DNA of 64,000 nucleotides from a bacterium (GCA_965221165.1 CBDCRP010000003.1:1568001-1632000), one strand, 5' to 3'; shown: positions 1-64,000, numbered from the stretch's first letter. Notes: generated from the sequence alone by a model not told the origin. Translations and numbers: made by a program.

Positions 1-83
1 GGGAAATGCTCCACCGCGCCGCATTCCCACGTGTATACAACGCCACGGACGGTCTCAGCTCCTGAAGCATTCGATGAGGTCAT
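1..83 (-). CDS. Partial gene (5' end), probable 4HBT-like thioesterase
   Basis: ATG at 83 reads MTSSNASGAETVRGVVYTWECGAVEHF and runs off the window; resembles the hotdog thioesterase N-terminal motif; lies downstream of hcmA. Confidence 0.35.
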   Translation of the reverse strand, partial: MTSSNASGAETVRGVVYTWECGAVEHF

Positions 84-216
84 GGTTCGGCGCTCTCGTT
101 TCAATGTAAGGCCCATGCGATCCTGACAGATAGAACGGGCGCAACCGCCGGCCAAGTAAGATAATAGACAGAGTGCCAGGAGATTTAACTCTGATTACAG
201 CGGGCCATCGTTTGAA

Positions 217-1908
217 TCAGAAAACCGGCGTTTCCCGGTAGGTGCCCCAGACCGACTTCAGTTTCTCGACGATATCTCCCATTGTTGCGCCCTCGCGCAC
301 AAGTTCAACCGTGACGGGCATGATGTTCCGCGTCTCGTCCTTTGCGACGGAGACGAGCTCCTCCAGAAGCATATCGACCTTGGCGTTGTCGCGTTCGGCG
401 CGCACCCTCCTCGTCCGCGCGATCTGCCGATCGGCGGTCGTGGAATCATAGGGATGGGTCTCGACCTCCTGGTTTTCGTCCTCCTCGACCATGGTGTTGA
501 CCCCGATGACCGGCTTTTCACCGGATTGCTTGCGCAAGGCGGTCTCATAAGCGAAGTCGGCGATCTGCTTCTGGAACCAGCCTTCCTCGATCAATTTGAT
601 CGTGCCGCCGTTTTCATCCACATAGTCGAGAATCTCGAAAATGCGCGTCTCGTACTCGTTGGTCAGGCTCTCGAGGTAGTAGGAGCCGCCCACCGGATCG
701 ATGACGTTGGTGACGTTTGTTTCCTCTGCAATTATCTGCTGCGTGCGCAAGGCTAGCCGCATGGCGTCCTCGGTCGGAATCGCGAACGCTTCGTCATAGC
801 CGTTTGTGTGCAGCGACTGGCAACCGCCAAGGACTGCGGCGAGGGCCTGGAACGCGGTTCGCACGATGTTGATCCGGTATTGCGGCTTGGTCAGGGTCGC
901 GGCCGCGGTCTGGCAATGGAAACGAAGCCGCATCGATTCCGGGTTCTTTGCGCCAAAGCGCTCTTTCATGATCTTGGCGTAACAGCGGCGCAGCGCCCGG
1001 AACTTGGCGATCTCCTCGAACAGGTCCGCTTGCGAGACGTAGAAGAAAGCAAGCCTCGGCGCGAACTCGTCGACGTTCATGCCGATCTTCAGCACCTCCT
1101 CCACGTAGACGATCAGGTTGGCCATGGTGAAGGCGGCCTCCTGCAAAGGCGAGGAGCCGGCCTCCGAGATGTGATAACCCGAGATATTGATCGGGTTGTA
1201 CCGCTTCATATTGCGGCCGCAGAAGGAGATGCAATCGCGCACGATGCGGACCGATGGCGCGATCGGATAGATGTACTCCTTCTGCGCCATATACTCTTTC
1301 AGTATGTCCGCCTGGATGGTGCCTGAGAGCTTGTTCAGGTCGAGGCCGCGCTTCTCGGCCAGCGCCACATACATGGCGAGCAAGATCCAGGCACTGGGGT
1401 TGATGGTCATCGATACGGAGATGTTCTCGAGATCGATGCCGTCGAACAGCGCCTCCATGTCGGCGAGCGTATCCACGGCCACGCCTTCGCGGCCCACCTC
1501 GCCCTCGCTCATCGGATGGTCGGAGTCGTAGCCCATGAGCGTGGGCATATCGAAGTCGGTCGATAGCCCTGTCTGCCCCTGCGAGATCAGATATTTGAAA
1601 CGTTTGTTGGTGTCTTCGCCGGTACCGAAACCGGCGATCTGGCGCATGGTCCACACCCGACCGCGATACATCGTCGGGTAGGGCCCGCGCGTAAAGGGAT
1701 AGCGCCCCGGCAGACCGATATCCTCGAGTGGCGTTTCAGCAATATCGGCAGCGGTATAGACACGCTGCACCGGAAAATCGCCGATTGTGAAGAATTGCTC
1801 CTTGCGCTCGGCTTGTTTCTTCAGGAAGGCAGCGACCTCGTCGCTCTCCCAATGCTCGATCTCGCTCCGGAGTTTCTCAAGCGAATTTAGAGTGAACATC
1901 TCGTTCAT
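217..1908 (-). CDS. hcmA: 2-hydroxyisobutyryl-CoA mutase large subunit (B12-dependent acyl-CoA mutase)
   Basis: Mutase large subunit with WTMRQIAGFG (Ile where MCM has Tyr and ICM has Phe) and STDFDMPT; ATG 1908 after GAGGGAG; C-terminus WGTYRETPVF. Confidence 0.9.
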   Translation of the reverse strand: MNEMFTLNSLEKLRSEIEHWESDEVAAFLKKQAERKEQFFTIGDFPVQRVYTAADIAETPLEDIGLPGRYPFTRGPYPTMYRGRVWTMRQIAGFGTGEDTNKRFKYLISQGQTGLSTDFDMPTLMGYDSDHPMSEGEVGREGVAVDTLADMEALFDGIDLENISVSMTINPSAWILLAMYVALAEKRGLDLNKLSGTIQADILKEYMAQKEYIYPIAPSVRIVRDCISFCGRNMKRYNPINISGYHISEAGSSPLQEAAFTMANLIVYVEEVLKIGMNVDEFAPRLAFFYVSQADLFEEIAKFRALRRCYAKIMKERFGAKNPESMRLRFHCQTAAATLTKPQYRINIVRTAFQALAAVLGGCQSLHTNGYDEAFAIPTEDAMRLALRTQQIIAEETNVTNVIDPVGGSYYLESLTNEYETRIFEILDYVDENGGTIKLIEEGWFQKQIADFAYETALRKQSGEKPVIGVNTMVEEDENQEVETHPYDSTTADRQIARTRRVRAERDNAKVDMLLEELVSVAKDETRNIMPVTVELVREGATMGDIVEKLKSVWGTYRETPVF

Positions 1909-2881
1909 GGTCTCCCTCTCTTTCGAGCGTCGTCGAGAGCAATTCTTCTGCCAGAGAATAGGGATCGCTCTCTCGGCGCATAAGCTGTTCGGCAAGTTTC
2001 GCGCTCGCCGCAGCCGTGGCAACGTTAAATCGATCATACAAAAGATTTTCGGCGGTCTTGCGCAGCCGGAATTCTGCGATGCTTTTGCGCCGCGCCCGGC
2101 CCGCATCGGTATCAGAGGTCACATCGCGATGCCGGGCAATCGCCTTCAGCAACTCGTCGAGCCCTTCTCCGGAAACAGAACTGGTACCGATCACGGGGAC
2201 AGCCCAGTCGGATGGTTCGTGCCCGTGCATTCCGAGCGTCAGCATTTGCTTCAAATCGATCAGCGTCCGATTGGCGTCGCTGCGGTCGCATTTCGACACT
2301 ACATGGATGTCGGCGATCTCCAGAATGCCCGCCTTGATCGCCTGGATCTCGTCGCCAAGGCCGGGCGGGGAAACCACTACCGTGGTGTGGGAAGCCCGCA
2401 CGATCTCGACCTCGTCCTGGCCCACGCCAACGGTTTCCAGAATGATGACCCCAAAACCGGCGGCATCAAGAATATCGACCGCCTCGAGAGCCGCGCGCGC
2501 CATGCCGCCAGTCGCCCCGTGAGTCGCCATGCTGCGGATATAAATGCCGGGATCGGTCCCTATGTCGCTCATGCGAATGCGGTCTCCCAGGATGGAGCCG
2601 CCCGAAAAGGGAGAGGATGGATCAATCGCAATGATGCCGACCTTCTCGCCGCTGGAACGCAGTCTTTGCGCCAGCCGGCTAACGAGTGTGGATTTTCCGC
2701 TGCCGGTTACCCCGGTTATGCCAACGACATGCGCTCGTCCGGCAAGTTTGTGAATCCGGGCGAGTGCGTCACGCGCTTCCGCCAGGCCCGACTCCGCGCG
2801 CGATATGAGGCGACCGATCGCGGCCGGCTCGCCTGTTTGAACGCGAGAAATGAGTTCCACGGAAGGGACATAGACTCTCAT
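1877..2881 (-). CDS. meaH: MeaB/ArgK-family G-protein chaperone of acyl-CoA mutase
   Basis: GITGVTGSGKST P-loop, DPSSPFSGGSILGDRIRM, ETVGVGQ, QAIKAGILEIAD. Confidence 0.9.
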   Translation of the reverse strand: MRVYVPSVELISRVQTGEPAAIGRLISRAESGLAEARDALARIHKLAGRAHVVGITGVTGSGKSTLVSRLAQRLRSSGEKVGIIAIDPSSPFSGGSILGDRIRMSDIGTDPGIYIRSMATHGATGGMARAALEAVDILDAAGFGVIILETVGVGQDEVEIVRASHTTVVVSPPGLGDEIQAIKAGILEIADIHVVSKCDRSDANRTLIDLKQMLTLGMHGHEPSDWAVPVIGTSSVSGEGLDELLKAIARHRDVTSDTDAGRARRKSIAEFRLRKTAENLLYDRFNVATAAASAKLAEQLMRRESDPYSLAEELLSTTLEREGDHERDVHSKFA

Positions 2882-4311
2882 CAGCGGTTTTCTTCATCCA
2901 GTTGTGTTTGCATCTCCTGGAAGACGGCCCTGTCGTCGATCACGCGGCGCGCCTTGAAATCCGTTCGGGGGATCGAGCCCGGCCCGACGATCTCCACGGC
3001 CGTCCGCAGCCCGAGCACCTTCTGCAACTGGTGCTCAACCTCGGTGCAGAACCGGGCGGCGCCGTCAGCATTGGCGAAGGTCTCGGTGTCGGTCTCGACG
3101 CGCAACTGTAACTCGTCCATTGCCGCCTCGCGGCTGATCACGATCCGGTGCTCTCCGCCATAGTGCGCAAGTTCGTTGAGCGCGGCGTCTATCTCGCTTG
3201 GATAAACATTCTCGCCGCGGATCGTGAACATGTCATCGATGCGCCCGAAAATACCGTGCGGCAGGCGCGGATAGGTCCGTCCACATGGGTTCAGTTCGTT
3301 GACCCATCGAGTCAGGTCCCCCGACGCCAGGCGGATCATTGGCTGAGAGGCGCGTTCGAGATGGGTGTACACAGGCGTTCCTCGTTCCCCGTAGGGGACC
3401 CGACGCATGGTTTCGGGATCGCACACTTCCGTGTAGACGACGTCCTGCCAGCAGAGCATTCCGTCCGTCTCGGCCGAACTTGCCACGTTCATCCACGGAC
3501 TCATCTCGGCCATGGAACCGCTGTCGTAAACCTTGGCCCCGTAGAGCCCCTCGATGCGCTCGCGGATGGCCGGGATCGAGGCGCCAGGCTCACCGGAAAA
3601 GAACATGATTTTGAGCTGCATGTCGCGAGGGTTCAGGCCCTCGTCTTCCGCGACCCGGGCGAGGTGCAGGGCGTAGGTCGGCGTACCGTAGAAGGCGGTG
3701 GGCTTCAGCATGTCGAGCCATTGCACGCAGCGCGCCGACATGCCGGACGCGCCGGCGCCAAACGGGAAAGATTTTGCACCGAGGCGTTCTGCGCCGGCGA
3801 GCGCCCCCCAACTCCCCATATAGAGAGAAAATACAGCGGCAATACAAATCGTATCCCCGGGGCGCAGACCCATGCTCCACATGATACGCGCATGCGCGTT
3901 GGCTATGGCGCGCCAGTCGCCCTGTGAGATGGCGAAGGCAGTGGGTCGCCCGGTCGTGCCACTGGTGCCATGGATGTGAAAGACATCGTCTTCGCCCACG
4001 CAGAGGTAACCACCAAAGGGCGGATTGCGTTCCTGGGCCTCGCGCAGGTCCTTCTTGGTAAGGACCGGGACCTTCTCCTCGAAGTCCTCAAGCGACTTAA
4101 GCCGGCTCGGGTGAAAACCGGCCTCATCCCATTTGTGGCGATAGAGGGCCGCATGCTCGTAGGCATAGGCGCAGACTTGCCGAAGGCGCCCCAGGATGGC
4201 CTTCTCCCGGTCTCCCGCCGGCATCGTCTCCCGCCGGGGGAACCAGTAGCGGCTATCTGGAGCCGGCAGAAAGTTCTCGTCGTAAGCGGGTGGGAATGAC
4301 CAGGACTCCAT
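2881..4311 (-). CDS. hcl: 2-hydroxyisobutyrate-CoA ligase (PaaK-like)
   Basis: HGTSGTTGRP, SGEPG, GRIDDMFTIRGENVYPS; position between hcmB and meaH. Confidence 0.85.
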   Translation of the reverse strand: MESWSFPPAYDENFLPAPDSRYWFPRRETMPAGDREKAILGRLRQVCAYAYEHAALYRHKWDEAGFHPSRLKSLEDFEEKVPVLTKKDLREAQERNPPFGGYLCVGEDDVFHIHGTSGTTGRPTAFAISQGDWRAIANAHARIMWSMGLRPGDTICIAAVFSLYMGSWGALAGAERLGAKSFPFGAGASGMSARCVQWLDMLKPTAFYGTPTYALHLARVAEDEGLNPRDMQLKIMFFSGEPGASIPAIRERIEGLYGAKVYDSGSMAEMSPWMNVASSAETDGMLCWQDVVYTEVCDPETMRRVPYGERGTPVYTHLERASQPMIRLASGDLTRWVNELNPCGRTYPRLPHGIFGRIDDMFTIRGENVYPSEIDAALNELAHYGGEHRIVISREAAMDELQLRVETDTETFANADGAARFCTEVEHQLQKVLGLRTAVEIVGPGSIPRTDFKARRVIDDRAVFQEMQTQLDEENR

Positions 4312-4321
4312 GGATATCGGA

Positions 4322-4729
4322 TCAGCGCGCGCCGCGCTCCTCCACGAGACGGGTCAGCGTATCGATAATCGTTTGCGGTGGCGTATCCTGCAGCAACACC
4401 TCGCTTACCCCCATTTTCTTGAGTTGGACCACATCTTCGTCCGGCATAACACCGCCGGCCACGACGATCATGTCATCGGCGCCGCCTTCCCGAAGCAGGT
4501 CGAATATCTTGGGGAACACCGTCATCTGCACACCGGACAAGAGACTTACGCCGAGCACGTCGACGTCTTCCTGTACGGCAGCGGTCACCAACTCTTCCGG
4601 TGAGCGGTGAAGGCCGGTGTAGATCACGTCCATACCGGCGTCCCGCAGGGCGCGGGCGACGATCTTGACGCCTCGGTCGTGACCGTCGAGACCCACCTTC
4701 GCCAGCAGGACGCGAATCGGCTGACCCAT
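4322..4729 (-). CDS. hcmB: Acyl-CoA mutase small cobalamin-binding subunit
   Basis: GLDGHDRG (DxHxxG) and GVSLLSG B12-binding motifs. Confidence 0.9.
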   Translation of the reverse strand: MGQPIRVLLAKVGLDGHDRGVKIVARALRDAGMDVIYTGLHRSPEELVTAAVQEDVDVLGVSLLSGVQMTVFPKIFDLLREGGADDMIVVAGGVMPDEDVVQLKKMGVSEVLLQDTPPQTIIDTLTRLVEERGAR

Positions 4730-4753
4730 GGGGCGTTCCTCATCGGGCTCTTA

Positions 4754-4765
4754 TTTGTATACGAA
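4754..4765. promoter_or_regulatory. Putative GntR-family operator
   Basis: Near-palindrome TTTGTATACGAA between hcmB and a divergent GntR remnant. Confidence 0.4.
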
Positions 4766-4841
4766 AACGGTATTCAACCTGCACAAAAAGCACCATACTG
4801 TCAAGGGGAAACAGAATCGACCCGCAGGAAGGAATGATCTC

Positions 4842-5005
4842 GTGGACGCCCTTGCTCACCCGAAGACACTCGTCGAGCAAGCCTATGACGCCATGCTGGA
4901 TGAAGTGGCAAAAAGGCTGAACGTCTCACGTCAGCCCATCACCAGCGCGCTGCCGATGCTCAAGTCCCAGGGCTTTGTTCGCGAAGCGGGGCGGCGGGGT
5001 TTCGG
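4842..5005 (+). pseudogene. GntR-family regulator N-terminal remnant
   Basis: TLVEQAYDAMLDE-VAKRLNVSRQPITSALPMLKSQGFV-REAGRRG is a wHTH with an internal gap and no effector domain. Confidence 0.6.
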
Positions 5006-5305
5006 GGGATTGGCGGCCTCGGCGAGGGCGGCTCTCAGTTTTTCCAGGCAATCGGCCACGTTTCTGCCCTGATCGCGAAAGCGGCTGCTCGCGATGACCA
5101 CCTCGCGCGAGACGCGGCGCGGGAATTTCTCGCAAAACCTGCGCTTCACCTCTTCCGGCGCGCTCGCCGATGCGCCCATGTTCCAGCGGAGCACCGCCTT
5201 GCTCGACACCTTGTTCACGTTCTGCCCGCCGGGCCCCGAACTCCGCGCGAACTGAAAGTGGATTTCCCTGAGCGGAATCTTGAGCCTCTCGTTCACGATG
5301 AGCAT
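4931..5305 (-). CDS. arfB: ArfB/YaeJ alternative ribosome-rescue peptidyl-tRNA hydrolase, C-terminal tail apparently truncated
   Basis: ARSSGPGGQNVNKV (GGQ motif), RFRDQGRN; the basic tail stops after PKPRRP. Confidence 0.75.
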   Translation of the reverse strand: MLIVNERLKIPLREIHFQFARSSGPGGQNVNKVSSKAVLRWNMGASASAPEEVKRRFCEKFPRRVSREVVIASSRFRDQGRNVADCLEKLRAALAEAANPPKPRRPASRTKPWDLSIGSALVMG

Positions 5306-5484
5306 GGGTGATTACTCCCGGGGGGTGGGGGGCTCATGGCGTTGGTGGGGGATATCCTACCATGAGCGAGGGGGACTTTCGTGGTGGGTGGGTTGGGGGG
5401 GGGTAGTAGCGGAAGAACTAGAAAAGTAAACTCCACCATTCCCGGTATACCGTGCCTGTTACAAATATCCGCAAAATAGAAGGG

Positions 5485-6111
5485 TCATTTTTTTTGTACA
5501 GGGTCGATTTTCGGCAAACTGCTACAAGTCGCCGCAACATCCTCCCCTATCATCTCAATAACCATGCTTAATTGATGTTGTGGGACTCTCATGCGTGCAT
5601 CGCGAAGGGCGTTCACTATTGCATCGATCTGACCTTGCTGTCCGAGCGCACTTCGTACTGTCTCATGGAGCAACAGATCTATTGTAGAAGCCACCACAAG
5701 ATTCGGAAATCTATTTTTACAAATGTTCTGAGCTTTCCGCTCATCAATGAGCGCTACACCTCCTATTTCGTGAGCATATCCGATCGTCGTAGCCTCACCG
5801 TCGTCCAAGGTGTCCAGTGTAATCCCCACAACTAACGATTCGTAGATGCGGTTTCCGGCTTCACCAAGTCGGGCTAGCTGGACGGCACCGCAGCCAATCA
5901 AAACCTTGAGTTTTTCAGCGTCCCTGTGTCCACGGGAGACACCTCTTTCTAATTCAGCGAATGTATGCTCGGTCACGGTAACCGATCCAGGTTGCGCCTT
6001 TATGATATCAATCGCTCGGCCCGTGGCGTTTAGATTGATAACGACACTTGCATCAGCAACGAGAACGGTACTCGAACTAATCTCAAAGCTTGAGGAGTTC
6101 ATTCGCTTCAT
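5485..6111 (-). CDS. PIN-like domain protein (putative nuclease or toxin)
   Basis: LVADASVVINL, AEL, LDDGEA, LIDERKA acidic PIN-type pattern. Confidence 0.65.
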   Translation of the reverse strand: MKRMNSSSFEISSSTVLVADASVVINLNATGRAIDIIKAQPGSVTVTEHTFAELERGVSRGHRDAEKLKVLIGCGAVQLARLGEAGNRIYESLVVGITLDTLDDGEATTIGYAHEIGGVALIDERKAQNICKNRFPNLVVASTIDLLLHETVRSALGQQGQIDAIVNALRDARMRVPQHQLSMVIEMIGEDVAATCSSLPKIDPVQKK

Positions 6112-7261
6112 TTTCCTCCGTTTCAGCCCCGTCGAGTACCTCCCTCATCTCATTTCGATCAAGGTTCAAAAGACGCGCAAGTTGGCCTTCACTATAAAAG
6201 TTTCGTTTCCAAACCTCTCTTGCCAATAGAGCCAGGCGCGGTGGAACAGGCCCTTGAGCATCTATTGCGTGAATGCGTTTATCCGGCAAGTCACCCAATA
6301 CCTGACGTGCCTGCTTATCAGTGATGCCCCCATTTGCGACAAACCAATCCCAAGTTCCCTTTCTAGCAAGAAAAAGCTCTTCGAGCCTACGTCCTATTGC
6401 TTCTCGCGAAATACCAAAAGCGTGAGCAAGAAGAATAATATGCCGCCGCGTCAGGTGAGACTGCCCGGCCGTATATTCTGCAAACCGCTGTTGGACAGCC
6501 CGTGCGGGCGTTAGGAAACAACGTGAGAAGCAATTTGCATAGCGTTCTTCGCGGGATGCAAATTTCTCGTCTAGAGTGAAAACTTCGGGTTTTTGCCGGG
6601 TCCCCATAAAATGCGCGAGTTCATGAATAACGGATTGTCTGAGGCGTTCAATGGGATGGTTTGCATTCAAAAGTATGCAGGCTCCAGCAATTTCATCATA
6701 TGCAAACAGCCCAGAAATTTTCCCATCCAGCCGTCTGAGATAGATCCGAATACCAAACCGAAGATCAAGCATCTGAATGACATCGAGAATAGGCCCAGAA
6801 CCAAGGCCAAGCCAGTCCCTGAGTTCCTGTGCGTCCTGTTCCGCCTGTATTCTCACATCGCCAGGAAGAATCGGCCTCTCGGGTGGGTAATTTCGTGTGC
6901 GTTCGATCCCGAGCATGTTCTCAAGTTCAACTTCCGCACGAACGAGATCGTTGAGTAGTTTTGCCGCATTCTCAATGGCATCGTTCGTACTTTGGTACAA
7001 CCTACGAAAGCGTGGCACCATATCAAGATGAACAGCTTCCCGCCTCAAAATCGCATTGACGGACGTGTCATATATAGCAGCTAACTTCTGTAATTCACTC
7101 ATTCGGACTCGCCGCTGACCTTGCTCAAGGGCTACGATGGTAGTACGTGCAACATCAATTGCATTAGCCGCTGATGCTTGGGTTTGTTTCGCTGATTCCC
7201 TTGCCATGCGAAGGCGTTGACCAATCTCTATGTCCGAAAATATGTCCGCAGGGAAAGTCAT
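6083..7261 (-). CDS. XRE-family HTH fused to ImmA/IrrE-type zinc metallopeptidase
   Basis: N-terminal HTH (IGQRLRMARE..TQ..VARTTIVALEQGQR); IHELAH (HExxH) plus ERYANCFS; ATG 7261 after GAGGA. Confidence 0.85.
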   Translation of the reverse strand: MTFPADIFSDIEIGQRLRMARESAKQTQASAANAIDVARTTIVALEQGQRRVRMSELQKLAAIYDTSVNAILRREAVHLDMVPRFRRLYQSTNDAIENAAKLLNDLVRAEVELENMLGIERTRNYPPERPILPGDVRIQAEQDAQELRDWLGLGSGPILDVIQMLDLRFGIRIYLRRLDGKISGLFAYDEIAGACILLNANHPIERLRQSVIHELAHFMGTRQKPEVFTLDEKFASREERYANCFSRCFLTPARAVQQRFAEYTAGQSHLTRRHIILLAHAFGISREAIGRRLEELFLARKGTWDWFVANGGITDKQARQVLGDLPDKRIHAIDAQGPVPPRLALLAREVWKRNFYSEGQLARLLNLDRNEMREVLDGAETEENEANELLKL

Positions 7262-7263
7262 TT

Positions 7264-8631
7264 TTATCCTCGCGCCCATTGTTTTACAAAAGAATTAGGG
7301 CCAAGTGAGTCCAGGTAGTGTTGCCATTCATCCGCATGTTTTAGGAGGAGTGTTCTCAGGTACTTAAAAATTTCTTCGCATGAATGGTCAAGCGCAGGCT
7401 CAAGAAGCATGGCGTGTCTCTCGACCAACAGCCTCATATTTTCTTTCTCCATAGTGGCCAGATGCTCCATGTGCAGGACGCCTGCAATCGCGTAATTACG
7501 GTAGGCGCTATTTAACTTCGTGAAATCCGGATCGACGGCATCATCTAAGGTTGTCGCTGACATGTTAATGCAGATGTAGGCATCGGGACGCTCTCTCAGG
7601 CCGGCGGCATGCACGGCGACTCGTCTCAACATGCAAGCAGCGCAGACTCCGCAGTGACGCCATTTTCGATTTACGGAACTCCATTGGTTACTACGCCAGC
7701 AGGACCTCGTAGATTGCCAGTCGTTTTTTCCGGAAAGAGAACTGAACTTTTTAAGTGTCTCACCTTTGGTGTTCCATATTCGCGGAAAAATGTAGCGAAC
7801 TTGCTTACCTAGGAGCGCCTCAGTGAAACGCTGCATTCGCATCGTAAAAAGAGGATGATTCCGGTAATCCTTATAGGTGTGTCCTGAGTCTACCAACACT
7901 GGTCCGAACACGCCCTGTCCACTTTCGGGAACGATAATTTTCTCAGCATCGGTTATATAAGCGGCGATGGCGCTAATTAAAGTAAACTTGAAACCCCGAC
8001 TACGAAAACTCGACTCTCTTTTGGGGGTATGACTTGAAACTTTATAGGGCACATTCGTGAAGGGTTGGAAGCCGTTGTGATGCGATGGTTTGTTACTACT
8101 CTTTGCTCCAATCCTTACACGAACGAGTTTTTCGCCGAACATTTCACCGAGGATGCCTGCTACAGCAAACGAATCCATACCGTCACTAAATGCAATGATG
8201 GCTTCCGTTGGCACCTTCAAATTGAGATAATCCTGCGGTGGAGATGGTGCTTCACTCGAACGTCCAATGAAGTCTATTGACCAATAGTCTCCCGTTAGAA
8301 ATCCAACCGCATCATGAAGTGCAGCGGATGTGTCCGGCGCATTCCACCGTGTAGGATCGTGTACGGGTATTTTGAGTGATATTCGGCGCGCCCACTCTTG
8401 AGTCGGACGTTTGACGGTTCTATCGCCAAATTCGATGGCGGCAGCAACAACCATTGCATCATAAAGCACCGTTTCCCATCGGGCGAATGAATAGGTCCGT
8501 AGTGCTGCGGTCGAGAATCTTATGTCGCGCTCAAGTTCCAATGGAATGTAATCATTTCCGGGGTGCTGGCTCGGTTCTATCACATCAATTTTTTTCTCTG
8601 ACATCCTTCCGAAAAAAGATTTGGTATTCAA
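7264..8631 (-). CDS. QueC-like PP-loop enzyme of the QatC type
   Basis: AFSDGMDS PP-loop, RSRGFKF, PESGQG, TKGE, TRSCW and HCGVCAACMLRR zinc site; N-terminal extension with IPVHDP..W and FLTGDYW. Confidence 0.8.
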   Translation of the reverse strand: MNTKSFFGRMSEKKIDVIEPSQHPGNDYIPLELERDIRFSTAALRTYSFARWETVLYDAMVVAAAIEFGDRTVKRPTQEWARRISLKIPVHDPTRWNAPDTSAALHDAVGFLTGDYWSIDFIGRSSEAPSPPQDYLNLKVPTEAIIAFSDGMDSFAVAGILGEMFGEKLVRVRIGAKSSNKPSHHNGFQPFTNVPYKVSSHTPKRESSFRSRGFKFTLISAIAAYITDAEKIIVPESGQGVFGPVLVDSGHTYKDYRNHPLFTMRMQRFTEALLGKQVRYIFPRIWNTKGETLKKFSSLSGKNDWQSTRSCWRSNQWSSVNRKWRHCGVCAACMLRRVAVHAAGLRERPDAYICINMSATTLDDAVDPDFTKLNSAYRNYAIAGVLHMEHLATMEKENMRLLVERHAMLLEPALDHSCEEIFKYLRTLLLKHADEWQHYLDSLGPNSFVKQWARG

Positions 8632-9185
8632 AGCAACGGCCCCTCATCAAGACCAGTGCGTTTAGTTAAACGGAAATCGGTGTTTGAGAGGCTGCTAGAC
8701 GTCAATTCCGATACAAGAGTTTCATATCCACATTGGGAGCGAGCAATACTTAAGCGGCTGCGTATATATGACACACTGCCCGGTTTTTTTCTGAGATGAT
8801 GCTCTTCGATTTGACGGCAAACGTCCAGTGCATAAGTTTCAAGAGCATTTTTAAATGCGTGCCTGAAAGCGGTATCACCGGTCATCCCGTTTTTGTTAAC
8901 TTCAATTGCACAATCAAGGAGAATATTTCCCTCTGCAGAGCCTCGGCAAATCTGGCGGGCATCGTTAAGTTGTAAAGAGATTTCTTCCCTACACTGTGAA
9001 GCCTTTATTCCATTAACGAATATGTCACAAATTTCAGATAGTGGGACTTTTGAATAATCTTTCCTAAGGCCGAAAGAGAATGCTTCGTCCAACTCTACAT
9101 GTGAAAATGCGGGACTTTGAGCTCTCTCTGCGAATTTTTTCCAGTGTCGCCTCATCGGCAAACTTTTATGTGGCCCATCACTCAT
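8628..9185 (-). CDS. Hypothetical protein, first gene of the QueC-like operon
   Basis: 185-aa ORF, RBS AGGAGGT at 9191-9197, stop overlaps the QueC-like start. Confidence 0.75.
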   Translation of the reverse strand: MSDGPHKSLPMRRHWKKFAERAQSPAFSHVELDEAFSFGLRKDYSKVPLSEICDIFVNGIKASQCREEISLQLNDARQICRGSAEGNILLDCAIEVNKNGMTGDTAFRHAFKNALETYALDVCRQIEEHHLRKKPGSVSYIRSRLSIARSQCGYETLVSELTSSSLSNTDFRLTKRTGLDEGPLL

Positions 9186-9205
9186 AAAGCACCTCCTATG
9201 TCATA

Positions 9206-9235
9206 ATTATATTTTAATATACCTGACATTGTCAA
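9206..9235 (-). promoter_or_regulatory. Sigma70 promoter TTGACA-N18-TATAAT with overlapping palindrome
   Basis: Minus strand TTGACA (9235-9230) and TATAAT (9211-9206); palindrome TGACA-T-TGTCA at 9224-9234. Confidence 0.7.
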
Positions 9236-9340
9236 TAACAAAGGTGCTAAACTTCACCTTTCTTAAAAATCCAGCAACTGTCGGGGACAATGAAACAAAT
9301 CGAGGTGATATTGCAGGCCACAGAAAGAAACACCCCCCCA

Positions 9341-9515
9341 CCCGCATTTCCCCGCATTTGCGCCTGGGCGCAAGTCTGAGCGGGGCATATCGCTTGAAAG
9401 TCCAGGCCTCATTCCGCTCCCCGGAACAAGTGAAAAAATGCTGAAAAATGGTGAAAAATAGGCGAAATTAAGTGAAAATATCTGAAAATTTATAATGTTG
9501 TTATTATTAGGGTTA
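9341..9515 (-). repeat. Dispersed ~175-bp element, copy 1 (phased TTTTCA repeats, IHF-like box, AAATGCGGGG tandem)
   Basis: Reverse complement is colinear with 22232-22407. Confidence 0.55.
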
Positions 9516-9520
9516 CGCGG

Positions 9521-10687
9521 TTAAACGACCTTATCCGCGCGCATTCGGAAAATCTCCTCCTCACCATAGCCGAGCTCGGCGAGAATGGCTTCGGTGTGCT
9601 CGCCCGCCCCCGGCGCAGGACGTGAGAAATCGGGCGTCTCGCCGCTGAACGCAAGCGGCGACCCAGGCAGCAAGCCCGGCCCGGCTACCGGGTGGTCGAC
9701 CTGGACGAAGGCATCCGGGAAGCGTTCCTTCACCCGGGCGACGTCGTTGATGGCGCTCACCGTAACGCCTTTGGGGATAAGGGCCTCCTCCCACTCGGCG
9801 GTCGTCTTCTCGGTCAAGACGCTCTCCAGAATCCCGCGCAGGGCGGCATCGTTCGCCACGCGGTCTTTGTTCTCGGCGAAGCGCGGATCGTCGGCGAGCG
9901 CCGGCCGGCCTAGGGCCTCGACGAAGACGCGGTAGCGGTTCGTGTTCGAGATCGCCACGAAAATGAGGCCGTCTTTCGTCTTATAGCCCGAAAAAGGAGA
10001 GACCACCGGATGGGAAAGCCCCTCGGGCCGAGGCACTTGGCCTGTGAACGTGTGGCGCGCCACCGGGTTTTCCATGATGTTCACCGTCGCGCCCATCATC
10101 GAGGCGTCTACGCGCATGCCCTCTCCGGTGCGCTCCCTGCGGAACAGGGCGGTGAGAACGCCCGAGAGGAGATAGAGGCCGCTCGCCACGTCCACAATCG
10201 AGACGCCCACGCGCACGGGTTCTCCGTCCACAGGCCCCGTCACGCTGATGAGGCCGCCCGCGGCTTGCAAAAGGCTGTCGAAAGCGGGGCGCCCGGCGTT
10301 CTTCCCGGTCTGGCCGAAGCCTGAGACCGCTGCGTATATGAGCCCGGGGTTTTCTTTTTTAAGGACATCCCAGCCCACGCCCAGGCGATCCATGACGCCG
10401 GGGAGGAGGTTTTCCACCAGAACGTCCGCCCCGCGGCAGAGTTTCCTGAATACCTCCACGCCTTCCGGGTTTTTGAGATCAAGCGTGATGGAGCGCTTGC
10501 CGCGATTCAAGCTCATGAAGTAGCTGCTCTCGCCATTCCGGAAAGGACCGATGGCGCGGCTGTCCTCACCGCCGGGGCGCTCCACCTTCACGACTTCCGC
10601 GCCATAGCCCGCCAGATAGAGCGATACGATGGGGCCGGCATTAAACTGGCTGGCGTCAATGACCTTCAAACCCTGGAGGAGTGACAT
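9521..10687 (-). CDS. CoA-transferase family III (CaiB/BaiF)
   Basis: GAEVVKVERPGGE, NRGKRSITLDLK, ADVLVEN, SGFGQTG. Confidence 0.9.
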   Translation of the reverse strand: MSLLQGLKVIDASQFNAGPIVSLYLAGYGAEVVKVERPGGEDSRAIGPFRNGESSYFMSLNRGKRSITLDLKNPEGVEVFRKLCRGADVLVENLLPGVMDRLGVGWDVLKKENPGLIYAAVSGFGQTGKNAGRPAFDSLLQAAGGLISVTGPVDGEPVRVGVSIVDVASGLYLLSGVLTALFRRERTGEGMRVDASMMGATVNIMENPVARHTFTGQVPRPEGLSHPVVSPFSGYKTKDGLIFVAISNTNRYRVFVEALGRPALADDPRFAENKDRVANDAALRGILESVLTEKTTAEWEEALIPKGVTVSAINDVARVKERFPDAFVQVDHPVAGPGLLPGSPLAFSGETPDFSRPAPGAGEHTEAILAELGYGEEEIFRMRADKVV

Positions 10688-10705
10688 CGGATGCGTGGGT
10701 GCTTT

Positions 10706-11653
10706 CTAGCGGCGTTTCCTGGCGCTTTTGGGGGCCGTTTTCTTCGCAGCAGTCTTTTTCGCGGGTTTTTTCGTCGTTTGGGCGGGTTTTTTCGCCACTT
10801 GTCGCTTGGCCGCCTTCTTCGCGGCGACTTTTGGGGCGGGGGCTTTCTTCGTTGCAGCTTTCGCGGCTTTGGGGGCGACCGTCTTCTTTTTGACCGCCGT
10901 TTTCCTCGTAGCCGCCGCTTTTTTCTGGGCGGTAGCCGTATTCGTCTTGGAGAGGGTCGTTTTTCTCTTCACCGTAGTGGTCTTCTTGGAAGCAGCGGCC
11001 GCTTTCTTTTTCAAAACGGAGGCTTTTTTCCTGGCCGCTGTTCGTTTTTTCTGCACTGCGGCTTTTCTAGAGGCTTCTTTCTTTTTTTGCGCCTGTTGTT
11101 TTTTCCTTTGCTTTTGTTCTTTGATACGCACTGCCTCAGCAGCCCGTATTTCTTCTTCCGTAGGCGGAAAAACAGGTTTCCTCCGACCCGTAATCAAGCG
11201 AAAGGCATACCCCACTTGGGTTTCGCGCCATTCATTCTCCCCGAGATCCTGCAACACAAGTTCGACCGGAGAGCCCGGAACAAGCATGTCCCGATAACCT
11301 TCCCAATCGATTAAATGGGAATTTATCTTTATGCCCTCATCGAGGAGTATTACCGCAGAAACGCGCTCTTCGTTCCCTTCCACAGATGAACGGGTAACCG
11401 TGGCCGAAAGAAGTTTACCCTTCCCGCTGAGAAGCACTTCACTCGTGCTACGCGGACAAACCGGGTTATCACAAGTGGTTTTCGAGCCGGTCTTCGGGAA
11501 AAAATACTCTTCGCATTCCTTACAAACAGACCCAATGAGTTTGGGCTTATGACGAGAATTCCTGGGAATCGTAAAAACATCGCGCATAAACGGAACAACA
11601 ACTTTATTTTTCTCAGGTACGAAAATCGAAGGCTGATTCTGGGGGGAGTTCAT
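10706..11653 (-). CDS. Zn-ribbon/OB-fold (DUF35-like) protein with histone-H1-like Lys/Ala tail
   Basis: LIGSVCKEC..YFFP..CDNPVC..LSGKGKL..GYAFR followed by about 140 aa of KKAA/KKTA/KKPA repeats. Confidence 0.7.
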   Translation of the reverse strand: MNSPQNQPSIFVPEKNKVVVPFMRDVFTIPRNSRHKPKLIGSVCKECEEYFFPKTGSKTTCDNPVCPRSTSEVLLSGKGKLLSATVTRSSVEGNEERVSAVILLDEGIKINSHLIDWEGYRDMLVPGSPVELVLQDLGENEWRETQVGYAFRLITGRRKPVFPPTEEEIRAAEAVRIKEQKQRKKQQAQKKKEASRKAAVQKKRTAARKKASVLKKKAAAASKKTTTVKRKTTLSKTNTATAQKKAAATRKTAVKKKTVAPKAAKAATKKAPAPKVAAKKAAKRQVAKKPAQTTKKPAKKTAAKKTAPKSARKRR

Positions 11654-11960
11654 GTACTACCCTGCTTTTGAAGTTCCGATAAACCAAATCTAAGTAAACG
11701 AAATGTAAACAGCTAGTTAAAACTCATAGGCATGCATGGATTAGTGCGCGAACACTATCAAGGGGTTTCGCGAGTGTCAAGATGAGTTCAGACTGGGCAA
11801 ATCCCTGCATACCAAATTTTTCGAATTCCCAGTCCGCTATTTGAAAATTACCTCCATTTATAGCCACGATAAGACTCAAGCCAACCTTGATTTTCGCGAC
11901 TTGACCATCTAAAACCTGCAATCTTATAGTCATCAATCGTATTGATATAAAGGACGCGGT

Positions 11961-13403
11961 ATGACTGACCCACACAATCCGAATAGCGAATCCACACTAC
12001 TACGACTACTACCTTCCGTGGACGAAATTGTTACTCGCCTAAAAAATGAAGGCGTCAATGGTTCGTCGGATGCTGCATTGTCCGATGCGGCAAGAAAAGC
12101 AATCGGAGTGAAAAGACAGCTTCTGCTTGAACAAATGAACAAAAACTTCCCGAAAGCTACAGAAAACCCACCAATATCCGAACAAACCCTTCAAGATATT
12201 GTTGTAAATGACGCAAAGCGGATTCTCTCTTCGAATAAACTGCTTGGATTAAAAAAAGTCATCAACGCAACAGGAATCGTGCTACACACAAATCTGGGTC
12301 GAGCCCCATTAAGTGACGCCGCAAGGTCGGCATTAAATGATGTAGCGCAAGGATATTCAAATTTAGAATTCGACCTGAATCTCGGGCTGCGAGGAAAAAG
12401 AGGGGCCGATGTGGAATCTCTTCTTTGTCAGCTAACAGGAGCGGAAGCAGCATTGGTCGTCAACAATAACGCCGCGGCCGTGATGTTCGCGATTCATACG
12501 ATGGCCGATTCTGCTGAAGTGATCGTTTCACGAGGAGAGTTGGTTGAAATCGGCGGTTCCTTTCGAATTCCGGATATTATGCTCCAAAGTGGCGCTAAAT
12601 TAGTAGAAGTAGGGACAACGAACAAAACGAGAATATCCGACTACCAGAACGCCATTACCCAAGATACGACTTTGCTGCTGAAGGCGCATACAAGCAATTA
12701 CAGGATTGTCGGCTTTACGGAAGAAGTATCCCGTGATGAACTCTCAGAGCTTGGGAGAGAAAAAAATATACCCACGCTAGAGGACCTTGGGAGCGGTTCA
12801 CTTCTTCATATTGATGGTCTCCCGCATGAACCTACTGTGATGGGATCGATACGAGCGGGAATCGACGTCATTACATTTTCTGGAGACAAGCTACTGGGTG
12901 GCCCACAGGCTGGTATCGTTGTCGGCAAGACGATATGGATAGAGAGAATGAAAAAACATCCACTCATGCGCGTTCTCAGGCTGGACAAACTCACCCTCGC
13001 CGCTTTGGAGGCGACACTCAGGGGATATCTTGATCCTGATGCCGCCCACACCCAGATCCCGATTCTTCAAATGTTGTCCACCAACCGGGAAAAACTGAAA
13101 AAACAGGCGGAATCTTTGATGAATCTGATGGGGGAACATACTTGTTCCGTGCTCGGCGCCAAGGTGGAAGAAACTTCGGGGATGGTAGGCGGCGGGGCCA
13201 TGCCCCTGGCGAAACTCGATAGTTTCGCAGTGACATTATTTCCCAACAATTTTTCCGCCAAATCGTTGGAAACCAAGCTGCGCAATGCTACTCCACCTGT
13301 TGTGGCACGCATTCATGAGGATAAAGTAATACTTGACCTGCGATGCATTAGAGTAGGGGAAATAAATCAACTTGGCGTGATTCTCAACGAATTCGCAAAG
13401 TAA
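11961..13403 (+). CDS. selA: L-seryl-tRNA(Sec) selenium transferase
   Basis: VINATGIVLHTNLGRAPL, VVNNNAAA, SRGELVEIGGSFRIPD, FSGDKLLGGPQAG. Confidence 0.95.
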   Translation: MTDPHNPNSESTLLRLLPSVDEIVTRLKNEGVNGSSDAALSDAARKAIGVKRQLLLEQMNKNFPKATENPPISEQTLQDIVVNDAKRILSSNKLLGLKKVINATGIVLHTNLGRAPLSDAARSALNDVAQGYSNLEFDLNLGLRGKRGADVESLLCQLTGAEAALVVNNNAAAVMFAIHTMADSAEVIVSRGELVEIGGSFRIPDIMLQSGAKLVEVGTTNKTRISDYQNAITQDTTLLLKAHTSNYRIVGFTEEVSRDELSELGREKNIPTLEDLGSGSLLHIDGLPHEPTVMGSIRAGIDVITFSGDKLLGGPQAGIVVGKTIWIERMKKHPLMRVLRLDKLTLAALEATLRGYLDPDAAHTQIPILQMLSTNREKLKKQAESLMNLMGEHTCSVLGAKVEETSGMVGGGAMPLAKLDSFAVTLFPNNFSAKSLETKLRNATPPVVARIHEDKVILDLRCIRVGEINQLGVILNEFAK

Positions 13404-13463
13404 TCTTCAATCTTCTGCGCATATAATTTTCTCGTCATCACGAAAACAGGGGACAATATTCCG

Positions 13464-14267
13464 ATGCCAACCGTTAATTCCGAAGGTGTTGCAATAGATT
13501 ATGAAGTCATCAATTCCCAGAATACCAATACGCCTGTATTCCTGATTAGCGGGTTGGGAGGCATTCGCGCATCATGGACGAAGCAAATCGACGCTTTTTC
13601 TGCGACCAGGCCACTCATCCTTCATGACCATAGGGGAACAGGAAATAGCGCAAAACCGAGCGGGGTATATAGCGTTCCCAACATGGCGAAAGATATCACC
13701 GCTATCATGGATGACCTGGGAATAGAAAAAGCGCATCTCGTCGGCAGTTCAACCGGCGGAGCCATCATCCAAGTAATGTGCATTGACTATCCCGGCCGTG
13801 TCAAAAGCGGCTCCATAGTAAGTTCCTGGCCCAAGAGCGACGCATATTTCATCCGTCAGTTTAGCGTGCGCAAAAAAGTTTTACTCGGGATGGGATGGGA
13901 AACTTACACGAGATTTTCCACATTCACCTTGCATAGCCCAAAGTTTTTCACCGACAACTTTGAGGAAATTCAAATGCAAGAAAACCAATCGATAGCCAAC
14001 GCGCCTCCGGCTGAGATTATGGCCGAGAGAATCGAGTGCATTATTGCGCATGATCAGTTGGACCGCTTGGGTCAAATCACAAGTCCGGTGCTAGTGGCCG
14101 TTGCAAGGGACGATGTCGTCACTCCCCTCTACTATTCTTATCAATTGAGCGATGCCATCCCTGGAGCTGAATTGAAAATTTTTGATGAAGGCGGCCATTT
14201 CGTATATCTTGAAAAACCGGTTGAATTCAATGAATCGATCCTTGAATTCATCCATCGCCATGACTAA
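13464..14267 (+). CDS. Alpha/beta hydrolase (RutD-like)
   Basis: DHRGTGNS, GSSTGG nucleophile elbow, GGHF. Confidence 0.85.
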   Translation: MPTVNSEGVAIDYEVINSQNTNTPVFLISGLGGIRASWTKQIDAFSATRPLILHDHRGTGNSAKPSGVYSVPNMAKDITAIMDDLGIEKAHLVGSSTGGAIIQVMCIDYPGRVKSGSIVSSWPKSDAYFIRQFSVRKKVLLGMGWETYTRFSTFTLHSPKFFTDNFEEIQMQENQSIANAPPAEIMAERIECIIAHDQLDRLGQITSPVLVAVARDDVVTPLYYSYQLSDAIPGAELKIFDEGGHFVYLEKPVEFNESILEFIHRHD

Positions 14268-14315
14268 TCGATATTTTTATATCTCGCCTATCAACCACGA
14301 AGGCGAAACCACCTT

Positions 14316-16226
14316 ATGAAACATGTCGTCATTGGAACCGCTGGCCACATCGATCATGGCAAAACCTTTCTCGTCAAAGCGTTAACCGGCACAGACACTG
14401 ATCGCCTAAAAGAAGAAAAAGAACGCGGCATCACCATCGAACTCGGGTTTGCGGAGTTGATTCTCGGTCACATCCACGCAGGTATCGTGGATGTTCCGGG
14501 ACATGAACGATTCGTAAAAAACATGTTGGCAGGAGTCGGAGGGATCGATTTGGTGATACTGATCATCGCTGCCGATGAAGGCGTCATGCCGCAAACGAGG
14601 GAGCATTTGTCGATTTGCCGACTTCTCGGGGTAAAAACCGGCCTCATCGTGCTCACCAAAACAGATCTGGTCGAACCAGAATGGGTTGAACTTGTGACGG
14701 ACGATATACAAGACTTCGTCAAAGATACCTTTTTGGAAGAAAAACCCATCGTGCCGGTTTCGGCTCACACTGGAGATGGTCTGGAAAATCTCAAAAAAGC
14801 TTTGGTCGAAATCGCAAATCAGACGCCTGCAAAAAGCGAAACGGGTATCTTTCGAATACCGATTGACCGTGTATTCACGATGCGGGGCTTCGGTGTCGTG
14901 ATAACGGGAACCTTGTTCAGTGGAAGTGTGGCTGTAGGTGAACAAATTGAAGTTTACCCTAAGACTCTTCAGGCGCGCGTTCGTGGCTTACAAGTACATG
15001 GGAAGTCCGTGGAAAAATCGACTGCCGGCCTCAGAACCGCCGTGAATCTTCAGGGCCTCGAGCGAGCGGAGGTGTTCAGGGGAGATATCATCGGTCATAG
15101 TGGTGAACTGAAAACAACGTATATGCTCGACGTTTATCTTGAGCATCTAGGCGATGCGCCTCGTCCTTTGAAAACCCGGAATCGTATTCGCTTCCATGCA
15201 GGCACCGCTGAAATCATGGGCAGGATATCTCTCATCGGACGAGATGTGCTCGAACCGGGAGATAATTTATTTGCCCAAATACGGCTGGAGGAACCTATCG
15301 TCGTACTGCCCAGAGATCGATTTGTCATCAGAAGTTATTCGCCAATCATCACGATAGGTGGCGGGGAAATCTTAGATATTATGCCTCGCAAGCATAGACG
15401 ATTGCGGAGTTCGTCTATAGATCACTTGAAATCACTTTATCAAGGTGATGAGACGGAAAGATTGCTCATATTACTCCAGGACTCACGGTTGAATGGGGTT
15501 GAGCTCACTGACCTCACAGGCCGTCTCACACTAAAGCCAAGTGACATCGAAAAAACCATTCAAGAATTAGCTGCTCAAGGAGAAGTGGAAATTATCGACC
15601 AAGTCAATTTTTTCTCGATGACTACAGCGCACTTCAACACAGCCCAAAAAAATATTCTCACTTTTTTGAAGAAATATCATACTGAGAACCCTCTTCGCAC
15701 AGGAGCACCTAAGGAAGAAGTTCGCGGTAAGGCAGGCGACATCAATGAAAAAATCTTTACCGCCGCACTTAAACACTTAAGCGAATCAAACGAAATTGTT
15801 GAAAATGGGGCCATCCTAAGGCTCGCTTCCCATTCAGTAGAAATTGATGAAACACTCGGAGAAGTGAAAACAAAACTAGAGAAGATTTTCGAGATTGCCC
15901 ACTTTCAACCGCCATCCGTCGAAGACGCATTCTCACACAGCGGCGGCAAAGACAACTCAAATCGAAATGCCTTGCAAATCCTCATCGACGAAGGCGCCTT
16001 ACTGCGACTGAAAGATAACATTATCTATCATAAAAATGCTTTAAACGAAGCAGAAAACCTCCTTAAAGAGCATCTATCATTCAACAACGAAATTTCGGCG
16101 GCGGAATTTCGGGACCTGTTGGGCATCACAAGAAAACACGCCATACCTTTGCTTGAATATTTCGATACCGCACGCGTTACGCTACGGGTGGGAGACAAAA
16201 GAGTGCTTCGGCCAGACGCGAGATAA
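14316..16226 (+). CDS. selB: Selenocysteine-specific elongation factor
   Basis: [29 protein letters not shown]-terminal [13 protein letters not shown] winged helix. Confidence 0.95.
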
Positions 16227-16253
16227 AATCCCTGTATGTATAAGGAATAAAAA

Positions 16254-17441
16254 ATGCCTCTCGACAATAATAAAATCCAACGGCTGCGTTCAGATGTCCC
16301 GGCACTGGCAAATCAGATTTATGTAAATTGGGGGGGAGGGGGACCATCCTCAAAATCGATTCTTCGTGAAATGGATAAGTTCACAAAACGTGATTTAGAA
16401 CTCGGCTCATTCCACCCAAAAATCAGGAATGAAACCACCGCAGCTCAGAAACGGACTAGAGAGAGCTGCGCAAAACTCATCGGCGTAGAAACTTCAGAAA
16501 TCGCCCTAACGAATAATACAACGGTCGGGATCAACATTGCGGCGGCCGGATTGGCATGGAATGCAGGAGATGAAGTGCTCGTCTCGGATTTGGAACATCC
16601 AAGCGGCTACCTGCCCTGGTTGGTATGGCGCAAGAGAAATTCCATCAAGGTGAAACTATTCAAAACCGGTAAAAATGATCAGGAACTTCTCCGAAATTTA
16701 GAAAACGCCATCACCCTGAAAACAAAAGTGGTTTGTGTGAGCCACATCTCATGGCTAAATGGCAGGAGACTCCCTTTGGAGGCAATCGGTCGCATCTGCG
16801 TCTCAGCAGGCGCGCTTCTCATCGTAGACGGCGCCCAATCCGTCGGGCATATACCAGTCAAAGTCAAAGACACCGGCGTAGACGTCTACACCATATCAGG
16901 CCAAAAGTGGCTGATGGGTCCGGATGGTACGGGGGCCGTATATATAAGGCATGAAGCAGGCAGAAAGATTCATCTTTCATCTGCAAGTTTTCGGACAGCT
17001 CAAAAAAAGAGATTAAAAACCCTGTCTTTTACGCCGGAGCCGAGCGCCATGCGCCACGAAGTCGGCACTCTCAATACACCCGGTTTCTTGGGATTCCGTG
17101 CTGCGGTTGAGCATTTCAGAAGAACAGGGCCCATATCCATCGAAAAAAGGATTCTGGCGCTGGCGAATCGCCTGCTGTCCCAAATACGTGCAATCAAGAA
17201 TGTTGATGTCATTACACCCGAAGGAGAGGCTCAGTCTGGTCTGATTTCTTTTCGAATTGAGAACGTGGAATCTCAAAATGTGGTAGACAGGCTCTACAAG
17301 AGACACCTAATCATCCTTAGGGCAGTGGTAACAGAGCCTCCCGCCGTGAGAGTTTCCATTCATTATTTGAACACGGAAGAAGAAATGGACTCGATTGCAA
17401 ATGCGATAGCCACTATAGCGGCCGGCAGAAGAAAACGATAA
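16254..17441 (+). CDS. Class V PLP enzyme, L-cysteine/cystine C-S lyase-like
   Basis: YVNWGGGGP, VDGAQSVG, SGQKWLMGP (PLP Lys), RVSIHYLN; no desulfurase Cys loop. Confidence 0.8.
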   Translation: MPLDNNKIQRLRSDVPALANQIYVNWGGGGPSSKSILREMDKFTKRDLELGSFHPKIRNETTAAQKRTRESCAKLIGVETSEIALTNNTTVGINIAAAGLAWNAGDEVLVSDLEHPSGYLPWLVWRKRNSIKVKLFKTGKNDQELLRNLENAITLKTKVVCVSHISWLNGRRLPLEAIGRICVSAGALLIVDGAQSVGHIPVKVKDTGVDVYTISGQKWLMGPDGTGAVYIRHEAGRKIHLSSASFRTAQKKRLKTLSFTPEPSAMRHEVGTLNTPGFLGFRAAVEHFRRTGPISIEKRILALANRLLSQIRAIKNVDVITPEGEAQSGLISFRIENVESQNVVDRLYKRHLIILRAVVTEPPAVRVSIHYLNTEEEMDSIANAIATIAAGRRKR

Positions 17442-17462
17442 AAGAAAAACCCAAAACCACAC

Positions 17463-17500
17463 AAAAAAAGGCGACGGTTATTTCACCACCGCCTTTTTTT
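17463..17500. terminator. Bidirectional intrinsic terminator
   Basis: AAAAAAAGGCG...CGCCTTTTTTT between convergent genes. Confidence 0.7.
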
Positions 17501-17516
17501 GTTGTTTGGCTCAGGG

Positions 17517-18257
17517 TTATTTTTTCAGCGTTTCGTTCACCGCCGTAGCAGCGCCACCCTTCACCGACACCTTCATGGATTTCTTACCCAAAACCTCATG
17601 CCAAATTTCGAGGGTATAGGAGCCTGCAGGAACATCTTTTATCTCGAATTTGCCCCCGGCACCCGTGACGCCGACATAGGGATTATCCGCCACAACGATA
17701 TACCCTCTCATCCAGTCATGTACGTCACACTTCACTGCAATAATACCGGGCTTCTTGAAATAGCGGGTCGACATTCTCAGTTTTTTCTTGAACTTCGGCT
17801 GCGCGATATTGGCTATCGAGTTCCCGGTTTTACCAGGGTAGGTGTGGACATTGTGGAGGATTTTGTCACTGTTTTTCATCAACATTTTCGTCTTTTGCTT
17901 CATCACGGCGACTCGAGGCAGGTACACACATCCTTTTTGGTCAACGACCGCTTTTTTCTGGCTCTTCGACCACTTCTTGCCGGATTTCACGCCTTTCAAA
18001 GACACGACGGCCCATACCACGCCGCCGTCTTTGACAACCAGACTATCATCGGTAATCGGTTTTTTTCCGCAAACTTTTTTATCTTTGTTCACTGATAATG
18101 TTTTGCGTTTTGGGGCGGCGCCTTCGAACTTGATTGCTCCGCTAATCGATCCCCCACCGCTTACTTTTCCTTCCTTATAAGCATACGCGGAGCCGGCAAA
18201 GGCGACACTCAGGCACATCGCAAACATCAAGCACAATTGAAAGCGTTTGGGAATCAT
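17517..18257 (-). CDS. Secreted carboxypeptidase-regulatory-like/cupredoxin-like protein
   Basis: Signal peptide, DQKGC, HNVH and CDVHDWM motifs, VPAGSYTLEIWHE. Confidence 0.7.
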   Translation of the reverse strand: MIPKRFQLCLMFAMCLSVAFAGSAYAYKEGKVSGGGSISGAIKFEGAAPKRKTLSVNKDKKVCGKKPITDDSLVVKDGGVVWAVVSLKGVKSGKKWSKSQKKAVVDQKGCVYLPRVAVMKQKTKMLMKNSDKILHNVHTYPGKTGNSIANIAQPKFKKKLRMSTRYFKKPGIIAVKCDVHDWMRGYIVVADNPYVGVTGAGGKFEIKDVPAGSYTLEIWHEVLGKKSMKVSVKGGAATAVNETLKK

Positions 18258-18589
18258 ACCTACTCCTCTCAAAGAATTTTTCAGATTGGCAGCTACTGTT
18301 TTCAAAAATGTGCAACGCAGTCATTCGCACACGAAATATCGGTGATTTCAGGCACAGGACCTATAAAATTAACTTCTAATCAAATCGGAATCGCCAGGAA
18401 CTCACACCTTCTCCATTCAAGTAATGCACCTTTCACTTTAAGTCAACCCTCTTCGTAGTTGGCCTTGAAATTCACCTTGATTCATTGCCTCATTGGGCCG
18501 AATGCTGTTATGAAAGAGCGCATGAATTCCGCCGCGAAAATAGGCCGATCAGTGCAGATTTCAAGAATATTTTCAGTGAGATAAGGGCT

Positions 18590-19471
18590 ATGAGAAATTT
18601 CCACTACTTGGCAATCAGTCTCTTCCTCTTGTTTTTATTCTGCATGGCTTTCTTCCCTCGTAACAGCCCTGCGCACCACACCAGTTCCATAGCCTATGTC
18701 CTTCAAGAAGTCGGCAAGAAGAAAATAGGAAATATCGAGATAGAGCTGAACGCCATGCCTCCGAGGTTGATAAAACACAGAAACGCTCCCAAATCTCTTG
18801 AACACACACACAAGCTTTTATCTCGATTCACACATCGTTTTGAAATGAGAATTCTCAATGATAAAAGTGGTGGTTCCACATCGAAAAAACTGGATCTGAA
18901 ACTGAAATTCGCCCAAAACGAATGGGAAAAGACCTTCACGCTCAAAAGATTCCAGAAAGGCAAACAAATAATTTATGGCGCAAACGTCAAGCTAGGCGAA
19001 AAAGGTCCATATGCCGTCACGGCTGTCATATTCGGTCTGGCGCCTCATCCCATACGAGCGCAATTTTCTTTCGATTTCGACCCCGAATCGGTCAAGGACG
19101 TGATGAAAGACCTGGAAAAAACCATGGCGAATCTGGGTCGTGAAACGCTCACCCTGGGGCTGGACGGCGAGTTCGTCCCAAGGGAAAAAGAGCGCCACAT
19201 CCAGCGATTGGCCGAAAAATTCAGATATTTCGTTCCCTGGATATCGAATCTCAGGGAGGGAGAAGCGCAAGAGTTATATGATGACCTGACCCGGAAACTA
19301 CTCGACCTTGCCGAAATAATGACGAAAAACGCCCAAAAACCGGACTTCGACCGACTCGCCGAGAACCTCGCCGCCGCAAGAGCGCTTTGCTCAAAATGCC
19401 ACCAAATCTTCCAGGAAGCGGACTCCACCGGTAAACCCATCCAGTTGCCCACCTCATCATCTACCCGGTAG
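18590..19471 (+). CDS. Secreted protein with C-terminal CxxCH (cytochrome c'-like) and P19-like N-terminal domain
   Basis: Signal peptide; YGANVKLGEKGPY; helical C-terminal half ending LCSKCHQIF. Confidence 0.55.
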   Translation: MRNFHYLAISLFLLFLFCMAFFPRNSPAHHTSSIAYVLQEVGKKKIGNIEIELNAMPPRLIKHRNAPKSLEHTHKLLSRFTHRFEMRILNDKSGGSTSKKLDLKLKFAQNEWEKTFTLKRFQKGKQIIYGANVKLGEKGPYAVTAVIFGLAPHPIRAQFSFDFDPESVKDVMKDLEKTMANLGRETLTLGLDGEFVPREKERHIQRLAEKFRYFVPWISNLREGEAQELYDDLTRKLLDLAEIMTKNAQKPDFDRLAENLAAARALCSKCHQIFQEADSTGKPIQLPTSSSTR

Positions 19472-19576
19472 CCGGAAGGGCTCTAAAGCCGTGATGTTTG
19501 CAACATGACGGACTCTGGGGTATCTCTTTTCAAAGGCGGCTAATCGCCGTTACGCTCGATTTTCCGGGAGTAGAAA

Positions 19577-20425
19577 GTGAATCCGAGTCTCAAAGACGCG
19601 AAAATGCCCGAAACGCTCGATGGATGGGCGATTCTGCACCACATATTCAAGGTGAATTGGCCCACCTGGAACCACTTGGAGAGCGCTCGGAAACACAGCA
19701 TCCTGGATGAAGCGACTGAATACTTCGCATCCATCGCCCGGCCCGAATCAGGAGAAAGCGCCCTTTTCAGCCTATTGGGCCACAAAGGAGATTTACTGTT
19801 TCTTCATTTCAGACCCACGCTCGATGCGCTCAATGAAGTCGAACTCGGTCTACGGCGGCTGGCGCTGGCCGAATATATGGATGAAACGACATCCTACCTC
19901 TCGTTCCTGGAACTCGGCCTCTACGAAATGACCGTGAAACTCCACGCCCAGTTCGTGGATGAGGGTCATGAGCCGGGAAGCGAGGACTGGAAGTCGAAGT
20001 GGTCCGAAGAAATGGACAACCAGCGCGAGCGTATGAAAGAGCGCCTCTACATGGATATCCCCAAAACGAGATATTTGTGTTTTTACCCGATGAACAAGCG
20101 CAGGGGCGAGGAGAAGAACTGGTACGGCCTGCCCATAGAAGAGCGCCAGCAAATGATGCGCGAACACGGTTTCGTCGGCAGGCGATACGCCGGCCGTGTG
20201 CAGCAAATCATCACGGGCAGCATCGGCTTCGACGACTGGGAGTGGGGAGTATATCTGTTCTCGCAAGACCCGCTCGTCTTCAAGCGCCTCGTATATGAAA
20301 TGCGCTTCGATGAGACCAGCGTCTGGTATGGGGAGTTCGGGCCCTTCTACGCCGGTTTGCGCGTCATGCCGCACCATCTAAAAAACATATTTCACGGCAA
20401 AGTCCCCCCACTCGAAGCGCCGTAG
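19577..20425 (+). CDS. chdC: Coproheme decarboxylase / chlorite dismutase-like heme protein
   Basis: CFYPMNKRR..NWY, HG..GRRYAG, GSIGFDDWEWGV, YEMRFDE. Confidence 0.85.
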   Translation: MNPSLKDAKMPETLDGWAILHHIFKVNWPTWNHLESARKHSILDEATEYFASIARPESGESALFSLLGHKGDLLFLHFRPTLDALNEVELGLRRLALAEYMDETTSYLSFLELGLYEMTVKLHAQFVDEGHEPGSEDWKSKWSEEMDNQRERMKERLYMDIPKTRYLCFYPMNKRRGEEKNWYGLPIEERQQMMREHGFVGRRYAGRVQQIITGSIGFDDWEWGVYLFSQDPLVFKRLVYEMRFDETSVWYGEFGPFYAGLRVMPHHLKNIFHGKVPPLEAP

Positions 20426-20443
20426 AACAGCAATCGACCTCTC

Positions 20444-21304
20444 ATGGCGAACATTCTCATCCTGGGATGCGGTTATGTCGGCGTGGCGCTCGGCGCAGCG
20501 CTCGGCGAGGATGGACATCTCGTCTGGGGCATGCGCAGAAATCCGGAAAATCTGCCCGAAGCTATCAAACCGCTCGCAGCCGACGTCCACGATAAAGACC
20601 TGAGCGATTTCCTCCCTGAGGGGCTCGATTTCATCTTCTACACCCTCTCCTCGGGCGGCGGTGGCGAGGCCGGCTACCAGGCGGCATACGCGGATGGCCC
20701 CCAAAACCTCATCAAAGCGCTCGATATGAAAGGAGAAAAGCCTAAACGAATTTTCTTCACTTCGAGCACGGCCGTCTACCCGCAAACCGACGGCGGCTGG
20801 GTGGACGAGGAATCGCCCACACAACCCACATATTACTCGGGCCGCATTCTGCTGGAGGGTGAACGTGCCTTCTTGAGCAGCGACCATCCTGCCACTATCC
20901 TGCGGCTTGCCGGTATTTACGGCCCGAATCGCACGCGCTTGATAGACTCCGTCCGGGCGGGCCGGGCCGAGCACCACACAGGCCCCCCGCGCTTCACGAA
21001 CCGAATCCACCGGGATGACTGCGCGGGAACCCTCATCCATCTCATGAAGATGGCCACACCGGATGAGATATACATCGGCGTCGATGATGAGCCTGCGGAC
21101 CGCCGTGCCGTGCTGAATTGGCTGGCGGAGCAGCTAGGCGTTCCGCATCCTCGTGAGACCAAAACCTCTGAAGCCGAGTCCGCGCGCGCAATGACAAACA
21201 AGAGATGCTCGAACGCCAGACTCAAAGCAACCGGATATCGGTTTGTCTACCCATCGTATCGAGAGGGCTACGCCGAAATGATTGCAGACGGAAAAACCGC
21301 GTAA
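20444..21304 (+). CDS. SDR-family NAD(P)-dependent epimerase/dehydratase-like protein
   Basis: GCGYVG, TSSTAVY, LRLAGIYGP, NRIHRDD. Confidence 0.85.
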   Translation: MANILILGCGYVGVALGAALGEDGHLVWGMRRNPENLPEAIKPLAADVHDKDLSDFLPEGLDFIFYTLSSGGGGEAGYQAAYADGPQNLIKALDMKGEKPKRIFFTSSTAVYPQTDGGWVDEESPTQPTYYSGRILLEGERAFLSSDHPATILRLAGIYGPNRTRLIDSVRAGRAEHHTGPPRFTNRIHRDDCAGTLIHLMKMATPDEIYIGVDDEPADRRAVLNWLAEQLGVPHPRETKTSEAESARAMTNKRCSNARLKATGYRFVYPSYREGYAEMIADGKTA

Positions 21305-21316
21305 ATAACCAGAAAA

Positions 21317-22012
21317 TCAACCATCCAGAAGCATCCGCAACTCTTTTCTCAACTTTTTCACGGAATCGGCGTCGTCGCTGTGGTAATAGCCCCGGATGTT
21401 GAAGTTCCTGTCGATGAGCACGAAACGCGAACTATGCGAAATCAGGACTTCCTGCGTGCGCCCCTCCCCCTGATGTCCAGGATGATGGGCGTGCGCGCCG
21501 GGGAGCAGAAACCGAAAAACCCGCTCATAAATGGAACCCACAGGACGCATGGCTTGTTTGGTCGCATAGCTCAGGCGAAAGCCCTTGAGCGCTAGGTTTT
21601 TAATTTCATTCGCCTCGCCTGTGAGGAAAAACCAACGCTCTGTGTCCGCCCCGAATTTGCGCGCATAGGCCGCCAGGAGGGACGCCTTATCATTCTCGGG
21701 GTCCGTGGTGATGGAGAGTTGGCGGAAATCCTCGTGCGCGGAAAACGCCTGCTGAAGCCGCCGCATCTCGGTCGTCTGGAGGGGGCAGGTATCCTCACAC
21801 CGCGTGTAGATGAAGTCCGCCACCCAGACTTTCCCGCGCAGGCGCTCTCTCGTGAAGCTGCGGCCCGATGCATCAACCAATTCAAAATAGGGTAGTTGCG
21901 AATAGATGGGCAGGCTTTGAAAAAAATGCCGCTCGACCCAGCGCCAGCCGGGCGCACCGGCCAGCAAGGCCAGAACGCCCAGGGTTGCCACCAGAATCAC
22001 GCGCCGCGCCAT
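21317..22012 (-). CDS. SCO/SenC copper chaperone
   Basis: FIYTRCEDTCP (CxxxC), TDPEND, HSSRFVLID; His-rich loop HAHHPGH. Confidence 0.85.
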   Translation of the reverse strand: MARRVILVATLGVLALLAGAPGWRWVERHFFQSLPIYSQLPYFELVDASGRSFTRERLRGKVWVADFIYTRCEDTCPLQTTEMRRLQQAFSAHEDFRQLSITTDPENDKASLLAAYARKFGADTERWFFLTGEANEIKNLALKGFRLSYATKQAMRPVGSIYERVFRFLLPGAHAHHPGHQGEGRTQEVLISHSSRFVLIDRNFNIRGYYHSDDADSVKKLRKELRMLLDG

Positions 22013-22231
22013 TCCCTCTTCCTCACGAAAACCAGAGAAATCCAACCGCGCGCATTCTGGCAAAACACGCGCGCCCATGCAAAGCCCGCCGGGGCGGATT
22101 TCCGCCTTTTACACCGCCAAAAGCCTTCATTTATTTTTCGAAAAAAGTCGTGAATTTATCGGATTTCATCGCCATCCCCCGCGCCCTGAAACCCCGCATG
22201 GGGGGATCGCCTCCAATTCGCCCCGAATCGA

Positions 22232-22407
22232 CATAACACTTTTAATATCAACAGGATAAATTTTCACTTATTTTCAGATATTTTCCCTATTTTTCACCTT
22301 ATTTCACTTATTTTCAGAAATCCCCGAAGCTCCCGAAAAGCCCGAGCCGCTCCGCCGCCATACCCGAATCCCCCGTGCGCGAGAGCGGAAAATGCGGGGA
22401 AATGCGG
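22232..22407 (+). repeat. Dispersed ~175-bp element, copy 2
   Basis: TATCAACAGGATA, then six ~10-bp TTTTCACTTA-like units, ending GCGGAAAATGCGGGGAAATGCGG. Confidence 0.6.
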
Positions 22408-22671
22408 TCGCATTGTCGGTATGAACTTCCCGGCCCGACACAAATACTGAAAATGGTTGCAAGTCGCAGACAGGCATCGAGCGGTTGTATTACAGAACCA
22501 TAAAATCGACAGTCCTTTATGCAGGTCGATTCGAGTGGCGGGTCCGCTAAAATCGGAGGCGGAATACGGGGTCTCCCGTGCCGGGGATTGCGATTTCCTC
22601 TCGATTCACCACACTCAGGGAGCACCCGGCGCGCCGAATCCACGAATCCTCGAAAACCAGGAGCAGGAACG

Positions 22672-23271
22672 TTGACCAACGCCGATTCGAAAGCGGGGCC
22701 GCTCCTTCGCGCCGCCCGCGAAGTTGACCTGCCCGCTATCCGGAAGATATACGCCCACCATTTGCTGCATGGGCCGGCCTCGTTCGAGGAGATCAAATCC
22801 GACTGATGAAGGAGGATTTGCCGACTGATGAAGGAGGGGCTGCAACTGAGGAAGGAGTGATGGGAGATTCGCCGCCGCTTCCGCGCCGTCAGAGCGAAAG
22901 AACTCCCCTATCTCGTGGCGGAGATCGAAGGCGCCGTCCGGGCCTACGCCTATGCGGCGCCCTACCACCACCGGCCGGCATACCGCCACGCCGTCGAAAA
23001 TTCGGTCTACGTCGACCGGAGCGCCGCGCGCCGGGGCCTCGGCGGCGCGCTCCTCGCCTCGCTAATCGATTCATGCGCCGAAAAGGGCTTGCGCCAGATG
23101 GTCGCGGTCATCGGCGACGGCGCGAATGCGGCCTCGATCAAGCTGCACGAGCGCGCCGGATTTCGATTCGTCGGCGCTCTTGAGTCCATCGGCTTCAAGC
23201 ACGGCCAGTGGCTCGACTGCGTGATCATGCAGCGCGCCTTGAGCGAGGGCGGCGGTACGCCGCCTTCCTGA
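22672..23271 (+). pseudogene. GNAT phosphinothricin-acetyltransferase-like gene disrupted by a short insertion
   Basis: N-part LRAAREVDLPAIRKIYAHH..ASFEEI stops at 22806; C-part YLVAE..AYRHAVENSVYV..GFKHGQWLD resumes after about 22863. Confidence 0.75.
22793..22857 (+). repeat. 27-bp inverted-repeat unit plus partial tandem copies
   Basis: CAAATCC-GACTGATGAAGGA-GGATTTG then CCGACTGATGAAGGAGG; related copies at 51975 and 53498. Confidence 0.65.
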
Positions 23272-23396
23272 ATCGCGGGTCGCGGGGCATCAAGCGGCTA
23301 CGATAAAGCCTGTCTCGCCACGCTGCCATACGGAGTGAAGCCTCTGCGCCTATGAGAGGGGGCGCTGAGAAAGCCGCCTCTTCATTCACATACGCA

Positions 23397-24425
23397 TCAA
23401 CGGCGTCTTGCCCGAGCGATCATTTGCTTCACATGCTCGGTTGCTCCGACGTCAATGATTTCTACTCGGGGATGCGCGTTTTTGTAGACCCTGAAAATTT
23501 CATCCGCGAAAGCCTGTCCGATTCTTCTGATCCCCTTGAAATCGAGGAGGACTTCCCTGAAGCCATCGAGGCGCATCAACAATCTCTTCGCCTGGGAGCG
23601 GGAAATAAGCTCTTCTCCTTCATACAATAGAAGCTGAAGAGGAACATGGGTCCTGGAAAAATCGAGGCCCTCCTCTCCGGCGGCGAATTTCTCGAAAATT
23701 TCCAGCGACGTTCTTCGGGTCTTTGATTTTATTTCCAACCTGATTATGGTTCCTTGAAGGCTCTCTCCCTCCGATGTTTCAATCAGCCAGTCATCTTCAT
23801 CGTTTTCACGGATAAAACAAAGGGTTCCCGAGACGATGGAAAACTTGTCGAACATTCGCGAAGTATAAAATATGCCTTCTCCGGTATGCCTCTCCTCGTC
23901 CGTCGTGAGTTTCCCCTTCGATAGCTCCAAAAGAGCGTGGCGGGGATCATGCAAGCCGAACTCCGCCTGAATCTTCTTGAAAATTCCAACGCCTGCGTCT
24001 ATCACGTCAATCATGATGTTCGTTGCGGTTCGAGACAGGTGAACCAGGACTTTCTCCGATTCTGAATGGTCAATCACATTGTTGAGCATTTCCGTAAAAC
24101 CGTAATAACAAATGTCATAAATGTTTTCAGAAAGATCTTTCAGATGGGGCGCCGCATTTTCACGCCAAACGCGGTCTTCCTCAATTTCATCGACCTTGAA
24201 CCTCCAACTCTCATCAAGGATTTTTCGCAAAGAATACCTGCGCGCGCTCGTTGAACCGCTCGCTTCCAGAAAACCACCATCAACGAGCGATCTCAAGTGT
24301 TTGCTGACGGCGGATCTGGAAACCTGAAATTTCTCGAACGTAACCCTGGCAATGTCCTGTGGGTGCTCTTCGACACTGTCGAGGATATATTCTCTTATTT
24401 CCTTGGTTTGCCTAACTTTTAGCAT
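23397..24425 (-). CDS. HTH + HATPase-like + STAS-like (DUF4325) protein
   Basis: VSRSAVSKHL HTH; EMLNNVIDHS, DAGVGI, GEGIF; SRSQAKRLL..LDFKGI..GQAFADEIFRV. Confidence 0.8.
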   Translation of the reverse strand: MLKVRQTKEIREYILDSVEEHPQDIARVTFEKFQVSRSAVSKHLRSLVDGGFLEASGSTSARRYSLRKILDESWRFKVDEIEEDRVWRENAAPHLKDLSENIYDICYYGFTEMLNNVIDHSESEKVLVHLSRTATNIMIDVIDAGVGIFKKIQAEFGLHDPRHALLELSKGKLTTDEERHTGEGIFYTSRMFDKFSIVSGTLCFIRENDEDDWLIETSEGESLQGTIIRLEIKSKTRRTSLEIFEKFAAGEEGLDFSRTHVPLQLLLYEGEELISRSQAKRLLMRLDGFREVLLDFKGIRRIGQAFADEIFRVYKNAHPRVEIIDVGATEHVKQMIARARRR

Positions 24426-24580
24426 GCATAACAACCTTTCTGCAACTTTTTTGCTATATTTCACAACTTAACTTAGATAACTATATACTTTCTCCTTTCT
24501 ATTTTACAACTTTTTCTTCATTTTTACAACTTTTTTGTTTGACAAAACCGGGACTACATACTAAGGGAGACTGACAATTC

Positions 24581-24643
24581 ACGTTCGAGTGGAGCGAAGA
24601 CGACGACGCGGCTCTCCGCGTCGACCTGGAGGATTATCACTGA
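24581..24643 (+). pseudogene. HigB/RelE toxin C-terminal remnant
   Basis: TFEWSEDDDAALRVDLEDYH* with the typical DYH end; TGA overlaps the higA ATG. Confidence 0.65.
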
Positions 24644-24996
24644 TGAGCAAGAAAGAACTCCCCGCCGGCGTGCGCGGAATGCGGGCCTCCCACCCGGGTG
24701 AAGCCTGGAGCATCATACTCAAGGAGGGGCTCCGGCTGAGCGTCACCGAAACGGCAAAACGCATGGGGGTCTCCCGGCAGCGGCTACACGCCGTCATCCG
24801 TGAGAAGGGCCCTGAGCGTGTCACGCCGAACCTGGCGCTTCGTTTCACCCGGCTGTGCGGCAAGGACGACGAGACGGCGGAGTTATGGCTGCGCATGCAA
24901 ATGGCCTATGACCTGGAAGCGGCCAAGCGTGAACTCGCCGACACCCTGCCGAAAATCAAACCGGCGAGTCCGCCGAAAGACGCCGTCTCCGCCTGA
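24643..24996 (+). CDS. higA: HigA-family antitoxin
   Basis: HPGE..LSVTETAKRMGVSRQRL..VTPNLALR..AELWLRMQMAYDL. Confidence 0.85.
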   Translation: MSKKELPAGVRGMRASHPGEAWSIILKEGLRLSVTETAKRMGVSRQRLHAVIREKGPERVTPNLALRFTRLCGKDDETAELWLRMQMAYDLEAAKRELADTLPKIKPASPPKDAVSA

Positions 24997-25029
24997 AAAA
25001 TCCAGGAGCGCACTCCGCGCTCTCCCCCC

Positions 25030-26652
25030 TCAATCGCCGAGAAGAGGCTTCGCGACCTCTCGCGCTTGGTCCAGGTTTTCGACGATTCGCTCCGGCGGCA
25101 CCTCCCGCAGAACGTCGAGGGCATCCAGGGTCTCCGCGACATCGCCCGAAAGCCCTATCACGATGGACTCGGTCTCCTCCTCGGTGGCGACGTCGATGAG
25201 TTGCTTGATGACCATGGCGGCGCTGTCGTCGATGTAGGTGGCGCCCGAGAAATCGAAGATGACGACCTCGTGATCCTTGATGTCCAGGCTTATCGTCCGG
25301 ACCAGTTTCTTGGACGACGCGACGGTGAAGCTGCCCCGGAGCGCCACCATGCCGACCCGCGCCGCAAACGGATCCGCCCCCTCGACTTCCTCCCCTTCGA
25401 AGAGGAACATCTGGTCCAGCAGCGGCACGGAGACCACGCTGTCGAGTTCCAGGTTTTCGAGCTGTCCCGCGTGGGCCAGACCCGCGACGATGAGGCCTAT
25501 CGCCACGGCGCTTATCAAGTCGACGAACACCGTGAGGCACAGCGTCGTCAGCAGGACGAAAAGATGTTCGCGCCGGATGCGGTGGAGGCGGGTGAGAAGA
25601 CGCCAGTCGATAATGTCCCAGCCGACCTTTATCAAAACGCCCGCGAGAGCGGCGAGAGGAATCGACTCGACGTATGGCCCGAGACCCAGCAGGAGCGCCA
25701 GCAAGAGCAGCGCGAATATCGCGCCCGCCGCCCGGGTCCGCCCGCCGGAGCGTATGTTCGGCACCGTGTACACCGGTGTCCCGGCGCCGGGCAGTCCGCC
25801 GATGAGGCCCGCCGCCGCGTTGCCCACGCCCTGGCCGATGAGTTCGCGATCCGGGTCGTGGCTCGTGCGGGTCATCGAGTCGGCCACGAGGCAGGTGAGC
25901 AAACTCACCACCGATCCGATGAGCGCGAGAATGAGCGCGGGCTCCACGGCGCGCGCCAGGAAAACCGGCGAGGGCAGCCCGAGTTGCAGCCCCGGCAGGC
26001 CGGTCGGCACCTCCCCGATGACGGGCGCTTCGTTCAGCCACAAGACGCCGATGAGCGTGCCGGCGATCAGCCCTACGAGGGGAGTCGGCAGGATTTTCCG
26101 GAACCGGTGAGGCCAGAAGACCGCGACGCCGAGCGTGACGACGCCGACCCCTAAGGCGCTCGGGTTGACGTTGCCCAGCGTCTTCGGCAGCGCAAAAATC
26201 ATGCCCACGGCGCCGCCGGGCACGGGCGCCGAACCGAAAAAGGGCAGGACCTGAATCGCCATCACGAGGACGCCGATGCCGGACATGAAGCCCGAGACGA
26301 CCATATATGGCGTGTAGGCCACGAAGCGGCCGAGCTTCAACACGCCCAGAAGCGCCTGGAAGAGTCCGCCGAGGACGACCACCGTCAGGGCTTCGGTGAG
26401 ATTCTCCGCGTAGTTGGTGATGATGACCGCCATGACGATGGCCATCGGCGCGGTGGGGCCGGAAATCTGGGTCGCCGTGCCACCGAAGACGGCCGAGAAA
26501 AAGCCCACCGCTATCGCGCCGTACAGACCCGCCGCCGCGCCCATTCCAGACGCCACGCCGTAGGCCAGCGAGAGCGGCAAGGCCACCACCATGGCGGTGA
26601 CGCCGCCGAAAACATCCCCGCGAAGCGTATTGAAATCGTATTTCAATTTCAC
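25030..26652 (-). CDS. SulP-family anion transporter with STAS domain
   Basis: GDVFGGVTAMVVALPLSLAYG, QISGPTAPM, RELIGQG, C-terminal STAS. Confidence 0.9.
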   Translation of the reverse strand: MKLKYDFNTLRGDVFGGVTAMVVALPLSLAYGVASGMGAAAGLYGAIAVGFFSAVFGGTATQISGPTAPMAIVMAVIITNYAENLTEALTVVVLGGLFQALLGVLKLGRFVAYTPYMVVSGFMSGIGVLVMAIQVLPFFGSAPVPGGAVGMIFALPKTLGNVNPSALGVGVVTLGVAVFWPHRFRKILPTPLVGLIAGTLIGVLWLNEAPVIGEVPTGLPGLQLGLPSPVFLARAVEPALILALIGSVVSLLTCLVADSMTRTSHDPDRELIGQGVGNAAAGLIGGLPGAGTPVYTVPNIRSGGRTRAAGAIFALLLLALLLGLGPYVESIPLAALAGVLIKVGWDIIDWRLLTRLHRIRREHLFVLLTTLCLTVFVDLISAVAIGLIVAGLAHAGQLENLELDSVVSVPLLDQMFLFEGEEVEGADPFAARVGMVALRGSFTVASSKKLVRTISLDIKDHEVVIFDFSGATYIDDSAAMVIKQLIDVATEEETESIVIGLSGDVAETLDALDVLREVPPERIVENLDQAREVAKPLLGD

Positions 26653-26921
26653 GCGACAATGCCCCTTCGCGCCCTCTTGCAGGCACTATCATGGTGAGCG
26701 CATGGTCGTTCACTCACACCATATCAAATCCCCGTACATCGCGCATGGGAGACGAAGGCGTCACCATCGGGTCTCTTCCTCAAACGCTCCCGTTCAGCCG
26801 AAAGGGATTTTCCCTGCTTTTCAGCCCAACTCGCCTTCCCTTCCCCGAATTCGCCATTTGATGGTATGAATGGCGGCGGCTTCATTATCAAACTATTCTC
26901 CCACCCGGGAATTCGCATGGC

Positions 26922-28109
26922 ATGAACATCAACGCCAACATCCTCATCATCGCGTCGAGCCATTCGGTGAACTCGGTCTACAACCGGATGCTGACGCCCA
27001 TCCTCCCGCTCATCATGGCGGATTTCGGCCTGAACTACGCGCAGACGGGTCTCATCGCCTCCGTCTACGCCCTCTCGAGCAGCCTGTTTCAGTTGCCCAT
27101 CTCCTTTCTGGGCGATTTCACGGGAAGAAAGCGCCTCATTCTGGGCCTCTCTCTCCTGTTCAACGCCCTGCCCGCCTGGTTCTACGGCTATTCGACCACT
27201 TACGCGGCCCTGCTCACCTTCGTCTTCCTGAGCGGGCTGGGCTGTTCGGCCTATCACCCCGCCGCGGTCTCGATGATCGCCCGCGAAAGCCCCCGAAACC
27301 GCGGCCTCGCCATGGGGCTTTTCAAGGCGGGCGGTGATTTCGGCAGCATTCTGACTCCGGTGGCCATGGGCTGGCTCACGGTTCACCTCGCGAGTTGGCA
27401 GGCCGCATCACAGTATTTCGTGCTGCCGGGCGTCGCGTGCGCGCTCCTCATCTGGCTGAGATTCCAGGATACGCCCAGTGAGCGAACCTCGATGGCGAAA
27501 GAGGCGAAATCCACGTTCGGCGAGTTGTTCGGCGATAAGTTCATGATTCTCATGACCCTGCTTTCCTCCAGCCGGGTGATGGGCCTGCGCGGCATCATGA
27601 CGTTCCTCCCCCTTCTGCTGGCCGAAGGACTGGGCCTCGGCACCATCGAGGTGGGCTGGGCGATCACGGGCTATTTTCTGGTCGGCACGGTCTTCGCCGT
27701 CTTGTGGGGGAAATACACCGACGGGAAGAACGAGACGCGCATCATCCTCCTGATGATGGCGACGAGCGCGCTCGCCCTCGCGTTTTTGTCACGCGCCGAA
27801 TCGATGATTATCTCCCTGGGCCTGCTCGCGCTTCTGGGCGCGTGCCTCAATCCCTCCCAGAGCCTCATGCTCACCCTCACCACCGGCGTGGTTCGCGAGA
27901 AGAACCGCACGAGCGCCATCGGCCTCATGTATACCGCGAACGAGGCGGCCTCGGTCGCGTCGCCCTTCCTGGGGGGACTCATCGCCCAGGCGGTGGGCTT
28001 GAGGGAATCGTTTCTCTTCTACTCCCTGCTCTGCCTCATCGCCACGAGCATCGCCTGGCTCATTCACATGGAGCAGAAAAGGCGCGCTCGGGCGAGCGCC
28101 GCCGCCTAG
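26922..28109 (+). CDS. MFS transporter (Fsr-like)
   Basis: About 12 hydrophobic segments, GDFTGRK motif A, AYHP. Confidence 0.85.
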   Translation: MNINANILIIASSHSVNSVYNRMLTPILPLIMADFGLNYAQTGLIASVYALSSSLFQLPISFLGDFTGRKRLILGLSLLFNALPAWFYGYSTTYAALLTFVFLSGLGCSAYHPAAVSMIARESPRNRGLAMGLFKAGGDFGSILTPVAMGWLTVHLASWQAASQYFVLPGVACALLIWLRFQDTPSERTSMAKEAKSTFGELFGDKFMILMTLLSSSRVMGLRGIMTFLPLLLAEGLGLGTIEVGWAITGYFLVGTVFAVLWGKYTDGKNETRIILLMMATSALALAFLSRAESMIISLGLLALLGACLNPSQSLMLTLTTGVVREKNRTSAIGLMYTANEAASVASPFLGGLIAQAVGLRESFLFYSLLCLIATSIAWLIHMEQKRRARASAAA

Positions 28110-28296
28110 GGTCTCTTGCGCGCGGACGCCGCCTTCACGGACAAGGGGAGTCGGTGCCGTTTTCCACCATCAAAGGGCTGGAATTATTTACATGATGGCG
28201 CTGTTTTTATAGACTGGGGGAAAATCAGCCGACCAGTTCAACCGGGCCGACAGGCCTGTGATACGAAAACGAGCGGAAAAGGAGGAGTTCATCACG

Positions 28297-29205
28297 ATGA
28301 GCACGAAAAATGCACTCGATAGTCTGGAGGTAGTGCCGACGGGAGGCGCTTTGGGCGCGGAGATCAGAGGGGTCGACCTGTCCCAACCCATGCCCGAGGA
28401 GGTGGCCGACGCCCTCAGGGACGCATGGACGGAGCATCTCGTTCTGCTTTTTCGGGATCAGGAGATGAGCGAGGAGCAGCACCTGGACGCCACGCGCATC
28501 TTCGGCGAGGCCGTGGCGCCCGCCGCCAAGGCCTTCTACGACAAGGCGGGAAAAGAACAGACCTGGGCGGCCAAGTATGCCGAAATCACCGTCGTCCACA
28601 ATCTCGATGAAAACGGAAATCCCGTGCAGCAGAACGAAAGCCTCGGGAGCGGCGAGGTCGTCTGGCACAACGATAACTCCTACGCCGAAAAACCGCCTGC
28701 GGGCAGCATGCTCTACGGGCGGAGGCTGCCTCCATCGGGCGGGAACACGTGTTTCAGCAACCAGTACACGGCTTATGAGACCCTGCCCGAGGATGTGAAA
28801 CGGAAAATCGAGGGCAAAACCGCCGTGCACGATGCGAGCAGAAACTCCGCGGGCACGCTGAGGCCGGGCGTCAAGCTGCCGACGAAGCCATCCGAGGTGC
28901 CGGGGCCGCATCATCCCCTCGTGTGCACGCACCCCGAATCGGGAAGACGCGCGCTCTATCTCGGCCGCAGGCGGGATTATCCCTCCCAGTACATCGACGA
29001 CATGGAAGAGCAGGAGAGCGAGGCGCTTCTCGATTTCCTCTGGGAACACGCCTGTAGGGATGAACTCGTCTGGGCGCACGTCTGGCGGCTCGGCGACGTG
29101 CTGTTGTGGGATAACCGCTGCACCATGCACTACCGCGAGCCCCATGCGGGCACGCATCCGCGCCTGATGCACCGCACCCAGATCCAGGGCGCGCAGCCAG
29201 TGTAG
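28297..29205 (+). CDS. TauD/TfdA-family 2-oxoglutarate-dependent dioxygenase
   Basis: LGAEIRGVDL, WHNDNSY (HxD), WDNRCTMHYR. Confidence 0.9.
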   Translation: MSTKNALDSLEVVPTGGALGAEIRGVDLSQPMPEEVADALRDAWTEHLVLLFRDQEMSEEQHLDATRIFGEAVAPAAKAFYDKAGKEQTWAAKYAEITVVHNLDENGNPVQQNESLGSGEVVWHNDNSYAEKPPAGSMLYGRRLPPSGGNTCFSNQYTAYETLPEDVKRKIEGKTAVHDASRNSAGTLRPGVKLPTKPSEVPGPHHPLVCTHPESGRRALYLGRRRDYPSQYIDDMEEQESEALLDFLWEHACRDELVWAHVWRLGDVLLWDNRCTMHYREPHAGTHPRLMHRTQIQGAQPV

Positions 29206-29274
29206 GTTTCGGGGCGGAACGCGGCGCAATTCAAACAGGCCTCAGGGTTTAAGTTAGGAAGAAGAGGAATACAG

Positions 29275-30138
29275 ATGCGTTTATCTATTAAACCGCTCGT
29301 AGCGGGACTTTCTTTTTGGCTCGCTCTGTGGATGAGTGCAATCCCATCGTTAGCAGCGGTATCTTGTACGAAGTGGAACACAAACACCTTCTTCAGAATT
29401 GCTGATAAGGAAGATGTTTCACGTTGCCTAAAGGGTGGGGCCAACGTAAACGCACGCGATAAATACGGAAGAACACCTCTGCATCAGGCTGCACAACACA
29501 GTAAAACACCTGCAGTAATCATAGCTTTAATAAAGGCCGGAGCAAGGATCAATGTGCGAGATACACGCGGACACACACCACTTCACCTTGCAGCGAGAGA
29601 CACGGCGATTGTGATAATTATTAAAACCTTGCTGAAAGCAGGGGCTAACGTGAATGCAAGGGATGAGGATGGATGGACGTCCTTACACAACGCGGCGCAA
29701 GGCCCTAGAGCCAATGCATTCGCTACAGCCCTAATCGATTCCGTAATCATTGGCTTAAAGGCCGAGACAGCGGCCATCAGAAAAGGCTACTCGGCCACAG
29801 CAGTCAAACGGGTGGGTAAATTAGCCGAGACAGCCTCTTTGAAAGCCGCCCGCAAGAGGATATTTGAGGAGATAGACGGAGGCTCTCCGGCTGTCGTGAC
29901 TGCTCTGTTGGATGCCGGAGCAAATCCCAATGCGCGCAATAAATACGGACGAACGCCTCTGCACTGGGCGGCAGATTACAGCACTCCTGCGGTCGTAGCG
30001 GCGTTGTTGAAAGCGGGGGCCGATCCGGCGGCGAAAGACGAAAAAGGCAAAACGGCGTGGGATTTAGCGAAAGAAAACCCCTCACTCAAAGGGACTGATG
30101 TTTACTGGCAGTTGAACGAAGCGCGGTTCGAGAAATAA
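29275..30138 (+). CDS. Secreted ankyrin-repeat protein
   Basis: Signal peptide; repeats GANVNARDKYGRTPLH, GHTPLH, GWTSLH, GRTPLH. Confidence 0.9.
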   Translation: MRLSIKPLVAGLSFWLALWMSAIPSLAAVSCTKWNTNTFFRIADKEDVSRCLKGGANVNARDKYGRTPLHQAAQHSKTPAVIIALIKAGARINVRDTRGHTPLHLAARDTAIVIIIKTLLKAGANVNARDEDGWTSLHNAAQGPRANAFATALIDSVIIGLKAETAAIRKGYSATAVKRVGKLAETASLKAARKRIFEEIDGGSPAVVTALLDAGANPNARNKYGRTPLHWAADYSTPAVVAALLKAGADPAAKDEKGKTAWDLAKENPSLKGTDVYWQLNEARFEK

Positions 30139-30249
30139 GGACAGGTCGCGACCTGTCCCTACGAGGGCGAACACGCAGGTTCGCCCCTACCAAAACCCCG
30201 CCCTCGTGAATCAAAACGAAGCGTAGGGGCGGACCCGTGTGTCCGCCCG
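30139..30249. repeat. Cluster of REP-like GTAG palindromes
   Basis: GGACAGGTCGCGACCTGTCCCTAC, GGGCGAACACGCAGGTTCGCCCCTAC, GTAGGGGCGGACCCGTGTGTCCGCCC. Confidence 0.7.
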
Positions 30250-30489
30250 CTGCAGAGGTGGCGCATTCCCGTCATTCCTCCCCCATTTCCCGGCTATTCT
30301 CGCGAAAAATTTACACTTCGTCCCGATATGTGGAACGAATTGCCGCCATTCAGGCCTCGCTTCTCTTTTCAGCCTTCATCTGATTTGATAATCTGTCCGC
30401 ACTTAACATAATGCGGATCGTTTGGAAGGCCGGAACCCGAACAGGGCGTTTCGGCATCTCCCGTATCCCCCTGGTTCGAGGAACACGTC

Positions 30490-31725
30490 ATGTATCTGAA
30501 CACCGAGCGCGCGCGCGGGCTGATGGCCGATTTCGGCTTCGACGCCATCATCGCCTCCACGCCCGAGAACGTCACCTATCTTGCGGGCACCGTGGGCTGG
30601 TCGAACAAGGTGTATGCCTATTCCGTCCACATGTTCGCCGTCTTCGCGCGCGACGAAGGCACGGCCCCCGCCATCATCGTGCCGGGCCAGGAGGTCACCT
30701 ACGTCTCGGCCCAGCAGTCCTGGATCAAGGACCTCTATACCTTCGGCGGCAAGAGCGCGCTCATCCAGCCGGCGGGAGCGCAAGCCCAAACGCCGGAAGA
30801 AGAAACCTACCTCGGCATGTACAACGACGACGCCAAACGGGGCAAGAACCCCGGCGCGGCCCTTGCTCTCGCCCTCAAGGAACGCGGCCTCGCGAAGGCG
30901 CGCTTGGCGCTCGATCAGGAGCGCGTGATGCCGAACGTGCGCGCCCAGATAGAAGCGGCCCTGCCCGATGCTGAAATCGTCGACGCGGCGGATTTCTTCC
31001 GCCTCATCCGGATGGTCAAGACGCCCGATGAGATAGCCGCGCTCGCCGCCGCCGCCCAAGTGAACGAGAAGGCGGGAATCGCCGCATCGAACGCTGTGGC
31101 CGAAGGGGCGACCGAACGCGAGGTGGCGTCGGTCTTCGCGGCGGAGGTGGGGCGCATGGGCGGCAAATGGCAGTGGTTCCACTTCTGCTCGGGCCGCCGG
31201 GCGACGGGCATCTTCCCGCCGACGGACAAGAAGATCGCCAAGGGTGAGATGTGGAAGTTCGACGCAGGCCTCGTTCTGGGCAACTACCAGGGGGACACCG
31301 GCTGGGGCGGAGTGCTGGGCGAGCCGAACCAGGCGCAACTCGACCTGTGGAAAGCGACGGAAGAGGGCTTCGAGGCCGCGATGGCGAAAGTAAAGGCCGG
31401 CGTACTCGGCTCCACCATTTTCAGGACCATGCTCGATGCCACGCGCGCGGCGGGGTTCCCCGAGCACAACGGCAACTTCGCCGGCCACGCCATAGGGCTG
31501 GAGCAGCGCGAAGTGCCCTACGTTCTCGCGGACCCAGCACCTCAGGGCAGCCCCTTCCTGCCGGATTCGAGCGATTTCCCGCTCGAGGCGGGCACGACGA
31601 TATGCGTGGAAAACCCCTGCCAGATCTTCGGCATGGGGGGAACCCAGATAGAAAAAACCGTCGTGGTCACCGAAACGGGGTATGAGTTCATCTACCCGCA
31701 GGAGAGAAAACTCTGGGTCGTCTAG
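30490..31725 (+). CDS. M24-family (Xaa-Pro peptidase/creatinase-like) hydrolase
   Basis: RMVKTPDEI, D..YQGD, GHAIGLE, CVENP, QIEKTVVVTETG. Confidence 0.85.
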   Translation: MYLNTERARGLMADFGFDAIIASTPENVTYLAGTVGWSNKVYAYSVHMFAVFARDEGTAPAIIVPGQEVTYVSAQQSWIKDLYTFGGKSALIQPAGAQAQTPEEETYLGMYNDDAKRGKNPGAALALALKERGLAKARLALDQERVMPNVRAQIEAALPDAEIVDAADFFRLIRMVKTPDEIAALAAAAQVNEKAGIAASNAVAEGATEREVASVFAAEVGRMGGKWQWFHFCSGRRATGIFPPTDKKIAKGEMWKFDAGLVLGNYQGDTGWGGVLGEPNQAQLDLWKATEEGFEAAMAKVKAGVLGSTIFRTMLDATRAAGFPEHNGNFAGHAIGLEQREVPYVLADPAPQGSPFLPDSSDFPLEAGTTICVENPCQIFGMGGTQIEKTVVVTETGYEFIYPQERKLWVV

Positions 31726-31767
31726 GCGATCCGGGCCTATAGATTACCAACCAGTGAAGGACAGCCC

Positions 31768-32535
31768 ATGTGCGCGACGCGATTCATCGACCTGAGCACC
31801 CCCATCATGAACGGCTCGAACGAGCCGCGCCCGCCCGAGGTCACCTATCTCGACCATGAAGAGTTCGGCGCGCGCTCGGCCAAGACCTGGGACATCCCGA
31901 TAGAGGAGCTGCACGACGGCGTGGGCGGGGCGGCGGAGTTCGTCACCGTATCCACCCATTCGGCCACCCACATGGACGCCCCCTGGCACTACGGCCCCAC
32001 CGTGGCGGGCGAACCTTCGCGGAAAATCGACAAGGTGCCGCTCGAGTGGTGCTACGGCGACGGCGTGGTGCTCGACCTGAGGCACAAGAAAACGGGCGAC
32101 TGGATTAGCGAGGAGGACATCAGGGAGTGCCTCGCCAAGATCGGCTACGAGGTAAAGGCGGGCGACATCGTACTCCTGTGGACGGGCACCGATGCGCACC
32201 GCGACAGCCCGGATTATCCTGAACTCCACCCGGGCATGAGCATTCCGGCGACGGAGTATCTTCTGGATCGCGGCGTGCGCGTCATCGGCATCGACGCCTT
32301 CGGCTTCGACAGGCCCTTCAGCTTCCAGGTGCCGGAATTCAAGGCGGGCAAGCGCGAATCGCTCATGCCGTGTCACCACATCCTCGGCAGGCGGCGCGAG
32401 TATTTCCAGATCGAGCAGATCACCAACATCGGCGCGATCCCGAAGCCGCACGGCTTCAAGATCTGCTGTTTCCCGATCAACGTGAAGGACGCGAGCGGCG
32501 CGTGGGTGCGCCCGGTCGCGATAGTGGAGGACTAG
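31768..32535 (+). CDS. Cyclase/kynurenine formamidase-family amidohydrolase
   Basis: HSATHMDAPWH, IGIDAFGFD, EQITN. Confidence 0.9.
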   Translation: MCATRFIDLSTPIMNGSNEPRPPEVTYLDHEEFGARSAKTWDIPIEELHDGVGGAAEFVTVSTHSATHMDAPWHYGPTVAGEPSRKIDKVPLEWCYGDGVVLDLRHKKTGDWISEEDIRECLAKIGYEVKAGDIVLLWTGTDAHRDSPDYPELHPGMSIPATEYLLDRGVRVIGIDAFGFDRPFSFQVPEFKAGKRESLMPCHHILGRRREYFQIEQITNIGAIPKPHGFKICCFPINVKDASGAWVRPVAIVED

Positions 32536-32739
32536 AAAGAGGATATTTTCCTGACTCATATTTCCCAAGGAGGAGAACTCGCATGAAAAAGTTTCGACTC
32601 GTAATCGCCGTCGCGGCCCTGTCCACCATGGGCGATGAAATGTTCGTCGAACTCACGCAGAGAATCAGAAACCTCCTCTACGTGGAAGGTTCCCTGGATT
32701 AGGGAAGAGGCCGCAGGCGCATCCTGGGGAGTGCAAGGA

Positions 32740-33534
32740 ATGGAAAAGCTGATGATCGTAAACTGCGCGGCGGACACCTCGATGCACGAGGGCGTGCCGC
32801 AGCGTTTCGCGGATTCAGAAGTCCTCGCCGATTCGGTCGAAAAGGCTTATGAGGCGGGCGCGTCCATCGCCCACATCCATGCGCCGCCCACGAACTACGA
32901 GGCCTGGGCCTCACATTCCAAGGCTATCCGGGATAGGTGCGGCGTCATGCTCCAGTACGGCATCTCGACCCAGACGGTCGCGCAGCGAAAAGAGGTGGTG
33001 AAGAACCATCCCGAGATGATGTCCGTCGCCGTGGGCGCGCACAACATGGCCTTCATCGCGCGCGACGTGATGATGCTCCACCCCCGCGAGGAACTCGCCG
33101 AGATGATGCGGCTGTGTAAGGATTACAACGTCAAACCCGAATTCGAGGTCTTCGCACTTGGCGAGACCTGGATGATCGACGATTTGCTCCAGAAGGGGCT
33201 GCTGGAGCCGCCCGTTCTGATGACGTGCTTCTTCGGGCGTCCGGGCGGGGCGTGGTCGCCGCCTTCTCTGAGCGAGTTCTTACACCGCGTGGCGAACCTG
33301 CCTGCGGATTCGATCTACATCGCAAGCGCCACCGGCCCCACGCACATCCACATGCAGACGATGGCGGTGATGGCGGGCGGCCACGCCCGCGTGGGTACGG
33401 AGGATGAGCCCTATCTCCACCCCGGCGAACTCGGGGATAACGCCGATCACGTCGCGCGCATCGCGAGAATCGCGGGCGAGATGGGCCGCGAAATCGCAAG
33501 CGTGGACGAGGCGAAAGAAATGATAGGAATTTGA
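32740..33534 (+). CDS. Beta-keto acid cleavage enzyme family (DUF849)
   Basis: AGASIAHIH, KPEFEVF, GGHARVGTED, GREIAS. Confidence 0.85.
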   Translation: MEKLMIVNCAADTSMHEGVPQRFADSEVLADSVEKAYEAGASIAHIHAPPTNYEAWASHSKAIRDRCGVMLQYGISTQTVAQRKEVVKNHPEMMSVAVGAHNMAFIARDVMMLHPREELAEMMRLCKDYNVKPEFEVFALGETWMIDDLLQKGLLEPPVLMTCFFGRPGGAWSPPSLSEFLHRVANLPADSIYIASATGPTHIHMQTMAVMAGGHARVGTEDEPYLHPGELGDNADHVARIARIAGEMGREIASVDEAKEMIGI

Positions 33535-33571
33535 CGGTTTCTATACCCAATATTTCGAGGATTATTAAAAC

Positions 33572-35257
33572 ATGCCCAAGATGAGCGGGGCGCAGTTCAT
33601 GGCTGACGCCCTCCACGCCTACGGCGTCACCCACATTTTCTTCGTGCCGACGATATTGAGCCACTCCTTAGCCCAGATGGATGAGCGCGGGACGGGCATC
33701 GCCCGCGTCCTCACGCACGGGGAGAAGGCCGCGGCCTACATGGCGGACGGCTACGCGCGCGCCTCGGGCCGCCCCGGCGTCTGCATGGCGCAAATCGTCG
33801 GCGGCGTGAACCTGGCGGCCGGCCTTCGCGACGCCCACCTCGCCTGCGCGCCCATCATCGCCTTCACGGGCGGCACCACGCCGCAAATCCGCTACCGGAA
33901 CGCCTACCAGGAAACAGAGGACATCAGCGCGTTCGATCCGGTGACGAAGTTCAACGCCACGGTGGATGACGTCGAGCGGTTTCCCGATCTGCTCAGACAA
34001 GCCTTCCGCGTCGCCACCTCGGGCACGCCCGGGCCCGTGCACCTGCGCTTCAGCGGGAATTTGGGGCAGGTGGAACAGGAAGTCGCCGATCTGGAACTCA
34101 TCGTCGAGGAGAATTTCAGGCAAGTCCCCGCCTTCAGGCCCGAGCCGGAGCCGGCGAGCATCACCCATGCGCTGGAAGTAATCGGGGGGGCGAAGCGGCC
34201 CGTCATCGTCGCGGGGGGCGGCGTGCGGACCTCCGGCGCAAACGCGGAGTTGGTGGCGCTTGCCGAAAAACTGCAAATTCCCGTCGCCACCTCGATGAAC
34301 GGCAAGGAGTCGATTCCGGGCGATCATCCCCTCTCGGTCGGCGTGGTGGGTTCTTATTCGAGGCGAAGCGCAAACGAACTCGTATCGGAAGCCGACCTCG
34401 TCTTTTTCATCGGCACCCAGACGGGCGGCATGACCACCCACTTCTGGCGCGTGCCGAAGATAGGAACGCCCGCCGTGCAGCTCGACATCGACCCCGAGGA
34501 ACTCGGGCGTAACTACCCGCTTAAAGCGTCCATCATGGGCGATGCGAAAATCGCGCTCGGAAAACTCACCCTGGCGGCGGAAGAAGTCCCCTCACGCCAG
34601 GAGTGGCTTTCGCGCGTGGAGCAGGTGGGCGCCGCGTGGCGCGCCGAGTTCGCGCCGTTCTTAAATTCAGACGCCTCGCCCATGCGGCCCGAACGCGTCT
34701 GCAAGACGCTGAGCGAACACCTGCCGTCCGACGCCATCGTCCTCGCCGACACCGGGCATTCGGGCATGTGGACGGGCGGTTATCTCGACCTCAAAAGCCC
34801 CGGCATCAGCTTCATGCGCGCAGCGGGCCATCTGGGCTGGGGATTCCCGGCGGCATTGGGGGCCAAGTGCGGCGCGCCCGATCGGCCCGTCATCCTCTTC
34901 ACCGGCGACGCGGGTTTCTGGTATCACATCGGGGAAATCGAGACCGCCGTGCGCTGGGGGGTCAACGCCGTCATCCTCGTGAACAACAACGGCTCCCAGA
35001 ACCAGGAGACCAAGATTTTCGACGACGCCTACGGCGGGGAGCAGCGCGGAAAGGCGTTTGAGCTCTGGCATTTCAACCGCACGAACTTTTACGAGATCGC
35101 AAGGTCGATGGGCGCCGAGAGCATTCGCGTGGAAAAACCGGGCGAACTGGGGAGCGCGCTCGATCAGGCCTTCGGCATGAAGGAAGGCCCCGTGATTTTG
35201 GACGTCGTCACGGACATCGAGGCCCTGGCGCCGGGCGCTTACGGGCCGCCTGATTAG
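33572..35257 (+). CDS. ThDP-dependent enzyme, acetolactate-synthase-like
   Basis: HGEKAAAYMADGYARASG, GDAGF...NN ThDP motif. Confidence 0.9.
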   Translation: MPKMSGAQFMADALHAYGVTHIFFVPTILSHSLAQMDERGTGIARVLTHGEKAAAYMADGYARASGRPGVCMAQIVGGVNLAAGLRDAHLACAPIIAFTGGTTPQIRYRNAYQETEDISAFDPVTKFNATVDDVERFPDLLRQAFRVATSGTPGPVHLRFSGNLGQVEQEVADLELIVEENFRQVPAFRPEPEPASITHALEVIGGAKRPVIVAGGGVRTSGANAELVALAEKLQIPVATSMNGKESIPGDHPLSVGVVGSYSRRSANELVSEADLVFFIGTQTGGMTTHFWRVPKIGTPAVQLDIDPEELGRNYPLKASIMGDAKIALGKLTLAAEEVPSRQEWLSRVEQVGAAWRAEFAPFLNSDASPMRPERVCKTLSEHLPSDAIVLADTGHSGMWTGGYLDLKSPGISFMRAAGHLGWGFPAALGAKCGAPDRPVILFTGDAGFWYHIGEIETAVRWGVNAVILVNNNGSQNQETKIFDDAYGGEQRGKAFELWHFNRTNFYEIARSMGAESIRVEKPGELGSALDQAFGMKEGPVILDVVTDIEALAPGAYGPPD

Positions 35258-35317
35258 GGGGGTGGAAAGCTGAGTACGGGCTGAGCGGGAGAATTCTGAG
35301 TTGAAGCGAAAGAGAGT

Positions 35318-35734
35318 TCATTGGCAATCCGTTGCAGTGAGAAAAGCGATCAAACACTGAGCCAAGGCATCCTCATCGGCAAGCTCGCATTCCCATAGGG
35401 TAAGCCCTGTCCAGCCAGCCGCAGCTAGCTTGGCGAGTTGGTTAGAATGACGTTCGACGTTGCGCATTATCTTCGATTTCCAGTATTCCGCGTTGGTTTT
35501 CGGTAAACGATTCCCACGCTTGCACGAATGCCCATGCCAAAAACACCCATTCACGAAGATGACCTTTCGACGTGAAGCAAACACTATATCCGGCTTGCCC
35601 GGCAAGTCCTTCCTGTGCAATCGGTAACGATAGCCCATTCGATGCAAGAGCCGCCGCACCATCATCTCGGGTTTGGTATCGCGGTCCTTGACCGCCCGCA
35701 TAGTCCGGCTGCGTTGCTCAGAAGGCATTGTCAT
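35318..35734 (-). CDS. vsr: Very-short-patch repair endonuclease
   Basis: RSRTM..DTKPE, LPGKPDIVF, FVNGCFWHGH, WEC. Confidence 0.9.
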   Translation of the reverse strand: MTMPSEQRSRTMRAVKDRDTKPEMMVRRLLHRMGYRYRLHRKDLPGKPDIVFASRRKVIFVNGCFWHGHSCKRGNRLPKTNAEYWKSKIMRNVERHSNQLAKLAAAGWTGLTLWECELADEDALAQCLIAFLTATDCQ

Positions 35735-36588
35735 GACCGACGAATAGCCGTCGGATTGGATGCTTGTTGTACTTCGCCGTTGCGGTCGATGCATGTCGTT
35801 CGAACGGTATCAGCGCCTCGATGGGCCACGCTGAAACTAACATAGTTGATTTCTTCGGGCTTGCAATGGAAGCAGTCGTTAAAGGCCTGAAGTATCTCAA
35901 CATCAGAAAGCGCTTGTGGCCGGGGCGTGGGGTTGTTGCGAGGACTTGGAATCGTTGCTGGCAAGACGTAAAGGCAAGGTGGAGGCAAAGAAAACGGTCC
36001 TACAACTGTTTTACGAGAAGAGTCGGCCAACAACTTGGGACACGGCCTCCCCATGGAGCCGCATATCATGTCCCATATAACAATCCCGTCGACACGTTGT
36101 TCGCGCGATATAATCTCGGCACTCAGGCGCGTATGAATGCCGGACCATGCGTTACGGCGCGGATCAGCACCCACATTCGTGCAAATGCTCCAGATCATAA
36201 ACTCATCTGCATGCGCAGGCCGTTCGAAAATATTAGTATTGTTTCCGTCGAGGCAACCTTTCAACTCGATGACGGCTGTTCGTCCTGACTTGAGGTTTAC
36301 GGTGTAGTCATGACGGTTACCTTGGCCCACATACTTCGATTCACCAATGAAACCCCCATTCTTCATATGGTTGAGAACATGCTTAACGAACTTCTTCTTG
36401 TCATTCATTGTAGCGGAGAACTGACCACGAATACGCTCAATCGCACCTCGGAAAAGGCCACTGCTGTAAAATTCCGTTTTGTTAAAACCGTGAGCGCCAA
36501 GCGTATGAGCCTCGGTTTTCAGAACTTCCGCAAATGCCTCAATTTTTTCTTGAAGATCTTTGTTCCGTTCACATGGAATGACAGTCAT
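35731..36588 (-). CDS. Putative type II restriction endonuclease
   Basis: RHDY...VIELKG PD-(D/E)xK-like motif; coupled between a C5 MTase and vsr. Confidence 0.55.
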   Translation of the reverse strand: MTVIPCERNKDLQEKIEAFAEVLKTEAHTLGAHGFNKTEFYSSGLFRGAIERIRGQFSATMNDKKKFVKHVLNHMKNGGFIGESKYVGQGNRHDYTVNLKSGRTAVIELKGCLDGNNTNIFERPAHADEFMIWSICTNVGADPRRNAWSGIHTRLSAEIISREQRVDGIVIWDMICGSMGRPCPKLLADSSRKTVVGPFSLPPPCLYVLPATIPSPRNNPTPRPQALSDVEILQAFNDCFHCKPEEINYVSFSVAHRGADTVRTTCIDRNGEVQQASNPTAIRRS

Positions 36589-37739
36589 GCGGCTTCTTGC
36601 GCCTTCGCCATATGCAGCAGCATCGGCTCTATAACCTCGTTCGCCAAGAAGCGGACAACAGGCACGACAACTCCATCACCCGTCAGGTGGTAGGCCTCAT
36701 TGTAGTTGTCGGGTAGGATGTAATCATCTGAAAGCCCCATGAGCCTTGCGGTTTCGCGGCTGGATATAAGGCGTGATCGCACTCTATCGCCTTTAACGAC
36801 TATAACTAGTTGCCTACTGGAACCACCCGCCGGAGTTCGCAGGCAACCGGCAATATCGTCGAAGCGTACTTCAGCACGCTGCACCTTACGGCCAGTTTCG
36901 TCTCGTCTCGTACGCTTGTAGATTGTGCCGACTATTCGCCGTCCTTCCCGTTTCGCCAAGTTGACCTTCTTGAGATTTACGTCGCTCATCATGTCAAGGA
37001 GCCTTTGCGTTTCATCAGGCGTGTGCCATGAAACGTCTTCGGGATTCTCTTCGACAAGGTCGGAAAATCCGATGTTGCGAGTCGGCGGAGTGGTGAGCCT
37101 CCACCATATCCAGCTTTCTTTCAAGTTCATCGGCAATTTGCCAAAAGCAGTCCTAAGCGTACGCGGATGAAATGTGTCATTCGGATACTCTTGAGCAAGC
37201 GTGTCGGGAACAACAATATCGTCTCTAACCGCAATGATCAGAAGTCGGGGTCGTGAATGAGGGAGGAACAACGCGGCATCAATGATCAAAGCACCAAATC
37301 TATAGTTGCCATCGCTAAGCGCATTGCAGATTGCCTGAAAATCTTTACCACTGTGGGAGGTTAGAGTTCCGCGAACATTTTCCAAAACGATCATGCCAGG
37401 CGCTCGTGACTCGTGTACAAGTTCCATCATCAGACGCCAGAAGGGCCAAAAAGTGCCCGAACGCTCGCCTTTCAAACCAGCACCAACTCCGGCAAGAGAC
37501 AAATCCTGACAGGGGAAAGATGCCCAAACGAGATCAGTAGAGTCAACGAGATCGTTTGTAGTTACGTTCCGTATATCGTCGCACAGGAGATGGTCTGCGC
37601 CCCAGTTGAGGCTATAAGTCGCGGCTTTCTTCTGGTCAAAGTCGTTCGCAAACAAACATTGCCACCGGTCACCTAACCCGGCGCGCGCCATACCGGCACC
37701 CGAGAAAAACTCATAGAAACTGCCGAGCATGCAGTCCAC
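36585..37739 (-). CDS. dcm: DNA (cytosine-5)-methyltransferase
   Basis: EFFSGAGM (motif I), FPCQD (IV), LENV (VI), HSRPR (VIII), RETARLMG, GDGV. Confidence 0.9.
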   Translation of the reverse strand: MDCMLGSFYEFFSGAGMARAGLGDRWQCLFANDFDQKKAATYSLNWGADHLLCDDIRNVTTNDLVDSTDLVWASFPCQDLSLAGVGAGLKGERSGTFWPFWRLMMELVHESRAPGMIVLENVRGTLTSHSGKDFQAICNALSDGNYRFGALIIDAALFLPHSRPRLLIIAVRDDIVVPDTLAQEYPNDTFHPRTLRTAFGKLPMNLKESWIWWRLTTPPTRNIGFSDLVEENPEDVSWHTPDETQRLLDMMSDVNLKKVNLAKREGRRIVGTIYKRTRRDETGRKVQRAEVRFDDIAGCLRTPAGGSSRQLVIVVKGDRVRSRLISSRETARLMGLSDDYILPDNYNEAYHLTGDGVVVPVVRFLANEVIEPMLLHMAKAQEAA

Positions 37740-38012
37740 CTAAGTTTACGGGCGATGGTCAATGCTTAGGAAAAACTGAAGATCGCGCTTTTAATTCCCT
37801 TCCAAGAGTAACATGATTCACCCTTATAATGGGAAACAAACGCGATAGCCAAGTCCGCTAGTCATGCAAAGCTACGAGACGCCCTTACCCGTCTGCTCCG
37901 AAGCCTCGTGAACCATCGGACATATGCATAAGGTTTAGCGCAACCCTTAACATCATTTAATTTTAGTTCTATCTTAAAAGATACACAAAGACAAGCACCT
38001 GAAATCCCCCCC

Positions 38013-38801
38013 CTAATGCGAGAGTATCTGGCTCAGGAAGAGTTTCGTGCGGTCCGACTGGGGGTGGTAGAAGAATTTCTCGGGTTCGTTCTGCTCGACG
38101 ATCTGTCCCTCGTCCATGAAGATGACCCGGTGGGCGACCTGGCGCGCAAAACCCATCTCGTGGGTCACGACCAGCATCGTCATCTCGGTTTCGGCGAGTT
38201 CGACCATCACGTCGAGCACTTCCTTTATCATCTCGGGGTCGAGTGCTGAGGTCGGCTCGTCGAACAGCATAATCTTGGGCCGCATGCACAGTGAGCGCGC
38301 AATGGCCACGCGCTGCTGCTGGCCGCCCGATAGCTGGCCGGGGTATTTCAGGGCCTGCTCGGGAATCTTGACGCGGGTGAGGTATTCCATCGCGATTTCT
38401 TCGGCCTCCGCCCGGGGCGTCTTGCGCACCCAGATGGGGGCGAGTGCGCAGTTCTCGAGCACGGTGAGATGCGGGAAGAGGTTGAACTGCTGGAACAGCA
38501 TGCCGACTTCACGGCGCACGTTGTCGATTTGCTTCAGGTCGCCGGTCAACTCGATGCCCTCCACCACGATGGAGCCTTTCTGGTGTTCTTCCAGGCGGTT
38601 GATGCAGCGGATGAGCGTGGATTTGCCCGAACCCGAAGGCCCGCAGATGACGATGCGCTCCCCCCGGTAGACGGTGAGGTCGATGTCGCGCAGAACGTGG
38701 AACTGGCCGAACCACTTGTTCATGCCCTCGATGCGGATAATCGGCTCGTTCGAGAGGGTTTCCGTATCTACGGCCCCGGCTTCGCCCGCGTTTTCACTCA
38801 T
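38013..38801 (-). CDS. aapP: Amino acid ABC transporter ATP-binding protein
   Basis: [33 protein letters not shown]. Confidence 0.9.
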
Positions 38802-38818
38802 GGATCGGTTCCTCCCGC

Positions 38819-39949
38819 TTAATTTTGGTGGCCCGTGTCGAGCTTGCGCTCGAGCCACAGGCTGTAGCGCGACATGCTGAAGCAGAATATGAAATAGATG
38901 AGAGCCGCGAAGATGTAGGATTCATGCTCCAGGCCCAGCCATTTGGGGTCCGTCACCGAGGAGCGGGCCACCAGCAGCAAGTCGAACAGCCCGATGATCG
39001 AGACCAGGGCGGTATCCTTGAACAGGGCGATGAAGGTGTTGACGATGCCCGGAATCACTATCTTGAGCGCCTGGGGCAGGATGATGAGCTGCATCGACTT
39101 CCTGTAGTTCAGCCCCAGCGCCTGGGCCGCTTCGGTCTGCCCCTTCGGCAGGGCCTGCAAGCCGCCGCGCACGACCTCGGCCATATAGGCGGATGCGAAC
39201 ATGATGAACCCGATCAGGGCGCGCAGCAGTTCGTTGGCGTTCACCCCCTCGGGCGTGAACAGCGGCAGCATGAAAGAGGCCATGAAGAGCACCGTGATGA
39301 GCGGCACCGAGCGCCAGAGCTCGATGAAGGCGATGCAGATCGTGCGGATGACGGGCATCTCCGAGCGCCGCCCGAGCGCGAGCATAATCCCGATCGGCAG
39401 GGAGAAGAGGATGGCGACCGAGGCGAACACGAGGGTGAGCGTCAGGCCGCCCCACTTGTGCGTCGGTACGGCGGCGAGGCCGAAAGCGCCGTGGAGCAGA
39501 ATATAGGCGACGATGGGAAAACCGCATACCAGGAAAAGCGCTGCGAAGGTGCGGCCCGGCACCCTGTCCGATAGCACCGGCAAGAGATTGATACAGAACA
39601 GGATGAAGGTGAGGTTCACCCGCCAGCGCTCGGGCTCGGGATAGAAGCCGTAGATGAACTGCCCGAATCGTTTCGGTATCAGAACCCAGCAGGCGCCCTC
39701 GATGCCCCGGCAATCCTTATTCGACTCCCCTTCCCAGAGCGAATTGACGAAGGCCCACTCGAACAGCGGCGGCACGACCAGATAGAGGAAATAAATCGTC
39801 AGCAGCGTGAGCGCCGTATTGAGCGGCGAGGAGAACAGGTTCGCCCGCATCCAGCCGACTATTCCTACGGTCGAGACGGGAGGCGCCGCCTGCGGGATAT
39901 TTTCCGTGCGGAAGAAGCTCCTGTCCGGATTGTTCGCGATATCGCTCAT
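38819..39949 (-). CDS. aapM: Amino acid ABC transporter permease
   Basis: [33 protein letters not shown]. Confidence 0.88.
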
Positions 39950-39953
39950 GGCC

Positions 39954-41153
39954 TCATCTCTCCACCAGCGATATGCGCCGGTTGTACCAGTTCATGTAGA
40001 GCGAGATCAGCAAACTGAAGGTGAGATACACCACCACGCACATGGCGATGATCTCGATGGCTTGGCCGGTCTGGTTCAGCGAGATGCCGCCGAAGACGTT
40101 GAACAGATCGGGATAGCCGATGGCGATGCCGAGCGAGGAGTTTTTCATCAGGTTCAGGTACTGGCTCACCAGCGGCGGCACGATGACCCGGAGCGCCTGG
40201 GGAATGATGACGAGCCTGAGCGTCGGCCCCGGCCGGACCCCCAGCGAATAGGCGGCTTCCTGCTGGCCGCGCGAGACGGCGAGAATGCCGGCGCGGACGA
40301 TTTCGGCGATGAACGAAGACGTGTAGACCGTGAGCGCGGCCAGCGAAGCGAACAGCTCTATCTGGAGTTCGAGGCCGCCCGTGAAGTCGAACCGGCCCAG
40401 TTCTGCGTATTCCCAGGTCAGCGGAAAACCCGCTGCGGCCGAGGCGAGCAGCGGCGCGCCGGTGAGGACGCCGAGCGACGCCCAGAACACGGGGAACTGC
40501 TCCCCGGTCGCGTCCTGGCGCCTGCGCGCCCATTTTTTGAGATAGACGACCGCCGCGATAGCGAGGAAAACCGATATCACGACCACCGAGAAGCCCGGCT
40601 GAGGGATCGGCTTCGGGATCGTGAGGCCTCGGTTGTGGATATAAATCGTATCGAACAGCGGTATCGCCCGGCGCACCAGGGGGAGCGTCTGAAAGACGGC
40701 GAAGTGCCAGAACAGAAATTGCAGCAGCAGCGGCACGTTACGCACGCTCTCGATATAGACCCCCACCAGACGCGAGACCAGCCAGTTTTTCGAGAGCCTG
40801 AGCACGCCGAGGATGAAACCCAGAATCGTCGCCAGCACGATCCCCAAGACCGAGATGAGGAGCGTGTTGAGCAGGCCGACGATGAATACCGCGCCGTGGG
40901 TCGAGCCCGCCTCGACGGAGTAGGGGATGAGCGTGAGCGGAATCTCGAAGCCTGCCGGGTTATTGAGGAAATCGAACCCCGCCTTGATGTTTCGTTTCTC
41001 GAGATTGATGATCGTGTTGTGGATCAGGTAGACGCCAAGGCCGATGAGGGCCAGCACGAAGGCGACCTGGAACGCGATCGCCCGGAATTTGGGGTCATAC
41101 CACCAGCGGGCGGCGCTTGGCCTGCCGCCGCCGTCTTGAGAGTCTACCGCCAT
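39954..41153 (-). CDS. aapQ: Amino acid ABC transporter permease
   Basis: AEIVRAGILAVSRGQQEAA, YLNLMKNSSLGIAIGYPDL. Confidence 0.88.
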   Translation of the reverse strand: MAVDSQDGGGRPSAARWWYDPKFRAIAFQVAFVLALIGLGVYLIHNTIINLEKRNIKAGFDFLNNPAGFEIPLTLIPYSVEAGSTHGAVFIVGLLNTLLISVLGIVLATILGFILGVLRLSKNWLVSRLVGVYIESVRNVPLLLQFLFWHFAVFQTLPLVRRAIPLFDTIYIHNRGLTIPKPIPQPGFSVVVISVFLAIAAVVYLKKWARRRQDATGEQFPVFWASLGVLTGAPLLASAAAGFPLTWEYAELGRFDFTGGLELQIELFASLAALTVYTSSFIAEIVRAGILAVSRGQQEAAYSLGVRPGPTLRLVIIPQALRVIVPPLVSQYLNLMKNSSLGIAIGYPDLFNVFGGISLNQTGQAIEIIAMCVVVYLTFSLLISLYMNWYNRRISLVER

Positions 41154-41207
41154 TTCGAGCCCCCGGAGTGCGAAGTCGCCGGCGCGGTATCTTTGCTTCG
41201 AGAACGC

Positions 41208-41246
41208 GCCGCCCGGCCCCGGGGAAATCCCCGAGGCCGAAGCGGG
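41208..41246. other. GC-rich intergenic stem-loop after aapJ
   Basis: CGGCCCCGGGG-AAAT-CCCCGAGGCCG hairpin between the binding-protein and permease genes. Confidence 0.45.
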
Positions 41247-41272
41247 TTCATGTTACCGGTTCAAAAAGCAGA

Positions 41273-42298
41273 CTAGCGGAACGGAGGCGAGTAGAGAATG
41301 CCGCCGTTCGTCCACAGGTTGTTGTAGCCGCGCGCGAGGCCGATGGCCGTCTTGGGGCCGATGTGGCGCTCGTAGATCTCGGAGTAGTTGCCCACGCCCT
41401 TGATGACGTTGTAGGCCCAGTCCTTCGAGAGGCCGAGCATGCTGCCCAAGTCGCCTTCCTGACCGAGAAAGCGCTTGACCTCGGGGTTGTTCGATTTCTT
41501 CATGGCGTCGACGTTCTTGGAAGTGATGCCGAGTTCCTCGGCGACGATGAGCGCGTTGCGCACCCAGCGGGCGATGTCGCCCCATACGTTGTCGCCGTGG
41601 CGCACGACGGGGCCGAGAGGCTCCTTCGAGATGATTTCGGGCAGGACCACGTGCGCGTCCGGGTTCTTGAGCACGGAGCGCTGGGCCGCGAGGCCGGAGC
41701 GGTCCGTCGTGTAGGCGTCGCAGCGGTTGGCGGCGTAGTTCTGGCGCGCCTCGGCCGCGTCCTCGACGACGACCGATTTGAACTTCATCTTGTTGCTGCG
41801 GAAATAGTCGGCCAGATTGAGTTCGGTCGTGGTGCCCGTCTGGATGCAGACCGAAGCGCCGGCGAGTTCCCTGGCGCTCTTGACGCCGAGGGACTTGCGG
41901 GTGATGAAGCCCTGGCCGTCGTAATACATCACGCCCACGAACTCGAAGCCCAGGTTCACGTCGCGCTTGAAGGTCCACGTCGTGTTGCGCGAGAGGACGT
42001 CGATCTCACCGGATTGAAGCGCCGGGAAGCGCGTCTTGCCGGTCAGCGGCTTGTAGGTCACCTTGTCGGGATTGCCGAAAACAGCGGCGCTGATACCGCG
42101 GCAGTAATCGACGTCGAAACCCCTCCAGACGCCCTTGTCGTCGGGTGCGGAGAAACCAGTGAGGCCGGTGTTGACGCCGCAAATGAGCTGGCCGCGCTTT
42201 TTCACCGTCTCCAGCGTCGGGCTGGCGGCGAACGCGGCGCTTGCGATTACCGCCACGACGGCGAACGCGCAAAGTGCGGAAAGTAAATGCTTTTTCAT
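41273..42298 (-). CDS. aapJ: Amino acid ABC transporter substrate-binding protein
   Basis: Signal peptide, GFDVDYCR, LSRNTTWT, GTTTELNLADYF, ISKEPLGP, YSPPFR. Confidence 0.9.
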   Translation of the reverse strand: MKKHLLSALCAFAVVAVIASAAFAASPTLETVKKRGQLICGVNTGLTGFSAPDDKGVWRGFDVDYCRGISAAVFGNPDKVTYKPLTGKTRFPALQSGEIDVLSRNTTWTFKRDVNLGFEFVGVMYYDGQGFITRKSLGVKSARELAGASVCIQTGTTTELNLADYFRSNKMKFKSVVVEDAAEARQNYAANRCDAYTTDRSGLAAQRSVLKNPDAHVVLPEIISKEPLGPVVRHGDNVWGDIARWVRNALIVAEELGITSKNVDAMKKSNNPEVKRFLGQEGDLGSMLGLSKDWAYNVIKGVGNYSEIYERHIGPKTAIGLARGYNNLWTNGGILYSPPFR

Positions 42299-42533
42299 TC
42301 TGATTTCCCCCCTCGTGGGCCCTCACGGGCATCAAGAAAATGAAGAAACTTGCCCCCTGACATGTCGCAAATAGGGAGAGGAAAAAATAACATGATGGAG
42401 ATGCTCTGCACAACTATTTTTTTGGAGCTTGTGGCAGAAGGGGTGGTAGGGTTTCTGAAAACAGCGGGGAAGGATGACGGGGAAGCGCACTGGCGGTACT
42501 TGCCTGAGCCCATCAGAAATCTTTACAGGGCGC

Positions 42534-42812
42534 TCAAGCGGGCGCGCGAAGCCGAATACCCAAGGCGCGCATGACCTTGAGAACGGTGGCGAACTCCGGG
42601 TTTCCTTCGGGAGAGAGCGCCTTGTAGAGGCTCTCCCTGCCCAGACCGGCCTCGTCCGCAACCTTCGTCATCCCCTTGGCCCTCGCGGCGTCGCCCAACG
42701 CAGCCGCGATAAGCGCCGGGTCGCCGTCCTCGAAAGCCGCTTCGAGATAGAGAGCGATATCCTCCTTGGTTTCGAGATAATCCGCCGCATCCCACGGCTT
42801 GGTTTGACACAT
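42534..42812 (-). CDS. Addiction-module antidote protein (HI1420-like)
   Basis: WDAADYLET, ARAKGMTKVA..GLGRESLYKALS..GNP. Confidence 0.85.
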   Translation of the reverse strand: MCQTKPWDAADYLETKEDIALYLEAAFEDGDPALIAAALGDAARAKGMTKVADEAGLGRESLYKALSPEGNPEFATVLKVMRALGIRLRAPA

Positions 42813-42871
42813 TCACTTTCTCCTATCGTTTCCGCGCATCAGGACTGCGGGATATTACCACAACTCCTCCC

Positions 42872-43945
42872 CTACTCCCGGATTTTCTCGATGACGCTCA
42901 GCGTCTGCGCGCCGGGGGTGGGAATCCACATGGATTTTTGCCCTTCGCCTCCCCCGACGATGAGGATGAGGGCGTCCGCGTGGGTGAGGATGGGAACGGA
43001 GGCGTCGGGGTCCGTTCTGTCCACCCAGACGGGGAAGGCGGGGCCTTTCGATTTTCCGCGAACGCCCACGTGCTTCCAGGGCTTTCTCGCCTTCTCGAAG
43101 AGGTATCGCTTCACGTCCGCCTTGCTCCAGCCCGCCCGTGCGATGTAGGCGGCGTGCTCGGGGGCCATGACGAGGACGGGTTCTCCCTGGGAGGAGAGAT
43201 TGTTCCCGCCCAGCGTCGCCATCGAATCCGCGTAGCCGAAGAGAAGGGCGTGCGGGTCGGTGTTGTAGTTATCCGTGATGCAGTGGGGCGACTCGCCGCA
43301 CATGAGAGTGACGGTGCTCTCCCCGGGCGCGAAGCCGCGCTCCACGTGATAAGGCTCCCAGGGATTCGCGTCTTCATTCTCGGCGATGCAGTAGGTGTAT
43401 TTCCCCGGATGGGCGTGTTGGGCGCGGTCCACCTCGCCGGGGACGGCGCCCCCTAAATTGATGAGGCAAAGCCTGAGCGCGCGGCCAATCGTCGCGTTCG
43501 CCCGCCAGCCGGGGCCGAAAAGGCCCGAGCCGGAGTTTATCTTGAGTCGTCTGGCGATGGGGCCGTTCACGATGATGAGCGCAGTGGCGGGGTGCGTCGT
43601 CGTCTGGCGGTGGCTGAGTCCATAGCGCGGCTTGGTGATAGCGGAAAGAGCAGCGACGACGACGGGCAGATACTTAGGTAAGCAGCCCGCCATCACGGCG
43701 TTCACCGCTATGGCGTGGACCGTCGCCACTCCCATCAGGGGAGGAACCTCGGCGATTTCCTCATCAGGCTCCCCCCGCCAGCCGGCCAGCAGGTTCTCCA
43801 CGCGCTCGCTCGTGGGAGGGACGATGGGCAGTCCGTCCGTCCAGCCGCGCTCGTAGAAATAGGCGTTCACCTCATCGAGGGATCCTGCGATCGGCAAAAT
43901 CCGCCTGCCCGCCTCCGGAAAGGGGTTTTCGACGTTCCCGGCCAA
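42872..43945 (-). CDS. Conserved hypothetical protein, partner of the UGSC-family protein
   Basis: GWTDGLPIVPPT, AVNAVMAGC, RANATIGRA, HPGKY..AENE. Confidence 0.8.
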   Translation of the reverse strand: MAGNVENPFPEAGRRILPIAGSLDEVNAYFYERGWTDGLPIVPPTSERVENLLAGWRGEPDEEIAEVPPLMGVATVHAIAVNAVMAGCLPKYLPVVVAALSAITKPRYGLSHRQTTTHPATALIIVNGPIARRLKINSGSGLFGPGWRANATIGRALRLCLINLGGAVPGEVDRAQHAHPGKYTYCIAENEDANPWEPYHVERGFAPGESTVTLMCGESPHCITDNYNTDPHALLFGYADSMATLGGNNLSSQGEPVLVMAPEHAAYIARAGWSKADVKRYLFEKARKPWKHVGVRGKSKGPAFPVWVDRTDPDASVPILTHADALILIVGGGEGQKSMWIPTPGAQTLSVIEKIRE

Positions 43946-43957
43946 GTTCCACCTCCC

Positions 43958-44563
43958 CTACTTCGGGCAAAGATTCTCAGGACCTCTGAATTTCTTCTCC
44001 CTGTATTCGGCCCGGAGCGCTCCTGCATCGCCCGAGAGCGCGTGGACGACTTCTTCCACTATGGCGTCCGCCTTGGGGTGAAGCGCCTCTCTCTCAGGTG
44101 CTGCGAGGGGATGGTCCATCTCGACGATGGGCAGGCCGTAGTATCCCTGTCTTCTCGCTATCGCCCGGGCGCTATGGCTGAAGCCCCGGCTCACGATGAC
44201 GCAGGCGGGGCTTCCCAGCCTCTCAAGCTCCACCGCGTCACGGACACTCCACGACGTGGAGGAGCCTCAGTGGCCCACGCCGAGGAGAACGACGGCGCAG
44301 CGCGCGTTCAATTCCTCCAGGATTTCAGGGGATGCCGCCTGGGCGAGATGGTGCTTGCGGCGCTGGACGACCTCCTTGATTCCAGCCGACGCCCGCAATT
44401 GCTCGCGCACCCTGTCCAGCACCCAGTCGGAGAATTCCTTGTTGTTCTCCAAGACTCCGAGAACCATTCCTTTCAGCGTCCCGGGTCTGGGTTTCAGAGC
44501 CTCATCCGGTATTCTGGGAATGCCTGCGGGGGAGATGACGTCCGTATATATCTCCTCGTTCAT
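43958..44563 (-). CDS. UGSC-family selenoprotein (in-frame UGA at 44267-44269)
   Basis: Two in-frame ORFs join as GVGH-U-GSSTSWSVRDAVELERLG; hairpin CTCCAC-GTC-GTGGAG right after UGA; selA/selB present. Confidence 0.8.
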
Positions 44564-44586
44564 CGGATTCTCCAGGCCCCGGTGCT

Positions 44587-45393
44587 CTATCTGCCCGTGA
44601 AGACGGGCTTTCTCTTCTCCATGAACGCCGTGCGGCCCTCTTTGTAATCGGCGCTGTCGAAGCATTCTTTCGAGATTCTGGCGATCATCTCGAAATCGCG
44701 TTCCGCGCCGTCTTTCAACACCTCGCCGATGGTGAGCTTGGACGCCTTGACCGAAAGCGGCGCGTTATTCGCGATGGTGGAGGCCATATCCACCACGACG
44801 TCTTCTAGTTCATCCACGGGCACGACGTCGTTCAACAGCCCGATTTCGAGCGCTTTCGCCGCCGGGATGCGCCGGGCCGTGAAGAGGATCTCCTTCGCCT
44901 TCGCCGGCCCCACCAAATCGACGAGCTGCTTCAGGTTGTCGAAGCCATAGGCGATGCCCAGACGCCCGGCGGGGATGCCGAACTGCGAATCATCCGACGC
45001 CACCCGTATGTCGGCGTTAAGCGCGATGCCCAGCCCACCACCCAGGCAGTAGCCCTGAATCATGGCGATCAGAGGCTTTTTCATCCCCACCATGATCTCT
45101 TTGGCTTCTTCCGATATCCGCGTGTACTCGGCGGCCTGCTCGGCGTTGCTCCTGTTCTTCTCGAATTGGGAGATGTCCGCGCCCGATACGAACGCCTTAT
45201 CGCCCGCGCCCTTCATCACCACGACGCGGACGGCGTCGTCGGCCTCGAAATTTTCGAGTATCTCGGCGATGGCCCCCCACATCTCGAGCGAGAGCGCGTT
45301 TCTCCGCTCGGGGTTGTTGAAGATCATCCAGCCGATTCCCGCATCCACCTCGAAAGCCATTTTCTCCGTCGATAACTGCATTCCATGCTCCAT
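44587..45393 (-). CDS. Enoyl-CoA hydratase/isomerase family
   Basis: NNPERRNAL, AFVSGADI, CLGGG, EGRTAFMEKRKP. Confidence 0.9.
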   Translation of the reverse strand: MEHGMQLSTEKMAFEVDAGIGWMIFNNPERRNALSLEMWGAIAEILENFEADDAVRVVVMKGAGDKAFVSGADISQFEKNRSNAEQAAEYTRISEEAKEIMVGMKKPLIAMIQGYCLGGGLGIALNADIRVASDDSQFGIPAGRLGIAYGFDNLKQLVDLVGPAKAKEILFTARRIPAAKALEIGLLNDVVPVDELEDVVVDMASTIANNAPLSVKASKLTIGEVLKDGAERDFEMIARISKECFDSADYKEGRTAFMEKRKPVFTGR

Positions 45394-45424
45394 ACGTTGC
45401 GCCCCCGAGGGGGCAAGATTGTTT

Positions 45425-46612
45425 TCAGACGATGCCCTCATCGCGCAATCGATTTATCGCTTCCGTATCGTAGCCCATTTCCTTCAAAATCTCTTCCGTA
45501 TGCGCCCCCAACTCGGGCGTCGCACCACGCATCTTCTGCGGGGTGCGCCTGAGCTTCACCGCCTGGCCCACGATCTTGATGTGCCCCATCTCGGGATGCT
45601 CGACCTCGGGCGACATGTTCAGCCCCTTGACCTGCGGGTCGGCGAACGTCTGATCGACCGTGTAGATGGGCCCGCAGGGGATTCCCGCCTCGTTCAGGAT
45701 CTCAATCCACTCGGCGCCCGGCTTCATCCGCGTCCGGTGCGTGATGGCCTCGTGCAGCGCCTCGCGGTTTTCGTAGCGCTTCTCGAGGCTCGCATAGTCG
45801 GGATGTTCGATGAGTTCGGGCATTTCCAGGGCGCGCGCGAGGCGCTCCCAAAGATGCTGGGGGCCGGACTGGATGTTGATCCGCCCGTCTGCGGTCTCGA
45901 AAACGCCCGCAGGCAAAAAGGTGGGGTGGTTGTTTCCCTGCTGGGTGGGCACCTCCTCGAACAGCAGATATCGGGCGGCCTGAAAGTCCATCATCTGAAT
46001 CTGGGCTTCGAGCAGCGAAGTGTGCACCCATTGTCCCTCGCCCGATACCTCCCGCTCCAGCAGGGCGATGAGAAGCCCCTGCGCGAGCATGAAGCCCGCG
46101 GAGAGATCGGCAATCGGAATGCCCACCCGCATGGGGCCCTCCCCCGGCTTTCCGGTAACGGACATGAGGCCGCTCAGCCCCTGGGCGATCTGGTCCAGCC
46201 CCGGGCGTCTGCGATACGGGCCCTCCTGGCCGAAACCGGAGATGCTCCCATAGACGATGCGCGGGTTGACCGCGCGGCACGACTCGTAATCCACCCCCAG
46301 GCGGTGCTTCACGTCGGGCCGGTAGTTTTCGATCACGAGGTCGGCGTTTTGCACCATGCGGAAGAATATCTCGCGGCCTTTTTCCTCGCGCAGGTTGAGC
46401 GCCATGCTTCTCTTGTTGCGGTGCAGGTTTTGCGCCTCATAGCCGTTCCGGGGATTCATCATGTTGTCCGCATAGCCGCTCGAGAGAGGCGCTTCTATCT
46501 TGATGACGTCCGCCCCCCAGTCCGCGAACTGGCGAACCGCCGTGGGGCCGGCCCGCGCGCGGGTGAGATCGAGCACCTTGAAACGGGAAAGGGGTAGAGA
46601 ATTATCTTGCAC
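45425..46612 (-). CDS. CoA-transferase family III (CaiB/BaiF)
   Basis: VLDLTRARAGP, GADVIKIE, HRNKRS, ENYRP, SGFGQ; GTG start after GGGAG. Confidence 0.9.
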   Translation of the reverse strand: MQDNSLPLSRFKVLDLTRARAGPTAVRQFADWGADVIKIEAPLSSGYADNMMNPRNGYEAQNLHRNKRSMALNLREEKGREIFFRMVQNADLVIENYRPDVKHRLGVDYESCRAVNPRIVYGSISGFGQEGPYRRRPGLDQIAQGLSGLMSVTGKPGEGPMRVGIPIADLSAGFMLAQGLLIALLEREVSGEGQWVHTSLLEAQIQMMDFQAARYLLFEEVPTQQGNNHPTFLPAGVFETADGRINIQSGPQHLWERLARALEMPELIEHPDYASLEKRYENREALHEAITHRTRMKPGAEWIEILNEAGIPCGPIYTVDQTFADPQVKGLNMSPEVEHPEMGHIKIVGQAVKLRRTPQKMRGATPELGAHTEEILKEMGYDTEAINRLRDEGIV

Positions 46613-46778
46613 GAGCACACTCCCAGGAAAAATGAAATCGATTTGGAATACGGGATTTCTCCGCCCGTAAGGTATCAGAATCTTAAGCGTTTGCGCAGTC
46701 CGGGAGGGGTGAGTTTCACGATTTGGGAGCGCTACTGCCCCTCGGCGCGAAAGGGGCTTCAAGGAGAGTATTTTTCTC

Positions 46779-46855
<77 letters not shown>

Positions 46856-46947
46856 ATGAGGCGGCCTAGCGTACCACAACCCAATCTCGCACTGGAATCA
46901 AAGGGGAGAAAAGCCAAAATGAACGGGAGCCGACAGGCCCGCGCGCG

Positions 46948-49197
46948 TCAGGCGGGCGCCGGCTGCGCCGTTTGCCCGTTTCGCCTGCTGTGCTGATACC
47001 AGTACAAGGCGGCGAAAATCGCCACCGCCAGAAGCTGCACTACGGGGCGCGGACCGCCCGTGAAATCCGTGATGAGCGAGGGTCTGAACGCTGCGACGCA
47101 CACCACCATCAACACCGCCCGCTCGCCCCAGTTGCAATTATCGGCGAAATAGCCCTGAAGCGCAGACGCGAAGGCGAATATCGCCACAAGGGAGACAAAG
47201 CACACCCAGGCGATTTTCATCACGTCGTTGATCCAGATGATCTCGCCCTTGGGGCCGACGCCCTGCATCATCAACAACTCGAGGTTGTAGATGAACACGA
47301 AGGGCAGCACGGCGGTCCGCAAGTCATAGACGAAGCCCTGCACGCCCGTCTGGATGGGGTCTGACTTGGCTATCGCCGAGGCGGCGAACGCGGCGAGACC
47401 CACGGGCGGCGTGTCGTCGGCCAGGATGCCGAAATAAAAGACGAACAGATGGGCCGCGAGCAGCGGCACCACGAGGCCCGACTTGGCGCCCAGGCTCACG
47501 ATGACGGGCGCGGTGAGCGTCGCCATGACGATGTAGTTCGCCGTCGTGGGCAGGCCCATCCCCAGGACGAGGGAGCACAGCGCCGTGAGCAGGAGCATGA
47601 GCACCACGTTGCCCAGGGAGACGATTTCGATCAATTCGATGAAGCGGCCGCTCAGGCCCGTGAGGGTGACGGTGCCGACGATGATGCCCGCCGCCGCCGT
47701 CGCCACGCCGATGCCCATCATGTTCTTGGCCCCCGCCAGCATGCCCTGCCACACGTCGCCGAAACTCTCGCCGAAACCCGCTAGCACCCCGTGCCAGAGG
47801 CGATCTTCGAGTTCCTGGAAATGAGCCTCGCCGAACAACTCCCGCAGGTGGGCGACGTTCTTCTCCCGCTTCATGTCGCGCAGGACGGCGATGGTGTTTT
47901 GCATGGGACGCTGGACGACGATGATCGCCATGGTCAGCAGGATCGCGTTGAAAGCGGACGCCACGGCCGACATGCGCAGGATGACGAGCGTGTAGATCAG
48001 CGCCAGGATGGGAACGACGTAATGGATGCCGCTGATGAGCGTGTTCCAGAACAAGGGCAGCTCATCCGCTTCGAGCGGCCTCAAGTCGAGCTTGAGCGCT
48101 TCCAGGTGAACCACATAGAAAAGGGCGATGTAAGACAGCAGGGCCGGCAGTATCGCGGCGCGCACCACGTCGAGGTAGGCCAGACCCAGAAACTCCGCCA
48201 TGATGAACGCGGCGGCGCCCATCACCGGCGGCATGAGCTGTCCGTTCGTGCTCGCGCCCACCTCCACCGCGCCCGCCTTGTAGGCGGGCAGGCCCACTTT
48301 TTTCATCAAGGGAATCGTGAAGGTGCCCGTCGTCGCCACGTTCGCGATGGACGAGCCCGAGACCAGCCCCGTCATGCCCGAGGCGACGACGGCCGCCTTG
48401 GCGGGTCCGCCCCGGAAACGGCCCAGCGCCGCGAAGGCCACCTGCACGAAGTAGTTCGCCGCCCCCGCCTTGTCGAGCAGGGAGCCGAACAGCACGAAGA
48501 GGAACACGAAGCTCGTCGACACCCCGATGGGCACGCCCCAGATGCCGCTGTCGCTCAGATACATGTGGTCCACGACGAATTCGAGCGGAACGCCCGGGTG
48601 CGCGATAAACGAGGGCATGTAGGGACCCACGAAGCAATAGAGCAGGAACAGGATGGCGAGAATCGGTAGCGCGGGCCCGAGCGCGCGGCGCGCGGCCTCC
48701 AGCAATAGAACGACGAGAATCGCCCCTATGATGACGTCGCGCTGGATGGGAAGTCCCGAACGCTGGATGATGTTCACGTAGTCCCAGGCCATGTAAAACG
48801 CGCCCATGCCCGCAATGATCGCCAGCGCGTAGTCGTACCAAGGGATGACCTCTCGCGTGGGGCGATGGGGACGCATGAAGCCGGGGAAAACCTGGATCGA
48901 CACCTGCTGAATCCAGCCCTCGCCCGGTTTTTTCGTCCCCGGGAAGGCCAGATAGACCATCGTGATGGCGAAGGTGAGATGGATGCTTCTGGCGATGATG
49001 GAGTTCAGGGGGGTGTAGGCGATGTAGAGTTGAAAACAGGACCAGGAGATTGCCAGAACCGAGACGAGCCAGGCCGTGAGGTTTTTGGGCTGCCGCCCGC
49101 CGGATTCCGCCTCGGCGGCGATTTCCTCCGCCGCCCGCTTGGATTCTTCGTCGATCCCTGCCCCCAAAACGTCAGCGGAATCACCCGGCTCGCTCAT
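46948..49197 (-). CDS. TRAP transporter fused (4TM/12TM) permease
   Basis: GGPAKAAVVAS, GSSIANV, GQLMPPVMGAAAF, LGMGLPTTANY, ADDTPPV. Confidence 0.9.
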   Translation of the reverse strand: MSEPGDSADVLGAGIDEESKRAAEEIAAEAESGGRQPKNLTAWLVSVLAISWSCFQLYIAYTPLNSIIARSIHLTFAITMVYLAFPGTKKPGEGWIQQVSIQVFPGFMRPHRPTREVIPWYDYALAIIAGMGAFYMAWDYVNIIQRSGLPIQRDVIIGAILVVLLLEAARRALGPALPILAILFLLYCFVGPYMPSFIAHPGVPLEFVVDHMYLSDSGIWGVPIGVSTSFVFLFVLFGSLLDKAGAANYFVQVAFAALGRFRGGPAKAAVVASGMTGLVSGSSIANVATTGTFTIPLMKKVGLPAYKAGAVEVGASTNGQLMPPVMGAAAFIMAEFLGLAYLDVVRAAILPALLSYIALFYVVHLEALKLDLRPLEADELPLFWNTLISGIHYVVPILALIYTLVILRMSAVASAFNAILLTMAIIVVQRPMQNTIAVLRDMKREKNVAHLRELFGEAHFQELEDRLWHGVLAGFGESFGDVWQGMLAGAKNMMGIGVATAAAGIIVGTVTLTGLSGRFIELIEIVSLGNVVLMLLLTALCSLVLGMGLPTTANYIVMATLTAPVIVSLGAKSGLVVPLLAAHLFVFYFGILADDTPPVGLAAFAASAIAKSDPIQTGVQGFVYDLRTAVLPFVFIYNLELLMMQGVGPKGEIIWINDVMKIAWVCFVSLVAIFAFASALQGYFADNCNWGERAVLMVVCVAAFRPSLITDFTGGPRPVVQLLAVAIFAALYWYQHSRRNGQTAQPAPA

Positions 49198-49316
49198 TCA
49201 TTCACCCCTCAAACGATTACCTCACTTCGTTGAAAGATCGAAATTCGAATCACCACACGAAACCGGGGGGCGCTCGGCCCCCCGGCCCATGCGGCGGACG
49301 TTCGTCCGAAATTACG

Positions 49317-50285
49317 CTACTTCATCAAGCCTTTTTCCTTGTAATAACGCGTGGCGCCCGGATGGAAGGGAGCCGAGAGGCCCCCGAGCATGTCTTTCTT
49401 CGTCAGGTACTTGAACGCCGCGTGCGTGGCGCGGAGCTGGTCGAGATTATCGAAGATGGTCTTCACGACGTTGTAGACCACGTCGTTGGGCTGCTTGGAG
49501 CCGGTCACGAAGGTGGCCTTCACCGCGTAGGTGGGCACGTCCTTGTTGACGCCCTTGTAGATGCCGCCCGGGATGTTCGTCATCACGTAGTAGGGCTTGC
49601 CGGCCACGAGCTTCTGGATGCCCATGGAGTTCACGGGAATCATGCGAATAGCCGTGCTGTTGGAGATCTCGAGACCACCGCCCCAGGGGTTGCCGACGGT
49701 GTAGAAGAACGCGTCGATCTTCTTGTCCACCAGCGCGCGGTTCGCCCCGCCCTGCTGCAAGCCCTCGGCTTTGATGTCCTTGTTCTGGTCGATGCCGTAG
49801 ATGCGCAGAATGTCTGTAGCGTTTCCGCGCTGGCCGGAGCCGGGGTTGCCGATGTTGATGCGGCGTCCCTTGATGTCCGATACCTTCATGATGCCCGAAT
49901 CCGCGCGTGCGACGAGCATGATGGTTTCCGGGTGAACGCTGAAGACGCTCCTGAGACCCTTGTAGGCTTTGCCCTTCCAGTCGGCCGTGCCGTTATACGC
50001 CTGAAAGTTCCTGTCGGATTGGGCGACGCCGAAGTTCAGGAGACCGCGTTTGATGGCGTTGATGTTGAACACCGAACCCAGCGCGGGACGGCCGATGCAG
50101 TTATAACCCTTGCTCTTCAAGGTCTTGTTCACCAGCTTGCAGACGTTCAGCGCCACCTGGTAGTACACGCCCGTGGTGGATCCGCCGCCGACCACCAGGA
50201 ACTTCGCGGCGCTCGCCGGAACCGCGACGCCCGCGATCGAAACCGCCACGACGGAAGCGAGTATGAACTTCATTACTTTTTTCAT
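49317..50285 (-). CDS. TAXI-family TRAP substrate-binding protein
   Basis: Signal peptide, GVYY, GSVFN, AQSD, GNPGSG, PFHPGATRYY. Confidence 0.9.
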   Translation of the reverse strand: MKKVMKFILASVVAVSIAGVAVPASAAKFLVVGGGSTTGVYYQVALNVCKLVNKTLKSKGYNCIGRPALGSVFNINAIKRGLLNFGVAQSDRNFQAYNGTADWKGKAYKGLRSVFSVHPETIMLVARADSGIMKVSDIKGRRINIGNPGSGQRGNATDILRIYGIDQNKDIKAEGLQQGGANRALVDKKIDAFFYTVGNPWGGGLEISNSTAIRMIPVNSMGIQKLVAGKPYYVMTNIPGGIYKGVNKDVPTYAVKATFVTGSKQPNDVVYNVVKTIFDNLDQLRATHAAFKYLTKKDMLGGLSAPFHPGATRYYKEKGLMK

Positions 50286-50619
50286 TGGATATTCTCCTTC
50301 AGTGGGGTGAGGTGGATAATGGACTGACCAAGTATGGCTGATGAGTTTTTCCTTTGTGTAAACGTCATCCACAGGTGCTCCTCGTGGATGGCGAATCTCA
50401 GGGAAAACCTCAACTATCGGCCTTTGCCGATTCTTTGTTCTCGGTATGATTGCCCAATCCAAGGATAATGAGCGAAAAACCTGATGTCAACAAGAAACTA
50501 AATGCCGGCAAGCCATTTTCACCTCTTTGGGGTATCCTCATCGCCTGAAGGAACTCTGTTTCCGGCATGTCCGCCGATAAGGACGGGTGTGGCCTCATCT
50601 ATCCATTCGGGGTTGCGGG

Positions 50620-51828
50620 ATGAGTCGAACAGCGTGGGACGCCATCGTGGTCGGGGGCGGCATACTCGGTCTTTCCACCGCCATGGAGATCACCCGCCGC
50701 CACCCCGAAAAGCGCGTCCTCGTCCTCGAGAAAGAAGCCGGCGTCGGCCGCCACCAGTCGCTCCACAACAGCGGCGTGATCCATGCGGGACTCTACTACC
50801 GCCCAGGCTCGCTCAAGGCGAAAACCTGCGTGGAGGGCGCGGCCGCCATGGTGCGCTTCGCGCAGGAGCACGGAATCGACCACGAAATCTGCGGCAAGGT
50901 GGTCGTCGCCACGAACGAGGCGGAAATCCCACGGCTCGAGGAACTACGCCGCCGGGGCGAGGCCAACGGCATCGAGAACATCGAGGTTCTGGGGCCCGAG
51001 GCGCTCGGGGAAATCGAACCCCACGCCTGGGGCGTCAAGGCCCTTCGGGTGCCCTCCACGGGCATCATCGACTATGGCGCCGTCGTGCGCGCCTATGCCC
51101 GCATCATCGAGGCGGGGGGACAGAAGATACAGACCTCAGCGCAAGTCACCGGAATCAGCATCGCAAGGGGAGAAAAACGGGTCGAAACCACGGCGGGGGA
51201 TTTCGGCGGAAAACTCATCGTCAACTGCGCGGGGCTTTACGCCGATAGAATCGCCAGGCTCGCGGGCGGTGCGCCGCCGATGAAGATCGTGCCCTTTCGC
51301 GGCGAGTATTACGAACTCACGCCCGGGCGCCGCGCGCTCGTCAAGAGCCTGATCTACCCGGTGCCCGACCCGGCGTTTCCCTTCCTGGGCGTACACTTCA
51401 CCCGCCGCGTGAACGGGAGCGTGGAAGCCGGGCCGAACGCCGTTTTGGCCTACATGCGAGAGGGTTATACGAAAACCAGAATCAACCCCTACGACCTGCT
51501 CGAAACCCTCACCTACCCCGGCTTCCTGAAGCTGGCCCGGAAATACTGGAAGGTGGGTCTGGGCGAGATGGTCCGCTCCATGAGCAAAGCCGCCTTCACG
51601 CGGGCGCTGCAAAAGCTAATCCCTGAGATTCGGGAATCGGACCTCGTGCCCGCAGGCGCGGGCGTTCGCGCGCAGGCGGTGAACAGGGACGGCGGCCTGC
51701 TCGATGATTTCTCCATCATCAGGACGGAGGGCGCGGTCCACGTGTGCAACGCCCCTTCGCCGGGGGCGACGGCATCCTTGATGATAGGCCGCGCCATCGC
51801 GGACATGGCGGAGGAGATGGCGGGCTGA
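50620..51828 (+). CDS. lhgO: L-2-hydroxyglutarate oxidase
   Basis: GGGILG, HQSLHNSGVIHAG, PFRGEYY, YPVPDPAFPFLGVH, NAPSPGATAS. Confidence 0.85.
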   Translation: MSRTAWDAIVVGGGILGLSTAMEITRRHPEKRVLVLEKEAGVGRHQSLHNSGVIHAGLYYRPGSLKAKTCVEGAAAMVRFAQEHGIDHEICGKVVVATNEAEIPRLEELRRRGEANGIENIEVLGPEALGEIEPHAWGVKALRVPSTGIIDYGAVVRAYARIIEAGGQKIQTSAQVTGISIARGEKRVETTAGDFGGKLIVNCAGLYADRIARLAGGAPPMKIVPFRGEYYELTPGRRALVKSLIYPVPDPAFPFLGVHFTRRVNGSVEAGPNAVLAYMREGYTKTRINPYDLLETLTYPGFLKLARKYWKVGLGEMVRSMSKAAFTRALQKLIPEIRESDLVPAGAGVRAQAVNRDGGLLDDFSIIRTEGAVHVCNAPSPGATASLMIGRAIADMAEEMAG

Positions 51829-51860
51829 CCCCCTATATGCCCCAAGAGGGGGAATTATCA

Positions 51861-51940
51861 TATAAAGACATATATATCAACAGGTTAAATTTTCCGATAT
51901 TTTCACTTATTTTTCACTTATTTTTCGAATTTTTCACCCA
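51861..51940 (+). repeat. Dispersed element, partial copy 3, with IHF consensus
   Basis: TATCAACAGGTTA (51875-51887) followed by phased TTTTCACTTA units. Confidence 0.55.
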
Positions 51941-52171
51941 TTCCGCGCGATCATCATGACGGTAAATGGAGGGTCAAACCCGACCGATGAGGGAGGGTTT
52001 GCGCCTTTCGTAGGTCGGACATATATGTCTGCCACCTGCGTGTCCGCCCACACATATATGCGTCCCGCGCCCCTTCGCCCCCAAAACATGGGCCGATGGG
52101 GTGGACGCCCCCTTCCGGCAGCATCAGAATGTGGCGAGATGACGTCACACACCGCCCGGAAGGAGGCATCC

Positions 52172-53197
52172 ATGGAAGGAGTCTACATCATCGGTATCGA
52201 TCTGGCGAAACACAGCTTTCAACTCCACGGCGCGCGGGCGGGCGGTTCGGTCGCGTTCCGCAAGAAGCTCGGCAGGACGAGGATACTGGGCTTTCTGGCG
52301 TCGCAGCCGCGTTGCGTGGTGGCGATGGAGGCGTGCGCGGGCGCGCACCATTGGGGCCGGGCGATCGGGCGGCTCGGTCACGAGGTGAGGCTGGTGCCGC
52401 CGCTCTACGTGAAGCCCTTCGTGAAGCGCCACAAGAACGACGCGGCGGACGCGGAGGCGATCTGCGAGGCGGCCACTCGGGCGACGATGCGCTTCGTGGC
52501 GGTGAAGAGCGAAGCGCAGCAGGCCCAGGGGATGCTGTTCCGCACGCGCGATTTGCTGGTTCGCCAGAAGACGCAGACGATCAACGCGTTGCGGGGTCAC
52601 CTGGCGGAGTTCGGGGTCGTCGCGCCGCAGGGGCCTGTGGGCCTCACGCGGTTGGCGGCGGCGGTTCGTGGAGCGGAATCGGGGCTGCCCGTGGCGGTTC
52701 GGGAGTTGGGCGAGATTTTTCTGGAGCAAATCGCCGGTCTGAGCCGGAAGCTCGGGGAGTTGGACAGTCAGCTTCGCGCGAGCGCCTGCGCGGACGAAGA
52801 GGCGCGGCGTCTGATGCGGGTTCCGGGAATCGGTCCGGTAACGGCGTCGGCGCTGCGGGCCTTCGCGCCTCCGATGGAGAGCTTCCGGCGGGGACGGGAC
52901 TTCTCCGCCTGGCTGGGTCTGGTCCCCCGGCAGCACTCCACGGGGGGCAAGGCGCGCCTGGGGAGGGTATCGAAGATGGGGCAGCGTGACGTGAGGCGGC
53001 TGTTGATCACGGGCGCGATGTCGGTGATTCGCCAGGCGGTCCGGCGCGGCGCGCCGCCGGGTTCGTGGTTGGCCCGGATGCTCGCGCGCAAACCGAGGAT
53101 GCTCGTCGCGGTGGCGCTGGCCAACAAAATCGCACGCGTCGCCTGGGCGCTGATGAAGAACAAGGACGACTACAGGGAACCGGCGCCCCTCGTCTGA
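52172..53197 (+). CDS. IS110-family transposase/recombinase
   Basis: IGIDLAK, MEAC, KNDAADAEAI (DEDD), VPGIGP, WLGLVPRQHSTGGK, VALANKIAR. Confidence 0.95.
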   Translation: MEGVYIIGIDLAKHSFQLHGARAGGSVAFRKKLGRTRILGFLASQPRCVVAMEACAGAHHWGRAIGRLGHEVRLVPPLYVKPFVKRHKNDAADAEAICEAATRATMRFVAVKSEAQQAQGMLFRTRDLLVRQKTQTINALRGHLAEFGVVAPQGPVGLTRLAAAVRGAESGLPVAVRELGEIFLEQIAGLSRKLGELDSQLRASACADEEARRLMRVPGIGPVTASALRAFAPPMESFRRGRDFSAWLGLVPRQHSTGGKARLGRVSKMGQRDVRRLLITGAMSVIRQAVRRGAPPGSWLARMLARKPRMLVAVALANKIARVAWALMKNKDDYREPAPLV

Positions 53198-53459
53198 GCG
53201 GCGGGCGCGCGGATAGAACCGGGAGGAATGTGGGCAGGCCACAGGAGGAGTAAGGGCAAACGGTCTTCGAGACGGGGTCGGGGAAACCAGTTACATGCGA
53301 CGAGTGAAGCACCAAGCTCGCCGGGTCGATTCGGACCCGACCCACTCATCTCCATACGGGCCCGCGGCCAGGATGAAGCGCCGCAACCAAGAGGCCGAAT
53401 GTACGACTGAGCCGGACCGCTTTGCGCCGAACCCTCCGAAGAAACCGCTTGCATTCTGA
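53198..53459 (+). ncRNA. Putative bridge/seek RNA region of the IS1111-type element
   Basis: Non-coding ~260 bp 3' of the transposase containing TACATGCG (reverse complement of the target flank) and ATGTACG (matches the donor end). Confidence 0.7.
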
Positions 53460-53551
53460 GGGGGCGTCCATGTACGCATGTATGCCGCCCCTACGATCAA
53501 ACCCGACTGATAAAGGAGGATTTGCAGCCCGGTGGAGGCGTCGCGCTCCTT

Positions 53552-54868
53552 TTAATACTCGAACACCGTGGGGCCGTCCACTTTTTCGGTCAGCGCAGAG
53601 GCGGCGGCGCGGGCGGCTCCGAGGCGCCATTCGCGCTCGGCCTCGGGCGTCCGGGAGGGGTCGCCGAATGGATGGTGAAAATGCCCGGCGCGGTTGTTGA
53701 CGATGCGGTTGACCCCGATGTCGCGCGCCACGTCGGGCAAACAGGTGACGATGACGGTGGGGATGCTCTCCCGCTCCAAGGCTCTCGCCAGCGCAGCCCC
53801 GCTGCGCGTGCCGGTTCCTCACGTGGCGGGGAGCACGACGCCCTCTACCCCGGCCTTTTTGAGTTCGGCGGCCCAGGCGCGGCCGATGCCGTCCATCTCG
53901 GCGAAGGCGCCGCCGTTCCCGCAGGTGCTCAGGAAATCATCGTGGAGTTCAGCGATTTCACCCTCGCCCTCGAGCCGCCGGAAGGCGTCCACGGCGAGCA
54001 TGCGGTCGGGCTCCTCGTTCACGAACACGGTGTTGAAGCCGCCGTGGATCGAGATGAAGGCGCCGCCCGAAAGGGCGTCTTTCCCCTCGAATGAGTAGGT
54101 GGCCCAGTTCTCGTTTCTCGAGCCAGCGAAGCGATCCGGGTTGCCGGGGGGGACCATGCCGCCTTCGGATACGATGGCAATGCGGGCTTTCTTGAGATCG
54201 GGGATCGGCTTAGGCGGAGCTATCTCTTCCAGAACGGGAACTTCGAGTTCGGTCTGGTAGGGCTCGCCCCTGATTTTTTTGAGGACCATATCGACGGCGC
54301 GCCGCGAAGTCGGAAGCTCGGCGATTTCGTTGTAGCGGATGCCGCGCGGGAGGTAGCCTTCCTCGGCGGCGTTTCCGACCCTCTCGCCCCGGGCGAGCTT
54401 GAGCCCCAGGCGGGCGGCGGCTTCCAGGGCCGCTTCCATCCCGGCGGCGGACTCTGCGGCGGAGACGGTGTGAACGCTGGTTCCGGCGGCGGGGAAGCCC
54501 GGATTCTCAGGGTGCATGGCGGTGACGACGGGAACGCCCGCCTCCTGCCCGGCGCGGCAGACGGCGGCGCAGGCGAGCCCGTAGCGCCCCGCGTTGAAAG
54601 CGGGCCCGGCGAGTAAGAGATCGGGAGAAAATTCCAGAATCCGCGCGATGGCCTCGGCGGCGCAGGTTTTTTCGTTTTCGGCGAAAAGACCATCGCCCGC
54701 GAAGACGGTAGCGATAACTTCGGCGTCCTCATTCAGTATCTTATCGAGCAATACGCCGGGGCCGACCGGGCCGGGCCGGGAGGATACGGGATGATCGCTC
54801 ATCTCCTCGCCCCCGACGCCTGCGAAGAACTGGTTCAAGTAGTGAACGACCCGAAGTTTACCGCTCAT
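53552..54868 (-). CDS. grdB: Glycine/sarcosine/betaine reductase selenoprotein B (UGA at 53819-53821)
   Basis: VVHYLNQFFAGVGGEE, GPAFNAGRYG, IHGGF; VLPAT-U-GTGTRSGA in frame with the downstream ORF; hairpin GCGCAGC-GGG-GCTGCGC starting about 11 nt after UGA. Confidence 0.88.
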
Positions 54869-54928
54869 GGCCTGGCCTCCTGATATGAACTCATTCAAAT
54901 ACATATTCGGAATAAGTAGTTATGGGCT

Positions 54929-55210
54929 TTAATCGATATACCTGAAAATGTGCGCCTGTTCGATCGTAATTTTGCCTTCGAGCCAAATGTAGGATTTGCT
55001 AAAGATTTTATCAAACGCTTCACGTGCTCGCTTTGACGTTGCTGGAGATTGTAGCTTTCTGTTTCCCCAGCAGAATAACCAGCATATTCGTTGAGGTATC
55101 CCTTTTTTATTCCATCTAGTACCAATGCCTTTTTGGAACGTTTTGTGGGTAATTCCTGAGAAGATTTTGATTGCTTCTCGTTCTGAAACTTTCATTCTAA
55201 TCATTCTCAA
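54929..55210 (-). CDS. Small AT-rich hypothetical protein inserted in the grd cluster
   Basis: 93-aa ORF, AAGGGGG upstream, no recognisable family. Confidence 0.4.
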   Translation of the reverse strand: MRMIRMKVSEREAIKIFSGITHKTFQKGIGTRWNKKGIPQRICWLFCWGNRKLQSPATSKRAREAFDKIFSKSYIWLEGKITIEQAHIFRYID

Positions 55211-55360
55211 CCCCCTTATCCGTTGCTCCTAATACCAGGTAATAAAGGCTGCACAAGGCCCTTGTGAGACCATCCGTCTATCCGCGAGAGACGCCGCCTA
55301 ACTATGAACCGCCCCGCATTTTCCGCCGTTTCTCGGTAATTCACGAGGACGCCCCCGACC

Positions 55361-56647
55361 TCAATACGCCTTGCCCACCATGTTGTTGATGTCCTTCGCC
55401 CATTCGCTGGCGTAGTAGTCGCTGTCGGCCAGGGTGAAGGCCTCGCGGACGTTGCATCTCTTGCCGTTGTAGAATTCGACGACCTCGGAGCCGATGACCC
55501 GCTCCACCGCGGGGGCGGCGATGCGCTCACCCTGCATGCCTTTGGAAATGACGGCGTCGGCCTCGGGCACATGAAAGACGAGCGGGAACTCGCCCGACCC
55601 CGGCCGGCCCACCTCGTAGATGATCGGAACGGCGCTCACGCCCATCTGCTCGAGCGCCTGGACGGTGAGCCAGTAGTCCACCGTGGAGTTGCCGCCGCCC
55701 TCGAAGGCGAGAACCGTGCCGTCGGCATTGAGGAGCGCGGCGAGCTTGGCCACGTATTGCGCCGAGCGCTCCTTGAGCGCCTGGTTGTCGTGGTGGCCGC
55801 GCGTGATGACCATGCCCGCGAAATTGAGGTCCACACCGTGGCGGCGGTAGAGTTCGTATATGAGCGGCATGTTGCAGTGCAGGTAGGTCGGCGCCTTTTG
55901 CTGCGTCTTGTAATTCGCCCCCACCACCGCGCCGTCGAGCATCTCGTTCGGGTGGATGAGCGTGGGAAGCGAATCCCCCAGATTCTTGCCGTACATGAAG
56001 GTCTGGACCATGGACGCCTGGTGCATGACCTGATCGACGAAAACAACCCGGGGCAGATCGGGCGCGGCGTCCCCGAGTTCGAACGTCTCAAAGCTCTCTG
56101 GTTCGAGTTCCGCCGTGTGCTCGGCCAGCCGGGATGCGATCTTCAGCGTCGCCAGGCGCACGGCATCGTCATGCGCTTCGTTCGAGGCGCCTTCCAGCGG
56201 CTCGTAGCAGGCGACGAGATTCGCGGTCTCCGAATTCGTGCAGTGCACGGCGCCGGGACCGGACATATCGATAATCCCTTCGCGAAAGCTCATGATGCCC
56301 GTCATGGGACCTAAGAAATGGGTGGAGCTGATGACGCACATACCGGCAAGCTTGTGGGTGCGGCCGGCGCCTGCGGTCTTCGCCGGACCGAGGAATCCGG
56401 GGAAAGCGCATGAGCGCCCGCTTACCTTGTAGAGAGGCTCCACAGCGTCTAAGACGTTGGTGATCCGCACCGAATCGCCCGGCATGGCGGCGTGAAAGCC
56501 GACGTCCTTGAGAGCGCCGTCTTCGAGCGCCAGTCTGCGGAGCTCATCGGCATCCACGGTGAGCGTATTGTCTTTGTATTCGAAGCGCTTTCCGAGGATG
56601 ATTTTTGATACGGGAAATATACCCATCTCCAGTCGCATGGACATCAT
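55361..56647 (-). CDS. Glycine/sarcosine/betaine reductase component B subunit (GrdE/GrdG/GrdI family)
   Basis: MRLEMG, PGDSVRI, EGIIDMSGPGA, PTLIHPNEMLDGA, EGGGN. Confidence 0.85.
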   Translation of the reverse strand: MMSMRLEMGIFPVSKIILGKRFEYKDNTLTVDADELRRLALEDGALKDVGFHAAMPGDSVRITNVLDAVEPLYKVSGRSCAFPGFLGPAKTAGAGRTHKLAGMCVISSTHFLGPMTGIMSFREGIIDMSGPGAVHCTNSETANLVACYEPLEGASNEAHDDAVRLATLKIASRLAEHTAELEPESFETFELGDAAPDLPRVVFVDQVMHQASMVQTFMYGKNLGDSLPTLIHPNEMLDGAVVGANYKTQQKAPTYLHCNMPLIYELYRRHGVDLNFAGMVITRGHHDNQALKERSAQYVAKLAALLNADGTVLAFEGGGNSTVDYWLTVQALEQMGVSAVPIIYEVGRPGSGEFPLVFHVPEADAVISKGMQGERIAAPAVERVIGSEVVEFYNGKRCNVREAFTLADSDYYASEWAKDINNMVGKAY

Positions 56648-56656
56648 CGCCCCCCA

Positions 56657-57109
56657 CTACCCCGCCGTGCGCATATCGGCGAGGTCACTCTCGATCTGCG
56701 GTAGATCGAGCACCATTTCCATCATGAGAAGTTTATCGGCGTAAAGGTCCTCTGGAACCTGGGACCGCACCTTCTCTTCTAAGATGTGAAAAACGGGGAG
56801 TCCCAACGAGACTCCCGCCAGGGGCCCGGCCCAACTGGGGTCCCCGGTGGTCAGCGTTTCGGCCGCGAGCCGAAGGCCTTCACCGGGCATTCCCAATACC
56901 ACCATCAAATTCTCCGGCCCGACCTCATCCGCAATCGATTTGATGGCGGCCTGGTTTTCCAGGTCCATGGCGCCTGCGGAGGTTCAGACGAAACACTCCG
57001 TCTTCTGGAACACGACCTCCGCTCCCGCCGCCTCGAGGCATTCGGCAATCAGCGGACCGGGAACGCCGTCCCGCTCGCCCAGCGCAATCACCTTCTTGCC
57101 TTTGAACAT
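56657..57109 (-). CDS. grdA: Glycine/sarcosine/betaine reductase selenoprotein A (UGA at 56984-56986)
   Basis: [60 protein letters not shown]; GGAGG RBS; hairpin CCTGG-AAAA-CCAGG. Confidence 0.92.
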
Positions 57110-57146
57110 GAACATCCTCCCGCTTGCACACAAAAAAACGAACGAA

Positions 57147-58565
57147 TCACCCTTCTATCAATACCGAAGCCCCGTCGGCCTGCTGGGACATCCGGCCCAG
57201 AAACAGACTTCCTTTCGCCACAACCATTGTACTCCGAAGGAGGCCGGCCCGCATCCTCTTAAGAGCGTGGCCGAGAAAGGGAACCCCTGCGGGGATGTGC
57301 CCCTGCGTAGGCGCGAATCCGGGCATCCCGTGCGCCTCGATAAAATCCGGAATCTCCTCGCGGGCTATTTCCCCGTCCATGACCGCCATGGCGGCCAGCA
57401 TTCTGTAATTCGCAGCCGCGACGTCTCCCGCCCCCGCAGGCAGCATGACCTCGGGGTTATGCAGTTCGACGGCGTACTTATCGACGCTGGTCAACTTGCG
57501 CCCGGCCCGGGCCAGTGGGTCCCGCACCAGAGCCTCCGCCAACCCTTGCGGCGTGGAGGGCTTCCCCGCCGCGTGGCGTCCCGCGATTTCAAGATTCACA
57601 CGGGGGCTATCCTTTGAATCACGGGAGAGAAAGAAAGCCACCCCGCCCAATACATCTTCTAAAACGGGCATCTCTTTTTCCAGATGGTAGTACGCCTTCA
57701 TCCCGAGCTTCGCCATCGAGCCGCCTCCTACGACGACGGCGTTTCCGAGGACGCCCGCCTGAATCAGGGCCGCCGCGTGTATGAGCGCGTACACCGGAGC
57801 CGCGCAGAAAGACTTCACGTCGACGCCGGCGGCATTCACGCAACCCGCCATCTCGGCGATGGCCTTGGCGAGATTGCCTCCACCGCGATTGTAGCGATCC
57901 CCGACCGCCTCCTCGGAGCAACTAATGACGTACTCTATCGCGTCCGGTGCGATGTTTTCGCGCACGAGAAGGCGGCTGAGAGCGTATGCGCCGCTGGCCT
58001 TGGCCGCCAGGTTTTCCAGAAGAATACGGGCATCAAGCGATTCGTCGGAATCATGATCGCGGCGAATGCACCCCATGAGGCCTTTATTCTGAAAAAGAGG
58101 CAGGGCCTCCCCTCGCTCGATGCGCCGGAAAATGTCTTCTTGACGATGTTCCTTTAGGGGTTTTTCTCTTTTGAGAAGTGCGGAGGCGGATTCCGAACAT
58201 GCGATACCCGGAACATGACGCTCCGCATCGAGCATGATCAATCCGAATTGATCGGCCGCTTCTAGAAGGGAGTAGAAAGAATCCTGCGGGAGGATTTCCC
58301 CGAAAGCGCCCTCAGGCGAAGCGCCTGCGAGGGAATTCTCGTACCAGGGCGAAGAAATTTCGCTTAAATTCTCGGGAGGAAGATTGCCGATGAAAGCCTG
58401 ATTCGGCGCATAGCCGACTGCTTCGTCAAAAGACCTGAGATCGGCGAATACGTCGCCTGGCGCCTGATCCCTCCTTGAAGTTTCGCGCCAGGGTTTCGAG
58501 CCGTAGCGAACCAGATCGGGAACATGAACGAGAACGTTCGCCGCCGCACGTAGATACGCAGTCAT
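57147..58565 (-). CDS. grdC: Glycine/sarcosine/betaine reductase component C subunit beta
   Basis: [68 protein letters not shown]. Confidence 0.88.
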
Positions 58566-58755
58566 ATCACCCGCCACAAAAGGAGGAAGGAAAGACAAAA
58601 GGGGCATTCGTACCGGAAATTACATGCAGCATCATCTCACTTGGGAAAAACCATTCACCACACGTTTTTTTCAGCGTCCGCCCTGTTTTCCCACAAACGC
58701 ATCCAGGCCGGGGTTTCATCATAAAGGTCGGCCCGAGGGTTGCCGGAAAACCCCA

Positions 58756-59433
58756 TCAGCCCCCGGGCCGGTAGGCGCTCTCGGAGGGGTCGGACTTTCG
58801 CCACCGGCGGAGGAGCTTTCCACCCCGGTAGGCCGCCTCGTAGGGGCCACCGGGCGTCAATACCACGAGGGGCTTTTTCCGTCTGCTCATCTTCTGGCGA
58901 TAGAGCCTGCTTTGCTCGATATACAGTTTGCGCTCTGCGGGCAGCAGTTCGAAAAACCGGTTAAAAAACCCCAAGAATTCACCGACGAATTTTTTCGTCG
59001 CCACGCGGTGGCGATCCACGAGGTAGCACTTCCCCTCCAGCACCCGGTTGTAGACCAGGCCCAGAAGATTCTCCTCAGTATCGAAATAGGGTTCATAGGG
59101 AAACGTGCGGCACGAGACGGAGCGGTTTTCCCGCTCGCAATGCGCTACGCCCCGGCATTCGATGAAAACGCTCTGCTCCGCGTCGACTTCTTCTACCAGC
59201 GCGAGTTCGGATGGCGAGCGCGGCCTGAACTCATGCCAAAGCCGCGTGCGGGGTTTGAGAAACTTCCACTCCTCGCGGTAGGCGACGGGAACCACCCAGC
59301 CCGAATCACAGCAAAAAGGAACCCCCTCGTTGAAGGGCGCGCACTTTTTCCCGCAGTCGAACCGCGCGGGCGGACTCGCAAAGCCCGAGTAGAGGGCCTC
59401 GAAGTCCTTTGGCCGCAAGCGCGTCTTGTTCAT
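58756..59433 (-). CDS. Cys-rich hypothetical protein (YkgJ/CxxCxxCC-like)
   Basis: DCGKKC, FCCD, ECRG..HC, SCRTFPY. Confidence 0.6.
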   Translation of the reverse strand: MNKTRLRPKDFEALYSGFASPPARFDCGKKCAPFNEGVPFCCDSGWVVPVAYREEWKFLKPRTRLWHEFRPRSPSELALVEEVDAEQSVFIECRGVAHCERENRSVSCRTFPYEPYFDTEENLLGLVYNRVLEGKCYLVDRHRVATKKFVGEFLGFFNRFFELLPAERKLYIEQSRLYRQKMSRRKKPLVVLTPGGPYEAAYRGGKLLRRWRKSDPSESAYRPGG

Positions 59434-59442
59434 CTTTTCTCT

Positions 59443-64000: not shown

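Follow-up and report, generated by a model that had tools for sequence, protein, structure and literature searches.

A four-gene cassette at positions 5485-9185 of the window, a 64,000-nt stretch of bacterial DNA (GCA_965221165.1, CBDCRP010000003.1:1568001-1632000), may be a Qat-family variant that has no name yet, and with about even confidence we regard it as a candidate anti-phage or abortive-infection system. It comprises four minus-strand ORFs, each overlapping the next: gene A (8628-9185, 185 aa), gene B (7264-8631, 455 aa, TTG start), gene C (6083-7279, 398 aa) and gene D (5485-6111, 208 aa), with overlaps of 4 nt (A-B), 16 nt (B-C) and 29 nt (C-D). They lie behind a single consensus sigma-70 promoter (TTGACA-18-TATAAT, minus strand, 9206-9235), which stands ahead of gene A and matches at 12 of 12 consensus positions, and the GGAGG ribosome-binding site of gene A is located at 9192-9196; just one further promoter-like site, scoring 9/12, occurs in 5200-9600. 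The ORF calls and the promoter bear out the original prediction of four overlapping genes on one strand under one promoter. The AT-richer island that it also described stands in part: GC content is 0.42-0.50 across 5501-9500 versus 0.59-0.65 in 1-5500 and 9501-10500, but 11001-16000 also has a GC content of 0.41-0.50, so that low GC is not peculiar to the island.

Protein B has a QueC-family PP-loop ATP pyrophosphatase core with N- and C-terminal extensions. About 145 residues precede the PP-loop, S149-D-G-M-D-S154, and the cysteines C311, C327, C330 and C333 are present; these residues, together with the QatC matches, confirm the predicted QueC-like protein with a long N-terminal extension, an SDGMDS PP-loop and a zinc site. 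B matches QatC in PADLOC (4.1e-31) and in the PDB (9vlk, 7.5e-23; 9zee, 1.4e-20), and scores 119.4 bits against NCBIfam QatC NF041925, under its 280-bit cut-off, while Pfam QueC covers residues 251-341 only. The QatC motifs listed in PMC13329287 are found in B as D70x4R75, W80xR82, D115xWxxxF121, R210xRxxxF216, E236xG238, H259-P260, P283x4T288-K289 and CGxCxxCxxRR. B is 23-24% identical to four canonical QatC proteins, and its clade is separate from them in the tree (SH-aLRT 100). Its Y253-K-D255 loop aligns with YPDCRD of QueC 2pg3, and the B-family loop consensus is Y-x-D-[YF]-R-[NS]-H-P, whereas the four canonical QatC proteins have S-T-R-T-T-H-P there; under a strict pattern Tyr is the first loop residue in 65 of 79 B-family sequences, and the middle Pro of YPD is variable. 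B carries QatC-specific motifs and yet keeps the canonical QueC Tyr/Asp nucleobase motif that is lost in QatC, a combination that is new here. The original prediction had overlooked the Tyr/Asp motif.

Protein A, originally listed as an unknown protein, indeed matches no family in Pfam, PADLOC or NCBIfam, but the QatB-like role suggested by its conserved tail and its predicted binding to B had been missed. Its N-terminus is near-invariant (MSDGP[HYW][RK]SL; MSDGPHKSLPM..W15 in the window copy): MSDGP opens the protein in 79 of 80 loci and MTDGP in the remaining one, and the tail M[ST]DGP..SL....W is found in 80/80 loci, although whole-protein identity to the window's A is merely 24-53%. The A family counts 963 representative clusters. 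The AlphaFold2 model of A is all-helical, with 8 helices, a flexible N-terminal tail and a pLDDT of 90.1, and no PDB fold matched it at E<=1e-3. The predicted A-B complex reached an ipSAE of 0.89, against 0.51 for the best control, with at least 72% of contacts agreeing between runs and a partner pLDDT of at least 82; of 80 complexes with solved structures 58 attained the mark used, and of 110 mismatched pairs 2 did so, and the score may reflect likeness to QatBC, since QatBC complexes are already solved. In this predicted complex, A residues 4-12 and 77-139 contact B residues 247-255 (the Y253/D255 loop) and 375-409 (the C-terminal helices), a geometry resembling that of QatBC as given in PMC13279940. 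Neither residues 1-3 of A nor the PP-loop of B takes part in a confident contact, so the model gives no support for the N-terminus entering the active centre of B. Comparison of A with a 4-sequence QatB profile gave an hhalign probability of 2.4%, and A had no match to NCBIfam QatB and no sequence match to PDB QatB chains at E<=10. Going by its conserved tail and the predicted complex, A most likely corresponds to QatB, serving B as protein substrate and binding partner; its near-invariant N-terminus and predicted QatB-like binding to B, without detectable QatB homology, are new here.

The HTH-ImmA-type peptidase and the PIN-like protein that had been predicted downstream were both recovered. 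C consists of an Xre-type HTH (Pfam HTH_3, 6.2e-10), an M78 (ImmA/IrrE) zinc peptidase (Peptidase_M78, 1.3e-15) and a conserved C-terminal domain of ~100 aa. In PADLOC it matches 18 RmrA models (best 1.2e-20), capP (6.9e-12) and capH (2.9e-5); H219, E220 and H223 of its HExxH motif are invariant across 42 sequences, and at 53-89% identity C is more conserved than A, B or D. C is proposed as a putative autorepressor and antitoxin-like partner of D. D matches Pfam PIN weakly (E=0.047 only), but scores 5.6e-9 against PADLOC PDC-S70, and its AlphaFold2 model (pLDDT 94.5) matches VapC, Nob1 and other PIN structures with a Foldseek probability of 1.00, a TM(target) of 0.6-0.7 and E of ~1e-3. The acidic residues D20, E53, D104, E106 and D123 are invariant across 47 sequences, a C-terminal helical extension of ~60 aa lies beyond the PIN fold, and none of the PADLOC RmrT models matches D. 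We propose from the modelled fold that D is a VapC-like PIN-domain nuclease and the putative effector.

The promoter is overlaid by conserved repeats. The palindrome TGACAATGTCA (9224-9234) overlaps the -35 hexamer and is the proposed operator for the HTH of C, and a third half-site, TGACA (minus strand, 9199-9203), lies 20 nt downstream of it and 13 nt ahead of the start codon, adjoining GGAGG. Of 81 loci, counting the window with its one copy, 77 have a perfect TGACANTGTCA upstream of gene A; the 962,823 bp of related loci contain 76 copies, equal to the count of loci carrying it upstream of A, and beyond operon promoters TGACAWTGTCA has zero copies in these 963 kb. When one mismatch in the 3' arm of the palindrome was tolerated, 73 of the 81 loci showed the three-site pattern (palindrome, N14-24, TGACA), with a spacer of 20 nt in 63 of the 73 and with the TGACA site ending 11-15 nt ahead of the start codon in 70. 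Because these sites and the HTH are both extremely conserved, we infer that C probably binds TGACAWTGTCA-N20-TGACA and represses the operon. This operator-like pattern is new here and was absent from the earlier observations.

As the original prediction had suggested should be checked, the four-gene order is conserved: 76 of the 80 related loci keep A-B-C-D on the same strand, and of the four that do not, three are cut off by a contig end and one (L074) has no detectable D. The A-B overlap is 4 nt in 63/79 loci and the C-D overlap 26 nt in 53/76. The related loci span 10 phylum labels, the B tree requires 14 label changes, and no flanking gene is conserved among them, the biggest cluster holding 8 of 619 flank ORFs. 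A search of 12 same-genus genomes found the cassette in none of them, and 5306-9333 of the window has no match in relatives among 20 genomes searched. Here the inserted cassette extends approximately over 5306-9420, from the arfB-like gene (4931-5305) to the CoA-transferase gene (9521-10687); these flanks are housekeeping genes common to relatives, and they stand 0.27-1.1 kb apart in 6 of 12 same-genus genomes versus 4.2 kb here. The cassette is a ~4-kb insertion, horizontally mobile and self-contained. In a survey of 72,556 plasmids, relatives of D occurred in 26 records, all with the whole system, and 25 of these were also the top 25 records for B; all 25 relatives of C at >=46.7% identity lay beside B, the next best C being <=29.5% identical, and 15 of 15 matches to A lay beside B. 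Close relatives of A, B, C and D in plasmids were thus found only together. Of the 26 plasmid records carrying D, 14 are conjugative plasmids, and the window's copy and many others are chromosomal. The predicted defence-island setting is likewise in agreement, in raw counts not set against a random-neighbour baseline, with neighbours of the kinds usual in defence islands and on mobile elements: the 116 immediate neighbours include AbiEi (7), Fic/SoFic (7), GajA-like (5), N6-methylase (4), UvrD (4), integrase (4), resolvase (3), HipA (2) and RES (2) genes. Five large neighbours were scanned and gave matches to type IIG restriction-modification enzymes (2), PDC-S37/Hhe (1) and mad2 (1), and two plasmids have Shedu or a restriction endonuclease close by.

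Based on these findings, we propose that the Qat-family variant could work as follows. B would be a QatC-type ATP-dependent PP-loop enzyme, predicted to bind A via its C-terminal helices and the loop beside the active site, and its motifs suggest that it may acylate A at its free N-terminal amine, presumably that of Ser2 after loss of the initiator Met. The acyl donor is likely 7-carboxy-7-deazaguanine from the host queuosine pathway, because B keeps the Tyr/Asp pair used by canonical QueC and Cap9, and the reaction would then be protein deazaguanylation. Host supply of deazaguanine was counted in favour: QueC (197.7 bits), QueD, a QueE-like frame and TGT, the single one in the genome and on another contig, are all located outside the window in the same genome, as their predicted absence from the window requires, and FolE type I has a weak match only, elsewhere in the genome. 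C, sitting on the TGACAWTGTCA-N20-TGACA sites over the promoter, would keep the operon repressed and, as HTH-ImmA antitoxins do in Rosmer-type pairs, may also restrain the PIN nuclease D. Upon infection, the A-B state might change and act on the M78 peptidase of C; C would then be cleaved or inactivated, the operon derepressed, and D freed to cut RNA and stop growth. The one line of evidence that points to coupling of the A-B pair to the C-D pair, which we infer only, is the strict co-occurrence of the four families; the same holds for the chain supposed in the original prediction, from a QueC-catalysed modification through a proteolytic or transcriptional switch to the nuclease. In the most specific version, which is speculative and which we consider unlikely, the Ser at the N-terminus of A would receive a deazaguanine from B. 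C would then sense the tail of A in its modified state (or, during infection, in its unmodified state) through its C-terminal domain or M78 site and turn from repressor and antitoxin into a cleaved inactive form that releases the PIN nuclease; if true, a nucleobase-protein conjugate would be the trigger of a protease-gated toxin.

Several other readings have to be weighed. It is possible, though on the unlikely side, that A and B alone form sensor and effector, as is reported for QatBC, while C, as a fused CapH/CapP-like repressor and protease, is an infection- or damage-responsive transcriptional switch only and D is an accessory range-widening nuclease that substitutes for QatD; C and D would then not have to be antitoxin and toxin. 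That QatB and QatC suffice against some phages, according to PMC13279940 and PMC13434339, speaks for this, as do the capP and capH matches of C and the promoter-overlapping operator, which fits a pure regulator. However, the extra C-terminal domain and the strong constraint on C suggest that it has partners besides DNA, the 26-nt C-D overlap recurs in most loci, the D family is found in plasmids only with the cassette, and VapC-type PIN proteins are usually restrained by a neighbour-encoded protein. A plasmid or genomic-island addiction or stabilisation module, that is, a toxin-antitoxin system with an elaborate regulator and no anti-phage role, would suit the share of conjugative plasmids, the TA-like layout of HTH-ImmA plus PIN, and the integrases or resolvases in 7 of 116 neighbours. 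It is nevertheless quite improbable, as many copies are chromosomal, the closest characterised relatives of B (QatC and Cap9) function in phage defence, restriction-modification, Gabija-like, AbiE, Shedu and Hhe-like genes are neighbours, and addiction leaves the dedicated enzyme-substrate pair unexplained.

Two unrelated systems might also be mere neighbours here, one a minimal pair like QatBC and the other a toxin-antitoxin pair of the HTH-M78/PIN kind, since each half resembles a stand-alone module (QatBC; Rosmer-type pairs). The fixed order over 10 phylum labels, the overlapping frames, the single promoter and operator, and the finding that close C and D families in plasmids never occur without B largely refute this, leaving it very improbable. 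Hardly any credence can be given to B as a metabolic 7-cyano-7-deazaguanine synthase in a locus for queuosine or DNA deazaguanine modification, despite the kept Tyr/Asp loop and the '7-cyano-7-deazaguanine synthase' label that PGAP (RefSeq) gives to plasmid relatives of B. Against canonical QueC TIGR00364, B scores 22 bits where the cut-off is 150, and it retains just the YPD-like loop and the Zn site; a proper QueC is encoded elsewhere in the genome, and queD, queE, tgt and dpdA are all missing from the cassette. Furthermore, the QueC-specific YxQxHxxE and VPxRN motifs are replaced in B by QatC-type ones, and E. coli QatC fails to complement a queC deletion, both with reference to PMC13329287.

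Among known systems, no named one in PADLOC-DB 2.0.0 or NCBIfam covers the four-gene cassette, in line with its prediction as a new system, and the published Qat/QueC descriptions examined mention no partner of QatC with a peptidase, HTH or PIN domain. VapC-type toxins share with D the PIN fold and four acidic residues, but D carries its ~60-aa helical extension and has no VapB; PDC-S70, its weak match, is a single-gene candidate, whereas the D family in plasmids stays inside the four-gene cassette. C shares the HTH and M78 layout of RmrA, with the likely toxin D encoded by the adjoining gene, and HTH-ImmA proteins are validated Rosmer antitoxins associated with PIN-like toxins (PMC10440598); RosmerTA, however, has two genes rather than four, and C differs by its extra C-terminal domain and D by matching no RmrT. 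As in CapH/CapP, ImmR/ImmA and DdrO/IrrE, an Xre HTH repressor and an M78 protease domain occur at a defence or mobile-element operon whose promoter the operator overlaps, but here both activities are fused in one 398-aa chain.

Like type IV CBASS, the cassette has a QueC-family enzyme whose proposed target is the N-terminus of another protein, its partner, and B keeps, in the alignment with QueC 2pg3, the Tyr/Asp pair by which Cap9 holds deazaguanine (PMC13279940). It differs in having no CD-NTase, Cap10 (TGT-like) reader or cyclic-nucleotide effector, in the size of the enzyme (~185 aa in Cap9, 455 aa with extensions in B), and in the acceptor, which is Gly in CBASS and putatively Ser in A. 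The resemblance to QatABCD includes the N-terminal extension, PP-loop core, Zn knuckle, C-terminal helices and motifs that B shares with QatC, the small helical A with its conserved flexible N-terminal tail, encoded just upstream of B with a 4-nt overlap and predicted to bind it, and the number of genes, four with one a nuclease. QatA (KAP NTPase) and QatD (TatD) are replaced by the HTH-M78 and PIN proteins, and, as predicted, no cassette protein matches QatA, QatD, TatD, CD-NTase or a TGT-like family. QatB has ~250-285 aa and begins with MGTS, whereas A has 185 aa and begins with MSDGP, so that Gly-Thr-Ser stands against Ser-Asp-Gly-Pro; Gly2 of QatB is essential. QatC has T-R-T where B has Y-x-D, so that B lacks the invariant Thr-x-Thr of QatC. 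The QatC reaction is described as not yet reconstituted in PMC13279940, which, like PMC13434339, reports that protection against some phages needs no more than QatB and QatC and that QatA and QatD alter the range only. If the most specific version of the proposed mechanism is true, the B family would represent an evolutionary intermediate from Cap9/QueC, with the nucleobase pocket kept, to QatC, with the pocket remodelled, and would offer a tractable route into Qat chemistry.

The four-gene cassette at 5485-9185 is an insertion in the host genome. Searching 20 relatives, 12 of them of the same genus, with window 4300-10700 gave no match to 5306-9333 in any of them, and the arfB-like and CoA-transferase genes on either side, separated by 4.2 kb here, share a strand and are 0.27-1.1 kb from each other in 6 of the 12 same-genus genomes. 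The cassette consists of four minus-strand ORFs with successive overlaps of 4, 16 and 29 nt, encoding the helical protein A (8628-9185, 185 aa), the QatC-like PP-loop enzyme B (7264-8631, 455 aa, TTG start), the HTH and M78 peptidase protein C (6083-7279, 398 aa), and the PIN-fold protein D (5485-6111, 208 aa). A perfect sigma-70 consensus promoter, TTGACA-18-TATAAT, stands ahead of A at 9235-9206, and just one other promoter-like site, scoring 9/12, occurs within 5200-9600. The Rfam scan of 4800-10000 returned no family, and thus no preQ1 riboswitch there. GC content is 0.42-0.50 over 5501-9500 versus 0.59-0.65 in 1-5500 and 9501-10500; it is also 0.41-0.50 at 11001-16000, where a selA-like gene lies (11961-13403, assigned by reading the translation), so that the mosaic composition of the window extends past the cassette, and composition by itself is no marker of an island. 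The flanking repeats amount to a weak inverted pair near both cassette ends, G-rich 5391-5404 and C-rich 9330-9343 (14 nt, 86% complementary), hence no clear attachment site, and no clear target duplication was seen at these ends.

Additionally, parts of window 9334-9371 match short stretches elsewhere in the relatives, and about 100 AT-rich nucleotides separating the CoA-transferase gene from the cassette (9421-9520) are a dispersed repeat, with more than 10 copies at 78-86% identity across all three contigs of the genome and similar matches in two same-genus genomes. This repeat, perhaps a REP- or MITE-like element, could show where the cassette was inserted. Farther out, a minus-strand 315-aa ORF (10706-11653), read from its translation, has an unremarkable N-terminal half that includes CxxC motifs and a C-terminal part of about 150 aa that is nearly all Lys, Ala and Thr, resembling a histone H1 tail.

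A pattern scan of genome contigs started from B alone gave no relatives, whereas the scan with the 23-row alignment A1 succeeded. Relatives of B at E<=0.001 numbered 2427 among the 8000 scored, the best 120 being 446-461 aa long. With relatives of B encoded in 203 of 208 pattern matches (profile scan, one genome per species) and 963 representative clusters in the A family, the cassette family is common enough to matter. Among 80 loci kept from the species-representative scan for comparison, a tblastn search using the window's A to D recovered the complete set of genes, order and strand unchanged, in 76; three of the other four (L004, L038 and L045) stop at a contig edge and one, L074, has no detectable D. 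The A-B overlap is 4 nt in 63 of 79 loci and the C-D overlap 26 nt in 53 of 76, and no gene beyond the four is conserved, the biggest cluster holding 8 of 619 flank ORFs. In a quick tree, 78 B sequences form one clade separate from four canonical QatC (SH-aLRT 100), wherein 10 phylum labels change 14 times against a least possible 9, which fits repeated transfer of the cassette; the window B clusters with a Nitrospinota copy and a Sphingomonadales copy. No fused form of B of at least 798 aa was found, which is weak evidence, and 9 pattern matches on viral contigs held no relative of B in this pattern-limited scan.

The L074 locus, from a Binatia MAG (8494-9388), keeps A, B and C, with a 94-aa ORF at the expected start of D and, downstream of C, a 176-aa ORF (8858-9388) unrelated to D (hhalign probability 0.08%); its effector could have decayed or been replaced.

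B matches the QatC models of PADLOC (4.1e-31) and NCBIfam (119.4 bits, cut-off 280), its family profile matches the solved QatC chains 9vlk (7.5e-23) and 9zee (1.4e-20), and Pfam QueC covers only its last third. It carries every QatC-specific motif listed in PMC13329287, namely D70x4R75, W80xR82, D115xWxxxF121, R210xRxxxF216, E236xG238, H259-P260, P283x4T288-K289 and the zinc knuckle CGxCxxCxxRR, the last present in 79/79 family sequences; a PP-loop regular expression matched 69 of 79, the pattern being too strict and alignments preferred. As described in PMC13329287 and PMC13279940, QatC has lost the YPDC motif, and the Tyr and Asp holding the deazaguanine in QueC and in Cap9, the QueC-family enzyme of type IV CBASS, became two invariant threonines. 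Where four canonical QatC have S-T-R-T-T-H-P, B has the loop Y253-K-D255-Y-R-N-H-P (family consensus Y-x-D-[YF]-R-[NS]-H-P), which HMMER places on YPDCRD of QueC 2pg3; D255 is invariant across the 23-row alignment A1, and Tyr opens the loop in 65 of 79 sequences under a strict pattern. From its sequence, B is therefore read as a QatC-type enzyme that retained the ancestral nucleobase pocket, and 7-carboxy-7-deazaguanine would, judging from these motifs, be a likelier substrate than in QatC.

Protein A has no match in Pfam, PADLOC or NCBIfam. Its model (pLDDT 90.1) shows eight bundled helices and flexible tails; Foldseek found no fold match for it in the PDB at E<=1e-3, and the ESM Atlas gave only sub-threshold matches for A (best 0.84). 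Whole-protein identity to the window copy is just 24-53%, and the N-terminus reads MSDGP in 79 of 80 loci and MTDGP in one, followed by [HYW][RK]S, L9 (80/80) and W15 (78/80). The C-terminus of A in the window (8628-8660), G-L-D-E-G-P-L-L, echoes the N-terminal S-D-G-P and might serve as a further site of recognition or cleavage; across 60 sequences G182 is invariant and D180 at least 90% conserved, and a too strict regular expression for D[DE]GP within the 12 C-terminal residues matched 34 of 78 sequences.

The fold and N-terminal tail of A recall QatB, which PMC13279940 describes as helical, without structural relatives, and with a long N-terminal tail (MGTS with an essential Gly2, conserved Pro16 and Trp18) extending to the active site of QatC, which grips QatB via an active-site loop and its C-terminal helices. 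In plasmid loci annotated as qatABCD, four QatB proteins read MGTSxSSxGP...L16xP18xW20. Comparison of A with these four by hhalign gave a probability of 2.4%, namely no detectable homology, and A had no QatB match in NCBIfam or among PDB sequences at E<=10. The predicted A-B complex scored 0.89 (0.88-0.91 among runs) versus 0.51 for the best control, with at least 72% of contacts common to the runs and partner pLDDT of at least 82; the score mark, which 58 of 80 solved complexes attained as against 2 of 110 mismatched pairs, is a rough guide here because our own alignments were used. Confident contacts join A 4-12 and 77-139, the latter stretch containing the conserved R124, E128, H129 and R132, with B 247-255, 375-409 and 77-116, and A residues 1-3 and the PP-loop of B lie outside them. 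The prediction supports binding of A to B through an interface of the same kind as that of QatBC, although its success may reflect likeness to the solved QatBC structures. A thus looks like the counterpart of QatB.

C combines HTH_3 (6.2e-10) and Peptidase_M78 (1.3e-15) domains, with an invariant HExxH (H219, E220, H223), and a C-terminal domain of about 100 aa that belongs to no family and has many invariant residues; the regular expression HE[LI][GAS]H matched 46 of 78 C sequences, being too strict, and alignments were preferred. It matches 18 RmrA models (best 1.2e-20), capP (6.9e-12) and capH (2.9e-5). CBASS and the Deinococcus radiation response are switched on by separate HTH and M78 proteins, CapH/CapP and DdrO/IrrE, respectively. 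The same holds for ICEBs1, with ImmR and ImmA (PMC10440598). In Rosmer systems HTH-ImmA proteins are validated antitoxins, and this antitoxin hub pairs with PIN-like toxins too (PMC10440598). The M78 part of C (residues 189-305) also matches a solved protein of the same length class, PDB 9vzy chain A (393-aa 'HTH cro/C1-type domain-containing protein', 4e-8), and no paper naming this entry was found in the literature. For D, the sequence matches are Pfam PIN (E=0.047) and PADLOC PDC-S70 (5.6e-9), and its AlphaFold2 model (pLDDT 94.5) matches VapC, Nob1 and other PIN structures with probability 1.00 and TM(target) 0.6-0.7; across 47 sequences, D20, E53, D104, E106 and D123 never vary.

A perfect palindrome, TGACA-N-TGTCA, lies upstream of A in 77 of 81 loci, the window included (9224-9234), with T at the centre in 67 and A in 10; it overlaps the -35 hexamer. 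It occurs 76 times in the 962,823 bp of the related loci, equal to the number of loci with an upstream copy, and hence nowhere else in them. When one mismatch in the 3' arm is allowed, 73 of 81 loci have the palindrome followed after N14-24 by a third TGACA (9199-9203 here), the spacer being 20 nt in 63 of the 73 and the third site ending 11-15 nt upstream of the start codon in 70. C is the most conserved cassette protein (53-89% identity in the tblastn loci), and many residues of its HTH are invariant. Since this cross-phylum conservation of non-coding sequence fits that of C and its HTH, the simplest reading is that the sites form a putative operator, probably used for autorepression by C.

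In 72,556 plasmid records, B-like proteins fall into two classes: 26 records with full-length relatives at 33-58% identity, named '7-cyano-7-deazaguanine synthase' or hypothetical, and a remainder with 23-31% identity along some 60-74% of the query, mostly annotated qatC. A D relative is present in 26 records, of which 25 belong to the best 25 B records and show the expected spacing; C relatives of at least 46.7% identity, from 25 records, are encoded next to B without exception, and the best of the others reaches just 29.5%; and the 15 A matches all adjoin B. This co-occurrence counts against two systems merely adjacent by chance, a reading that we reject as very improbable. That B is a metabolic QueC is rejected too, as hardly credible; the genome's own QueC (197.7 bits), QueD, QueE-like frame and TGT all lie outside the window, and FolE type I has a weak match only. 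An addiction module is unlikely. All three are less likely than the two readings that follow.

Based on these findings, we propose, with moderate confidence, that the cassette is a variant of the Qat family. B would modify the N-terminus of A, C would keep the operon repressed and D in check, and infection would alter the A-B state such that the peptidase of C acts and the PIN nuclease is released. Tool results underlie the A-B pairing, the putative operator and the PIN fold; we infer the A-B chemistry, the neutralisation of D by C and, above all, the coupling of the two halves. The main rival, wherein A-B provides the entire defence, C serves purely as a switch and D, like QatD, acts as an accessory nuclease, is a less probable but serious alternative. 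As context, the 116 immediate neighbours of 130-1200 aa scanned (from 122 candidates) include AbiEi (7), Fic/SoFic (7), GajA-like ATPases (5), HipA (2) and RES (2), together with N6-methylases (4), UvrD helicases (4), integrases (4) and resolvases (3), counts that, without a random-gene baseline, are not measured enrichment. Five large neighbours gave two type IIG restriction-modification proteins, one PDC-S37/Hhe, one mad2 and one without a match; a Shedu nuclease adjoins the cassette on a Roseomonas plasmid, and a restriction endonuclease lies near it on an Agrobacterium plasmid.

Scanning for named systems with the PADLOC-DB 2.0.0 (2023) profiles and NCBIfam found no model for A or for the four-gene unit, and current defence finders would be expected to report no more than a weak QatC match together with an RmrA and a PDC-S70 match. 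RefSeq names A and D hypothetical protein, B 7-cyano-7-deazaguanine synthase or hypothetical protein, and C XRE regulator or ImmA/IrrE peptidase. In the Qat and QueC papers searched, the main text pairs no QatC-like enzyme with a peptidase, an HTH protein or a PIN protein. Canonical qatABCD makes up 98.1% of the detected Qat clusters (PMC13434339), and just ~34% of the QatC cluster of PMC13329287 adjoin qatA/qatD, the others going undescribed in its main text; Supplementary Table S2 of that paper lists the neighbourhoods, and the HTH or M78 association, a part of the present finding, may already be recorded there.

Protein modification by QueC-family enzymes in immunity was recently demonstrated for type IV CBASS, and the present family bears on the reaction and downstream mechanism of QatABCD. 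Whereas the QatC pocket lacks the residues that would hint at its substrate, the B family keeps them on a QatC-type scaffold, A offers a short, near-invariant putative acceptor tail, and the cassette includes two well-understood output parts, a repressor-protease with a defined putative operator and a PIN nuclease; therefore, the proposed adduct, the acceptor residue and the signal route can be tested by standard assays in this probable relative of QatABCD.
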